Shown: positions 1 to 47,257, numbered from the stretch's first letter. The stretch is 47,257 bases of DNA from Deltaproteobacteria bacterium (GCA_029261775.1 JAJDAR010000298.1:1-47257); one strand, 5' to 3'. Made by a program: numbers and translations. Notes: generated from the letters alone by a model not told the origin.

Positions 1-1
1 G

Positions 2-226
2 CGCATCGCCCGGGCCGAGCTCGCTGATCGCTACGTCGAGCCCGCCTTCGTGGCGAGCCGCCTGGAGCGGGTCTTGTCGCGCCGACCCCGCCTCGCCCTC
101 CAAGGCCAGGAGGTCGACACCGTCGCCCGCTGGGCCGAGCAGGGGGCACGGGAGGTCGCGAGCTGTGGAGCTGCGCTCTTCGAGGAGGTCCGCGCAGGTC
201 TCGAGGCCGACCGGGTTCCGACCTGA
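2..226 (+). CDS. C-terminal fragment of a protein entering from the left edge (hypothetical; weak resemblance to an ACP phosphodiesterase C-terminus)
   Basis: Frame 2 is open from the edge to TGA 224-226 (RIARAELADRYVEPAFVASRLERVLSRRPRLAL...) with GC3-rich codons; the family guess is weak. Confidence 0.55.
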   Translation, partial: RIARAELADRYVEPAFVASRLERVLSRRPRLALQGQEVDTVARWAEQGAREVASCGAALFEEVRAGLEADRVPT

Positions 227-248
227 CGCCGTGGTAACCTCCGGCGCC

Positions 249-1259
249 ATGAAGATCGACGGCGGACTGATGACCAAGGCGGCCGACGCGGCCGAAGCGG
301 CGAAGCGCCTCGAGGCCCAGGGCTTCGACGCGGGCTGGAGCTTCGAGGGCCCGCACGACCCGTTCTTTCCCCTGCTCCTGGCCGGGCAGGCGACCGAACG
401 CCTCGAGCTGGGCACGGCCATCGCCGTGGCCTTTGCGCGCAACCCGATGATCTGCGCGAACATCGGCTACGACTTGCAGGAGCTCTGCGGCGGGCGCTTC
501 ATCCTCGGGCTCGGCACGCAGATCCGTCCCCACATCGAGAAGCGCTTCAGCCAGCCCTGGTCGAAGCCCGCTGCACGGATGCGCGAGTTCGTCCAGGCCA
601 TCCGCGCCATCTGGCACACCTTCGAGACGGGCGAACGCCTCGAGTTCCGCGGCGAGTTCTACACCCACACCATCATGATCCCGGCCTTCAACCCCGGCCC
701 GAATCCCTTCGGCCCGCCCCGGCTCTTCGTCGCCGGCGTAGGACCGAAGCTGGTGGAGGCGCTCGGTGAAGTCGCCGACGGGTTCTTCGTGCACCCTTTC
801 CACTCGTCGGCTTTCCTCGAGGCGGAGACCCTGCCGGCCCTGCGGCGCGGTCTCGAAACCGGAGGCCGTGCGCGCAAGGACTTCGAGGTCTCGTGCCAGA
901 CCATCACCGCGATCGGCGCGAACGACGAGCAGATCGAGACGGCACGCCGCAAGGCCCGCGGCCAGATCTCCTTCTACGGCTCGACCCCCGCCTACAAGGG
1001 GGTGCTCGAGCACCACGGCTACGAGGGCCTCCAGCCCGAGCTCAACCGCATGTCCAAGGAGGGCAAGTGGCTGGAGATGATCACGCGGATCGACGATGAC
1101 CTCTTCGATCTGATCGCGGTGAGCGGCACGCCGGCCGAAGCGGGCACGAAGCTACGAGAGCGAAACGCCAGCTTCGCCGACCGCTCCACCCTGATGCTCT
1201 ACAACGAGACCGACCCCGAAGCCGTCACCGACCTCATCCGCACCGCCCGCAACCCCTGA
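249..1259 (+). CDS. LLM-class probable F420-dependent oxidoreductase (TIGR03617/MSMEG_2256-like)
   Basis: Motifs E..HDPF.PL, LGTAIAVAFARNP, GRFILGLGTQIRPHIEKRFS, FYGSTPAY. ATG 249 chosen over the upstream GTG because of a TAACCT -10-like hexamer at 235-240. Confidence 0.9.
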   Translation: MKIDGGLMTKAADAAEAAKRLEAQGFDAGWSFEGPHDPFFPLLLAGQATERLELGTAIAVAFARNPMICANIGYDLQELCGGRFILGLGTQIRPHIEKRFSQPWSKPAARMREFVQAIRAIWHTFETGERLEFRGEFYTHTIMIPAFNPGPNPFGPPRLFVAGVGPKLVEALGEVADGFFVHPFHSSAFLEAETLPALRRGLETGGRARKDFEVSCQTITAIGANDEQIETARRKARGQISFYGSTPAYKGVLEHHGYEGLQPELNRMSKEGKWLEMITRIDDDLFDLIAVSGTPAEAGTKLRERNASFADRSTLMLYNETDPEAVTDLIRTARNP

Positions 1260-1261
1260 CC

Positions 1262-1464
1262 CAGTTGACAAAGGGGTCGGGTCTCTCGGTCAACTGAAGT
1301 TGACCGAGAAAGAACTTGAGAAAAGTGCCGGGCCATTTTCTTGAGTTGTTGTCGGCTGGCTGAGGGTGGGTGACTGCGTCGCAACTCAAGAGAAAGGCCG
1401 GGCCTGCTTCTTGAGTTGTTGGTCTACTGAAGTTGACGAAGGGGTCGGGGCTCTCGGTCAACTT
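1262..1464. repeat. Cluster of REP-like palindromic units (A-B-B-A arrangement)
   Basis: Unit A GTTGAC(A/G)AAGGGGTCGGG(T/G)CTCTCGGTCAAC at ~1264-1294 and ~1432-1462. Unit B AACTYRAGA..GCCGGGCC..TCTTGAGTT at ~1313-1347 and ~1382-1418. Perfect 12-bp inverted repeat at 1284-1295/1298-1309. Lies between convergent genes. Confidence 0.8.
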
Positions 1465-1826
1465 CTCTTGCGATCGCGAGCGGCTTGGGTGGTGAGGAAC
1501 GCCGACCAGGCGGTGCAGAGGAGCAGGCCGCCGGCCTCGCGCGGCGCCTCATCGGTGCTGGCAAGCATGCGGAAGGAGCTGAAGGCCTCCGGGCGGCTCC
1601 CGACCAGGCTGGGCAACCACACCAGTGCCAGGCCCGCGAAGGCGAGCAGTGCCGCGGCGTTCACACCGAGCGGGACGTGGCCGCGAGAGGCGAGCAGCGA
1701 GAGCACGGAGGCCGTGCCGTAGATCGCCGTCCAAAGGGCGGGGTCCGGGTCGTTCCACTGCACCGCCACCGAGAGTGCGAACACACCCGCCATCGCCAGC
1801 GAGAGCCAGCGAGCCCCGCGCCCCAT
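1458..1826 (-). CDS. Transmembrane 220 (TMEM220) family protein
   Basis: Signature VQWNDPDP..W..IY and RE.GGL, with several hydrophobic helices. Confidence 0.85.
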   Translation of the reverse strand: MGRGARWLSLAMAGVFALSVAVQWNDPDPALWTAIYGTASVLSLLASRGHVPLGVNAAALLAFAGLALVWLPSLVGSRPEAFSSFRMLASTDEAPREAGGLLLCTAWSAFLTTQAARDRKRS

Positions 1827-1831
1827 GACCC

Positions 1832-3076
1832 TCAGGCCTTGGGCTTGCCGAAGGCGCCGGCCTCGCGCAGGGCAGCGCGCCTGGCCTCGTCGTAGCCGAG
1901 CACCTCGGCCAGCACTTCGTCCGTGTGCTCTCCCACCGTCGGCGCGATCGACGGCGCCGGCAACTCCTCACCCGGAAACTTCACGGGGAAGGGCAGCATG
2001 TCCGCACCGTGGTCCTTGTGCGGGTAGAGCGGGAAGCGATCCCGGAACTGCGGATCGTCCACGATGGTCTTCGGCGTGTTCACCGGAGCGATGGGGAAGT
2101 TCTGCGCCTCGCCGAGGCGGATCCACTCCTCGCAGCTCTTCGAGCGGAAGACGTCCCGCAGGATCGCCTGCAGCTCCCGGTTGCCGCGCGCGTGGTCGGC
2201 GAACTTCGAGCCGGGCCACTTCTCGAACAGCTCGGCACGGCCGACGGCCTCGCAGAAGTTCTTCCAGAAGGCCTGCTCGGAGGCCATGAAGAGCACGTGG
2301 CCGTCGGAGGCCTCGTACATCTGGTAGCGCACGCCCTCCTTCATGCCGGCCGTGCCGGGGGCCCGGCGCTCGTAGTCGTCCGCTTCGTTGCCGGTGACCT
2401 CGTCCTCGGGCCGGTCGTAGGCCAGCCACGACTCGATCCGGTACCACTCCATGTAGGCGGTGGAGTCGGACTGACCGATCTCGAGCTCACAGCCCTCGCC
2501 GGTATCGCGCGCGCGCAGCACTGCCGCGAGGATCCCCATCGCGCCGAACATCGGCCCGGCGTGCATGCCGATCGACGCGTGCTCCGGAATGAAGCAGAAG
2601 CCTTCTTCGTCGACCTCGGGCTTGACCGAGCCGCCCCAGGTGTCGAAGGCGATGCCGTGCGCGGGCAGATCGCGGTAGGGGCCGGTGGCTCCGTAGCCGG
2701 AGAGGTTGCAGAACACGATCTTCGGGTTGATCGCCTTCAGGTCTTCGTAGCCGAGGCCCCGCTTCGCGAGCGCCCCGGGGCGCATCGCCTCGATCACGAC
2801 ATCCGCTCCCGCCACGAGGTCCTTGTAGATCTGCACCCCTTCCGGCGTGCGCAGGTCGAGAGTGATGCTCTTCTTGCCGCGGTGCACGTGCAGGTGCAGC
2901 AGCGAAACGCCGTGGATGATCGGCCAGGTCATGTCGCGGATGTAGTCGCCGGACGGCGACTCGACCTTGATGACCTCGGCGCCGAGATCAGCGAGATGGG
3001 TGCCGATCGCGCCGGGACCGAGCAGCGAGCTCTCGATCACGCGCAAGCTGCCGAGCGGGGGACCTTGATGGGACAT
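1832..3076 (-). CDS. CaiB/BaiF family III CoA-transferase
   Basis: LADLGAEVIKVESP.GD, RGKKSITLDL, E.MRPG...GLGY, C-terminal AP.VGEHTDEVL. Confidence 0.92.
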   Translation of the reverse strand: MSHQGPPLGSLRVIESSLLGPGAIGTHLADLGAEVIKVESPSGDYIRDMTWPIIHGVSLLHLHVHRGKKSITLDLRTPEGVQIYKDLVAGADVVIEAMRPGALAKRGLGYEDLKAINPKIVFCNLSGYGATGPYRDLPAHGIAFDTWGGSVKPEVDEEGFCFIPEHASIGMHAGPMFGAMGILAAVLRARDTGEGCELEIGQSDSTAYMEWYRIESWLAYDRPEDEVTGNEADDYERRAPGTAGMKEGVRYQMYEASDGHVLFMASEQAFWKNFCEAVGRAELFEKWPGSKFADHARGNRELQAILRDVFRSKSCEEWIRLGEAQNFPIAPVNTPKTIVDDPQFRDRFPLYPHKDHGADMLPFPVKFPGEELPAPSIAPTVGEHTDEVLAEVLGYDEARRAALREAGAFGKPKA

Positions 3077-3125
3077 GGTTCTTCCTCTTGGGAAGCGGGC
3101 GGCACACCGCCCGCATCATGCGAGA

Positions 3126-4244
3126 TCAGTCGAGGATCGCAGCGGCGATCCGCTCCTCGAGATGGCGACCGTCGAGCCAGCTCATCTGGAGCTGCTTGGC
3201 GCGGCGGAAGTAGAGCTGGATGTCGTACTCGATCGCGAAACCGACACCGCCCCAGACCTGCTGACAGGTGGCGGTGACGTCCCGGAAGGTCTGGCAGGCG
3301 AAAAGCTTGGCCATCGGCGCCAGCTTTCGCACGTCGCGGCCCTGACTGCGCATCCAGGCGGCTTCGTAGGTGAGGGTGCGGCTCCCGTCGAGTCGTGTGA
3401 GCGCATCGGCCAGGTAGTGGGCGATCGCCTGGAAGGCGCCGAGCGGCTTGTCGAACTGCTTGCGGTCCTTGGCGTACTGCACGGTCATCTCGAGGGCCCG
3501 GTCGCAGCCCCCGTTGGCGCGGGCTGCTGCGACGGTGACGCCATCGAGCATCACCTCCTCCCAGGTGGCGAAGGCCCCGGTGGTCGCCTGCCCGAGCGCC
3601 TCGGCCGGAGCTCCGGCGAGCTGCACGTCGTACTGCGTGTCCGAGGCGAGCGAGCGGGTCTGGTTCAGGGTCACGCCGGGATCGGAGGGATCGACCAGGA
3701 AGAGACCGATCTCGTGCTCCCCCGGGCCCGTGCGCGCCAGCGTGAGGAGGCGATCGGCCGCGCGCGCAAACGTGACGAGGCGTTTGTCTCCCTGGAGAGT
3801 CCATCCGTCGGCGGAGCGCTCGGCGCGAACCCGGATGCCCCGGCTCCCGAAGCTGCCCCTCGGCTCGAGCCAGGCCGGGGTCAGGATGGCCTCACCGCTC
3901 GAGATCTTCGGCAGCCAGTGCCGTTGCTGCTCCTCGCTCCCGGCTGCGAGCAGCGCGCCTGCGCAGAGGATCGCGCTCTCGAAGGCGGGCGTCGGCGCGA
4001 GCACGCGGCCCAGCTCCTCGTGCAGGATCACAGCGTCGAGCAGCCCCTGGCCCGAGCCACCGAGAGCTTCGGGGATGACGACCCCGAGCAGACCGAGCTC
4101 GCCGAGCTGCTTCCACAGCTCCTCGGGAACGCCGTGCGGATCGTCCTCGAGGGCCCGGACGGTCTCGATCGGGCAGGCGGCCGCGCACAGGCTCCGCACC
4201 ATGTCGCGCAGGACCTTCTGCTCTTCACTGAACTCGAGATCCAT
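3126..4244 (-). CDS. Acyl-CoA dehydrogenase, beta-type subunit (FadE27-like) of an alpha2beta2 ACAD
   Basis: MDLEFSEEQ, YAKDRKQFDKPLGAFQAI.H, GGVGFAIEYDIQLYFRRAK; lacks the SEP..GSD motif (has AWLEP). Confidence 0.88.
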   Translation of the reverse strand: MDLEFSEEQKVLRDMVRSLCAAACPIETVRALEDDPHGVPEELWKQLGELGLLGVVIPEALGGSGQGLLDAVILHEELGRVLAPTPAFESAILCAGALLAAGSEEQQRHWLPKISSGEAILTPAWLEPRGSFGSRGIRVRAERSADGWTLQGDKRLVTFARAADRLLTLARTGPGEHEIGLFLVDPSDPGVTLNQTRSLASDTQYDVQLAGAPAEALGQATTGAFATWEEVMLDGVTVAAARANGGCDRALEMTVQYAKDRKQFDKPLGAFQAIAHYLADALTRLDGSRTLTYEAAWMRSQGRDVRKLAPMAKLFACQTFRDVTATCQQVWGGVGFAIEYDIQLYFRRAKQLQMSWLDGRHLEERIAAAILD

Positions 4245-4262
4245 GACGGCCCCCGCCCCGAC

Positions 4263-4754
4263 CTAGGAGGACGGGCTCGGCTGCCAGTCGGAGCCCTTGC
4301 GCTTCCACGGGTTGTCGCCGGGCTCGGTCGGCACGGCGATCCGCGCGCTGCACGAGGTCGTGACCTCGTCGTCGACCGTCAGCCGGATCGCCAGGTCCAC
4401 CCAGCCGCAGCCTCGTTCGTCGGTCCCGGTGCCCTCGACCTTGCCGTGGAAGACCATCGTGTCGCCGGGGAACACCGAGTCCGACATGCGGAACTGGATC
4501 TTGCCGAGGCGCCCCTTGGGGCCGGTCCAGTCGGTGATGTAGCGCTCGAAGTAGGCGGCGTTGTGCGGTGTGTTGATGAACACGTGCTTCGTGCCGTTGC
4601 GCTCCTGCGCGAAGTCCTTGTCGTGGTGCATCGGGCGCCAGTCTCGGGTCGCAAGCGCGCCGAGCACCACGGTGGTGGGCGTGACCTCGATCGCGAGCTC
4701 GGGAAGCTCCTGACCCACCTGCACGTCGCCCAGCAGAAGCTGATCCTCGCTCAT
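4263..4754 (-). CDS. MaoC-like hot-dog (R)-hydratase subunit (ChsH1-like)
   Basis: V.VGQELP, ATRDWRPMHHD hydratase motif, VFPGD. ATG 4754 overlaps the upstream stop (ATGA). Confidence 0.85.
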   Translation of the reverse strand: MSEDQLLLGDVQVGQELPELAIEVTPTTVVLGALATRDWRPMHHDKDFAQERNGTKHVFINTPHNAAYFERYITDWTGPKGRLGKIQFRMSDSVFPGDTMVFHGKVEGTGTDERGCGWVDLAIRLTVDDEVTTSCSARIAVPTEPGDNPWKRKGSDWQPSPSS

Positions 4755-5263
4755 GACGGATCCCTCTTGTAGCCGTAGCCGGTGTAGCTCTCGACGGCGC
4801 AGAGCTCTCCGTTCTGGTTCTCGACCTCGACCTCCAGCACCCAGAAGCGGCCGGTGCCGAGCTTGGTCGTCTTGAGCGGGCTCACCGAGCGCAGGATCTG
4901 CGTCGTCTTCAGGCGATCGCCCACGCGTACCGGCTCGTGGAAGGTGATCGTGTTGTCCGTCATCACCGCTTCGGGCAGATCCAGGGTCGCCTTCAGGTCG
5001 AAGTGCAGCTGCAACGGCACTGCCTCCTCGGTGCGGCCCGGCGACCAGTAGTGGGGTCGGAACCAGACCGAGATCATCGACGGGGGCGCGATCGGGCCAC
5101 CCGTCAGCTCGTTGGCGACCTTCTCGTCCCAGAAGAGCGGATTGCCGTTCTGCACCGACGAACAGGAGGTGAAGATGTACCCCCGCTCGACGTCGAACTC
5201 GCCCCACTCTTCGTACTTGCGCTGGCCGATCCAGCTTTCCACCTCTGCCGGCAGCTCCGACAT
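4751..5263 (-). CDS. MaoC/FAS1-like dehydratase N-type subunit (partner of the adjacent MaoC protein)
   Basis: NPLFWDE..A...GGPIAPPSM, FHEPVRVGD, KTTKLGTGRF. GGAGG SD upstream of ATG 5263. Confidence 0.85.
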   Translation of the reverse strand: MSELPAEVESWIGQRKYEEWGEFDVERGYIFTSCSSVQNGNPLFWDEKVANELTGGPIAPPSMISVWFRPHYWSPGRTEEAVPLQLHFDLKATLDLPEAVMTDNTITFHEPVRVGDRLKTTQILRSVSPLKTTKLGTGRFWVLEVEVENQNGELCAVESYTGYGYKRDPS

Positions 5264-5322
5264 GTGCCTTCCTCCGGTTCTGGTCGGAGCCTTCGCCCCG
5301 TGGGTTCGTGCCGAGCCGCGCC

Positions 5323-6501
5323 TCAGGCGATGACGCCGCGCTCCCGCAACGCGTGGATGCGTTCCGGGCCGAAGCCCGCGCTCTCGAGCAGGGCGTCGGT
5401 GTCGCTCCGGCTCGCGTCTCCGGCTTCGACCGGCTGCTCGCCGCGCAACTGCCCGGCCATCACGGGGCCGAGCTGCTCGAACTCGCCCTCTCGTTCGTGG
5501 CGCGCCTTCGCGAACAGTCCGCGTGCGCGGTACTGGGGATCGTGAACGAGCTCCTTGATCTCGTAGACCGGCGCCACGCAGGTGTTGGCCGGTGCCAGCT
5601 CGGCGACCCAGGCGTCCCGCGTGCGCGCGAGAAAGGCCGCGGCGAAGTCCGCGCGGATCCGATCCTGCACCGCATCGTCGTTCTGATGCTCGAGCCAGCG
5701 CTCGCAGCCGAGCGCCTTGCAGAGGTTCGCGTAGAAGGGGGCCTCGATTGCGCCCACCGCGACGTACTTGCCGTCGCTGCAGGCGTAGGTGTCGTAGTAG
5801 GCGTAGCGCCCGGTCAGCACGTCGTGGCCCGGACCCGGCTCGGCACCGGTCGCCAGATGCTGGTCGATGTAGAGCGACATCAGGCCGAGCACGCCGTCGG
5901 CGACGGAAACGTCGAGGTACTCGCCCTCCCCCGTCCGCTCGCGGCGCAGGAGTGCGGCCAGGATCGCCATGGCCGCATGCATGCCACCGGCCGTGCTGTC
6001 GGCGATCGTGGCGCCGGGGATCGGCGGCTTGCCGTCCCGGCCGGGCTCGGTGCACGCGAGGTAGCCGCCGACCGCGAGATAGTTGATGTCGTGCCCGGCC
6101 CACTGCGACGCCGGGCCGGTCTGGCCGTAGCCGCTGGTCGAGCAGTAGAGGATGCGCGGGTTCACGGCCCGCACGGCCTCGAATCCGATCCCGAGCCGGT
6201 CCACGACGCCGGGGCGGAAGCTCTCGAGTACGACGTCGGCGTTGCGGGCCAGCGCGAGAAAGGCATCGCGCGCCTCCTCGTCCTTGAGGTCGAGGCGCAC
6301 CTGACGCAGCCCGCGGTTGGCGGAGTAGGCCCAGTAGGCGGGTTGGGTCTGCAGCCCGGCCTTGCGCGGTGGAACGCCGATCTTGACGACCGTGGCTCCG
6401 TAGTCGGCGAGGATCCGCGTGCAGCGCGAGCCGGGCCCGACGGTCGAGAAATCGAGCACCACCACGCCATCGAGAGCCGGGCTGGTGGGGGACTCGGGCA
6501 T
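5323..6501 (-). CDS. CaiB/BaiF CoA-transferase / alpha-methylacyl-CoA racemase-like
   Basis: ESFRPGV.DRLG, SGYGQTGP...AGHDINYLA and IAD..AGG, which are AMACR-like motifs. Confidence 0.9.
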   Translation of the reverse strand: MPESPTSPALDGVVVLDFSTVGPGSRCTRILADYGATVVKIGVPPRKAGLQTQPAYWAYSANRGLRQVRLDLKDEEARDAFLALARNADVVLESFRPGVVDRLGIGFEAVRAVNPRILYCSTSGYGQTGPASQWAGHDINYLAVGGYLACTEPGRDGKPPIPGATIADSTAGGMHAAMAILAALLRRERTGEGEYLDVSVADGVLGLMSLYIDQHLATGAEPGPGHDVLTGRYAYYDTYACSDGKYVAVGAIEAPFYANLCKALGCERWLEHQNDDAVQDRIRADFAAAFLARTRDAWVAELAPANTCVAPVYEIKELVHDPQYRARGLFAKARHEREGEFEQLGPVMAGQLRGEQPVEAGDASRSDTDALLESAGFGPERIHALRERGVIA

Positions 6502-6552
6502 CGACGGATCCGATCTCCTGGATGGGTCGGTGGGCCTGGGAGCGGATCCGGG

Positions 6553-6581
6553 AATATATACGATACGTCGCGTATTGTAAA
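6553..6581 (-). promoter_or_regulatory. Sigma70-like promoter TTTACA-N17-TATATT with a palindromic operator (TACGATACG-N3-CGTATTGTA, 6559-6579) over the spacer
   Basis: AT-rich island. Minus strand reads TTTACA atacgcgacgtatcgta TATATT, about 50 nt upstream of the 6501 start. Confidence 0.75.
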
Positions 6582-6619
6582 TCGAAAGCGTCGGCCAGGG
6601 CCCTTCGGACCCGACCGGC

Positions 6620-7291
6620 CTACCAGGCGTCGACGTGCAAGGTCCCGTCCAGGCTGCGGTTCTTGGCCGGCTTGAAGTCGGTCCCCAGGGTGAAGGCCAG
6701 CGGCGAGAGCGCCGTCTGCATCACCTCGGAGAAGGGAATCCCGAGGATCCCGGCGATCTCCTCCTCGTGCAGCAGGTGCAGGGTGGTCCAGGCCGTGCCG
6801 AGCCCGCGTGCCCGGGCCGCCAGCATGAAGCTCCAGAAGGCGGGCAGGATCGAGCCGAACTGGCTGGCGTGGGCGAGCTGCCCCATCGGTCCGGGGATCG
6901 CGGGCAGCCGGCCCTCGATGCACGGGATCACGAGGAAGGAAGCGCGGTGCAGGTTCTCGGCCAGCGCCTCGGCCGAGCCCACGACCTGCTGCATCACCCC
7001 CACGTCGTCGCCGCTCGCCTTCTCGGCCAGGGCGTGGGCCGAGACCGGCATCGAGCGGTAGCCCTCGAAGGCCTGGCGATACAGGTCGCCGATCTGCCGA
7101 CGCTTGGCCTCGTCGCCGACGAGCATGAAGTGCCAGCCCCGTGCGTTCGAGCCGCTGGGAGCCTGGAGGGCGATCTGCACGCATTCCTGCGCGAGGGCGA
7201 GCGGGACCGGCCGATCGAAGTCGAGGCGCTTGCGCACCGCGCGGGTGGTGGTGAGAAGCTCGTCGGGTGAGAGGTCGAGGGTGCTGGGCAT
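6620..7291 (-). CDS. Nitroreductase family protein
   Basis: LLTTTRAVRKRLD, A.QAPSGSN..GWHF, LAARARGLGTAWTT. Confidence 0.9.
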   Translation of the reverse strand: MPSTLDLSPDELLTTTRAVRKRLDFDRPVPLALAQECVQIALQAPSGSNARGWHFMLVGDEAKRRQIGDLYRQAFEGYRSMPVSAHALAEKASGDDVGVMQQVVGSAEALAENLHRASFLVIPCIEGRLPAIPGPMGQLAHASQFGSILPAFWSFMLAARARGLGTAWTTLHLLHEEEIAGILGIPFSEVMQTALSPLAFTLGTDFKPAKNRSLDGTLHVDAW

Positions 7292-7368
7292 TGCCGCATC
7301 GTAGCCCGGCCCTGCGCGATCGGGATCCAGGCGTGGCATGATCCGAGGCCCGGAAGGAGTCGCCCGAC

Positions 7369-9606
7369 GTGCTCGCCTCGATCTTCCGCTTCGCGATCCT
7401 GCCCTTGCTGGGCATCCTGTTCCTGCTCTTCGCGGCCGTCGTCTGGATCGGCGAGGGGTTGGGTGGAGAGCGGCACCCGCGCGGCCAGCTCGTCGAAGAG
7501 GCCCTCGATCCCGCGCAGGTGGCGCTCCGACGGGAGACCCGCGAGGCGGCGGGGCGCGCGCTCGGCGCGAGCCGCGACACGCAGATCCTGTTCGGCGATC
7601 TGCACGTGCACACGACCTACTCGGGCGACGCGTTCGCCTTCAGCCTGCCGATCTTCCAGGGGGAGGGCGTGCATCCCCCCGCGGACGCCTGCGACTTCGC
7701 CCGCTTCTGTGCCGACCTCGACTTCTGGAGCATCAACGATCACGCCGAGTCCATCACGCCGTGGCAATGGACCGAGACCAAACAGTCGATCCGCGAATGC
7801 AACGCCGTCGCAGGGGATCCGGCGAACCCCGACCTGGTCTCCTTCCTGGGCTGGGAGTGGACGCAATCGTCCATGCGCGGGCCGCGCACGCACTACGGCC
7901 ACAAGAACGTGGTGTTCCGCGACACGGAGGAAGAGCGCGTGCCCACGCGACCGATCGGGGCGGGCGCGGGGGGCCTGTTCGAGACGCCGCTCCCCGGCGC
8001 CGCCTGGGCGCTGCTGCGCTTCGGCATGACGCTCGGCGACCTCGACAACCTGCGCCCCTACCTCGACTTCCACCGCTTCACGCGGGACGCTCGGGCGCTG
8101 CCCCGCTGTCCGGCGGGCGTCCCGGTCCGCGACCTGCCCGTCGATTGCCTCGAGGGCGCCGAGACGCCGGAGCAGCTCTTCGACAAGCTCGACGATTGGG
8201 GCTTCCCGAGCTTCGTGGTCCCCCACGGCACGAGCTGGGGCATCCACGCGCCGGAGTTCGCGGATCTCTCCGAGCAGCTCGCGCCGGGCGGGCACGACCC
8301 GGCCCGGCAGAAGCTGTTCGAGGTCTACTCGGGGCACGGTGCGTCGGAGGTCCTGGCCTCCGTCAGCGAGACCGTCGCGAACGAGACGGGCCAGCCGGTC
8401 TGCGCGGAGCCGACCGACGCCTACCTGCCCTGCTGCTGGCAGGCCGGCGAGCTGATCCGGGCCCGCTGCGGAGATGCATCCCCGGAGATCTGCGAAGCGA
8501 GGGTCGAGCGCGCGCGCAAGCTCGCGCTCGAGGCGGTGATGCCCTACGGCGTCGTGCCCGACGCGCGGCCGGCCGAATGGCTCGACTGCGGGCAGCCCCG
8601 CGGCGCATTCATGGCGGCCTTCGAGTACCGACCGAAGATGAGCGCTCAGCACGGCCTTGCCTCGCGCGACCCGAGTGCAGGCCCGGAGGCCGGGGCCTTC
8701 CGCTTCGGGCTGATCGGATCGAGCGACAACCACAAGGCGCGCCCGGGCCCCGGCTACAAGGAGATCGGCCGGCGGGCCTTCGGTGACGCCTACGGCTTCC
8801 GGCGAGACTGGTACGACCGGCTCTCGGTGCCAGGTGAGCCCAGTCCGGAGCCCCAGCCGGGTGCGGGACTGCTGGGCGCGGGCTTCGAACGCGGCGCCTC
8901 CTTCTACTCCACGGCCGGGCTCGTGGCCGTGCACGCCGCGGGTCGCGACCGAGGCTCGATCTTCGACGCCCTGGGCGCACGTCATGCCTACGGAACCAGC
9001 GGTCCCCGCATCCTGCTGTGGTTCGACCTCGAGAACGGGCCGGATGGACCCGCCCCGATGGGCAGCGAAGTGCGGACGCGCCGCGCGCCGCGCTTCACGG
9101 TCCGCGCGAAGGGCGCGTTCGAGCAGCGGGCCGGGTGCCCCGACTCGGTCACGACCCGGGTGTCACCCGAACGGCTCGACCGTCTGTGCATGGGCGAGTG
9201 CCATCACCCTGGAGACACGCGCGTTCCCATCGAGCGGATCGAGGTCGTGCGGATCCGCCCGCAGGTCACCGGAGAAGAACCGATCGAGGAGCGGGTCGAT
9301 GACCCGTGGCGGGTCTTCGAGTGCCCCGCCGACGGAACCGGCTGCCGCATCGACTTCGAGGATCCCGAGTACGACGGCCAGCAGGAGTTCCTATACTACG
9401 TGCGCGCCCTGCAGACGCCGAGCGGCGCGGTCAATGGCGATCCGCTGCGTTGCGAGCGAGACGACGCCGGGCGTTGCCTCCGCGCGCGCCCCTGCCCGGC
9501 CTCCGGTCCGGACTTCGACCCGGACGACGAATGCCTGTCACCCGTCCGCGAGCGTGCCTGGTCGTCCCCGATCTGGCTGCGACCTCCGCTGGAGCGCGCT
9601 GGCTGA
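7369..9606 (+). CDS. DUF3604 domain protein (PHP-like metallohydrolase), N-terminally anchored, Cys-rich
   Basis: FGDLHVHTTYS, INDHAE, GWEWT, GSSDNH, YGTSGPRI, YYVRALQ, ERAWSSPIW; N-terminal TM helix. Confidence 0.85.
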   Translation: MLASIFRFAILPLLGILFLLFAAVVWIGEGLGGERHPRGQLVEEALDPAQVALRRETREAAGRALGASRDTQILFGDLHVHTTYSGDAFAFSLPIFQGEGVHPPADACDFARFCADLDFWSINDHAESITPWQWTETKQSIRECNAVAGDPANPDLVSFLGWEWTQSSMRGPRTHYGHKNVVFRDTEEERVPTRPIGAGAGGLFETPLPGAAWALLRFGMTLGDLDNLRPYLDFHRFTRDARALPRCPAGVPVRDLPVDCLEGAETPEQLFDKLDDWGFPSFVVPHGTSWGIHAPEFADLSEQLAPGGHDPARQKLFEVYSGHGASEVLASVSETVANETGQPVCAEPTDAYLPCCWQAGELIRARCGDASPEICEARVERARKLALEAVMPYGVVPDARPAEWLDCGQPRGAFMAAFEYRPKMSAQHGLASRDPSAGPEAGAFRFGLIGSSDNHKARPGPGYKEIGRRAFGDAYGFRRDWYDRLSVPGEPSPEPQPGAGLLGAGFERGASFYSTAGLVAVHAAGRDRGSIFDALGARHAYGTSGPRILLWFDLENGPDGPAPMGSEVRTRRAPRFTVRAKGAFEQRAGCPDSVTTRVSPERLDRLCMGECHHPGDTRVPIERIEVVRIRPQVTGEEPIEERVDDPWRVFECPADGTGCRIDFEDPEYDGQQEFLYYVRALQTPSGAVNGDPLRCERDDAGRCLRARPCPASGPDFDPDDECLSPVRERAWSSPIWLRPPLERAG

Positions 9607-9722
9607 GGCTTTCTCCACCCGGACCGCTCGCATGAAGTTCAGGTCCTGAGCTTATTCGGGTCCGTCGCCTTGAACTGCGTTCAGCAGGTCGAGAGACTCA
9701 GCCGCATTCAGGAGGACCCCCC

Positions 9723-10169
9723 ATGGGACTGTTCGATTTCGTGAAGGAAGCCGGCGAAGGCTTGATGAAGGAGCTGGGCCGCGGCTTCAAGGAAGATTCC
9801 GACGCGGTCACCGAGAAGGTCCAGGACCTCGGGCTCGCGGTGGACGGCCTCGCGGTCGAGGTCGATGGCGACAAGGCCATCGTCAAGGGCAAGGCGGGCA
9901 GCCAGGCGGAGGCCGAGAAGGCCGTGGTAGCCATCGGCAACACGCCCGGCATCGCCATGGTCGATGACCAGCTCGAGGTCTCGCAGCCCGCGCCGACCTC
10001 GCAGTACTACAAGGTCGTGTCCGGCGACTCGCTCTCGAAGATCGCCAAGAAGTTCTACGGCGATGCGAAGAAGTACACCGTCCTGTTCGAGGCCAACCAG
10101 CCGATGCTGAAGGACCCGGACAAGATCTATCCCGGCCAGGTGCTGCGCATCCCGCCGCAGGAAGGATGA
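9723..10169 (+). CDS. lysM: BON-LysM protein (Kbp/YgaU-like peptidoglycan-binding protein LysM)
   Basis: MGLFDFVKEAG start, BON domain, LysM YKVVSGDSLSKIAKKFYG...IYPGQVLRIP; AGGAGG SD. Confidence 0.93.
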   Translation: MGLFDFVKEAGEGLMKELGRGFKEDSDAVTEKVQDLGLAVDGLAVEVDGDKAIVKGKAGSQAEAEKAVVAIGNTPGIAMVDDQLEVSQPAPTSQYYKVVSGDSLSKIAKKFYGDAKKYTVLFEANQPMLKDPDKIYPGQVLRIPPQEG

Positions 10170-10195
10170 GCGAACTCATGTCCAGGAGACCCCCG

Positions 10196-10612
10196 ATGAA
10201 GAACTCCGTTCTCGTGATCCTCGCCCTCGCCGTGACCCTCGGCCTCGGCTGCAGCCGTGACGATGCCGAGAAGGCTGCCGCCACGGCTCGGGAGAGTGCG
10301 GACGCCGCGGCCGAGGCCGCTCGCGAGACCGCCGACGCGGCGATCGACGTGGCGGCCCAGGCGGGCGACGCAGCCGAGACCGCCGCGGCGGATGCCGTCG
10401 AGGCGATGGAAGGCGCGGCCGACGACGCCGGCAAGGCGGTGAAGGAAGCGTCCGCGGGCATGGCCGCCGACGCGGTGGCCGCATGCCGCTCGCTCGCCGA
10501 GAAGGGCGCATGGGAGCAGGCGCTCGCGGTCTGCGAGAAGGCCCACGAGCTGCTGCCCGACGACCTCGGCATCGAGCACGCGCTGCAGCAGGCACAGGCC
10601 GCCGCCAAGTAG
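10196..10612 (+). CDS. Ala-rich helical lipoprotein, unknown function
   Basis: Signal peptide with lipobox LGLG-C; AGGAG SD before ATG 10196; C-terminal helix pair with two Cys. Confidence 0.75.
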   Translation: MKNSVLVILALAVTLGLGCSRDDAEKAAATARESADAAAEAARETADAAIDVAAQAGDAAETAAADAVEAMEGAADDAGKAVKEASAGMAADAVAACRSLAEKGAWEQALAVCEKAHELLPDDLGIEHALQQAQAAAK

Positions 10613-10646
10613 GCAGGCGCAGGCCCCCGCCAAGCAACAACGGTCT

Positions 10647-10676
10647 CCGGGTCGCGGTCACGAGGCCGCGACCCGG
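10647..10676. terminator. GC-rich hairpin between convergent genes (probable bidirectional terminator)
   Basis: CCGGGTCGCGG / CCGCGACCCGG perfect 11-bp stem with 8-nt loop; no strong U-tract. Confidence 0.55.
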
Positions 10677-10721
10677 GCTCGACCGGACTCCGTTTCGGCG
10701 GCTCCGACCGGCTGCCTGCCC

Positions 10722-10773
10722 GCTCAGCGCGGGTTGGCCAGCAGGACGCTCAACGTGGGTTGGCCAGCAGGAC
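10722..10773. repeat. 26-bp tandem duplication of the thioesterase gene 3' end
   Basis: gctcagcgcgggttggccagcaggac (10722-10747) vs gctcaacgtgggttggccagcaggac (10748-10773), 24/26 identical. Confidence 0.8.
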
Positions 10774-11541
10774 CTGGAGCGCGCGGCCGTAGCGGCCGCG
10801 CCGGTCGTACTGGCTGACCTCGGCGAGACCGATGCCGTCGCGATCGGCGACGATCTCGTGGCGGAAGCCGAACCACTCTCCCTCGGGCAAGCGCTCGAAG
10901 TAGAGCGTGGTGTCGGTGTTGATCAGCATCACCTCGCGCGCCGCAGACGCCGCGCTCATGGTGTGGAACGAGAGGCCGAAGGTCAGGTCCGAGACCGCCG
11001 CGGCGCGAAGCAGTGGCGTCGTGGGTTCGCCTTCGACCAGATCGAGCGGGCTCGTCAGCCAGGCAGCGGAGTCGGCGCCGGGGACCGGCCGGAGTTCGAG
11101 AGAGAGATGGAAGCCCGGCGGCATCTCACCGGCACGGCTCTCGGACATCATGCGCGCTCGGGGGAGACCCTCGGGCCCCGGCAGCGGCCGTTCCTCCTGG
11201 CTCGAGAAACGCGGGAGCCCCGGGCTCGCGGCCATCAGCACGGCGCCGGCCCGCGCAACGTCCCGCTCGCCGGCCGAGAGCGCGGCTTCGACGACGGCCA
11301 TGCGACGCCCACGCCGCACGAAGCCGGAGCGCAAGCGGAGGGGCTCCATCGGGACCGGGCCCAGCAGATCGATGGTGATGCGCGCGGGCACGAAGCCCGC
11401 GTCGGCGGCAGCCGCCGCCACCGCCCGGGTGAGCAGCGCGTTCACGGGTCCGCCGTGCTGGCTCTTCACGGACCAGGGACTGCCCGCCCATCGGGTCGGA
11501 GCGTAGACGTCCCCATCGCGCCGGTAGATCGCGTCGGCCAT
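10750..11541 (-). CDS. Thioesterase family protein (TesB-like double hot-dog)
   Basis: GSPWS...QHGGP..ALL, RITIDLLGPVP, G.R, INTD.TLY.ER.P.GEW. Confidence 0.85.
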   Translation of the reverse strand: MADAIYRRDGDVYAPTRWAGSPWSVKSQHGGPVNALLTRAVAAAAADAGFVPARITIDLLGPVPMEPLRLRSGFVRRGRRMAVVEAALSAGERDVARAGAVLMAASPGLPRFSSQEERPLPGPEGLPRARMMSESRAGEMPPGFHLSLELRPVPGADSAAWLTSPLDLVEGEPTTPLLRAAAVSDLTFGLSFHTMSAASAAREVMLINTDTTLYFERLPEGEWFGFRHEIVADRDGIGLAEVSQYDRRGRYGRALQVLLANPR

Positions 11542-11546
11542 CGGGC

Positions 11547-12725
11547 TCAGATCGAGAGGGGGATCGTGGCGTAGCCGCGCACGTGGGCCTGGTAGGTCCG
11601 CGTGCAGCCGGCCTCGTCGACCTCGTAGTCGGGGAAGCGCGCGGCGATCTCCTGGAGGGCGATCTTCGCTTCGAGGCGCGCCAGCGATTTGCCGATGCAG
11701 ACGTGCTGCCCGTAGCCGAAGTACAGCTGACGATCCGCCTTCCGGTGGATGTCGAAACGGTCCGGCTGTTCGTACTCGCGCGGATCGCGTCCCGCCGAAC
11801 CGGTCACGAGCGCGACCCGTGCGTCCTTCGGAATGACCACGCCGTGCAGCTCGACGTCGCGTTCCATCACGCGACCCTGGAACTGCGAGGGCGCGTCGTA
11901 GCGCAGCACCTCCTCGATCGCTCCGTCGAGCAGGCTCGGGTCGCACCAGAGCTCGCGACGCTGATCCGGATGCTTCCACAGGTACACGATGCAGTTGCCG
12001 ATCAGCTTCATCGTCGTCTCGTAGCCCGCGGCCGCCAGCAGGTTGACGAAGGAGCAGACCTCCCCGTCGGAGAGGCGCCGGCGGGTACCGTCGAGATCCT
12101 CGAACTCGCTCTGGGCGAGGACCGTGATCAGGTCCTCCTGGGGCTGCCGGCGACGCGCTTCGAGCAGCTCGATCATGCGCTGGCCGTTGCGGACCACGGC
12201 GGCCCCCGCGTCGGCCGGGGGGAGCCCCGTCTCGGGGTCGCGTTGCAGCATCTTGTCCACGCCCTCCCGGAACTCCTCGCGCATCTCCTTCGGAATGCCG
12301 AGCAACGCGCTGATCACGTCCATCGGCAACTTGTTGGAGAAGGCGTTCTGGATCTCGCCGCCTCCCTCTCCCACGAAGGCGTCGAGGTAGTGCTGCGCGA
12401 TGCCGCGGATCTCCTTCTCGAGGGCGGCGATCCGCCGGGGCGTGAACCCCTTCGAGACGAGCGTGCGGACGCGCACGTGGAGCGGCGGATCCATGCCGAT
12501 GATCGACATGATCGTGCCCGGCATCTGCCCGCGGTTCTCGAGGGTCGGTCCCAGCCGCGAGCTGTAGGTCTTCCAGTCCAGGGTCGCGTTCCACACGTCG
12601 TCGAAGCGGAAGATCGCGTAGAAGTCCATCTGCTCGTTGTAGGTGACGGGCTCCTCCTCCAGGAAGTAGCGATAGGTCGGGAAGGGATCCTCCTGGAGCT
12701 GGCGGGAGTAGGGGTCGTAGTTCAT
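11547..12725 (-). CDS. Cytochrome P450
   Basis: MDPP.H...R, I-helix AAGYETT, EEVLR (ExxR), heme motif FGYGQHVCIG. Confidence 0.96.
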   Translation of the reverse strand: MNYDPYSRQLQEDPFPTYRYFLEEEPVTYNEQMDFYAIFRFDDVWNATLDWKTYSSRLGPTLENRGQMPGTIMSIIGMDPPLHVRVRTLVSKGFTPRRIAALEKEIRGIAQHYLDAFVGEGGGEIQNAFSNKLPMDVISALLGIPKEMREEFREGVDKMLQRDPETGLPPADAGAAVVRNGQRMIELLEARRRQPQEDLITVLAQSEFEDLDGTRRRLSDGEVCSFVNLLAAAGYETTMKLIGNCIVYLWKHPDQRRELWCDPSLLDGAIEEVLRYDAPSQFQGRVMERDVELHGVVIPKDARVALVTGSAGRDPREYEQPDRFDIHRKADRQLYFGYGQHVCIGKSLARLEAKIALQEIAARFPDYEVDEAGCTRTYQAHVRGYATIPLSI

Positions 12726-12873
12726 GCGCTGCGGTCCTCGCTGGAGGGCGGATGTTCCCGTGGATCACCCCCGGTCGCAACGCGTGCGGGCGCGGACAGA
12801 CCCTCCGGAGCCGCTACCATGCGCGGCTTCCGGACCGGCACGAGGCAGGCCGCCGGAAGGAGAGGAGACGGGC

Positions 12874-13776
12874 ATGGGCAAGCTGGATGGACGCGTCGCG
12901 GTGATCACCGGCGGGGGCCGGGGCATCGGCGCCGCCGTCGCGCGGTGCTTCGCGGCCGAGGGGGCCTCGGTGCTGGTCAACGACCTGGGGGCGCCGATGG
13001 AGGGCGGCGGGACCGACGCCGGCCCCGCGCAGGAGGTCGCGGCGGAGATCAGCCGGGCCGGCGGCAAGGCGATCTCCGACGGCACGGACGTCACGGACTT
13101 CGACGCGGTCCAAAGGATGATCCAGCGGGCCGTGGACGAGTTCGGTCGGTTGGACATCCTGGTCAACGTCGCGGGCATCATCCGCGACGGCATGATCTTC
13201 AAGATGGAAGAGGCTCAGTGGGACGCGGTCATCGACGTCCACCTGAAGGGCACCTTCAACACGGTGCGGCACGCGTCGGCGTACTGGCGCGAGCACCGCG
13301 GCGGGCAGTACCGCATCATCAACTTCGTCTCGGGCTCGGGCCTGTACGGCTCACCGACCCAGCCGAACTACGCGGCCGCCAAGATGGGGATCGTCGGTCT
13401 CACCTTCTCCTGCGCGAACTCCCTGAACGGCTACGGCGTGACCTCCAACTGCATCGCCCCGATCGCCTTTACCCGCATGACGGAGAGCCTGCAGGGCAAG
13501 GCCACGGTGATGGACTACAGCCCGGACAACCCGCGGATCTCCGCGGAGAACGTGGTGCCGCCGGTGCTCTACCTCGCGATGGAGCAGAGCGATTGGATCA
13601 ACGGCAGGGTGATCGAGTCGGGCAACGGCAAGATCGGGCTGTTCTCGAACCCGGAGATGACCCGCCAGATCATGACCGACGGCTTGTGGGATGACGACGT
13701 CGCCATCACCGAGATGGAGACGGTGTTCCGAGAGGCCATCCACCAACCCAATCCCTTCGCCAAGCCGAAGAGCTGA
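12874..13776 (+). CDS. SDR family oxidoreductase (3-hydroxyacyl-CoA dehydrogenase/HSD17B4-like)
   Basis: TGGGRGIG, VNDLG, AGIIRD, VHLKGTF, NYAAAK; strong GAGGAG SD. Confidence 0.92.
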   Translation: MGKLDGRVAVITGGGRGIGAAVARCFAAEGASVLVNDLGAPMEGGGTDAGPAQEVAAEISRAGGKAISDGTDVTDFDAVQRMIQRAVDEFGRLDILVNVAGIIRDGMIFKMEEAQWDAVIDVHLKGTFNTVRHASAYWREHRGGQYRIINFVSGSGLYGSPTQPNYAAAKMGIVGLTFSCANSLNGYGVTSNCIAPIAFTRMTESLQGKATVMDYSPDNPRISAENVVPPVLYLAMEQSDWINGRVIESGNGKIGLFSNPEMTRQIMTDGLWDDDVAITEMETVFREAIHQPNPFAKPKS

Positions 13777-13783
13777 GGTCCAC

Positions 13784-14581
13784 ATGAGCGAACGACACCC
13801 CGAGGGCGGCATCACCGTCGAGCAGCGCGGTCACCTGTGGCTGATGGGCATCGACCGCCCGGAGAAGCGCAATGGCCTCACGCCAAAGATGTGGGACGAG
13901 CTGCGCGAGGCCTACACGCGACTCGACGAGGACGAGGAGCTGCGGGTCGGCATCCTGTTCGGGCACGGCGAGCACTTCACGGCCGGGCTCGATCTTCCCA
14001 AGTGGCACGACCGGATGAAGCAGGCCGGCAACGCGCCTCGTGAGGCGAGCCGGGTCGATCCCTCCGCGCTCTCGGGACGCGCCTGCCGCAAGCCCATCCT
14101 CTGCGCGGTTCGCGGCATCACCTACACGGCGGGGATCGAGTACATGCTCGCCGCCGACATCGTCGTCGCCGCGGACGACTGCCGCTTCTCGCAGCTCGAG
14201 CCCAAGCGGGGGATCATGGCGACCGGCGGCGCGACGATCCGCTTCGTCGAGCGCGGCGGCTGGGGCAACGCCATGTATCACCTGCTGGTCGTCGACGAGT
14301 TCGACAGCCAGGAGGCGCTGCGCTGCGGCCTGGTGCAGGAGGTCGTGCCTGCAGGCACCGAGCTCGCGCGGGCCGAGGAGCTCGCGCTGAAGATCGCGGC
14401 GCTCGCGCCCATGGCGATCCAGGCGACCAAGGCGTCCTGCCGACTTTACGCCCTTGAGGGCCAGGCCGCGGCAGTCGCGGAGTTCCAGGAGGTCCAGCGC
14501 AAGCTCGCCAACAGCGAGGACGCAGCCGAGGGGGTGGCCTCCTTCGTCGAGCGCCGGGAGCCGATCTTCAAGGGACGCTGA
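13784..14581 (+). CDS. Enoyl-CoA hydratase (crotonase family)
   Basis: FTAGLDL oxyanion motif; both catalytic-position glutamates present (AGIE, QLEP); F.ERR.P.FKGR. Confidence 0.92.
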   Translation: MSERHPEGGITVEQRGHLWLMGIDRPEKRNGLTPKMWDELREAYTRLDEDEELRVGILFGHGEHFTAGLDLPKWHDRMKQAGNAPREASRVDPSALSGRACRKPILCAVRGITYTAGIEYMLAADIVVAADDCRFSQLEPKRGIMATGGATIRFVERGGWGNAMYHLLVVDEFDSQEALRCGLVQEVVPAGTELARAEELALKIAALAPMAIQATKASCRLYALEGQAAAVAEFQEVQRKLANSEDAAEGVASFVERREPIFKGR

Positions 14582-14599
14582 AGGCGCCGAAGCGCCTTC
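14580..14599 (+). terminator. Short hairpin directly after the crotonase stop
   Basis: GAAGGCGC-CGAA-GCGCCTTC perfect 8-bp stem, followed by a TAGGAT -10-like hexamer for the next gene. Confidence 0.4.
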
Positions 14600-14640
14600 G
14601 CGGTAGGATGCGCGGACAGGACGTCGCGCGGAGGATGCAC

Positions 14641-15456
14641 ATGGGCGCTCTCTCGGAACGCATCGCAGTCGTGACCGGCGCCAGCCGCGGAGTCGGCAAG
14701 GGCATCGCGCGCGCGCTCGGCGAGCTCGGCTGCACCGTGTACGTGACGGGCCGGACGACGGGCCCGGGCGAGCGCACGATCGACACGACGGCACGGCTCG
14801 TCAGCGAGGCGGGCGGAGAGGGCCGGGCGATCCGCTGCGATCACGGCGACGACGGGCAGATCGAGGCGCTCTTCGCGGAGGTGAAGGAGCAGGCCGGTCG
14901 CATCGACCTGCTCGTCAACAACGTCTACAAGGTGCCGAACCCGCCTGCCTGGGGCGGCGGTTTCTGGGACCACCCGATCCAGATCTGGGACGACCAGGTC
15001 GGGATCGGACTGCGCGCCCACTACGTCGCCAGCTGGCATGCAGCGCCCCTGCTCTTCGAGAGCGGACCCGGCGCGGCGATCCTCAACGTCTCTTCGCCGG
15101 GCGGGCAGAGCTACCACTTCTCGAGCTCCTACGGCGCGGGCAAGGCCGGGCTCGACCGGCTCACGGCCGACATGGCCCGGGAGCTGCGCCCCAAGGAGAT
15201 CGCAGCGCTCGTGCTGTACCCGGGCATGGTCTCGACGGAGTTCATCGAGGACGCCGCCAAGGAGCAGGGGATGGACCTCTCGAAGGCCCAGACGCCGCTC
15301 TTCGTCGGGCGCACGGCCGCAGCCCTGCTCGCCTCCGAGGCGCTGATGCCGCGCACGGGGACCATCCAATGGGTGGAGGATCTCGCCGAGGAGTTCGACG
15401 TTCTCGACGAGAACGGGCAGCGCCCCCCGGGCTACCCCGCACGGCTGCGGAGCTGA
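14641..15456 (+). CDS. SDR family oxidoreductase (DHRS1-like)
   Basis: VTGASRGVGKGIA, VYVTGRT, CDH.DD, SYGAGK, TP.FVGR; GGAGG SD. Confidence 0.9.
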   Translation: MGALSERIAVVTGASRGVGKGIARALGELGCTVYVTGRTTGPGERTIDTTARLVSEAGGEGRAIRCDHGDDGQIEALFAEVKEQAGRIDLLVNNVYKVPNPPAWGGGFWDHPIQIWDDQVGIGLRAHYVASWHAAPLLFESGPGAAILNVSSPGGQSYHFSSSYGAGKAGLDRLTADMARELRPKEIAALVLYPGMVSTEFIEDAAKEQGMDLSKAQTPLFVGRTAAALLASEALMPRTGTIQWVEDLAEEFDVLDENGQRPPGYPARLRS

Positions 15457-15472
15457 GGCGGACGACCGGACC

Positions 15473-16258
15473 TTGGACGAGCGGTTGATCCGTCCCGGCG
15501 GGCCCAGGCTGCGCCCGATCGCGGACCCCACCGAGCCGGTCTACCACCGGCGCATCCGCCTGGTCTCCAGCGCGAACCGGGTCGTCGGCGACGTCGCCGA
15601 CGGGCCCCACCACTTCCGCGTGGTACTCGGTCACGACGGCACGCAGGTGACTTCGATCCACGGCGAAGCGGTGCGCCACCCCTGGACCACCTGCCCGGCC
15701 GCGGTCGGGGCACTCGACGCGCTCCTCGGAACACCTCTCGACGAGAGCAGCACGGCGGTGGGACGGCACGCCGATGCGACCCACCAGTGCACCCACCTGT
15801 TCGACCTGGCGGGGTTGGCCGTGGCCCAGGCAGCCCGCGGCGGTTCGGGCCGCGACTACCACTGCATCGTGCGGCAGGACTCCGCCGGCGACACCCTGGC
15901 GCAGTGCCTTCGAGACGGTCAGGTTGTGCTCGACTGGCGGATCCGCGACGGCGTGATCCTCGGACCGGGCCCCTGCGCGGAGGTCCCCCTGCAGCGGCGC
16001 TTCATCCAATGGGCGGGCGAGCACCTGTCGATGGAGCAGGCCGAGGCGGCGATCGTCCTGCGGCGCGCGTGGTTCGTCTCGCCGGTTCGCTTCATCGACG
16101 TCGAGCAGTGGGAGCGCGCCTCCGATCTCGGCAACGGCCCGGTGTGCTTCACCTTCCAGCCCGGCCGCGCCCAGACCGCCCTGCGGGTTCCCGGCTCCTA
16201 CCGCGACGTTGGAGGCGACGCCGGCGACGACCCCGAGTCCCTTCTCGAGCCGAGTTGA
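15473..16258 (+). CDS. DUF2889-like protein
   Basis: D..HHF.V, RHPWTTCP, QCTHLFDLA and a C-terminal C.TFQP; the TTG start is uncertain. Confidence 0.7.
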   Translation: MDERLIRPGGPRLRPIADPTEPVYHRRIRLVSSANRVVGDVADGPHHFRVVLGHDGTQVTSIHGEAVRHPWTTCPAAVGALDALLGTPLDESSTAVGRHADATHQCTHLFDLAGLAVAQAARGGSGRDYHCIVRQDSAGDTLAQCLRDGQVVLDWRIRDGVILGPGPCAEVPLQRRFIQWAGEHLSMEQAEAAIVLRRAWFVSPVRFIDVEQWERASDLGNGPVCFTFQPGRAQTALRVPGSYRDVGGDAGDDPESLLEPS

Positions 16259-16318
16259 CCGAGAGGCCCGACCCCTTCGTCAACAACTTGAGAAAAAGGC
16301 CCGGCCCTTTCGTTGAGT
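16253..16318. repeat. REP-like units A+B in inverted orientation (same family as 1262-1464)
   Basis: GTTGACCGAGAGGCCCGACCCCTTCGTCAAC is the reverse complement of unit A, followed by AACTTGAGAAAAAGGCCCGGCCCTTTCGTTGAGT (unit B-like). Lies between convergent genes. Confidence 0.8.
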
Positions 16319-16320
16319 CG

Positions 16321-17496
16321 TCAGGGGGTGAGGAGGGATTGGAGGTTGGTGCTCATGATGCGCTGCTGGTCGGCGGGGGAGAAGGGCTCAAGCTCGGCGA
16401 GGAAGTCGAGCGGGTTGGCGAGCCCTTCGGGGTGCGGATAGTCCGAGCCGAACAGGATCTGGCTCGTGCCGATCAGCTCCGCGAGCTCGCCGAGGGGCTC
16501 CTCGTAGAAGGGCGCCACCGAGACGTGCCGACGGAAGGTCTCGACCGGGTGCTCCTTGAAGTCCTTGGGCATCTGACCGTAGACGTGCTCGAAGGTGGCG
16601 AGCAGACCCTTCACCCACTTCGAGCCGTTCTCGACGCTCGCGACGCGCACACCGGGAAAGCGGTCGAAGACGCCGTGGCAGACGAGTGCAGCCATCGAGT
16701 CGGAGATCGCGCGCCCTGCCAGGCCCAGGCAGGCCTTGAAGGGATCGGGCTTGAAGGGCAGGAACTCGCTGCCACCCTGCCACATCTGCGAGAAGCGGTC
16801 GTAGCCGGAATCGGACGCGTGCATGCAGACGAAGATCCCGGCCTCCTGGACGCGGGCCCAGAACGGATCGAATTCCGCGAAGCCGAAGGAGCGCGAGCCG
16901 CGGTAGCCGGGTACCGGTGCCGGGCGCAGGCCCACGGTACGCGCGCCCCGTTCGAGCGCCCACTCGAGCTCGGCGATGGCCATGTCGACGTCCATCAACG
17001 TCACGAACGGAACCGTGAAGAGCCGATCCTCGGTGTGGAAGCCCCAGCGCTCGTCCAACCACTGGTTGAGCGAGTGCAGGACGGCCCCCATCAGCTCGTG
17101 GTCGTAGTGCATGCGCTCTTCGACGACGCTCGCGAGCGTGGGGAAGACGAGCGTCGCGTGGACACCCTGCTCGTCCATCAGCTTCAGCCGGTCCTCGCCG
17201 TTGCGGTAGGCCTCGGGGCAGCGGATCGGCTGGCCCATCATCTCGCGGAACGACAGGCCCTCGGTGTTCTTCGCGCGGTACCAGAGCTCGTGGGCACCCG
17301 GCGGCGCGATCACCTCGAAGGTGGGGTTCGGAATGTAATCCGAGATCACCCCGCCGATGGCGAGCTTGCGACGTCCGTCGACGTCGACGTACTGGAACTC
17401 GCGCTTCCACTTCTTCGGGAGGTGCGCGGTCATCGCGTCCTCGGTCTCGTAGAGGTGGTTGTCCGCGTCGTAGACCGGGTAGCCGAGGTCGGTCAT
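16321..17496 (-). CDS. Amidohydrolase family 2 protein
   Basis: DADNH, CMH, GVFDRFP..RVASVENG..W, LFGSDYPHPEG; AGGAGG SD. Confidence 0.92.
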   Translation of the reverse strand: MTDLGYPVYDADNHLYETEDAMTAHLPKKWKREFQYVDVDGRRKLAIGGVISDYIPNPTFEVIAPPGAHELWYRAKNTEGLSFREMMGQPIRCPEAYRNGEDRLKLMDEQGVHATLVFPTLASVVEERMHYDHELMGAVLHSLNQWLDERWGFHTEDRLFTVPFVTLMDVDMAIAELEWALERGARTVGLRPAPVPGYRGSRSFGFAEFDPFWARVQEAGIFVCMHASDSGYDRFSQMWQGGSEFLPFKPDPFKACLGLAGRAISDSMAALVCHGVFDRFPGVRVASVENGSKWVKGLLATFEHVYGQMPKDFKEHPVETFRRHVSVAPFYEEPLGELAELIGTSQILFGSDYPHPEGLANPLDFLAELEPFSPADQQRIMSTNLQSLLTP

Positions 17497-17540
17497 GGGG
17501 GCCTCCTGCGGAGCGGTTCCGGGAGGGTATCACCGGCCCG

Positions 17541-17559
17541 GACGATCTGAAAGATCGTC
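17541..17559. promoter_or_regulatory. Perfect palindrome GACGATCT-GAA-AGATCGTC (operator or terminator) upstream of the amidohydrolase
   Basis: 8-bp perfect inverted repeat next to a TGaTACCCT extended -10-like element on the minus strand. Confidence 0.5.
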
Positions 17560-17580
17560 AAATTCGGCTGAGAAGGCCGT

Positions 17581-18033
17581 TCAGTGCTCCCAGGGAGGTT
17601 TTTCGGGGTCTGCGACGCGAGCCGGAGAGGGGACGAACGCGAGGCTCCAGCCCAGCACCAGGGCCCCGAAGGAAACGGGCGCGACGATCATCGCCGCCAG
17701 CAGCCCGTAGCTGCCGGCCTTCACGAGCACCACCGTGACCACGCATCCCGCAACGCCGGCCAGGCCGATCGCCGCTCCGACGAGGAACTTGAAGACCATC
17801 GCGGCACCCTGAAGCCGGGGGCGGCCCCGGGTCGCGAACGGGGCGACAGCGGCGACGCTGATCGCCACGAACAGCACCCATCCCCAACGATCCTGACCGC
17901 TCTTGGTGATCGCGGCGAGCACGCTCATGACGAACAGCGCGATGGCGATCTTCGGGCCGTAGATGGCGATCGGCGTGCGCTTCCAGTGCGCGAGCAGCTC
18001 GGCGGTCGGCGCGCGCCCGGGGTCGGTCTCCAT
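17581..18033 (-). CDS. Small hypothetical integral membrane protein (about 4 TM)
   Basis: Four hydrophobic segments; fits between neighbouring minus-strand genes. Confidence 0.7.
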   Translation of the reverse strand: METDPGRAPTAELLAHWKRTPIAIYGPKIAIALFVMSVLAAITKSGQDRWGWVLFVAISVAAVAPFATRGRPRLQGAAMVFKFLVGAAIGLAGVAGCVVTVVLVKAGSYGLLAAMIVAPVSFGALVLGWSLAFVPSPARVADPEKPPWEH

Positions 18034-18065
18034 GGAGGGGGTATCGGCGCCCGGTGCCCCAGCCC

Positions 18066-19766
18066 TTACAGGGGGACGCGATGCAAGGCCCAGGGGCCAG
18101 CGGTCAACAGAGGCGGGCCGAAACGCCGAGCCGCCGCGTCGCGATGGTCTCCTTCGACCAGGACGAGCACCGGCCTCTCCAGCTCACGCAGCAGCTGCAT
18201 CTGGTCCGCCGAGGGTGCTTCGCCCCGCGCGAGGGCTCTCGCTGCGGCGACGCGATCGGATGCCCTGGGATGGCCGGCCACGATGTAGTGCTCGGCCCGC
18301 TCGGTCAGCAGCACCCGACCCGTCAGCGCCGGCAGCTCCGCGGTGTTGCCCTGGGAGGCGCGGGTCGGCGGACCGGGATCGATCGCGACCACGGCATCCG
18401 GCGGCGTCTGCTCGCGCAGATGGCCGTAGATCTTCGCGAGGGGGCCTTCCTGCTGGACGAGGTGGCCGTCCCGGAAGACGACCTGGGTCGGAGGCCGCCC
18501 GGTGTAGGTCCAGACCACGAGCAGCAGGGTCGGTCCGAACAAGGCGAGCGGCACCCAGGCGTGCGTGAGCTCGCCGCCGCGACCTCGGAGCGCGGCCGTC
18601 GCCGGGATCGCCAGGAAGACCAGCGCCACGTGGAAGAAGTTCACGAAGTTGCCGGCGGGCAGCACGATCAACACCGTCGCCGCCAGCAGGGGAAGCGCTG
18701 CGACGCCGCAGACCAGCAGGAAACCCCGCAGCTCGCGTGGCGCCCGGATCCACCCGATCGCCGCAAGGACCATCATCCCGAACCCCGCCCCGAGCGCGCC
18801 TCGCCCATGCTCGAGGGCCAGGTCGAGGCCCCCTGCGAGCAGCCCCGACCCCTCGCCACTCGCACCGCCGAGCAGGTGGGCGTAGGTCGGCAGGGGAAGC
18901 AGCAGGCCGAGCGCGATCGCTGCTGCGACGCTGACCCAGGGCAACGGGCGGTCGCCCACCTCGACCCAGCCAGCGCGGCGTGCCACTTCGACCACCAGCA
19001 CCGCACCGACCAGGGAGAGCCCGCCAGCGATCGCGATGATCGGACTCCACAAGGTGACGAGCAGCGTGGTCACGACGAGACCGATTCCACCTCGTCGCGG
19101 CGACCGCCAGGCGACATGGAGGGCCCACAGGAGACCGACCAACGTCGTGAGCGCCAACGGGCGGGAGGTGATGTTCAGGTAGTAGCTGAGCAGGGGTCCG
19201 AGCTGGCCGTAGGCATCGCCCACCCGCATCCACTCCGACACGGGGTGCACGAGGCCCCATAGATAGGAGCCATCGTCCTCGGGCCAGTGACCGATGCGGA
19301 GGCGGCGCCAGAGCAGGACCAACGGGGCCTGGGCGTGTGCGCCTGCCATCACGAGAAACGACAGCACCAGTCCGAAGACCGTGCGGCCGTAGAGCGAGCG
19401 GGCGAGCCCGGCCGAGAGCACGACGAGACCGAAGGCCGAGAGCACGACGCCGATCTCGAAGGCGTGCAGGACGTCGAGGCCGGTGGCGTGGGCGAGGGCC
19501 GCGGCCAGCGCATGGAAGGTCCAGTAGTACGCCAGGGGCTCCCCCGCGAAGAACGGGTTCTCGGGTGGAAGCACCCCGGGAGCGATCAAGAATCGCTCCG
19601 CGATCGCCGAGTGGAGGAAGCCGTGAGCCGAAACCAGCGTATACGGGCTCTCCCGGTGGATGCCCAGGATCAGTGCCACCCACGCCAGCCCCGCCGCGCA
19701 GACGGCCGGCCCGAACAGACGACCGCGGGCCGGAGGGTCTTCAGCAGTCGGCAACGACGTCTCCAA
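18066..19766 (-). CDS. Polytopic membrane protein, DUF2298/GT-C-like (start approximate)
   Basis: More than 10 hydrophobic segments, PPENPFFAGEPLAYYW loop motif, soluble C-terminal domain with LR..TPPDAVV and ALTGR. Start could be TTG 19766 or 19754. Confidence 0.65.
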   Translation of the reverse strand: METSLPTAEDPPARGRLFGPAVCAAGLAWVALILGIHRESPYTLVSAHGFLHSAIAERFLIAPGVLPPENPFFAGEPLAYYWTFHALAAALAHATGLDVLHAFEIGVVLSAFGLVVLSAGLARSLYGRTVFGLVLSFLVMAGAHAQAPLVLLWRRLRIGHWPEDDGSYLWGLVHPVSEWMRVGDAYGQLGPLLSYYLNITSRPLALTTLVGLLWALHVAWRSPRRGGIGLVVTTLLVTLWSPIIAIAGGLSLVGAVLVVEVARRAGWVEVGDRPLPWVSVAAAIALGLLLPLPTYAHLLGGASGEGSGLLAGGLDLALEHGRGALGAGFGMMVLAAIGWIRAPRELRGFLLVCGVAALPLLAATVLIVLPAGNFVNFFHVALVFLAIPATAALRGRGGELTHAWVPLALFGPTLLLVVWTYTGRPPTQVVFRDGHLVQQEGPLAKIYGHLREQTPPDAVVAIDPGPPTRASQGNTAELPALTGRVLLTERAEHYIVAGHPRASDRVAAARALARGEAPSADQMQLLRELERPVLVLVEGDHRDAAARRFGPPLLTAGPWALHRVPL

Positions 19767-19844
19767 GCAATGGATGGGAGCCGGTTCTCCGGGAACGTCG
19801 CCATTCCCGAACGAGGCGGCCAGACCCGCGAACTCGCCACCTGG

Positions 19845-19916
19845 GGCCGGCCGGCCGCCACCCACGAGGTCGATACCCGCGGCCGACCGGGCGCGACCCA
19901 CGAAGTCGGTACCCTA
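19845..19916. repeat. Degenerate 36-bp tandem duplication in a divergent promoter region
   Basis: ggccggccggccgccacccacgaggtcgatacccgc vs ggccgaccgggcgcgacccacgaagtcggtacccta, 29/36 identical by manual alignment. Confidence 0.65.
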
Positions 19917-19921
19917 TCGGG

Positions 19922-20650
19922 ATGGAGCCGAGCGTGCAGCAGGACGCAGTGCAGGAGCGAGATGCAGGAGTCCAGCCGGTGAACGCCGTCCTGGACCCGA
20001 TCGAAGACGTCATCGGCGCCTTCGACAGCCTGGTCATCCGCCTCTACTCGAGGGGCCGCTTCACGATCCTGCGCAAGATCTTCCTCGAGGAGATCGGCCA
20101 GTACCTGCCCAAGCGCGGCAAGGTGCTCGATCTGGGCTGCGGCTTCGGTTTCTTCTCCCTCTACTTCGCGGCACGGGAACCGGGCCGTGAGATGTTCGGG
20201 GTCGACATCAACGAGCGCCGCATCGCCGACGCGAACGAGGCGGCCCGCCGGCTGGGCCTCTCGAACGCCCGCTACGAGGTCGCGGACGCCGCCCAGTGGG
20301 AGGCGACCGAAGACTTCGACGCGGCCTACCTGCTCGACCTGCTCCACCACCTGCCCCAGGACGAGGTCGCCCCCTTCCTGCGGCGCCTTCGCGCGAGGCT
20401 GCGCCCGGGCGGCACGCTGATCGTGAAGGAGGTGGAGGACCGGCCGCGGTGGAAGGCCTGGTTCACGTTGCTGCTCGACCGGCTGATGGTCGGCTGGAGC
20501 GAGCCGATCCGCTACTGGCCGCCTGCAGAGATGATCGTGCTGCTCGAGAGCCTGGGTTTCGACGTCAAGAAGCATCGCATGCGCGACTGGCTGCCGTACC
20601 CGCACATCCTGTACGTCTGCCGGCTGCCGGTGGAAGAAGCGAAGACCTAG
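19922..20650 (+). CDS. Class I SAM-dependent methyltransferase
   Basis: VLDLGCGFG, GVDIN, FDA..LLDLLHH, LRPGG.L.VKE. Confidence 0.9.
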   Translation: MEPSVQQDAVQERDAGVQPVNAVLDPIEDVIGAFDSLVIRLYSRGRFTILRKIFLEEIGQYLPKRGKVLDLGCGFGFFSLYFAAREPGREMFGVDINERRIADANEAARRLGLSNARYEVADAAQWEATEDFDAAYLLDLLHHLPQDEVAPFLRRLRARLRPGGTLIVKEVEDRPRWKAWFTLLLDRLMVGWSEPIRYWPPAEMIVLLESLGFDVKKHRMRDWLPYPHILYVCRLPVEEAKT

Positions 20651-21822
20651 AAGTTCGGCGGCAGCCCAAGCCCGCGACGGGCGATGATGTTCTTCTGGAT
20701 CTCGCTGGCGCCGCCGCCGATCGTGTCGACGACCGTGTAGCGGTAGCTGCGCTCGAAACGTCCCGCCGCGGGGGCGCCCGGCTCGCCCGGTTTCAATTGA
20801 CCCTCGGGCCCCATCAGATCGAGGGCCGCGTTGGCGACCCGCTGCCCGGTCTCGTTCATGAAGAGCTTGTACTGCGACGACTCGACCGTCGGCACTCCGT
20901 CCTTGAGCGCCTCGCAGATCACGCGCCGCTGCAGCATGCGCGAGACCTCGAGCTCCGTGGCCAGCTGCGCGACCTGGGCTCGGGTGTGGGCGTCGTGCCT
21001 GACCGGTTCGCCGTCACACTCGGCCTCGCGGACCCAGTCGAGCAGGGCCTCGACCTTCATCTCGAGGGGCCCGACGGGCATCATCGCGAAGCGCTCGAGG
21101 TCGAGAGCTTCGCAGATGTAGGTCCAACCCTTGCCGACCTCGCCGACCACGTACTCGTCGGGCACGAACACGTCGTCGAAGAACACCTCGTTGGTGCGCT
21201 CGTCGCCGATCGTGTGGACGGGGCGGATCGTGAAGCCCTCATGGTCCATCGGGATCAGGAAGAGCGAGATGCCCTTGTGCTTGTGGCTCGTGTCGGTGCG
21301 CGCGCCCACCCAGTACCAGTCTGCGAAGTGCGCCGAGGTGGTCCACACCTTCTGGCCGTTCAGGGTCCAGCCACCCTCCACCTTCTCGGCTCGGAGCTGC
21401 ATGTTCGCGGCGTCCGAGCCGGCGTTCGGCTCGCTGTAGCCGATGGCGAACTCGATCTCGCCGCGGATGATCTGCGGAAGGAACTCCTGCTTCATCCGCT
21501 CCGACCCGTTGCGGATGATCGTCTTGCCGACGATGCCGACGCCCTTGCCCGGCTGGGGCGCGCCGTAGCGCGACAGCGCCTCGGTGAGGATGAAATCGTA
21601 GATGCCCGAGCGCGCCTGCCCGCCGTAGGCCTCGGGCCAGGACATCCCGAGCCAGCCCGCTTCCGCGAGCTGCTGCATCAGCCCCCGCTTGGCGGGGCTG
21701 TCGACGGTTTGCGAGAGCTGCTCGGGCTGGGCGTCCATCACCTCCGGCGAGCGGCGCTCGCTGAGGAAGGCCTCCAGCTCGGCTTCGAAGGCCCGCTCCT
21801 CGGAAGAGAGATCGAAGTCCAT
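20647..21822 (-). CDS. Acyl-CoA dehydrogenase, alpha-type subunit (FadE26/FadE29-like)
   Basis: GEIEFAIGYSEPNAGSD, NGQKVWTT.AH.AD, KHKGIS, ALDLER (catalytic-position Glu), TIGGGASEIQKNIIA.RGLGLP. Confidence 0.92.
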   Translation of the reverse strand: MDFDLSSEERAFEAELEAFLSERRSPEVMDAQPEQLSQTVDSPAKRGLMQQLAEAGWLGMSWPEAYGGQARSGIYDFILTEALSRYGAPQPGKGVGIVGKTIIRNGSERMKQEFLPQIIRGEIEFAIGYSEPNAGSDAANMQLRAEKVEGGWTLNGQKVWTTSAHFADWYWVGARTDTSHKHKGISLFLIPMDHEGFTIRPVHTIGDERTNEVFFDDVFVPDEYVVGEVGKGWTYICEALDLERFAMMPVGPLEMKVEALLDWVREAECDGEPVRHDAHTRAQVAQLATELEVSRMLQRRVICEALKDGVPTVESSQYKLFMNETGQRVANAALDLMGPEGQLKPGEPGAPAAGRFERSYRYTVVDTIGGGASEIQKNIIARRGLGLPPNF

Positions 21823-21823
21823 G

Positions 21824-22570
21824 TCAGCCCTGCTCCCGCTGCTTGCGCAGCTCCGCGCTCTCGCGCTCTTCGTTGCGCATGGCGTCCTCCATGCCGTGAT
21901 CGTGCCCGTAGCCGATGGCCCGCCTGGCCGCGGCGACGACCTCGGGCCGGCTCTCGGCGTAGCCGGCCGCGATCTCGCGGGCGGTGCTCATCAGGTCCTC
22001 GGGCGCGACCACCCGATGGACGAGACCCATCTCGAGAGCCTCTTCGGCCCGGACGATCCGCCCCGTGGTCACCAGGTCGATGGCCCGCCCGCGACCGATC
22101 AACCGGGGCAGCAGGTGCGTGCTGCCGAGGCCGGGCAGGATGCCCAGCTTCACGAAGGTGAGCCCGAGCTTGGCGCCGCTGACGGCGATCCGCAGGTCGC
22201 AGGGGAGGATCATCGTCACGCCGACCCCGATCGCGTGGCCGTTCAACGCCGCGATGATCGGCTTCGGATACTCCACCATCTCGAGCGGAAAGACCTTGAG
22301 GAAGTCCTCCTCCCCCAGCTTCGGCCCCTTGGATGCATTCGCGCCGGCCTGGTGCGCCTTCAGGTGATCGAGATCGACGCCCGCGCAGAAACCCCGCCCC
22401 GCCCCGGTCAGGATGACCGCGCGCACCGTCTCGTCGTCGCGCAGCTTGCGGAAGGCGTCCACCACCTCCTCGCCCATCTCGGTGGTGTAGGCGTTCAGCT
22501 TGTCCGGTCGGTTCAAGGTGACGGTGGCGATGCCGTCCCTCCGATCGAAGAGGATGTGCTCGTAGCTCAT
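21824..22570 (-). CDS. Crotonase-fold enoyl-CoA hydratase/isomerase
   Basis: LNRPDKLNA, GRGFCAGVDL, KPIIAALNGHAIG; the canonical Glu pair is absent. Confidence 0.9.
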   Translation of the reverse strand: MSYEHILFDRRDGIATVTLNRPDKLNAYTTEMGEEVVDAFRKLRDDETVRAVILTGAGRGFCAGVDLDHLKAHQAGANASKGPKLGEEDFLKVFPLEMVEYPKPIIAALNGHAIGVGVTMILPCDLRIAVSGAKLGLTFVKLGILPGLGSTHLLPRLIGRGRAIDLVTTGRIVRAEEALEMGLVHRVVAPEDLMSTAREIAAGYAESRPEVVAAARRAIGYGHDHGMEDAMRNEERESAELRKQREQG

Positions 22571-22583
22571 GCTGGACTCGTGC

Positions 22584-24542
22584 TCATTCGGGCAGGGCGA
22601 ACGCCATGATCGCGTCGCCCTGCTTGGAGATGGCGTTGCCGCCCGCCGCGATCACCACGAACTGCCGGCCCTCGGGCGAGAGCCGGTAGCTGAGCGGCGA
22701 GGCATTGGCCTGGTAGGGAAGCTCGGTCTCCCAGAGCATGCTGCCGTCCCGGGTGTCGAAGGCCCGGAAGGCCCGGTCGGTGGTCGCGCCGAGGAACAGG
22801 ACACCGCCTGCGGTGACCATGCCGCCGCCGAAGTTCGGCGCCCCCACGTCGCCGAGCCCGGGGATCAGGTAGAGCGGCCACGGGGCCTGGTGCTTGGTGG
22901 TCCCGAGATTCACCTTCCAGCGGACCTGGCCGGTCTTCAGGTCGACGGCCTGCAGGGATCCCCAGGGCGTCGGGTTGCAGGGCGCCCCGGCACTCGAGAA
23001 GTATCCGGATCGCTTCACGCCGTAGGGTGTGCCCGTCATGGGATAGAGCTCGTCGGGATAGGCGACGGCATCCGCCGGCAGCTTCTCGTAATCCTCGCGC
23101 GCGACCATCTCCACGATCATCGCGATGTGGGTCTGGTTCGTGAACATCACGCCGCTCACCGGATCGACGGCGATGCCGCCCCAGTTCATGCCACCGGTGG
23201 TATGCGGGTACTGGATCGACCCGTCGAGGGTCGGTGGCGTGAAGATGCCGTCGAAGCGGTACTTCTCGAGGGCTTCCACGCACGAGCCTCGATCCGCGAA
23301 GGTGTAGCCGACGTTCTCCGGCGTGAGCTCGGTCGGATGCAGCGGCGGCGGGTGGGTCGGAAAGGGCTGGGTCGGCGAGAGCGTCTCCCCGGGTACGCCG
23401 TCGGTCGGCACCGGTCGCTCCTCGACCGGATACAGCGGCTGCCCGGTCTCGCGATCGAGCAGGAAGACGTGGCCCATCTTCGTGCCCTGCAACACCCCAG
23501 GCCGCCCGCCGCCGACGCCTTCGATCTGGAAGAGCTCGGGCTGGGTGCCGACGTCGTAGTCCCAGACGTCGTGGTGGACGGTCTGGAAGTGCCAGGCGAC
23601 GCGGCCGCTGTCCGCGTGGAGGGCCACCGTCGAGGACCCGTAGTGGTCGAGCCCGTGGCGCTCGCCGGCGTAGCTGTCGGGGGAGGGATTTCCGGTCGGC
23701 ACGAAGACGAGGCCCCGCTCCGCATCCCCGGAGAGCAGCGACCACACGTTGGGCGTGCCGCGGTGGTAGCGCTCGCCCGGCGGAACGTCGGCGCGGTAGT
23801 CGGGCGGCACCGGGTCCCAGGCCCAGAGCAGGGCACCGGTCTTCACGTCGAAGGCCCGCACCACGCCCGACGGTGCATCGGTGCGCAGCTGGTCCGCGAC
23901 CAATGCGCCGACGATCGCCCGGTCGCCGAGGACCAGCGGAGGCGACGTCACGTAGTACTCCCAGGGCGGGACATCCCCCTCGATTCCCTCGCGCAGGGCG
24001 ACCTTGCCGCCCTCGCCGAAGTCGGCACAGGGTCGGCCGGTGTCGGCATCGAGCGCCCAGAGCTCCGAGTCCTTGGTGCCGTACAGGATGCGCTTCTGGC
24101 AGGCCGCGCCGGCGGCGGGCTCCTCCGCCTCCCAGTACGCGACGCCGCGACAGGTGAGCGGATAGGGCCCACCGACACCGGCCGCTCGGAGGCCCGGGTC
24201 GAAGGACCAACGCTCGGTCCCGGTCTCGGGGTCGAGGGCGAAGACGCGCATGTAGGGCGTGCAGTAGTAGAGGTGACCGTTCGTGACGATCGGCGTCACC
24301 TGCAGACCGGTCGGCATGCGCTCTGCCGAGGGCCCGTTGAAGTCTCCGCTGCGGTGCGTCCAGGCCAGCTCGAGTGCATCGACGTTGTCGCGGTGCACCT
24401 GCTCGAGAGGCGAGTAGTGGAGGCCGCCCTTGTCGCCACCCCACTCGGGCCAGCCGGCGACGGGACCGCTGAAGTCGATCACAGGCTCGCCCCCACAGCC
24501 GAAGGCGAGCCACAGGGTGAGCAGGAAGGCGCCGAAGCGCAT
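22584..24542 (-). CDS. PQQ-dependent dehydrogenase (glucose/quinate/shikimate type), probable lipoprotein
   Basis: SPL.Q...NV..L..AW, QVTP, CRGVAYW, WHFQTVHHDVWDYD, GRQFVVIAAGG; signal peptide with LAFG-C lipobox. Confidence 0.93.
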   Translation of the reverse strand: MRFGAFLLTLWLAFGCGGEPVIDFSGPVAGWPEWGGDKGGLHYSPLEQVHRDNVDALELAWTHRSGDFNGPSAERMPTGLQVTPIVTNGHLYYCTPYMRVFALDPETGTERWSFDPGLRAAGVGGPYPLTCRGVAYWEAEEPAAGAACQKRILYGTKDSELWALDADTGRPCADFGEGGKVALREGIEGDVPPWEYYVTSPPLVLGDRAIVGALVADQLRTDAPSGVVRAFDVKTGALLWAWDPVPPDYRADVPPGERYHRGTPNVWSLLSGDAERGLVFVPTGNPSPDSYAGERHGLDHYGSSTVALHADSGRVAWHFQTVHHDVWDYDVGTQPELFQIEGVGGGRPGVLQGTKMGHVFLLDRETGQPLYPVEERPVPTDGVPGETLSPTQPFPTHPPPLHPTELTPENVGYTFADRGSCVEALEKYRFDGIFTPPTLDGSIQYPHTTGGMNWGGIAVDPVSGVMFTNQTHIAMIVEMVAREDYEKLPADAVAYPDELYPMTGTPYGVKRSGYFSSAGAPCNPTPWGSLQAVDLKTGQVRWKVNLGTTKHQAPWPLYLIPGLGDVGAPNFGGGMVTAGGVLFLGATTDRAFRAFDTRDGSMLWETELPYQANASPLSYRLSPEGRQFVVIAAGGNAISKQGDAIMAFALPE

Positions 24543-24581
24543 CAAGGAGCTCCTCGCCGGCCCGTCAGGCGGGGCGGCGCT

Positions 24582-25379
24582 TCAGTCGGTGTAGGGCGCC
24601 CAGCGGGGCTTGCGCTTCTCGAAGAACGACTTCGGACCTTCGAGCTGGTCCGGGTGGTCGGCATGGGCCTCGAGCTGTTCGTACGCCCGGTCCAGCCCCT
24701 CCTCGAGCCCGTGGTCGAGGCTCTCCCAGATCGCGCGCTTGCTGCGGGCCAGCGCGGTGGGCGAATGCTCGGAAATCTTCGCGGCCAGCTCGCGCGCGCG
24801 GGGCATCAGCTCGACCGCAGGGAGGATCTCGCCGATCAGGCCCACCCGCAGTGCCTCTTCGGCTCCCATCCGCTCCGCTCCACCCAGCAGCGTGAGTCGG
24901 AACACGGTCTCGAGCGGGATCCTGCGCGAGAGACCCACCGGCTCGAGGCCTGCGACGGTTCCCACCTTGACGTGGGTATCGAAGAAGGTCGCGGTGTCGG
25001 CCGCGATCACGAGCTCGCTGTCCGCCACGAAGTGGAAGCCGCCGCCGACACACATGCCGTTGATGGCCGTGATCACCGGCTTCCAGCAGCGGTTCTGGAG
25101 GGCGGTGATCTGGCTGTAGGGCGCTTCCTGGCGGGGGACCTTCGCGAACTTCTGGCTGTCTCCCGCCGCCGTCGAGCTGATGTCCCAGCCCGTGCAGAAG
25201 GCCTTGTCGCCGGCGCCGGTCACGATCACGCAGACGACGTCATCGTCGCTCTTGATCTCGTTCCAGAGCCGGCGCAGCTCCATCGCCATGTCGTAGTCGA
25301 AGGCGTTGCGCGCGGCCGGGTTGTCGAGCGTGATCGTGGCGAAGCGCTCGCTCTTCTCGTATCGGACCTTGTCGCTCAA
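24582..25379 (-). CDS. Crotonase-fold enoyl-CoA hydratase/isomerase
   Basis: GAGDKAFCTGWD, KPVITAINGMCVGGG, F.EKRKP; His at both catalytic positions (GFHF, FDTH). TTG start after GAGGAGAGG. Confidence 0.9.
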   Translation of the reverse strand: MSDKVRYEKSERFATITLDNPAARNAFDYDMAMELRRLWNEIKSDDDVVCVIVTGAGDKAFCTGWDISSTAAGDSQKFAKVPRQEAPYSQITALQNRCWKPVITAINGMCVGGGFHFVADSELVIAADTATFFDTHVKVGTVAGLEPVGLSRRIPLETVFRLTLLGGAERMGAEEALRVGLIGEILPAVELMPRARELAAKISEHSPTALARSKRAIWESLDHGLEEGLDRAYEQLEAHADHPDQLEGPKSFFEKRKPRWAPYTD

Positions 25380-25428
25380 CGACCTCTCCTCGCAATGCAA
25401 GGTTGAAAGGAACGTCCCCCTTCCGGGT

Positions 25429-26403
25429 TCAGGCGGCGAGGCGGGCGGCGACGCGTTCGGCGTGGGTCGGGATGGTGCCGAAGGCGTTCTCGAGCACGAA
25501 GGTGCGCTTGAGGTAGTAGTGCGGGGGCAGCTCCCAGGTGTAGCCCATGCCGCCGTAGATCTGGACGCACTTGCGCGCGTTGTGCATGGCCGCCTCGCCG
25601 GCGACCACCTTGGCCGAGGAAACGGCGCGTACGACGTCGCCGACGGTCGGATCGTCGAGGGTCGCGCCCGCCGCGTAGACCGCGTAGCGCGCCTGGCTCG
25701 CCTTCACGTAGCAGTCCGCCAGGAGGTGCTTGATCGCCTGGAAGGAGCCGATCGGGCGGTCGAACTGCTCGCGGGTCCTGGCGTATTCGGTGGCGTAGTC
25801 GAGGGTCAGCTCGGCGATGCCGAGCATCTGCGCGGCGGCCAGCAGGGCACCCTCCACCGCGAAGCGCTCGGCGTCGTCGGCCCCGGCGATTCGCTCGCCC
25901 TTCGGCAGCTCCGAGACGTGGAGCATCGGCGTCAGGGGGTCGAGCGGGATGCCGACCGGCCGCCCCTCGAGGCTCGTCGCTTCCACGCGATCGATGCCGT
26001 CGCTCCTCAGCAGGAGCAGCACGTCGAGGTCCGCTCCGTACTCGACCAGGAGCGGGTCCGAGCTCGGGTGCGTGAGATCCAATCCGCCGACCACGGTCTC
26101 GCCGGTCGCCGAGCCAGCGACCAGGGAGGCGGCGAGGTGGCTCCAGATCAGCGGGCCCGGCACCAGCCGCCGGCCGAGCTCCTGGAAGGCGATCGCTGCC
26201 TCGACCATGCCGAGCTCCACCCCGCCCTCGGCCTCGGGCAGGCGCAGCGCGAACACGCCCATCTCGGCGAGCTCGCTCCAGGCTTCGCGCGTGAACGGCT
26301 GCTTCTCGATCTCCGGCACACGGTCGAACCCGTACCGGCCCTCGACGAAGGACCGCAGGCCCTCCTGCAGCGCGAGCTGGTCTTCGTTCGGCTGGAAGTC
26401 CAC
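25429..26403 (-). CDS. Acyl-CoA dehydrogenase, short beta-type subunit
   Basis: YA.TREQFDRPIGSFQAIKH, GGMGYTWE...H.YLKR; no SEP..GSD motif. Confidence 0.9.
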   Translation of the reverse strand: MDFQPNEDQLALQEGLRSFVEGRYGFDRVPEIEKQPFTREAWSELAEMGVFALRLPEAEGGVELGMVEAAIAFQELGRRLVPGPLIWSHLAASLVAGSATGETVVGGLDLTHPSSDPLLVEYGADLDVLLLLRSDGIDRVEATSLEGRPVGIPLDPLTPMLHVSELPKGERIAGADDAERFAVEGALLAAAQMLGIAELTLDYATEYARTREQFDRPIGSFQAIKHLLADCYVKASQARYAVYAAGATLDDPTVGDVVRAVSSAKVVAGEAAMHNARKCVQIYGGMGYTWELPPHYYLKRTFVLENAFGTIPTHAERVAARLAA

Positions 26404-26421
26404 GGAGGCTCCTCGCCGCGC

Positions 26422-27615
26422 CTAGCGCGGCTCCTTGGGCAGCTTGAGGATGCGTTCGGAGATGATGTTTCGCTGGATCTGCGAGCTGCCCGCCGCGATC
26501 GTCAGCGAGAGCGTGTTCAGGAACTTGTCGACGATGCGCTCGCTCGGGAGATCCGGGCCCACGTCCTCGCGCACCAGACCGGCGCGGCCGAGCAGCCGGG
26601 TGCCGGTCTCGTAGATGCGCTGGTTCAGCTCGGTGAAGCCGAGCTTGATCGCCGAGCCGTCGAGACCCGGAATGCCGGTCTTCGCCGTCTCCGAGATCGA
26701 GAACTTGATCCACGCCCAGAGTGACTCGACCTCGGCGGAGAGGTGACCGATCTCCTGACGCAAAGCCCTGTCGTCCCAGGCCGCCGCGTCGTCGCGGGTG
26801 ATGCGTTTGGCGAGCCGCGCCAGCTCCTCGAGGAAGCTCTGCAGCTCGATGATGTCCGCAGCCCAGGCGCTGCCCCGCTCGAAGCGCAGGGTGACGTTCG
26901 TGATGCGCCAGCCGTCGTTCTCCGCGCCGACCAGGTTCTCGGCGGGGATCCACACGTCCTGGAGGAAGACCTCGCTGAAGTCGATCTCCCCGAGCAACGT
27001 CGGCAGCGGCCGGATCTCGATCCCGTCGAGATCCATGGGCATGATCATCCAGCTGATGCCGCGATGCTTCGGCGCGTCGGGGTTGGTGCGCACCAGCAGC
27101 TCGCAGTACTCGGCCGCATGGGCGAAGGAGGTCCAGATCTTGTGGCCGTTGACCACGTAGTGGTCGCCGTCGCGCACCGCCGTCGTCGAGAGGGAGGCCA
27201 GATCGGACCCGGAGTTCGGCTCCGAGAAGCCCTGGCACCAGACCTCCTCGCCGCGCAGGATCCGGGGCAGATGGGTGGTCTTCTGCCGCTCGTCGCCCTC
27301 GGCGATCACGGTCGGGCCGCCATGGCGGATGCCGACGAAGTTCATGCCGATGTAGGGCGCCCGCGCCCGGGCCATCTCCTCGTAGTAGACGAGCTCCTCG
27401 GTGAGGGTGGCGCCGCGCCCGCCGTACTCCTTGGGCCAGTTGACGCCGGCGTAGCCCGCATCGAACAGCTTGCGCTGCCAGCCGGTGTCGTACTCGCGCC
27501 GCGCCGCCCAGTCCTCGCGACCGGGCGGATCCCCGTGCTTCGGGACCTCCTCTGCGAACCAGTCGCGCAGCTCGCGGCGGAACTTCTCGTCGGCTTCGGA
27601 GTATCGGAGATCCAC
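26422..27615 (-). CDS. Acyl-CoA dehydrogenase, alpha-type subunit
   Basis: WCQGFSEPNSGSDLASL, NGHKIWTS.A, KHRGIS, TLRFERG, TIAAGSSQIQRNII.ER.L.LP.EP. Confidence 0.93.
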   Translation of the reverse strand: MDLRYSEADEKFRRELRDWFAEEVPKHGDPPGREDWAARREYDTGWQRKLFDAGYAGVNWPKEYGGRGATLTEELVYYEEMARARAPYIGMNFVGIRHGGPTVIAEGDERQKTTHLPRILRGEEVWCQGFSEPNSGSDLASLSTTAVRDGDHYVVNGHKIWTSFAHAAEYCELLVRTNPDAPKHRGISWMIMPMDLDGIEIRPLPTLLGEIDFSEVFLQDVWIPAENLVGAENDGWRITNVTLRFERGSAWAADIIELQSFLEELARLAKRITRDDAAAWDDRALRQEIGHLSAEVESLWAWIKFSISETAKTGIPGLDGSAIKLGFTELNQRIYETGTRLLGRAGLVREDVGPDLPSERIVDKFLNTLSLTIAAGSSQIQRNIISERILKLPKEPR

Positions 27616-27620
27616 GGCAT

Positions 27621-27650
27621 TACGATACTCCGCGTATCGTTATTGAGCAA
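27621..27650 (-). promoter_or_regulatory. Sigma70-like promoter TTGCTC-N17-TATCGT with overlapping palindromic operator ACGATAC-N5-GTATCGT (27622-27640)
   Basis: Minus strand reads TTGCTC aataacgatacgcggag TATCGT aatgcc GTG; same palindrome as at 6560-6578. Confidence 0.75.
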
Positions 27651-27663
27651 GGGCGAGAGCCGC

Positions 27664-28500
27664 TCAGCCCAGGTACGCCGCGTAGTCGTCGAGAACCGGC
27701 ATCACCTCGTCCCGCGGCCCCGACGGGATCCGCAACGCCACCTCGGTCATCCCGTTCTCGGCGTAGTACGCGAGCTTCGCCTCGTCGGGAAACACCCCGA
27801 ACGGAACGAAGTGCAGCGCCGCGAAGTCGCGCTTCGCCTCGTCCATCGCCCGTCGCAGCGCCTCGAGGGCCTGCTTCATCCCGGCCCCTCCGATCGGCAT
27901 CCAGCCGTCGCCGTACTCGGCGATCTGGCGGAAGAGCGTGGGGCCCGGTGCGCCGCCCAGCAGGACCGGCGGCCGCGGCTGCTGCACGGGCTTGGGCCAC
28001 ATCCAGCTCGGCTCGAAGCGCACGAACTCGCCCTGGTAGGAGGCCTCCTCCTTCGACCACAGCTCCTGCATGGCCAGCATCACCTCGCGCACGTGGGCAC
28101 GGCGACGCTTCGGGTCGATGCCGTGGTTCTCCATCTCCTCGTGGTTCCAGCCGAAGCCGATCCCGAGCACGAAGCGGCCCCCGGAGATCCAGTCGATGCT
28201 GGCGATCGTCTTCGCCAGGGCGATCGGGTCGTGCTGGGCGACCAGCGCGATGCCGGTGCCGAGCCGCAGCCGTTCGGTCACCGCGGCAGCCGCCGCCAGG
28301 GCCACGTAGGGGTCGGGGCTGCGGCGATACTCCTCGCCGAGGGTGGGCGTCCCGGTGGGTGCCGGCGTCCGGCGGCTCGAGGGGATGTGGGTGTGCTCGG
28401 GCAGGTAGAGCGAGTGGAAGCCGCGGGCCTCCGCCTCCCGGGCCAGATCCACGGGGGACATGGCGAGGTCGGTGGCATGGAAGGCGAGACCGATCTTCAC
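27664..28500 (-). CDS. LLM-class F420-dependent oxidoreductase (Rv2161c/TIGR03619-like)
   Basis: EHTHIP.SR.TP, DP.VAL..AAAVT, LAK.IAS.D..SGGR..LG.G.GWN.EE, PKP.Q.P.PP, GDGW.P. Confidence 0.9.
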   Translation of the reverse strand: MKIGLAFHATDLAMSPVDLAREAEARGFHSLYLPEHTHIPSSRRTPAPTGTPTLGEEYRRSPDPYVALAAAAAVTERLRLGTGIALVAQHDPIALAKTIASIDWISGGRFVLGIGFGWNHEEMENHGIDPKRRRAHVREVMLAMQELWSKEEASYQGEFVRFEPSWMWPKPVQQPRPPVLLGGAPGPTLFRQIAEYGDGWMPIGGAGMKQALEALRRAMDEAKRDFAALHFVPFGVFPDEAKLAYYAENGMTEVALRIPSGPRDEVMPVLDDYAAYLG

Positions 28501-28606
28501 GGCGAACCTCGGGTGACAGGCCGTCGGGCGGGCGGGATCATTGGCCGAAGCCGACCCGACCGCAAGCGGACCCCGCCCCTGCCTGACGCCCGGGGGTGGA
28601 GCTATC

Positions 28607-28620
28607 TAGAACATGTTCTA
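28607..28620. promoter_or_regulatory. Perfect 14-bp palindrome TAGAACATGTTCTA matching the KstR operator consensus TnnAACnnGTTnnA
   Basis: AT-rich palindrome in the divergent intergenic region between the LLM gene and the IOR gene. Confidence 0.7.
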
Positions 28621-28658
28621 ATTTTCGCCTGCCGCGCCCCGCGGCCCCGGGAGACCCC

Positions 28659-31600
28659 ATGCCCCCCGTCGATCGGAGCTACGAGCTCGCGCACCGCTAC
28701 ACCCGGCAGCGCGGGCGGGTCTACCTGAACGGGGTGCAGGCCCTGGTGCGGCTTCCGCTGCTCCAGAAGGCCCGCGACGAGGCCGCCGGCCTCGACACCG
28801 CCGGCTTCATCTCCGGCTATCGGGGCTCGCCGCTCGGCACCTACGACATGGCGCTCTGGCAGGCCAAGGACCTGCTCGAGGCGAACGCGATCCGCTTCGA
28901 GCCGGGCGTGAACGAGGACCTGGCCGCGACCGCCGTCTGGGGCACCCAGCAAGCCGCCCTCCACCCGACCTCGCGACACGATGGGGTGTTCTCGATCTGG
29001 TACGGCAAGGGCCCGGGCGTCGACCGCTCCCTCGACCCGATCAAGCACGGCAACTACATGGGAACGGCGCGCCACGGCGGCGTGCTCGCCTTGTGTGGCG
29101 ACGACCCGGGCGCGAAGTCGTCCTCGATCGCCCACCAGAGCGAGCAGGCCCTGATCCACGCAGGCATTCCGATCCTCAACCCGTCGAACGTCCAGGACTA
29201 CCTCGACCTCGGCCAGTACGGCTTCGCGCTGTCCCGCTACTCCGGTTGCTGGGTCGGCTTCAAGTGCCTCACCGACACCGTCGACAGCGGCGCTTCGGTC
29301 GAGGTCGACCCCGACCGTGTGCAGCTCGTCGACCCCGACTTCGCGTTTCCCGACGCGGACCACCACGTCACGATGACCAACACCCTGGTGCTGATCGAGA
29401 CGCAGCTCTACCAGGTCAAGCTCCCGTCCGCGCAGGCCTTCGTGCGCGCGCACGGCCTCGACCGGGTGATCTGGGCCGGCGAGCGCAAGCGCCTCGGGAT
29501 CGTGACGACCGGCAAGGCCTACCTCGACGTGCGCCAGGCGCTGGCCGAGCTCGGCCTCGACGAGGGGCGCGCCGCAGAGCTCGGGCTGGCCCTCTACAAG
29601 GTCGCGATGCCGTGGCCGCTGGAGCCCGAGGGCGCGCGCGAGTTCTGCGCGGGGCGCGAGGACGTGCTCGTCGTCGAGGAGAAGCGACCGATCGTCGAGG
29701 AGCAGCTCGCCCGGCTGCTCTACAACCAGTCCCAGCGGCCCCGGCTGCTGGGCAAGCGCGACGAGCAGGGAGCTCCCCTGCTCTCGGAGGTCGGCGAGCT
29801 CGCACCCGCCGCCGTGCGCGAAGCCATCCGCAGCTGGCTCGTCTCGCGCATCCCCGAGATCGCCTCCTCCCTGCGGCCGGCACCGGTCCCTGCGCTGGTG
29901 GCGTCGCCGGGCCAGCTGACCCGGCTGCCGAGCTTCTGCTCCGGCTGCCCGCACAACAGCTCGACGGTCCTGCCCGAGGGCTCGACCGCGATGGGTGGCA
30001 TCGGCTGCCACGGCATGGCCACCTTCTTTCCCGAGCGACGCACCTACGGCGCGACCCACATGGGTGGTGAGGGCTCCAACTGGATCGGCCAGGCCCCGTT
30101 CATCGACATGCCCCACGTCTTCCAGAACATGGGCGACGGAACCTACTTCCACTCGGGGCTGCTCTCGATCCGCGCCTGCGTGGCCGCGGACGTCAACATC
30201 ACGTTCAAGATCCTGGTCAACGGCGCGGTCGCCATGACCGGCGGCCAGCCGATCGAGGGCGAGCCGATGGACGGCGAGATCACCTGCCCGGAGATCGCCC
30301 GGCAGCTCCTGGCCGAAGGCGTGAAGCGGGTCGTCGTGCTCTCGAACGAGCCGGACAAGTACGAGCGCGGCGCCTTTCCCAAGGGCGTGAGCATCCACGA
30401 CCGGGCGGAGCTGATCGCCGTGCAGAAGCAGCTCCGCGAGAACCCCGGCGTGACCGCGCTGCTCTACGACCAGACCTGCGCCGCCGAGGCGCGCCGCCTG
30501 CGCAAGCGCGGCGAGTTCCCGGACCCCGATCGGCGCATCGTGATCAACGAGCTGGTCTGCGAGGGCTGCGGCGACTGCAGCGTGCAGTCCAACTGCATCT
30601 CGATCGAGCCGGTCGAGACCGAGTTCGGTCGCAAGCGTCGGATCAACCAGTCCTCCTGCAACAAGGACTACTCCTGCCTGCAGGGCTACTGCCCGAGCTT
30701 CGTCTCGGTCGAGGGCGGTCGCTTGCGCCAGGCCGAGACCGAGACCGTGGGCGCGAACGAGCGGGGCCTGTTCGACGGACTGCCCGAGCCCGAGCTTCCG
30801 GATCTGGAGACCCCCTTCAACGTGCTGGTCGCGGGGATCGGCGGCACCGGCGTGGTCACGATCGGGGCGGTGCTGAGCATGGCGGCCCACCTGGAGGGCA
30901 AGGGCGCATCCGAGCTCGACGTCACGGGACTGGCGCAGAAGAACGGCCCGGTCACGAGCCACGTCCGCATCGCGGCCCGCCCCGACGCACTGCATGCCAC
31001 CCGCATCGGTGTCGCGGGCGCGGACACGGTGATCGGTTGCGACCCCGTCGTCACCACGAACCCCGAGAACCTGCCGAAGATCGCGACGAACACGACCGTC
31101 GTCCTCAATCGCCACGTCGCACCCACCTTCGAGTTCGCGCTCAATGCCGACCTCGACCTGTCGTCGCAAGGGATGGAGGAAGCGGTGCGCCAGGCCGCCG
31201 GCGAAGCCAACGCGCACGTCGTCCCCGCCACCGAGTGGGCCACGGCGCTGCTCGGGGACGCCATCGCGACCAACCTGTTCCTGCTGGGCTTCGCCTGGCA
31301 GCTCGGGCGCATCCCGGTCAGCCGGGAGTCCCTCGATCGGGCGATCGAGCTGAACGGTCGGGCCGTGGAGCTCAACCGAAGGGCCTTCGCCTGGGGGCGG
31401 CTGGCGGCGCATGATCCCGCCGCCGTCGAGCAGCGCGTGAAGCCCTTGCTGCGAGGTGCCGAGACCGCACCGGCGCAGCAGGATCTCGAATCCCTGATCG
31501 CGACGCGCGTCCCTTTCTTGACCGACTACCAGAGCGCCAGCTATGCCAGGCGCTACGAGCGGCTCGTTCGCCAGGTGGCCGAGCGGGAGCACGCGACGAC

Positions 31601-32132
31601 GGGCAGTGACGACCTGGCGCGCGCAGTGGCCCGCTACTACTTCAAGCTCCTGGCCTACAAGGACGAGTACGAGGTCTCGCGCCTCTACACCGACGGCGCC
31701 TTCCTGGAGCAGATCGAGCAGCAGTTCGAGGGCGAGCCCAAGTTGTCCTTCCACGTGACGATGCAGTTCGTCCCCGAGTGGCTGATCAAGCGGGACCCGG
31801 ACACCGGCCGCTCGCCCAAGTGGACCTTTCCGAAGGGCTTCATGGTCGCGGTGTGGAGGACCATCCGCGCCTTCAAGTTCCTGCGCGGGACCCCCTTCGA
31901 CCCCTTCGGTCGCACGGCCCACCGCAAGATGGAACGCCAGCTGATCGTCGACTACGAGAAGACCGTCGAGGAGCTGCTCGAGGGGCTGGACCGCGAGACC
32001 CTGCCGATCGCCGTCGAGATCGCCTGCCTGCCGGAGCTGATTCGCGGCTACGACACCGTCAAGGAGCGCCATTTCGAAGAGGCGATGTCGAAGCAGCACG
32101 AGCTGCTCGACCTGTTCCGCCGGCGGTCCTGA
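28659..32132 (+). CDS. Indolepyruvate:ferredoxin oxidoreductase family protein (fused alpha-beta)
   Basis: SGYRGSPLG, NEDLAAT.VWGTQ, WYGKGPGVDR, FCSGCPHN, TPP motif GDGTY.HSG, ferredoxin CEGCGDC..C..C, G.GGTGV, GLAQK.G, AYKDEYEV.RL. Confidence 0.95.
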   Translation: MPPVDRSYELAHRYTRQRGRVYLNGVQALVRLPLLQKARDEAAGLDTAGFISGYRGSPLGTYDMALWQAKDLLEANAIRFEPGVNEDLAATAVWGTQQAALHPTSRHDGVFSIWYGKGPGVDRSLDPIKHGNYMGTARHGGVLALCGDDPGAKSSSIAHQSEQALIHAGIPILNPSNVQDYLDLGQYGFALSRYSGCWVGFKCLTDTVDSGASVEVDPDRVQLVDPDFAFPDADHHVTMTNTLVLIETQLYQVKLPSAQAFVRAHGLDRVIWAGERKRLGIVTTGKAYLDVRQALAELGLDEGRAAELGLALYKVAMPWPLEPEGAREFCAGREDVLVVEEKRPIVEEQLARLLYNQSQRPRLLGKRDEQGAPLLSEVGELAPAAVREAIRSWLVSRIPEIASSLRPAPVPALVASPGQLTRLPSFCSGCPHNSSTVLPEGSTAMGGIGCHGMATFFPERRTYGATHMGGEGSNWIGQAPFIDMPHVFQNMGDGTYFHSGLLSIRACVAADVNITFKILVNGAVAMTGGQPIEGEPMDGEITCPEIARQLLAEGVKRVVVLSNEPDKYERGAFPKGVSIHDRAELIAVQKQLRENPGVTALLYDQTCAAEARRLRKRGEFPDPDRRIVINELVCEGCGDCSVQSNCISIEPVETEFGRKRRINQSSCNKDYSCLQGYCPSFVSVEGGRLRQAETETVGANERGLFDGLPEPELPDLETPFNVLVAGIGGTGVVTIGAVLSMAAHLEGKGASELDVTGLAQKNGPVTSHVRIAARPDALHATRIGVAGADTVIGCDPVVTTNPENLPKIATNTTVVLNRHVAPTFEFALNADLDLSSQGMEEAVRQAAGEANAHVVPATEWATALLGDAIATNLFLLGFAWQLGRIPVSRESLDRAIELNGRAVELNRRAFAWGRLAAHDPAAVEQRVKPLLRGAETAPAQQDLESLIATRVPFLTDYQSASYARRYERLVRQVAEREHATTGSDDLARAVARYYFKLLAYKDEYEVSRLYTDGAFLEQIEQQFEGEPKLSFHVTMQFVPEWLIKRDPDTGRSPKWTFPKGFMVAVWRTIRAFKFLRGTPFDPFGRTAHRKMERQLIVDYEKTVEELLEGLDRETLPIAVEIACLPELIRGYDTVKERHFEEAMSKQHELLDLFRRRS

Positions 32133-32145
32133 GGCGGCGCGGGCT

Positions 32146-32769
32146 TCAGCGCACCCAGGGCAGCACGCGGGCGCGCAGCCGCTCGGAGAGGCCCGGCGTC
32201 ACGTCCTCCTCGAAGTCATCGATGCCGAAGGTGAGCTGCAGCTCGCCGGGCGCGTGCTCGATCGAGAGCAGTCGCGTCTCCTCGGTGAGCGGCGGCAGGG
32301 GCAGGTAGGTCCGGAACAGCGAAGCCACGTAGTTGGGCACGCCCATGATCGAGGCGCGCCGCGGCTGCAGCACGAACCAGCCTCCCACGACCTGGAGCCC
32401 GGCTTCGATCTCTCCCACCGGGAAGCCCGCGATCTCGGTGTGGACCGAGAGGCTCCGCGAGCCCAGCTCCAGACGGAAGGGCAGCCGGAAGCGCTTGACC
32501 CACGCGTCGACCGCAGATTGCCCGACCGCCACCACGACCCGCGGTCGCTTGACCGCGATGTGCGCCGGCAGGCCCGGGCTGAAGCTCGCATGGTCGGCGA
32601 GCACGACCACGCGCTCGAGCGGCAGCCAGGCCGTGGCGAGGCCCTGGAACTCGAGCCGTGGCCCGGCGAAGGAGCCCCGCAACGAGTCCGCCGTGCTTCC
32701 CTGCCAGCTCGCCCGGACCGGGCGCTTCAAGAAGGTGCTGGCGACGCTGTCGATCGCATCCGAACGCAT
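32146..32769 (-). CDS. Hypothetical protein (possible LmeA/DUF2993-like beta-rich lipid-binding fold)
   Basis: GGAG SD; last gene of the WS/DGAT operon; pattern of beta strands and a terminal LPL.PL...RL..IE....L.L segment. Fold assignment is tentative. Confidence 0.65.
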   Translation of the reverse strand: MRSDAIDSVASTFLKRPVRASWQGSTADSLRGSFAGPRLEFQGLATAWLPLERVVVLADHASFSPGLPAHIAVKRPRVVVAVGQSAVDAWVKRFRLPFRLELGSRSLSVHTEIAGFPVGEIEAGLQVVGGWFVLQPRRASIMGVPNYVASLFRTYLPLPPLTEETRLLSIEHAPGELQLTFGIDDFEEDVTPGLSERLRARVLPWVR

Positions 32770-32824
32770 GGCGCTCTCCGGCTCCGGTCCTTCGGCTGCG
32801 AGCGACCCGAGGTCGGGCCCGTGG

Positions 32825-33295
32825 CTAGCGGCGGCTCGTCTTTCGCGCCGTCTTCTTGCGTCCCGTGGTCTTGCGTGCCGTCTTCTTGCGTCCCGTGGTC
32901 TTGCGTGCCGTCTTCTTGCGAGCGGTCTTCTTGCGTGCCGTGGTCTTGCGTGCGGCCTTCTTGCGTGACGTCGTCTTGCGCCCGGTCTTCTTCTTCGCCG
33001 CGGCCTTGCGGGTGGTCTTCTTGCCGGCGGGCTTGGGCTCGACGGCCTTCTCCAGCCGGCGGATCAGCTTGGCCGCGTCGCTCCGGACCTGGCGCTCCAG
33101 GCGCGCCCAGCGTGCTTCGCGCTCGGCGCGGGCCTGCTCGACCTGCTTCTGCAGCGACTTCAAGTTGTTGCGGAGGTCGCGAACCAGGGTGCGTGCGTTC
33201 GAGGGCAGCTGGCGCTCCAGGTTGCGCAGCGTGTCTTCCAGGCCTCGGTTGGCTCGCGAGGTCTTCTTGCGGGTCGCGCGTTGGCGGGCTGCCAT
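32825..33295 (-). CDS. Coiled-coil protein with histone H1-like Lys/Arg/Thr-rich tail (PhaF/MLDS-like architecture)
   Basis: Amphipathic heptad region (about aa 18-85) followed by about 12 RK(K/T)T(A/G)-type pentapeptides; ATG overlaps the WS/DGAT stop (TGATG). Confidence 0.85.
   Translation of the reverse strand: MAARQRATRKKTSRANRGLEDTLRNLERQLPSNARTLVRDLRNNLKSLQKQVEQARAEREARWARLERQVRSDAAKLIRRLEKAVEPKPAGKKTTRKAAAKKKTGRKTTSRKKAARKTTARKKTARKKTARKTTGRKKTARKTTGRKKTARKTSRR
32847..33023. repeat. 15-bp coding tandem repeat (about 12 degenerate units)
   Basis: gccgtcttcttgcgt / cccgtggtcttgcgt units encoding the basic pentapeptide tail; includes an exact 30-bp duplication. Confidence 0.9.
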
Positions 33296-34728
33296 CAGAT
33301 CGGATCCTCCGGGTGGGGTGCGGTCTCCGCCGGGCGGAGGGGCACCGAGTGATCGATGCCGGCAGCTTCCTTCAGCTCCTCGAGAGCGAGGGGAATGCCA
33401 TCGGCCAGGAACCAGGGATCCGGCACCAGTTCGGGGTCGACCGTCACGCCGAAGTCCACGCGATCGACGTAGCTGACGACCGTGATGTTGAGACCCATGC
33501 CGGGCAGGATCAGGCTCATCGGGTAGGTGGCCTCGAGTCGCCCGCCCGCCATGTAGAGGGGAACCGGCGGACCCGGAACGTTCGAGACCACCGCGTTGGC
33601 GCCGATCGGCATCGAGGCCGCCGTGGACGAGATCATCCGGTAGGCGAGGTTCAGGACGGCCGGTGCCACCGTGTCCCCCATCGCCTGGATGTCGCGGGCG
33701 CGCATCGCCTCGGACATCTCCTTGGCCTGGAGGGTGTTCTCGTGGATCGTGCGCAGGCGCTCGACCGGGTCGTCGATGTCCGTGGCCCAGGACACCATCA
33801 TGCTGCCGACCTGGTTGCCCAGGTCCTTGTCGCCGGCACCGCGGGTGGACACCGGGACGGAGACCACGAGCGACTCGGCGGGAAGCTCACCCTGCGCCTC
33901 GAGGTATCGCCGCACGGCAGAGCCGCACAGCTCGAGCACGACGTCGTTCACCTTGACGTCGAAGTGCTTCTTCATCGCGCGGATGTCCGAGAGGCTGACC
34001 GTGCTCCAGGCGACGGCACGGCGCGTGCCGATGTCGCCATTGAACGAGACCTTGGGAATGCTCGCGCCGAGCGCGGACTCACGCGCGTAGGGGAGCGCGG
34101 CCAGTCCCCGCCGGGCCGCCTGGCCGACGTAGCGCGCGACGCGGAGCGGCGTGCCGAAGCTGTGCCAGAGCCCGCCGAGGTAGAGCTCGAAGTCCGAGGG
34201 ATCCCGTTCGGCGCGAGCCGCGGGACGCTGCGGTCCCTCGTCGCGAGGCGCCGGATCCGGCTCGAGGTCGCACAGCAGCTCCGTGAGGCCGACGCCTGAC
34301 ATCCCGTCGATCAGGCAGTGGTGCGTCTTGCTGAAGAGGGCGACGCGTCCGCCCGCGAGGCCTTCGATCCACCACATCTCCCACAAGGGACGCGAGCGAT
34401 CGAGCTTCGGGGAGTAGAGATCTGCGACCAGCGCGGCGAGCTCGCGGAGCCCTCCCGGCGAAGGAACGGCAACGCGCCGCAAGTGGCGGGTGACGTCGAA
34501 GTCCGGGTCCTGCACGAAGTAGGGCCGGTCCAGGCCCAGCGGCACTTCGCGCAGCTTGGCGGTGAAGCGCGGCGCCTGCGCGACCCGCCCGGCGGCTTCT
34601 CGCACGAAACGCTCGTAGCCGAAGCTCTCGCTGACGGGCTCGAGCACGGTGACGCCACCGATGTGGGCGTGGGTGGTCGCCGTCTCCATGGAGAGGAAGA
34701 TCGCGTCGCTTCCCGACAGCTGTTGCAT
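33295..34728 (-). CDS. Wax ester synthase/diacylglycerol acyltransferase (WS/DGAT)
   Basis: LSG.DA.FL..ET, LDRSRPLWE, catalytic HHCLIDG, VNDVVL, VSNVPGP..PLY..G, GLNITV.SY. Confidence 0.95.
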   Translation of the reverse strand: MQQLSGSDAIFLSMETATTHAHIGGVTVLEPVSESFGYERFVREAAGRVAQAPRFTAKLREVPLGLDRPYFVQDPDFDVTRHLRRVAVPSPGGLRELAALVADLYSPKLDRSRPLWEMWWIEGLAGGRVALFSKTHHCLIDGMSGVGLTELLCDLEPDPAPRDEGPQRPAARAERDPSDFELYLGGLWHSFGTPLRVARYVGQAARRGLAALPYARESALGASIPKVSFNGDIGTRRAVAWSTVSLSDIRAMKKHFDVKVNDVVLELCGSAVRRYLEAQGELPAESLVVSVPVSTRGAGDKDLGNQVGSMMVSWATDIDDPVERLRTIHENTLQAKEMSEAMRARDIQAMGDTVAPAVLNLAYRMISSTAASMPIGANAVVSNVPGPPVPLYMAGGRLEATYPMSLILPGMGLNITVVSYVDRVDFGVTVDPELVPDPWFLADGIPLALEELKEAAGIDHSVPLRPAETAPHPEDPI

Positions 34729-34828
34729 GGCCCGGCTTCTCCCTTCCCTCCCCCCTCGAGCATTGTCGGCTCCCTGCACGCCACCGCAAGGCAAGCGCCG
34801 TCGGTTTTCGGTGCGGAACGCCATCTTG

Positions 34829-34846
34829 GAACGACCGTTCGAACGG
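34829..34846. promoter_or_regulatory. Overlapping palindromes GAACG-AC-CGTTC (34829-34840) and CCGTTCGAACGG (34835-34846); candidate operator
   Basis: In the divergent region between the WS/DGAT operon and the esterase. Confidence 0.45.
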
Positions 34847-34979
34847 GCCTCGGGACGACCCGGGAACTGACGTCGGTTTCACCCGCCGGGCGCTGCCCTC
34901 GCCGAGCCCGCGCCCACCGAGAGCGCACCCGCGGATCGGCTTCTAGGATACGAGCGCCCTCTCTCCCATCGGAGCGCCC

Positions 34980-36194
34980 ATGCTGAACGGTTCCCTGCAC
35001 CCCGACTTCGCCGACGTGGCCCGGAGCCTGGCCCGGATCCTCCCGAAGAAGGGTCCCGGCGGAGCCGCCGCCTGCGTCTACCACCGCGGCGAGAAGGTCG
35101 TGGACATCTGGGGCGGGACCCGCAACCGCAAGGGTGACCCCTGGGAGGAGGAGACCCTCTCCATCTCCTTTTCGACGACCAAGGGCGTCGCGTCGACCTT
35201 GCTTCACGTCTACGCCGATCGGGGAAAGCTCGACCTCGACGAGCCGGTGGCGACGTGGTGGAGCGAGTTCGGCGCCGCGGGCAAGGAGGCCATCACGGTC
35301 CGGCAGCTGATGTGTCACGAGGCGGGGCTGTATGCGATCGCGGACGTCGTGGATCACGCCCGAGACATGCTGGACTGGGACGGCATGGCCGCGCGCCTGG
35401 CCGCCGCGACTCCGCGCCATCCGGCCGGCGCCGCCCACGGCTATCACGCGATGACCTACGGCTGGCTCGTCGGCGAGCTCGTGCGACGGGTGGCCGACAT
35501 GAAGCCCTTCCCCGAGCTGCTCGAGAGCGAGCTGGCCCGGCCGCTGGGTCTCACCGGGCTCTACTGCGGCGTGCCTGCCGATCAACAGACGCGTTGCGCA
35601 GAGCTGATGGCCGCCGGCATGGAGGGCACGCCGGACGAGCAGAAGCGGCGCACCGCGAACGTGCGTGAGCGAGCCGTTCGCTGGCGCGATCGCCTGTCCC
35701 GCGTGGGCGTGCGCTGGGACCCGACCGAAGCGATCGACGCCCTCGTGGCACCGGAGATGCACGAGCTCGACTTCAACGGCGAAGCGTTCCGCGCCGCCTC
35801 CATCCCCGCGGCCAACGGCATGTTCACCGCGCGTTCCCTGGCGCGGCTCTACGCCTGCCTGGCCGGCGGCGGGGAGCTCGACGGAGTTCGGCTGCTCTCG
35901 TCCGAAGCCGTGTGGCGCGCGAGTCAGGAGCAGAACCGGGGCGTCGGCCGCGTGATCCCCGTCTCGATGCGCTGGAGGCTCGGCTACCACCGGGTCTTCG
36001 CACTGCGCGCCAAGGTGCCGGCCGGCTTCGGACACTTCGGTTTCGGTGGCTCCGGAGCCTGGGCCGACCCGACCCGCCAGCTCTCGGTCGCCCTCACCGT
36101 GAACAGTGGGGTCGGAACTCCCTTCGGCGACACGCGGATCGCCCGCCTCGGAGGCGCCGCCGTGCGCTGCGCCGATCGGCGGATGCGCCGCTAG
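34980..36194 (+). CDS. Serine hydrolase, beta-lactamase fold (family VIII esterase/lipase-like)
   Basis: VVD.WGG, FSTTK (SxxK), W.EFG..GK..IT, GYHA.TYG, FGH.GFGGS..WADP. Confidence 0.92.
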   Translation: MLNGSLHPDFADVARSLARILPKKGPGGAAACVYHRGEKVVDIWGGTRNRKGDPWEEETLSISFSTTKGVASTLLHVYADRGKLDLDEPVATWWSEFGAAGKEAITVRQLMCHEAGLYAIADVVDHARDMLDWDGMAARLAAATPRHPAGAAHGYHAMTYGWLVGELVRRVADMKPFPELLESELARPLGLTGLYCGVPADQQTRCAELMAAGMEGTPDEQKRRTANVRERAVRWRDRLSRVGVRWDPTEAIDALVAPEMHELDFNGEAFRAASIPAANGMFTARSLARLYACLAGGGELDGVRLLSSEAVWRASQEQNRGVGRVIPVSMRWRLGYHRVFALRAKVPAGFGHFGFGGSGAWADPTRQLSVALTVNSGVGTPFGDTRIARLGGAAVRCADRRMRR

Positions 36195-36319
36195 GCGCCG
36201 CGGGATCGCCTCACAGGGCAGCTCGCCTTCGAGGGCGAACCCCCCCACGCCGTGGGCTGCGACGATCGGCGGTCAAGCAGGACCCCCGGATGCCCGAATC
36301 GTCGGAGCGGGAGACGGGC

Positions 36320-38362
36320 GTGCTGCTGCCGATCGGCCACGACGAAAGCAATGTCCGGCGTTGGCCGTGGGTGACCTTCGCGCTGATGGCGCTGTGCATG
36401 CTCACGCTGGTCGCCACTGGCACGACGACCTGCGACGGCTCCCTCCCCGAATGGGAAGCCCGCGTCCAGGCCGAGCTCGCCGAGGTCGAGGACGAGGCGG
36501 ACTACGAGCCGCCGCCGACCCCCTATCACGTCTGGGGCTTGATTCCGTCCGAGATCCGCATGTCGAGCGTGCTCACCCACCAGTTCATGCACGCGGGCTG
36601 GCTGCACCTGTTCGGCAACATGCTGCTGCTCTTCCTGCTCGGCCCACCGATCGAGGATCGCTGGGGCCGACCGGTCTTCCTCGGTCTGTACTTGAGCGGC
36701 GGCGTCTTTGCGGGCCTGTTCTTCGCCGCCATGGCCTCGAGCGCGACGATCCCGCTGGTCGGCGCTTCGGGCGCGATCGCCGCGGTGATGGGCGCCTATC
36801 TGGTCCGGCTCTTCCACAGCAAGCTCCGCTACTTCTACTTCTTCTTCATCCGGATGGGCACCTTCGAAGCCCCTGCCTACCTGATGCTGCCGCTCTGGTT
36901 CTTCGGCGAGCTGTGGAGCGCCAAGCTCTCCGACTCCGTCGGCGCCCAGGGCGGTGTCGCGTATTGGGCCCATGTCGGCGGTTTTCTCTATGGCACCGCG
37001 TTCGCCGGCCTGATCCGCGCCTTCCAGATCGAGAGCCGCTTCTTGAAGCATCGGCTCGAGCAGCGCCTGACGCTGGTGGCGGGCAACCCGATCGTTCAGG
37101 AGATCCAGGGCCTGCAGCAGGAGGGTCGCTTCGAGGAGGCCTTCGAGCGTCTGCAGCGCGAGATGCGGCGAACTCCGGAGGACCCGGACGTGGTGATCGC
37201 CACCTGGGACGCCGCGTCCGCCTTGCAGCGACCCCACGAGATCGCCGGCCCGCTCACCCAGCAGATCGAGCGTTGGGTGGCGCGGGACGAGATGCAGTCG
37301 GCCGCCGACTACTGGTGCGAGCTCACCCTGCTCGTGCCCGACGCGCCGACGGACCCGAAGGTGCTGCTCGCGGTGGCGCGGCGCCTGGACGAGGACGACC
37401 GCGCCCTCGAGGCGCGTCGCGCCCTGGGCCATGCGCTTCGCCACGGGGCCAGCGACCTGAGTCCCGGGCTGGCCCTGCGCTTCTTCGAGATCGCGCGCAC
37501 GCGCGCACCGGAGCTCGCCCCCGACGCGGGGCGGCGTGCCCTCGAGTGGGATCAGCTCCCGGACGAGCGTCGCCGCGATCTGGAGAACCAGCTCGCCGAG
37601 GCGGATGCCCGACGCGCCATGAGCACCGGACCGGAGGTCGCACCCCGAGCGCACGGTTGGCGGGGCGCCTCCCAGCGCGCCCTCGACATCGATCTCGGTC
37701 CCGCGGCCGAGCTCGAGCTCGAAACCTCGGCAGAGCGCTTCGGCAGGACGAGCCCCGACCTCGCCGAGCCCGAGCCGCCCGCCTCCCCGCCCGTCGACGG
37801 GCCGCCGGGTGTGGACCCGCGCGAGAGTCCCGAGCCGCCGGGTGTGGACCCGCGGGAGAGCCCCGAGCCACCTCCCCGGGCCGAGCGGCGCGAGAGTCCG
37901 GAGCCCAGACCCGCACCGCCCGCCGCGGCGTTGGGGAGCGGTCCGCGGATCCGCGAGATCAAGGCGGTCGACGCGGTTCCGCGTGCGCTCGAGGCGGAGG
38001 GTCTCGTGGTCCGGCGCGACGACAAGCTCCATCGGATCCCCTGGTCGCGGATCGAGGCGATCGGCGTCGGCGCGGTGCATGGCGTCGAGGCACGCCCGGT
38101 GCTGCTGATCGACCTCGTGCTCGACTGGAACGACCCGCAGGCCGAGACCCTGCAAGTCGTCCGGCTGTCGAGCCACCGCTACGACCCTCGGCGACTGGCC
38201 CCCGGCATCGACGATCCCATGCAGGCCTTCCACGCGCTGGTGCGGGAGCTGCTCGAACGCAGCCGGGCCACACCGCTGCCCGACGCGGCCTCCCTGTCCG
38301 GCCCGTTGTCGACCTACCCGGATCTGGGGCTGTACGAGTCGCTGGTCCTCGACGCGCAGTAG
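36320..38362 (+). CDS. Rhomboid family intramembrane serine protease with a long C-terminal extension
   Basis: FMHAGWLHLFGNM, GASG (catalytic Ser), AYWAHVGG (His); then a helical-repeat region, a Pro-rich linker and a C-terminal domain. Start is GTG 36320 (GGAG SD) or ATG 36290. Confidence 0.88.
   Translation: MLLPIGHDESNVRRWPWVTFALMALCMLTLVATGTTTCDGSLPEWEARVQAELAEVEDEADYEPPPTPYHVWGLIPSEIRMSSVLTHQFMHAGWLHLFGNMLLLFLLGPPIEDRWGRPVFLGLYLSGGVFAGLFFAAMASSATIPLVGASGAIAAVMGAYLVRLFHSKLRYFYFFFIRMGTFEAPAYLMLPLWFFGELWSAKLSDSVGAQGGVAYWAHVGGFLYGTAFAGLIRAFQIESRFLKHRLEQRLTLVAGNPIVQEIQGLQQEGRFEEAFERLQREMRRTPEDPDVVIATWDAASALQRPHEIAGPLTQQIERWVARDEMQSAADYWCELTLLVPDAPTDPKVLLAVARRLDEDDRALEARRALGHALRHGASDLSPGLALRFFEIARTRAPELAPDAGRRALEWDQLPDERRRDLENQLAEADARRAMSTGPEVAPRAHGWRGASQRALDIDLGPAAELELETSAERFGRTSPDLAEPEPPASPPVDGPPGVDPRESPEPPGVDPRESPEPPPRAERRESPEPRPAPPAAALGSGPRIREIKAVDAVPRALEAEGLVVRRDDKLHRIPWSRIEAIGVGAVHGVEARPVLLIDLVLDWNDPQAETLQVVRLSSHRYDPRRLAPGIDDPMQAFHALVRELLERSRATPLPDAASLSGPLSTYPDLGLYESLVLDAQ
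37801..37872 (+). repeat. 33-bp coding tandem repeat (PPGVDPRESPE x2 plus a degenerate third copy)
   Basis: gccgccgggtgtggacccgcg(c/g)gagag(t/c)cccga occurs twice in tandem. Confidence 0.85.
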
Positions 38363-38373
38363 GGCGGCCGGCC

Positions 38374-39045
38374 TCAGTCGCGCTCGTAGCGCAGGCGGCC
38401 GTCGGCCATCACGCAGCGGTGTCGCGGGCCCACGACTTCCACCTCTCCGGTCTCGTAGCCGACGTCTCCCGGGTAGAGCATCACGACCTCGCCGGCCGCC
38501 GTGCGGTGGATCTGGGGCCGGAAGATCATCGGCTCGCCGGCGCCGAGCCGACGCGCCGCAGCGGCAGCGCGATCGAAGGCGCTGAGCCAGGTGACGGTCA
38601 CGAAAGTAGGAGGGGCCAGCGCGAGGCGTCCGTCGCGGTAGTCCGCCAGCGCCGTGCGGGGCGAGAGCCAGCGGTGGCCGACCATCTCCTCGCCATCCGG
38701 CCGTACGGGTGCCTCCCCGTCCACGACGCCGACGAAGAACCAGGTGTCGAAGCGGCGCGGCGAGACGGGGGGCGTGATCCAGCGGGAGATCGTCGCGAGC
38801 TCGAGGTCGTCGATCGCCAGACCCGACTCCTCGGCGGTCTCGCGTACTCCCGCCAGCCGAGCACTCGCCTCGGAGCGCGGATCCCCGCCCCGCACGTCGT
38901 GCGCCTCGACCCGCCCGCCCGGAAACACCCAGGCGCCCGGCTTGCCCTTCCGACCCGTGCGCTGCATGAGCAGCAGCTCCAGGTCGGCGCCGTCCCGGAG
39001 CAGGACCACCGTGGCCGAGGGGGTGGTCTCCGCCTCGTCGGTCAT
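38374..39045 (-). CDS. NUDIX hydrolase, NUDT19-like (putative acyl-CoA diphosphatase)
   Basis: SATVVLLR, VFPGG.VE, RE..EE.GL Nudix box, WITP...PRRFDT.FF, LAPPT. Confidence 0.88.
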   Translation of the reverse strand: MTDEAETTPSATVVLLRDGADLELLLMQRTGRKGKPGAWVFPGGRVEAHDVRGGDPRSEASARLAGVRETAEESGLAIDDLELATISRWITPPVSPRRFDTWFFVGVVDGEAPVRPDGEEMVGHRWLSPRTALADYRDGRLALAPPTFVTVTWLSAFDRAAAAARRLGAGEPMIFRPQIHRTAAGEVVMLYPGDVGYETGEVEVVGPRHRCVMADGRLRYERD

Positions 39046-39662
39046 CGGCCCGTCCAGGCCGTGAGCACGTCGTCGCTGGTCACGACCGTCGCCACGTTCC
39101 GCAACGTGTGCTCGAACACGGCGTCGACGTAGTCGGCGGGTGTTCCGGCGACGGCGTCGCGCGGCAGCACGACCTGGTACGACGCGTTCACCGCGTCGAA
39201 GGCGAGATTCGTGATGGCGACGTTCACCGAGACGCCGACTCCGACGATCGTCGTGACGCCCAGATTGCGGAGCAGGAAGTCGAGCTCAGTGCCCTGGAAC
39301 GGAGAGAGCCCGTGGAGCCGCGGCAGCACGAGATCCGAATCCGCGACCTCGACCTCGGGAACGACCTGGGCCGCCTCCGAGCCCGGGATCAGGCGCGGCT
39401 CCGACTTCGCCATGTACTGGAAGATCCGCGCGTTGGCGTTGGCGCCGCGACCATCCTCGCGGCGCTCCGCGGTGCAGTGCAGCACGGGCACACCGGCGGA
39501 TCGCGCAGCACGGCAGAGCTGCGCGATCCGCGGAAGGATCTTCGCCCCCTCGGCCGCGAGCTGCGGAAGCGGCGAGCGGTCGCCGATCACTCCGCGTTGG
39601 ATCTCCTGTGTCACCAGGGCGGTGTGATCGGGGTCGAGCAGCTGCTTCAGGTCGATGGCCAT
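39042..39662 (-). CDS. Isochorismatase/cysteine hydrolase family protein (atypical active site)
   Basis: TAL...E.Q.G, F.GT.LD.LLR.LGV.TI...GV..N, DA....Y.V..PRDA; catalytic Cys position is Ala. Confidence 0.85.
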   Translation of the reverse strand: MAIDLKQLLDPDHTALVTQEIQRGVIGDRSPLPQLAAEGAKILPRIAQLCRAARSAGVPVLHCTAERREDGRGANANARIFQYMAKSEPRLIPGSEAAQVVPEVEVADSDLVLPRLHGLSPFQGTELDFLLRNLGVTTIVGVGVSVNVAITNLAFDAVNASYQVVLPRDAVAGTPADYVDAVFEHTLRNVATVVTSDDVLTAWTGR

Positions 39663-39682
39663 CGCGATCCCTCCGTGGCGGC

Positions 39683-40933
39683 TCAGCCGATCACGCCACC
39701 GCTGCGCAACGCCTCGATCTCCTGGTCGGAGAGATCGAGCTCGGCCCGCAACACCTCTTCCGTGTGCTCGCCCAGGCGCGGAAACGAGCCCACGGGACCC
39801 TCGGCGAGACGGGACATCTTGACCGGATTGCCGACAGTCAGATAGGGGCGATCGCTGTCGGGGCGCGGAACCTCGATCAACATGTCCCGCAAGGCCACGT
39901 GGGGATCGGCGTGGATGTCGGCGGCCGTATGGCTCGGGCCGGCGACGATTCCCTGGGCGCCGAGCGCCTCGCAGGCCTCGAGGCGCGTCTTGTCCGCCGC
40001 CCAGGCCTCGAGGGCGGGGCGGATCACGCCGTCGGTGTGCGTGGCCCAGCCGGTGCGCTCCGCGAAGCGCGGATCCGAGAGCCACTCGGGGTGGCCGATC
40101 GTGTGACACAGCTTCTCGAACATGTGCTCGCGAAACACGGCCACCACGAAGAAACCGTCCCGTGCCCGGAAGGCGGCGACCAGGGCCGTGCTGCCGGCCG
40201 ACGCCATGTGCGCGGGTGCGCCCATCGACCACAGGAACGGGACCATGTCCGCCATCGCAATCATCGAGTCGTACATGGCCACGTCGACGTGCTGCCCCAA
40301 TCCGGTGCGCTCGCGGTGCCGAAGCGCGGCGAGCGTGCCGATCACGGAGAACAGCGCCGCTGCGTTGTCACCTAGCGCGCCGGCCACGACCACGGGCGGC
40401 GGAGCATCGCCGCGACGGTTCGGCTCGTAGAGACCGCCCATGGCCTCCGCGATCGGCGCATAGGCGGGCCATGCGGCGTAGGGAGAATCGGTCAGGTTCC
40501 CGAAGCCCGAGAGCGACACGTAGACCAGGCCGGGGTGCAGCGCGGCGAGCTCCTCGTAGCCGAGGCCCATCGCCTGCATCGAGCCGGCGCGGAAGTTCTC
40601 GGCGACGACGTCGAAGTGGGGAACCAGCCGGCGGAACACCTCGCGTCCCTGATCCGTCTTCAGATCGAGGGCCACGCTCTTCTTCGAGAGATTGTGGCGC
40701 AGGAAGGTCGCACCGACCTTTCGCCCGTCGTCGTCCGTCAGGAAAGGATGGGAGGCGCGGCCGGTGTCCCCGCGCTCCGGGTGCTCGACCTTCACGACCT
40801 CCGCGCCGAGATGGGACATCAGCTGGGTCGCGAAGGGCAACGCCTGCATCTGCTCGGCGGCGAGGATGCGCACCCCCTCGAGCGGCTTGCCCCACGCCCC
40901 GCGCTCCGGATGATGGACCTCGCCGACTCGCAT
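39683..40933 (-). CDS. CaiB/BaiF family III CoA-transferase
   Basis: PLEGVRIL, LGAEVVKVEHP..GD..R, ENFR.G, SGFG, LGD, GQHVDVAM.D, P.LGEHTEEVL. Confidence 0.93.
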   Translation of the reverse strand: MRVGEVHHPERGAWGKPLEGVRILAAEQMQALPFATQLMSHLGAEVVKVEHPERGDTGRASHPFLTDDDGRKVGATFLRHNLSKKSVALDLKTDQGREVFRRLVPHFDVVAENFRAGSMQAMGLGYEELAALHPGLVYVSLSGFGNLTDSPYAAWPAYAPIAEAMGGLYEPNRRGDAPPPVVVAGALGDNAAALFSVIGTLAALRHRERTGLGQHVDVAMYDSMIAMADMVPFLWSMGAPAHMASAGSTALVAAFRARDGFFVVAVFREHMFEKLCHTIGHPEWLSDPRFAERTGWATHTDGVIRPALEAWAADKTRLEACEALGAQGIVAGPSHTAADIHADPHVALRDMLIEVPRPDSDRPYLTVGNPVKMSRLAEGPVGSFPRLGEHTEEVLRAELDLSDQEIEALRSGGVIG

Positions 40934-40989
40934 GGCGGCACACGATAGGCTGGAGTGCCCCGACCGGCGAATGATACGCTGCCCGCCTG

Positions 40990-43665
40990 ATGAGCCGACG
41001 ACCCATCCCTCACCGCCTCTTGTGTCTCGGTCTGATCACCCTGGCGGGAGGTACCCCCGGCGAGGCCGCGGAAACGGCCCGAAACGCGCTGTTCGCGGAG
41101 CGCATCACCCTGTCCAACGCGGCGACGCGGCGGGTCGAAGGCCCGGATGCCACCGCTGGCATCGACGATTGGGCCCTCGGCAACGGCGTGATCTGTGCAG
41201 CGGTCACCGACCCTGCCCACGAGTCCGACCTGAGCGATCGCGGCGCCGTCCTCGTCGATCTGGGCCATTGCGGACGCGCCGACGACCAGTGGACGACCCT
41301 CCAACCGATCCTCAACCTGTCCCAGTCCACGGTCGTGCCGGTCTCGGAGATCGAGCCCTCGGTCACGGACGACGAGGCACGGATCCGGACACGCGGTGTG
41401 CTCGACGGGGTCGAGGTCGAAACCCTCTACGCGGTGAGACGCGAACCCGAAACCGCGCTGCACATCACGACCCGCATCACCCGCCTCGAGGAGGGGGGCC
41501 GGTTCTTTTCCTACGGCGCCGTGGTGCTGCACCCCGATGCCGCCCTGCGACCCTTCCATGCGCGGCGGGCCGACCCCCGCGACTCGCGTGGCTTCCAGCA
41601 TCCGGGCGGCGACCCTTCCAGCATCCTGTCGATGCTGGGCGCGATCGTTCCAGCCGACCTGCTGGTCTGGCTCGGCTCCCGCGAGATGGGCCCGCCGATC
41701 GCCTACGGCCTGGAGCTGATCCTGGCCGAGCGCACGGATGCCGACGGACGGATCCGCCCGGTGCCGGGCTTCTCGATCACCGGCCCGAGCTACACGATGG
41801 CCGGCACCCTGGCCCGCCCGCCCTGGCTGGGGAGTTCGGAGGTTCTCGGCGCCCTCGGGCTCGCGCAGGTTCCTTTCATGGATCTGGGCATCGGGGACAG
41901 CCTGCACCTCGAGCGGCGGCTCTGGGTCGGTCGCAACGACGACGTCGCCTCCGTGACCGATGCCCTCTTCGCGGACGCTCCGGGTCTTCGAGCCCGGGTC
42001 GAGGATCCGGCCACGGCCGTCCACATCGACGACCCGCGAGGTCGCCCGATCAGCATGGTCCGGCCCGACCCGCAGGGCCGGATCGCGGCCAGGCTGCCGC
42101 CTGGCCGCTACCAGCTGCGAATCCACGCGCCCGGTGCGCCGGAGACCCGGGTCGAGGTCGACCACCCGTCGCCGAGCGGGGAGCTCGCCTTGCCCCGCAT
42201 TCCGACGGCTCGGGTCGTCCTGCCTCGGGGTCAACCGATGCGATTGGTCTTCCGGGGAGAGACCGGAACCCCCGATCCGATCTTCCGCAGCGACGGATTG
42301 GATCTGCGCATCGGCGGCGAGACCGGGCCGAGCAGCCTCGAGTCCGGGGACGTGGTCCTCGTCGGCGGGCCCGGCGACCCGACCGACGTGGCCCTGGCTC
42401 CCGGGCGCTACCGGGTCTACGCGGTGCGCGGCCCCGAACACTCGGTGACCGAAGCGGTGCTCGAGGTGCCGACCTCCGGTCGGGTGACGCTCGAGATCGC
42501 CGCGCCGGCGCGCCTCTTCGACCTGCCCGACTGGGTGAGCGCGGATCTCCACGTCCATACCGGGGCGAGCTTCGATTCGGCCCTACCCCCGACGTGGCAG
42601 ATCGGAGCCTTCCACGCCGCGGCCGTCGACCTGATCGTCGCGACCGAGCACGACCGGGTCGTCGATCCGCAACCTGCCATCGACGCGCTCGGACTGTCGG
42701 ACGCGCTGATCGGCGTGACGGGCGTCGAGATCACCTCGGAGTTCAAGGGTGGAGCTGCGCCGTTCTCCAATGGTCACTCGAATGCATTTCCGGTCCGGGC
42801 CCGGCCCCTCCGCAACCGCGGCGGGGCACCGCAGGCCGAGGGCCGGAGACTGCGAGACGTGTGGGCAGAGCTGCGGGCGGCGGGGACGCCGATCCTTCAG
42901 CTCAACCACCCGCGCTCGAGCCCCGATCCGGCGGACAACCAGTCCTACCTGAGCCACCTCGCCGTCGAGGGCCGGCCCTTCGACCCGGCGCTGCCGCTCA
43001 CGGCGCCGGTCCATCGCCACTTCGTCGAGGTCGGGCCCGATGGCCTGCGGGACCTCGACTTCGATGCGATGGAGCTGCTCAACGGCTCCAACCAGCCCGC
43101 CTACCTGCGAGGCCGCGCCGACTGGTTCTCCTTGCTGCTCCAGGGCGAGCGGCGCACCGGGACGGCCAACAGCGACTCCCACCGGCTCGGCGAGCCGGCG
43201 GGGCTCCCGCGCAACTACGTCCAGGTCCCCGCCCCCGGACAGGCCCGCCAGACGCGCACCCTTCTGGAACAGGTCCGGCGGGGCGCGCTGTTCGGAACGA
43301 CGGGCCCCCTGCTCCAGGTCCGCCTCGACGAGGCCCGCCTGGGAGATCTCCACGCGGGCGCGGACGCCACCCTTCACGTCGTCGTCCGCGCCGCACCCTG
43401 GGTGCCCGTCTCGGAGCTGCGGGTCTACGTGAATGGCACCCTTGCCGAGGCTCGCGCGATCGAGGCTCCGGCGAGCCTGCAGCTCCCGCTCCACTTCCCG
43501 GCCGACGGGTTCGTGACGGTGGAGGTCGAGGGAGAGGCGGATGACCGCTACGCCGCCGTCGCCCCGGGCTTCGCGCCCTTTGCCTTCACGAACCCCATCT
43601 TCGTCGACGCAGACGGGGACGGAACCTGGCGGGCGCCGGGCCTGCCCTCGGCGGCCCTGCCCTGA
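40990..43665 (+). CDS. Secreted CehA/McbA-type PHP metallohydrolase, multidomain
   Basis: Signal peptide, G..DDW.L.NG N-terminal domain, RGPE, ADLHVHT, ATEHD, GHSNAFP, LNHPR, NSDSH, PRNYV, FTNPIFVD. Confidence 0.85.
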   Translation: MSRRPIPHRLLCLGLITLAGGTPGEAAETARNALFAERITLSNAATRRVEGPDATAGIDDWALGNGVICAAVTDPAHESDLSDRGAVLVDLGHCGRADDQWTTLQPILNLSQSTVVPVSEIEPSVTDDEARIRTRGVLDGVEVETLYAVRREPETALHITTRITRLEEGGRFFSYGAVVLHPDAALRPFHARRADPRDSRGFQHPGGDPSSILSMLGAIVPADLLVWLGSREMGPPIAYGLELILAERTDADGRIRPVPGFSITGPSYTMAGTLARPPWLGSSEVLGALGLAQVPFMDLGIGDSLHLERRLWVGRNDDVASVTDALFADAPGLRARVEDPATAVHIDDPRGRPISMVRPDPQGRIAARLPPGRYQLRIHAPGAPETRVEVDHPSPSGELALPRIPTARVVLPRGQPMRLVFRGETGTPDPIFRSDGLDLRIGGETGPSSLESGDVVLVGGPGDPTDVALAPGRYRVYAVRGPEHSVTEAVLEVPTSGRVTLEIAAPARLFDLPDWVSADLHVHTGASFDSALPPTWQIGAFHAAAVDLIVATEHDRVVDPQPAIDALGLSDALIGVTGVEITSEFKGGAAPFSNGHSNAFPVRARPLRNRGGAPQAEGRRLRDVWAELRAAGTPILQLNHPRSSPDPADNQSYLSHLAVEGRPFDPALPLTAPVHRHFVEVGPDGLRDLDFDAMELLNGSNQPAYLRGRADWFSLLLQGERRTGTANSDSHRLGEPAGLPRNYVQVPAPGQARQTRTLLEQVRRGALFGTTGPLLQVRLDEARLGDLHAGADATLHVVVRAAPWVPVSELRVYVNGTLAEARAIEAPASLQLPLHFPADGFVTVEVEGEADDRYAAVAPGFAPFAFTNPIFVDADGDGTWRAPGLPSAALP

Positions 43666-43695
43666 AGCGGAGCGGGGTGGTAGGCTCCCCTTCCC

Positions 43696-44277
43696 ATGAA
43701 GAACGAAGGCAAAGACGAAGCCTCCCTGCTGAACCCCTTGCTGCGGCTCGCGGACCGGCTCTTCGAAGCCCGGACCCTGCTGATCCACGGCGAGGTCACC
43801 TCCTTGCTCGCCCAACAGGTCACGGCCCAGCTGCTCGCGCTCGAGGCCGAGAGTGACGACCCGATCACCGTCTTCATCCATAGCGAGGGTGGACACGTCG
43901 AGGCGGGCGACAGCATCCACGACCTGATCCGCTTCGTGAAGCCGCGGGTGCGCATGATCGGCACGGGCTGGGTCGCCAGCGCCGGGACGCACATCTATCT
44001 GTCGGTCCCCAAGGAGGATCGCCTCTGCCTGCCGAACACCCGCTTCATGATCCACCAGCCACTGGGTGGTGTGGGCGGACGGGCGAGCGACATCCGGATC
44101 GAGGCCGAAGAGATCGTGAAGGCGCGCGAGCGGTTGAACCAGACCATCGCCGACGCGACCGGACAACCGCTCGAGAAGGTCGCCCAGGACACCGACCGCA
44201 ACTACTGGATGTCGCCGGAAGAGGCCCACGCGTACGGCATCGTCGGGCGGATCGTCAGCACGTCCGACGAGCTCTGA
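43696..44277 (+). CDS. clpP: ATP-dependent Clp protease proteolytic subunit
   Basis: S.GG.V..G..I.D, VASAG (Ser), RFMIHQPLGG (His), DTDRNYWMS.EEA..YG. Confidence 0.95.
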   Translation: MKNEGKDEASLLNPLLRLADRLFEARTLLIHGEVTSLLAQQVTAQLLALEAESDDPITVFIHSEGGHVEAGDSIHDLIRFVKPRVRMIGTGWVASAGTHIYLSVPKEDRLCLPNTRFMIHQPLGGVGGRASDIRIEAEEIVKARERLNQTIADATGQPLEKVAQDTDRNYWMSPEEAHAYGIVGRIVSTSDEL

Positions 44278-44342
44278 GAGCTTCGGGACCTAGGGTTTCA
44301 CCCAATTCTTGGGGTCCGATGAGGGGGTAGGTTTCCCTTATC

Positions 44343-46928
44343 GTGGATCTGATTCACCCGATCTCGTTCGCGCTGATTCCCGACCTGGTCGCCCTCTCGC
44401 TGGTTTCTCTGGCCCTGGCCTACCTGCTGATCCAGGCCCCCGTGCCCGAGATCAGCGCCCCGTTGCGCTGCGGCGTGACCGGTGCGTTCCTGTTCCTGCT
44501 GGGGGTGACCCTCACCGAGGCCGTACCAGCTGCCGCGGGGCGTTGGCCGGCGCTCGCGCTCAGCTATGGCGGGCACATGCTCTCGGTGCCCGCCTGGCTG
44601 CTGGTCTCTGCGCGTCTCGCGACGATGAACGGCCTTCGACTGCCGGGCGTGCTCGCCCGTCTGGTGAACGGCGCGCCGTGGCTCTTCGTGGGCTTCTTCG
44701 CCGTCTTCGTGACCAGCCCGGTGCACGGCCTGTTCGTGACCCCGATCCCCGGCGAGAGGGAGCTTCATCACGCGCTGTGGGGCGTCTACGCGCTCGCTGC
44801 CTACGGCTCGATCGGCGCGGCGGTCGCGATCCAGGCGCTGCTCACGGTACGGGGAGAGACCCGTCAGGCCCGCCGGCAGGCCGCGGTGCTGCTGCTGGCG
44901 CTGTTCCTCCCGGCGGTCGCGAACCTGGCCTTCGCTGTGCTGCCCCTTCCGCCGGAGGCCGATCCCACGAGCCTCGGCTACGCGGCCGGGATGCTCGTGC
45001 TGGCCGCGGCCGGCGGGCAGCCCCTCCTGGCCATCACCCCCGTGGCCTTCTCCAACGTGCTGCAGCACGACGAGGACGGCGTCGTGCTCACGGACCGATC
45101 CGGCCGCACGCACTATGCGAACCCTGCCGCCCTCGCGCTCTTCGGCCGCTCGGCGCTGGCCGTGGGCAGCCCTGCGCTCGAGGCCCTGGCGCCCAGGCTT
45201 CGGAGCCCGGGCAGCGGGAGCACTCTCGAAGCGACGACCCTCGCAGAATGCCTCCTCGGCGGAGCCCCCTCCGAGCTCCAGGTCGAGCTGCCCGAATCGG
45301 AGCGCGTCCTCCGGATCCAGCACACCCCCGTTCCGAACCGCTTCGGGCGGACCGTGGCGAGGGCGCTGCGCTTTCGCGACGAAACCCAGCTGCACGAGGC
45401 CCGGCTGCGCCTCCGCGAGCAGGCCTCCACCCTCGAAGCAGTGCTGCGCTCGAGCCCCGACGGATTCATCATCGTCGGCGCCGATGACCGCGTCCGCTAC
45501 CTGAACGAGCCCGCCATCGACCTGGTGCAGCTCGATCCTTCGGCTCGAAGCGTCCTGGACGGCAGGCAGCTCAGGTCGCTGATGCGGGAGCGGGCCGAGA
45601 CCCCCCAGGTCGTGGACCGTGTGATCGAGCGCCTCCACCATCGGCCCGAAGATTCCCTGCGCTACGAGCTGCGCCTGAAGGACGGACGGATCCTCGAGAC
45701 GTCCACGGCGCCGCTGCTCGTCAATGGGGAGCTGGCGGGCCGGGTGTGGCAGACGCGGGATCGAACGGCGGAACGGCACAGAGACGAGGCGATGCGCAAC
45801 ACCCAGAAGCTCGAGAGCCTGGGCGTCATGGCCGGCGGAATCGCCCACGACTTCAACAACCTGCTGGTCGGCGTGCTGGGCAATGCCGAGCTCGCCCGCA
45901 TGGCACTGGACGAGCGCTCGCCAGCCTGCGAGCCGCTGGCTGCTGTGCAGCTGGCCGCGGAGCAGGCCAGCGACCTGACCCGCCAGCTGCTCGCCTACGC
46001 CGGCAAGGACGACGACGCGTCCTTCGCCCCGCTCGACCTGCGCACGCTCGTCACCGAGACCCGGGACCTGCTCGCCGTCTCGACACCGCGCGGGGTGGAG
46101 CTCCAGATCGAGCTGCCCTCCGACCCCGCGACGGTGACCGGAGACGTCGCCCAGCTGCGGCAGGTGTTGATGAACCTCGTCATGAACGCGGCAGAATCGC
46201 TGGAGAGCCGGGCCGGGCGGGTCCGCGTGTGCGTCGACCGGACGCGGATCGCGGGGCCCCCGCCCGCGGATCTCGAGGGCCAGGTCCTTGCGGACGGCGA
46301 CGATCTCGTCCGGCTGCAGGTGATCGACGAGGGCTGCGGCATGGACGAAGACACCCGGACCCGCCTCTTCGAGCCCTTCTTCACGACCAAGTTCGCCGGG
46401 CGGGGACTGGGCCTCGCCGCCACGCTCGGCATCGTGCGAGCCCACGGCGGTGCGTTGCGGGTCGAGAGCGTTCGCGGCGAGGGCACCCGCTTCGAGGTCC
46501 TGCTGCCCGCGCGCTCGCAGGTCCTCGAGGAGCCGGCAGCCCGTGCGCGAGCCGCGGCCTGGAGCGGCTCCGGCCGGATCCTGATCGTCGACGACGAGCC
46601 CCACGTGCGAAAGGTCGCACGCACGATGCTCCGCCAGCTGGGCTTCGAGGTCGAGGAGTGCAGCAACGGCCGCGAGGCCCTGAACGCCATCGGCAAGGAC
46701 CCGGGGCGCTATCAGGCCGTGCTGCTCGACCTGGCGATGCCCGTGCTCTCGGGCCTCGACGTGGCGCTCGAGCTGGCGGGCTCCCATCCCGAGCTTCCGG
46801 TCGTGCTCTGCAGCGGACACCCGCTGGGCGCGGAGGGCGGGCTTCCGCCGGTCGCTGCTTCGCTTCGCAAGCCGTTCAGCAAGCAGCAGCTCTCGGACGC
46901 CATGTGTAGTGCGCTGACCGCGGCCTAG
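44343..46928 (+). CDS. Hybrid sensor histidine kinase (7TM N-terminus, 2 PAS, HisKA, HATPase, REC)
   Basis: About 7 TM helices, two PAS-like segments, AGGIAHDFNNLL, QVLMNLV.NA, D.G.GM, FEPFFTTK, G.GLGL, REC VDDE...LLD..MP...SG...KPF. Confidence 0.93.
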   Translation: MDLIHPISFALIPDLVALSLVSLALAYLLIQAPVPEISAPLRCGVTGAFLFLLGVTLTEAVPAAAGRWPALALSYGGHMLSVPAWLLVSARLATMNGLRLPGVLARLVNGAPWLFVGFFAVFVTSPVHGLFVTPIPGERELHHALWGVYALAAYGSIGAAVAIQALLTVRGETRQARRQAAVLLLALFLPAVANLAFAVLPLPPEADPTSLGYAAGMLVLAAAGGQPLLAITPVAFSNVLQHDEDGVVLTDRSGRTHYANPAALALFGRSALAVGSPALEALAPRLRSPGSGSTLEATTLAECLLGGAPSELQVELPESERVLRIQHTPVPNRFGRTVARALRFRDETQLHEARLRLREQASTLEAVLRSSPDGFIIVGADDRVRYLNEPAIDLVQLDPSARSVLDGRQLRSLMRERAETPQVVDRVIERLHHRPEDSLRYELRLKDGRILETSTAPLLVNGELAGRVWQTRDRTAERHRDEAMRNTQKLESLGVMAGGIAHDFNNLLVGVLGNAELARMALDERSPACEPLAAVQLAAEQASDLTRQLLAYAGKDDDASFAPLDLRTLVTETRDLLAVSTPRGVELQIELPSDPATVTGDVAQLRQVLMNLVMNAAESLESRAGRVRVCVDRTRIAGPPPADLEGQVLADGDDLVRLQVIDEGCGMDEDTRTRLFEPFFTTKFAGRGLGLAATLGIVRAHGGALRVESVRGEGTRFEVLLPARSQVLEEPAARARAAAWSGSGRILIVDDEPHVRKVARTMLRQLGFEVEECSNGREALNAIGKDPGRYQAVLLDLAMPVLSGLDVALELAGSHPELPVVLCSGHPLGAEGGLPPVAASLRKPFSKQQLSDAMCSALTAA

Positions 46929-46959
46929 CCGGAGACCCGGGGCGCCGCGTGGGCGCCTT

Positions 46960-47256
46960 CTATCCGGAGAGCACGCCGAGCTCGCGGCCCACGCGGGAGA
47001 GGACCTCGAGGGCCCGCTCCAGGTGGTCGCGAGTGTGGGTCGCCATGTACGAGGTGCGGATCATCGCCCGACCGGGCGGAACGGCCGGGCTCACCACCGG
47101 ATTGGCGAACACGCCCTCCTGCTCCAGGCGTCCGACCATGGCGAAGCAGGTCTCGTCCCGACCCACCAGGATCGGGATCACCGGCGAGGCGGACTCTCCG
47201 GTGTCGAAGCCCAGCAGAGCGAGCTCGCGCTTCATGAAGCGCGTGTTCTCCCAGAG
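46960..47256 (-). CDS. C-terminal part of an alpha-oxoamine synthase (class II PLP; serine palmitoyltransferase/BioF/Kbl family), truncated at the window edge
   Basis: LWENTRF...L..LGFDTG.S.SP.IP, GVFANPVVSPAVP.G...IRTSYMATHT. Confidence 0.85.
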   Translation of the reverse strand, partial: LWENTRFMKRELALLGFDTGESASPVIPILVGRDETCFAMVGRLEQEGVFANPVVSPAVPPGRAMIRTSYMATHTRDHLERALEVLSRVGRELGVLSG

Positions 47257-47257
47257 C

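Follow-up and report, generated by a model that had tools for sequence, protein, structure and literature searches.

Three consecutive genes and a divergent esterase gene in the window, i.e. the whole stretch of 47,257 nucleotides that was analyzed, appear to form a module for neutral-lipid bodies that recurs in uncultured Myxococcota-type bacteria; a small basic protein of this module would act at the droplet surface. We assign this reading a probability of about 0.5. The three genes, which lie on the minus strand in the order WS/DGAT, 156-aa basic protein and 207-aa protein, are genetically linked across many genomes, and all three are probably connected in function to neutral-lipid storage. 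The host is an uncultured soil-type bacterium from a Gram-negative-type lineage known only from MAGs. To our knowledge, the understanding of lipid droplets in bacteria is nearly confined to Actinobacteria (MLDS/TadA, PspA), and we know of no established coat or biogenesis proteins for Gram-negative wax-ester or TAG bodies.

The gene cluster and its products

The features of the locus are collected in Table 1; each gene of the trio was found where the original prediction had placed it. The GC3 of the three open reading frames is 0.88-0.93 and they have conserved homologues; for these reasons they are beyond chance. Scans of positions 31900-35200 found 0 promoter-like sites (sigma-70 consensus) and no terminator within the module.

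Table 1. Features of the proposed module and their positions in the window.
Feature	Position	Strand	Basis
WS/DGAT, 477 aa	33295..34728	-	PF03007, PF06974, TIGR02946; HHCLIDG active-site motif
TGATG stop/start overlap of WS/DGAT and basic protein	33293..33297	-	read directly
156-aa basic protein	32825..33295	-	unnamed family; basic N-terminus, 11-mer helix, polycationic tail
Six 11-residue repeats, basic protein residues 19-85	33041..33241	-	hydrophobic moment at 11/3
Disordered polycationic tail, basic protein residues 86-156	32828..33040	-	AlphaFold2 pLDDT, composition
15-nt tandem array coding for the basic-protein tail	32839-32992		TRF
207-aa LmeA/DUF2993-like protein	32146..32769	-	PF11209 via relatives
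Family VIII esterase, LipL-like	34980..36194	+	PF00144; S-T-T-K motif; divergent
251-bp divergent intergenic region, esterase/WS/DGAT	34729..34979		presumed promoter region, by position only

The first gene of the trio encodes an intact WS/DGAT, as had been claimed. The protein scores 246.8 bits with PF03007, 128.2 bits with PF06974 and 460.7 bits with TIGR02946 (cut-off 309.95 bits), all above the curated cut-offs, and the HHxxxDG motif seen in its translation is also present in 21/21 homologues examined from neighbouring loci. An alternative start is possible at 34824; the Pfam domain begins at residue 4 counted from the start at 34728, which matches the N-terminus of all 22 aligned relatives. 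The source genome has 13 PF03007 matches, one of which is the window gene, a "type a" paralogue; it is 77% and 70% identical to the genes in the same position in loci L066 and L041, respectively. Just one of these 13 genes has such a partner, which counts against a module. None of the 13 paralogues carries a fused polycationic tail. One of them has an 18-aa extension with a net charge of +6.

Reading the sequence confirmed the predicted overlap between the first two genes: the stop TGA of the WS/DGAT (33297-33295) has its A in common with the ATG of the basic protein (33295-33293). The sequence GGAGGA is located 9 nt upstream of this ATG. The coordinates of L041 and L066 give an ATGA overlap at the same junction.

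The basic protein, which is single copy in the source genome, belongs to an unnamed family of 309 proteins (E≤1e-3, profile from 29 homologues), only one of which has a precomputed Pfam domain. No Pfam or NCBIfam family matched it above cut-off and no DNA-binding fold was detected. The tail gave two sub-threshold matches, one to the histone H1-like HC2 family (PF07382; 30.1 bits, gathering score 40), which was rejected as below the threshold and is confined to low-complexity sequence, and one to a Burkholderia H1-like model (E 0.0015). Perilipin membership (PF03036) was also rejected, with 15.4 bits and an E of 0.01 against a gathering score of 33 and a match outside the repeat logic, and other sub-threshold coiled-coil-like Pfam matches on the N-half (E≤10) were dismissed as chance. 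The phasin families PF05597, PF09361 and PF09650 matched neither the N-half nor the whole protein at E≤10. One source labels a homologue H-NS. A protein-atlas search with residues 1-92 returned unnamed clusters only (best score 0.89), and PDB sequence searches gave nothing relevant.

The protein starts with a basic stretch (residues 1-13), continues with an amphipathic 11-mer helix about 67 residues long and ends in a polycationic tail that is disordered. AlphaFold2 (mean pLDDT 73.9) predicts helices at residues 14-29 and 32-85; block means of pLDDT are 94-98 for residues 21-80 and 47-57 for residues 91-156. What the family conserves is the 11-mer helix, not the tail. The repeats of the helix start at residues 19, 30, 41, 52, 63 and 74, plus 85, and positions 1, 5 and 8 of the repeat are hydrophobic. 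The hydrophobic moment at 11/3 is 0.521 (z 5.1), a value reached in 0 of 5000 shuffles, while that at 7/2 is 0.101 (z -0.6). The same holds for the family: among the 97 members whose core envelope reaches 55 aa or more (49 of 146 were excluded as shorter), z exceeded 3 at 11/3 in 97 and at 7/2 in none. Furthermore, distant members have an insertion of 22 alignment columns, which equals two 11-residue repeats. Judged by this periodicity, the core is an 11-residue-repeat amphipathic helix and not a heptad coiled coil. The amphipathic helices foreseen for the N-half are thus retained, but not the coiled coil.

Helix 32-85 carries all of its 13 large hydrophobic residues in a narrow stripe, within an arc of 140 degrees. 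The polar face is highly charged and rich in Arg and Glu, and a Pro kink follows the first repeat. Two properties count against a lipid-surface reading, namely the weak hydrophobicity of the helix (18-residue mean Eisenberg values of -0.26 to -0.91) and a moment below 0.2 at its centre (residues 43-60).

The tail has a net charge of +34 and contains 31% K, 23% T, 18% R and 15% A. It consists of 13 pentads of the type K-(K/T)-(T/A)-x-R; at the DNA level TRF reports a 15-nt unit in 10.3 copies with 76% matches, so that the earlier count of about 12 repeats was fair. The idea of a different, Thr-rich tail did not hold beyond a local variant: the C-flanks of 146 family members are composed of 21% A, 17% R, 14% K and 12% P, which is near the Ala/Pro/Lys type with which the tail had been contrasted. 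Tail length varies from 7 to 98 residues across the family. Summed over the flanks, the net charge of the 146 members is never below +5, with a median of +19, and 145 of them reach at least +8. Polycationic ends on both sides are a trait of this family.

The 207-aa open reading frame begins 55 nt past the stop of the basic protein; GGAG repeats precede its ATG, in agreement with the SD of its own that had been proposed. The protein is single copy in the source genome and has no Pfam match even at E≤10. Its relatives provide the connection to LmeA. PF11209 (gathering score 27.3 bits) is matched by 9 of 35 close homologues (E≤1) and by 26 of 44 relatives found with a profile (E≤0.01), and 5 of 10 relatives tested singly exceed the cut-off. 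The best score, 44.8 bits over profile positions 29-214 of 217, belongs to a protein (P0134) that is 35% identical to the window protein and matches the profile of the 207-aa family with an E of 3.4e-42. In the atlas, LmeA occurs in 12% and 31% of the members of neighbour clusters. Through these intermediates the 207-aa protein is classified as a divergent LmeA/DUF2993 (TULIP-type) member with a putative lipid-binding function; the sequence data hence support the earlier guess of an LmeA/TULIP-like third gene. An N-terminal hydrophobic segment was not found in a crude test, based on hydropathy only, of the first 90 aa (top 18-residue Kyte-Doolittle mean 1.16).

The AlphaFold2 model of the 207-aa protein (pLDDT 80.6, pTM 0.76) is mostly beta. 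Foldseek gave 0 matches in the PDB at E≤0.001 for this model; weak matches to lipid binders (MucB/RseB, BPI, LBP, LolA-like; E 0.02-0.08, TM≤0.2) were rejected as too weak. The best E for the model of the basic protein was 3.9. Structure prediction, which had been suggested for both proteins, gave helices for the basic protein and yielded no significant fold match for either model.

The divergent family VIII esterase, already noted in the original prediction, scores 210.6 bits with PF00144; it has a beta-lactamase class C fold and its S-T-T-K corresponds to the S-x-x-K motif. The best NCBIfam model is NF052353 LipL with 274 bits, far below the equivalog cut-off of 650. Orthologues, which are 70-77% identical (47% in L063), flank the module in 7/40 and 3/28 loci. 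The LipL-like esterase is therefore a recurrent neighbour and a frequent fourth member of the module.

Linkage to WS/DGAT genes in other genomes

The original prediction had proposed to examine whether homologues of the basic protein adjoin WS/DGAT genes elsewhere, and they do. A metagenome search centred on the basic protein alone, using the closer set of homologues, gave 19 close loci. The WS/DGAT gene is directly upstream in 13 of these (6 co-directional, 7 divergent); 5 loci are cut less than 200 nt upstream and one has no WS/DGAT, i.e. 13 of 14 informative loci are linked. Among the 19 loci from relatives, a WS/DGAT gene is located within 8 kb of the basic protein in 5, contig ends cut 3, and 11 have none. 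These 11 include the complete chromosome G003, from the window's own genus, and all four genomes of genus g11. Six further linked loci were reached through the 207-aa protein. In G003 the basic protein and the 207-aa protein are 3.4 Mb apart and neither adjoins a WS/DGAT gene. Because the genes are dispersed in this complete chromosome, the linkage is facultative and not obligatory. The neighbours in loci without WS/DGAT are heterogeneous and comprise a methyltransferase, a protease, a CoA ligase, a histidine kinase, YdjC, cytochrome c, Hsp33 and two AMP-binding enzymes.

With 2-16 WS/DGAT genes in genomes of about 5 Mb, we estimate that a random gene neighbours one of them less than 1% of the time. 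Phyletic co-occurrence is uninformative, since WS/DGAT is present in 58 of 61 relatives. The partner WS/DGATs are of five paralogue types, mutually 31-47% identical, and occur in three contexts, namely a supercluster of types a, c and d, a type-b gene upstream, and a type-e gene downstream. The three types of the supercluster may go back to one ancestral cluster, which is seen whole in L066; with a perhaps single origin they do not count as independent events. In L088 the upstream type-a WS/DGAT is an internally deleted remnant, and the basic protein is intact.

The 207-aa protein lies within one gene of a WS/DGAT in 18/40 loci. The partner is convergent in 12 of the 22 loci labelled Gammaproteobacteria, and this convergent WS/DGAT is 57-59% identical to the Myxococcota-type "type d" versus 37-40% to the other types. 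Between these two groups, the 207-aa proteins share 51-57% identity. Its presence in only 9 of 61 relatives counts against the module; for 6 of these 9, neither the basic protein nor a WS/DGAT gene is located within 1.5 kb.

A possible role at the lipid droplet

The following mechanism could connect these proteins. The WS/DGAT would make wax esters or triacylglycerol at the membrane, and the basic protein would be co-produced with it through the stop/start overlap. The 11-mer helix might then lie flat on the nascent lipid body, like the helices of perilipin, apolipoprotein and alpha-synuclein, and the two cationic ends would hold the lipid body to a polyanion. That the basic protein is a droplet-surface protein seems to us an evenly balanced proposition. 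By analogy with MLDS, PhaF and PhaM the nucleoid is the leading candidate for the polyanion, with anionic phospholipid as the alternative; DNA as the partner of the tails is nevertheless a tentative assignment, with the odds rather against it. The LmeA-like protein may bind lipid or transfer it between membrane and droplet, and the esterase could mobilise the stored lipid.

An alternative, which we consider unlikely, is that the basic protein serves the synthase and does not coat the droplet. It could be a synthase-specific adaptor or activator, as PhaM on PhaC1, or a membrane-recruitment factor that positions the WS/DGAT, its cationic ends binding the anionic phospholipids of the inner membrane or the droplet monolayer and not DNA. 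PhaM is described as binding its synthase (PMC3556143), and the stop/start overlap points to co-production of the basic protein with the WS/DGAT. The basic protein also stays beside whichever WS/DGAT paralogue remains in the cluster, and the charge of its ends is conserved but not their sequence and length, as expected for plain electrostatic binding. However, with partner types so dissimilar, a common product or surface is a better fit than a specific protein interface. The intact basic protein next to the deleted WS/DGAT of L088, and at least 10 family loci without a nearby WS/DGAT, also argue against this alternative.

It is improbable that the basic protein is a general nucleoid-associated H1-like protein, which has no role at the lipid body and lies near WS/DGAT genes only because of shared starvation regulation. 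The sub-threshold matches of the tail and the H-NS label agree with such a protein, as does the fact that about half of the relatives' loci have no WS/DGAT neighbour. This is difficult to reconcile with a WS/DGAT, of varied paralogue and orientation, directly upstream in nearly all informative close metagenome loci; moreover the family conserves the helix and not the tail, and a DNA-binding fold was not detected.

A periodicity of 11/3 is a signature of right-handed coiled coils too. The core could on this basis be a right-handed (hendecad) coiled-coil oligomer, which forms a cytoplasmic scaffold or binds RNA or polyphosphate and has no link to a lipid surface. The narrow hydrophobic stripe and the low mean hydrophobicity are consistent with this, yet the genomic linkage to WS/DGAT and to a predicted lipid-binding protein makes it quite improbable; perilipin helices are also described as weakly hydrophobic (PMC8064757). 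Finally, the gene order could be inherited synteny of no functional meaning, since many linked loci are from related MAGs and could descend from one cluster such as that of L066, but the three separate contexts and the pairing of the 207-aa protein with type-d WS/DGAT in two phyla and in differing orientations make this very improbable.

The preferred reading, a neutral-lipid-body module with the basic protein at the droplet surface, ties two conserved, unnamed and functionally uncharacterised families genetically to WS/DGAT, one of them polycationic and perilipin-like, the other LmeA-like and signal-less. The two proteins are small, soluble and easily tested. If confirmed, they would reveal how such bacteria coat their droplets, provide them with lipid and position them, and they would offer starting points for engineering the synthesis of wax esters or TAG. 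As the LmeA-like protein is paired with one WS/DGAT clade in two phyla, TULIP/Chorein-type proteins would also become known from the cytoplasm of bacteria. A speculative and fairly unlikely extension is that bacteria convergently assembled the eukaryotic droplet toolkit in one cluster, with a synthase, a perilipin-like 11-mer coat, a cytosolic TULIP/Chorein-type transfer protein and a lipase, and that the polycationic ends of the coat also secure the droplet at the nucleoid. In that case the LmeA family would have its first cytoplasmic member in the 207-aa protein, which would also be the first lipid-transfer protein from bacteria that acts at a storage droplet.

Comparison with known systems

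Canonical LmeA members function in the mycobacterial envelope and have an N-terminal hydrophobic segment that exports or anchors them. The 207-aa protein is homologous to LmeA (MSMEG_5785/Rv0817c, PF11209) over the whole domain through intermediates; unlike the canonical members it has no N-terminal hydrophobic segment, is below the Pfam threshold and is paired with WS/DGAT. LmeA is described as binding phospholipids, and TULIP and Chorein-N lipid-transfer domains have been predicted (PMC7643837, PMC6791001). We found no literature that joins "wax ester synthase" with "LmeA". By term search, a review on lipid-inclusion proteins (PMC10699116) mentions neither LmeA, DUF2993 nor LipL, and a metagenomic survey of WS/DGAT contexts (PMC10351704) does not mention Myxococcota; the supplementary Pfam tables of the survey might list these neighbours. 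The window esterase shares the beta-lactamase fold and S-x-x-K with the mycobacterial family VIII esterases LipL/LipE, with a score of 274 against 650.

The Lys-rich C-terminal tail of MLDS is described as binding DNA without sequence specificity and as attaching droplets to DNA (PMC5504291). The basic protein resembles MLDS (Rhodococcus jostii RHA1), TadA (R. opacus) and mycobacterial HBHA in that all are small, with a helical N-part and a basic C-tail, and in the connection to neutral-lipid storage. In the known proteins the helical part serves droplet targeting. A sequence relation was not detected in a comparison by curated Pfam/NCBIfam profiles only. The PAKKA motifs of the MLDS/TadA/HBHA type are absent from the window protein, which has R/K-K-T-A pentads instead, and unlike these proteins it is cationic at both ends and has a helix with a regular 11-mer repeat. 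Also, mlds is in an operon with the regulator MLDSR, whereas the basic-protein gene is coupled to the synthase, and the Gram-negative-type host known from MAGs differs from the hosts of MLDS, TadA and HBHA.

PhaF from Pseudomonas putida, like PhaM, is polycationic and joins the PHA granule and its synthase to the nucleoid. The store of these two proteins is a polyester, whereas that of the window module would be neutral lipid, and the basic protein lacks a phasin match. PhaM from Ralstonia eutropha is described as binding PHB, the PHB synthase PhaC1, PhaP5 and DNA (PMC3556143).

A parallel to the helix itself is found in droplet and lipoprotein binding, which is described as mediated by 11-mer repeats (3-11 helix) in perilipins, apolipoproteins, alpha-synuclein and CCT-alpha (PMC5889406). 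The basic protein differs from these in that it is non-homologous, bacterial and much shorter, with its Pro kink and its Arg/Glu-rich polar face. It resembles them in the 11/3 periodicity over about 67 residues, the low hydrophobicity and the net positive charge.

Layout of the module and its surroundings

The window has a G+C content of about 70% and comes from a MAG of 5.33 Mb, which consists of 578 contigs and is 93% complete. Direct reading confirmed the gene layout of the original prediction, i.e. a WS/DGAT gene that overlaps the following frame at TGATG and two further ORFs. All three are tightly packed on the minus strand with a GC3 of 0.88-0.93. The WS/DGAT ORF could also begin at 34824; the start at 34728 is favored, since the domain begins at residue 4 and 22 out of 22 aligned relatives share this start. 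The 156-aa ORF, which encodes the basic protein, has a GGAGGA motif 9 nt 5' of its ATG. Its tail, in which about 12 repeats had been noted, contains 13 pentads when counted by eye; the TRF program found a 15-nt unit in 10.3 copies. The stop of the 207-aa ORF is separated by 13 nt from the stop of the convergent oxidoreductase-type gene, and a scan detected no terminator-like hairpin between the two. The best NCBIfam model for the divergent esterase was LipL, with 274 bits, below its cut-off of 650.

Features of the module and of neighboring parts of the window
Feature	Position	Strand or orientation	Details
WS/DGAT	33295-34728	-	PF03007 246.8 bits; PF06974 128.2 bits; TIGR02946 460.7 bits (cut-off 309.95); HHCLIDG
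TGATG overlap	33297-33293	-	last base of WS/DGAT TGA is first of 156-aa ATG
156-aa ORF (basic protein)	32825-33295	-	
207-aa ORF	32146-32769	-	begins 55 nt past 156-aa stop; own GGAG motifs
Esterase, beta-lactamase fold	34980-36194	divergent from WS/DGAT, 251 bp apart	PF00144 210.6 bits; S-T-T-K
2-Oxoacid (indolepyruvate-type):ferredoxin oxidoreductase	28596-32132	convergent with module	fused, 1178 aa; TPP_enzyme_C, POR, DUF6537
Rhomboid protease domain protein	36290-38362		PF01694 97 bits; C-terminal extension of ~440 aa with duplicated Pro/Glu-rich unit (G-V-D-P-R-E-S-P-E-P-P type) at ~37740-37870
Many fatty-acid and alcohol catabolism genes	20647-28500, 39683-40933, also 1832-6501		include 3 acyl-CoA dehydrogenases, 2 enoyl-CoA hydratases, family III CoA-transferases, PQQ alcohol dehydrogenase (746 bits), luciferase-like monooxygenase

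The two companion proteins

The basic protein gave no match above the cut-off in a comparison with curated families, and its N-half yielded only sub-threshold noise. A word-based search with residues 1-95 returned 7 proteins; scoring of 8000 candidates with a profile built from 29 homologues yielded 309 at E<=1e-3. Where these proteins are named they are nearly always called 'hypothetical protein', and a precomputed Pfam domain is present in only 1 of the 309. This is a genuine family despite its absence from the curated ones. Its alignment includes a conserved basic N-terminus of the M-x-A-R-K-K type, an L-E-x-x-L-P-x-N-L motif and a core that closes with a conserved L-L-R-R-L-E-K-A-V-x-P; the basic tails differ in length and sequence. 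With the family alignment as input, AlphaFold2 predicted helices at residues 14-29 and 32-85, with a block mean pLDDT of 94-98 across residues 21-80, and disorder for residues 86-156. Two near-identical copies of the gene occur on two contigs of one relative, G009, with different flanks (L043:4852-5316 and L044:148-612); they are either a duplication or an assembly/binning duplicate.

The conserved hydrophobic residues of the helical core recur every 11 positions (19, 30, 41, 52, 63, 74 and 85), with more at +4 and +7. At 11/3 residues per turn, residues 19-85 had a hydrophobic moment of 0.521 (z 5.1), a value that none of 5000 shuffles equaled, whereas at 7/2 it was only 0.101 (z -0.6). The hydrophobics are thus not arranged in heptads, and the description of this half as a coiled coil had to be corrected. 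The same test was applied to those family members, 97 of 146, whose core envelope spans 55 aa or more; the remaining 49 were dropped. Each of the 97 gave a z(11/3) above 3, with a median of 5.5, and z(7/2) did not exceed 3 in any of them; the peak angle of these cores had a median of 98.5 degrees vs 98.2 for 11/3. Distant members carry a 22-column insertion in the alignment, which corresponds to two repeats. The periodicity is of the 3-11 helix type known from perilipins, exchangeable apolipoproteins, alpha-synuclein and CCT-alpha, the 11-mer regions of which bind droplets or lipoproteins (PMC5889406). Weak hydrophobicity of the helix is common to the basic protein and perilipins (PMC8064757); the center of the former, residues 43-60, is almost purely charged.

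Cationic flanks on both sides of the core are a trait of the family. Across the 146 members the median values are 23 aa and a charge of +9 for the N-flank, and 37.5 aa (range 7-98) and a charge of +10 for the C-flank. Summed over both flanks, the charge is +19 at the median, never falls below +5 and reaches at least +8 in 145 of 146 members. Since the C-flanks of the family are rich in A, R, K and P with only 8% Thr, the Thr-rich pentad array of the window (+34) is one extreme variant and not the distinguishing tail that had been proposed.

A search with the 207-aa protein gave 228 homologues at E<=1e-3. Of these, the 120 listed share 52-96% identity with it, are all 'hypothetical' and derive from MAGs labeled Myxococcota, Pseudomonadales or Gammaproteobacteria. 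An exhaustive profile search gave only 91 clusters at 50% identity, which indicates a compact family. The protein itself had no match in Pfam even at E<=10. Its relatives do match PF11209 (LmeA-like phospholipid-binding; DUF2993), namely 9 of 35 close homologues and 26 of 44 found by profile; when 10 relatives were run singly, 6 matched and 5 of these exceeded the cut-off of 27.3 bits. The best score, 44.8 bits over profile positions 29-214 of 217, came from a protein with 35% identity to that of the window. These matches support the earlier guess of an LmeA/TULIP-like third gene, and the protein-atlas neighbors agree with the assignment. AlphaFold2 gave a confident model (pLDDT 80.6, pTM 0.76) that consists mostly of beta structure; a comparison with solved structures gave no significant match. 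LmeA/DUF2993 proteins are phospholipid binders with predicted Chorein-N-like and TULIP domains, and the canonical ones are exported or anchored through an N-terminal hydrophobic segment (PMC6791001, PMC7643837). In contrast, a crude hydropathy test found no such segment in the 207-aa protein. Its gene is single copy in the window's genome, where no canonical PF11209 match was found. The profile matches point to a divergent and signal-less LmeA branch that is met here in a new context. A literature search for 'wax ester synthase' together with 'LmeA' returned no paper, and the main text of relevant surveys does not mention these WS/DGAT neighbors.

Linkage to WS/DGAT and its history

The predicted linkage of the basic protein to WS/DGAT holds elsewhere. 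The basic protein is matched at E<=1e-3 in 28 of 61 same-order genomes, in many through the tail only. WS/DGAT adjoins the basic gene in 5 of 19 loci from these relatives (L041, L047, L049, L051, L052). Three more end at a contig edge at the basic gene, and 11 have no WS/DGAT within ~8 kb; the latter, which include one tail-only match and four distant members, have heterogeneous neighbors. We also inspected 28 metagenome loci, 19 close and 9 distant or partial. WS/DGAT lies directly upstream in 13 of the 19 close loci (6 co-directional, 7 divergent). In five others the upstream sequence is shorter than 200 nt, and the last one has 978 nt with no WS/DGAT. Nine of the 19 close loci have the 207-aa gene next after the basic gene. 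The 9 distant or partial loci are without such an upstream WS/DGAT.

Another set, of 40 loci from species-representative genomes, was centered on the 207-aa protein. They have WS/DGAT within one gene in 18 cases, the basic protein directly upstream in 7 and the esterase beside the module in 7. Among 22 loci labeled Gammaproteobacteria, Pseudomonadales or Azotimanducaceae, 12 have a convergent WS/DGAT immediately downstream of the 207-aa gene; these 12 lack the basic protein and have an OmpW-like gene upstream. All fetched loci are MAGs or metagenome contigs, with no cultured carrier among them.

Co-occurrence as such is uninformative because 58 of 61 relatives have 2-16 WS/DGAT matches. The order is unusually rich in WS/DGAT for a Gram-negative-type group, and the window's genome has 13 paralogues. 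None of these paralogues carries a long fused tail. The module is not obligatory: in G003, a complete chromosome from the window's genus, the basic gene (4.68 Mb) and the 207-aa gene (1.33 Mb) are dispersed and neither is beside a WS/DGAT, just 9 of the 61 relatives were found to have the 207-aa gene, linked in 3 cases, and a partner of this kind accompanies only 1 of the 13 WS/DGATs of the window's genome.

Five types, with 31-47% mutual identity, can be distinguished among the partner WS/DGATs. Type a overlaps the basic gene from upstream (window, L041, L066), type b is upstream, types c and d are divergent and type e is downstream. In the fullest locus, L066, the esterase, type c and type d are transcribed one way, and type a, the basic gene and the 207-aa gene the opposite way. 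With this order, a single ancestral supercluster can have given rise to the a, c and d arrangements through loss of different members; types b and e stand apart as contexts of their own. The gammaproteobacterial partner shares 57-59% identity with the Myxococcota-type d and 37-40% with the other types; for the 207-aa protein, identity between Myxococcota-type and Gammaproteobacteria MAGs is 51-57%. These matching identities indicate that the 207-aa protein and the type-d WS/DGAT form a conserved pair, present in two phyla with differing orientation. Such identity across phyla, yet with so few relatives carrying the 207-aa gene, suggests horizontal transfer of the pair. The Gammaproteobacteria-labeled set compared with the window's 207-aa gene comprised loci L064-L089 and L096.

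Loci L077 and L088 have the full order of divergent WS/DGAT, basic gene and 207-aa gene, and the MAGs they come from carry the titles Actinomycetota and Spirochaetales. Identity of the genes in these two loci to the Myxococcota-type ones is 50-70%, and mislabeling or mis-binning is the likely cause of these titles. The type-a WS/DGAT upstream of the basic gene in L088 (5996-6613) is an internally deleted remnant of ~205 aa, in which the N-terminal 30 residues are fused to the C-terminal part; the basic and 207-aa proteins downstream look intact.

A possible lipid-body module

Gene identities, architectures and linkage form the established part of this account; taken as a whole, the original interpretation is partly supported. 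In the proposed mechanism the basic protein would be made along with the WS/DGAT, its 11-mer amphipathic helix would seat it on the nascent wax-ester or TAG body, and its cationic ends would grip a polyanion. The LmeA-like 207-aa protein may handle lipid between membrane and body, and the esterase may mobilize the stored lipid. Two precedents make the nucleoid the leading candidate for the polyanion: MLDS, in which a Lys-rich tail binds DNA and fastens droplets to it (PMC5504291), and PhaM, which binds PHB, PHB synthase and DNA (PMC3556143). An anionic phospholipid would fit equally well, as the tails are conserved in charge and not in sequence.

A role of the basic protein as a synthase adaptor or membrane recruiter is the strongest of the rival explanations, though we consider it unlikely. 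The only match of the basic protein to a curated family was HC2 (30.1 bits vs a cut-off of 40), on the low-complexity tail, and a general H1-like nucleoid protein is a doubtful reading. That the helical core with its 11-residue period forms a right-handed coiled-coil scaffold is still less probable. With 2-16 WS/DGAT matches per relative, a random gene would by our own estimate adjoin one less than 1% of the time. Synteny without functional meaning is very improbable.

Judged by curated profiles, the basic protein of the proposed lipid-body module appears to lie outside the MLDS/TadA/HBHA, PhaM/PhaF, perilipin and apolipoprotein families. By the logic of its cationic tail its nearest analogues are MLDS/TadA/HBHA and PhaM/PhaF; for the helix they are, by mode of action, perilipin and apolipoprotein.
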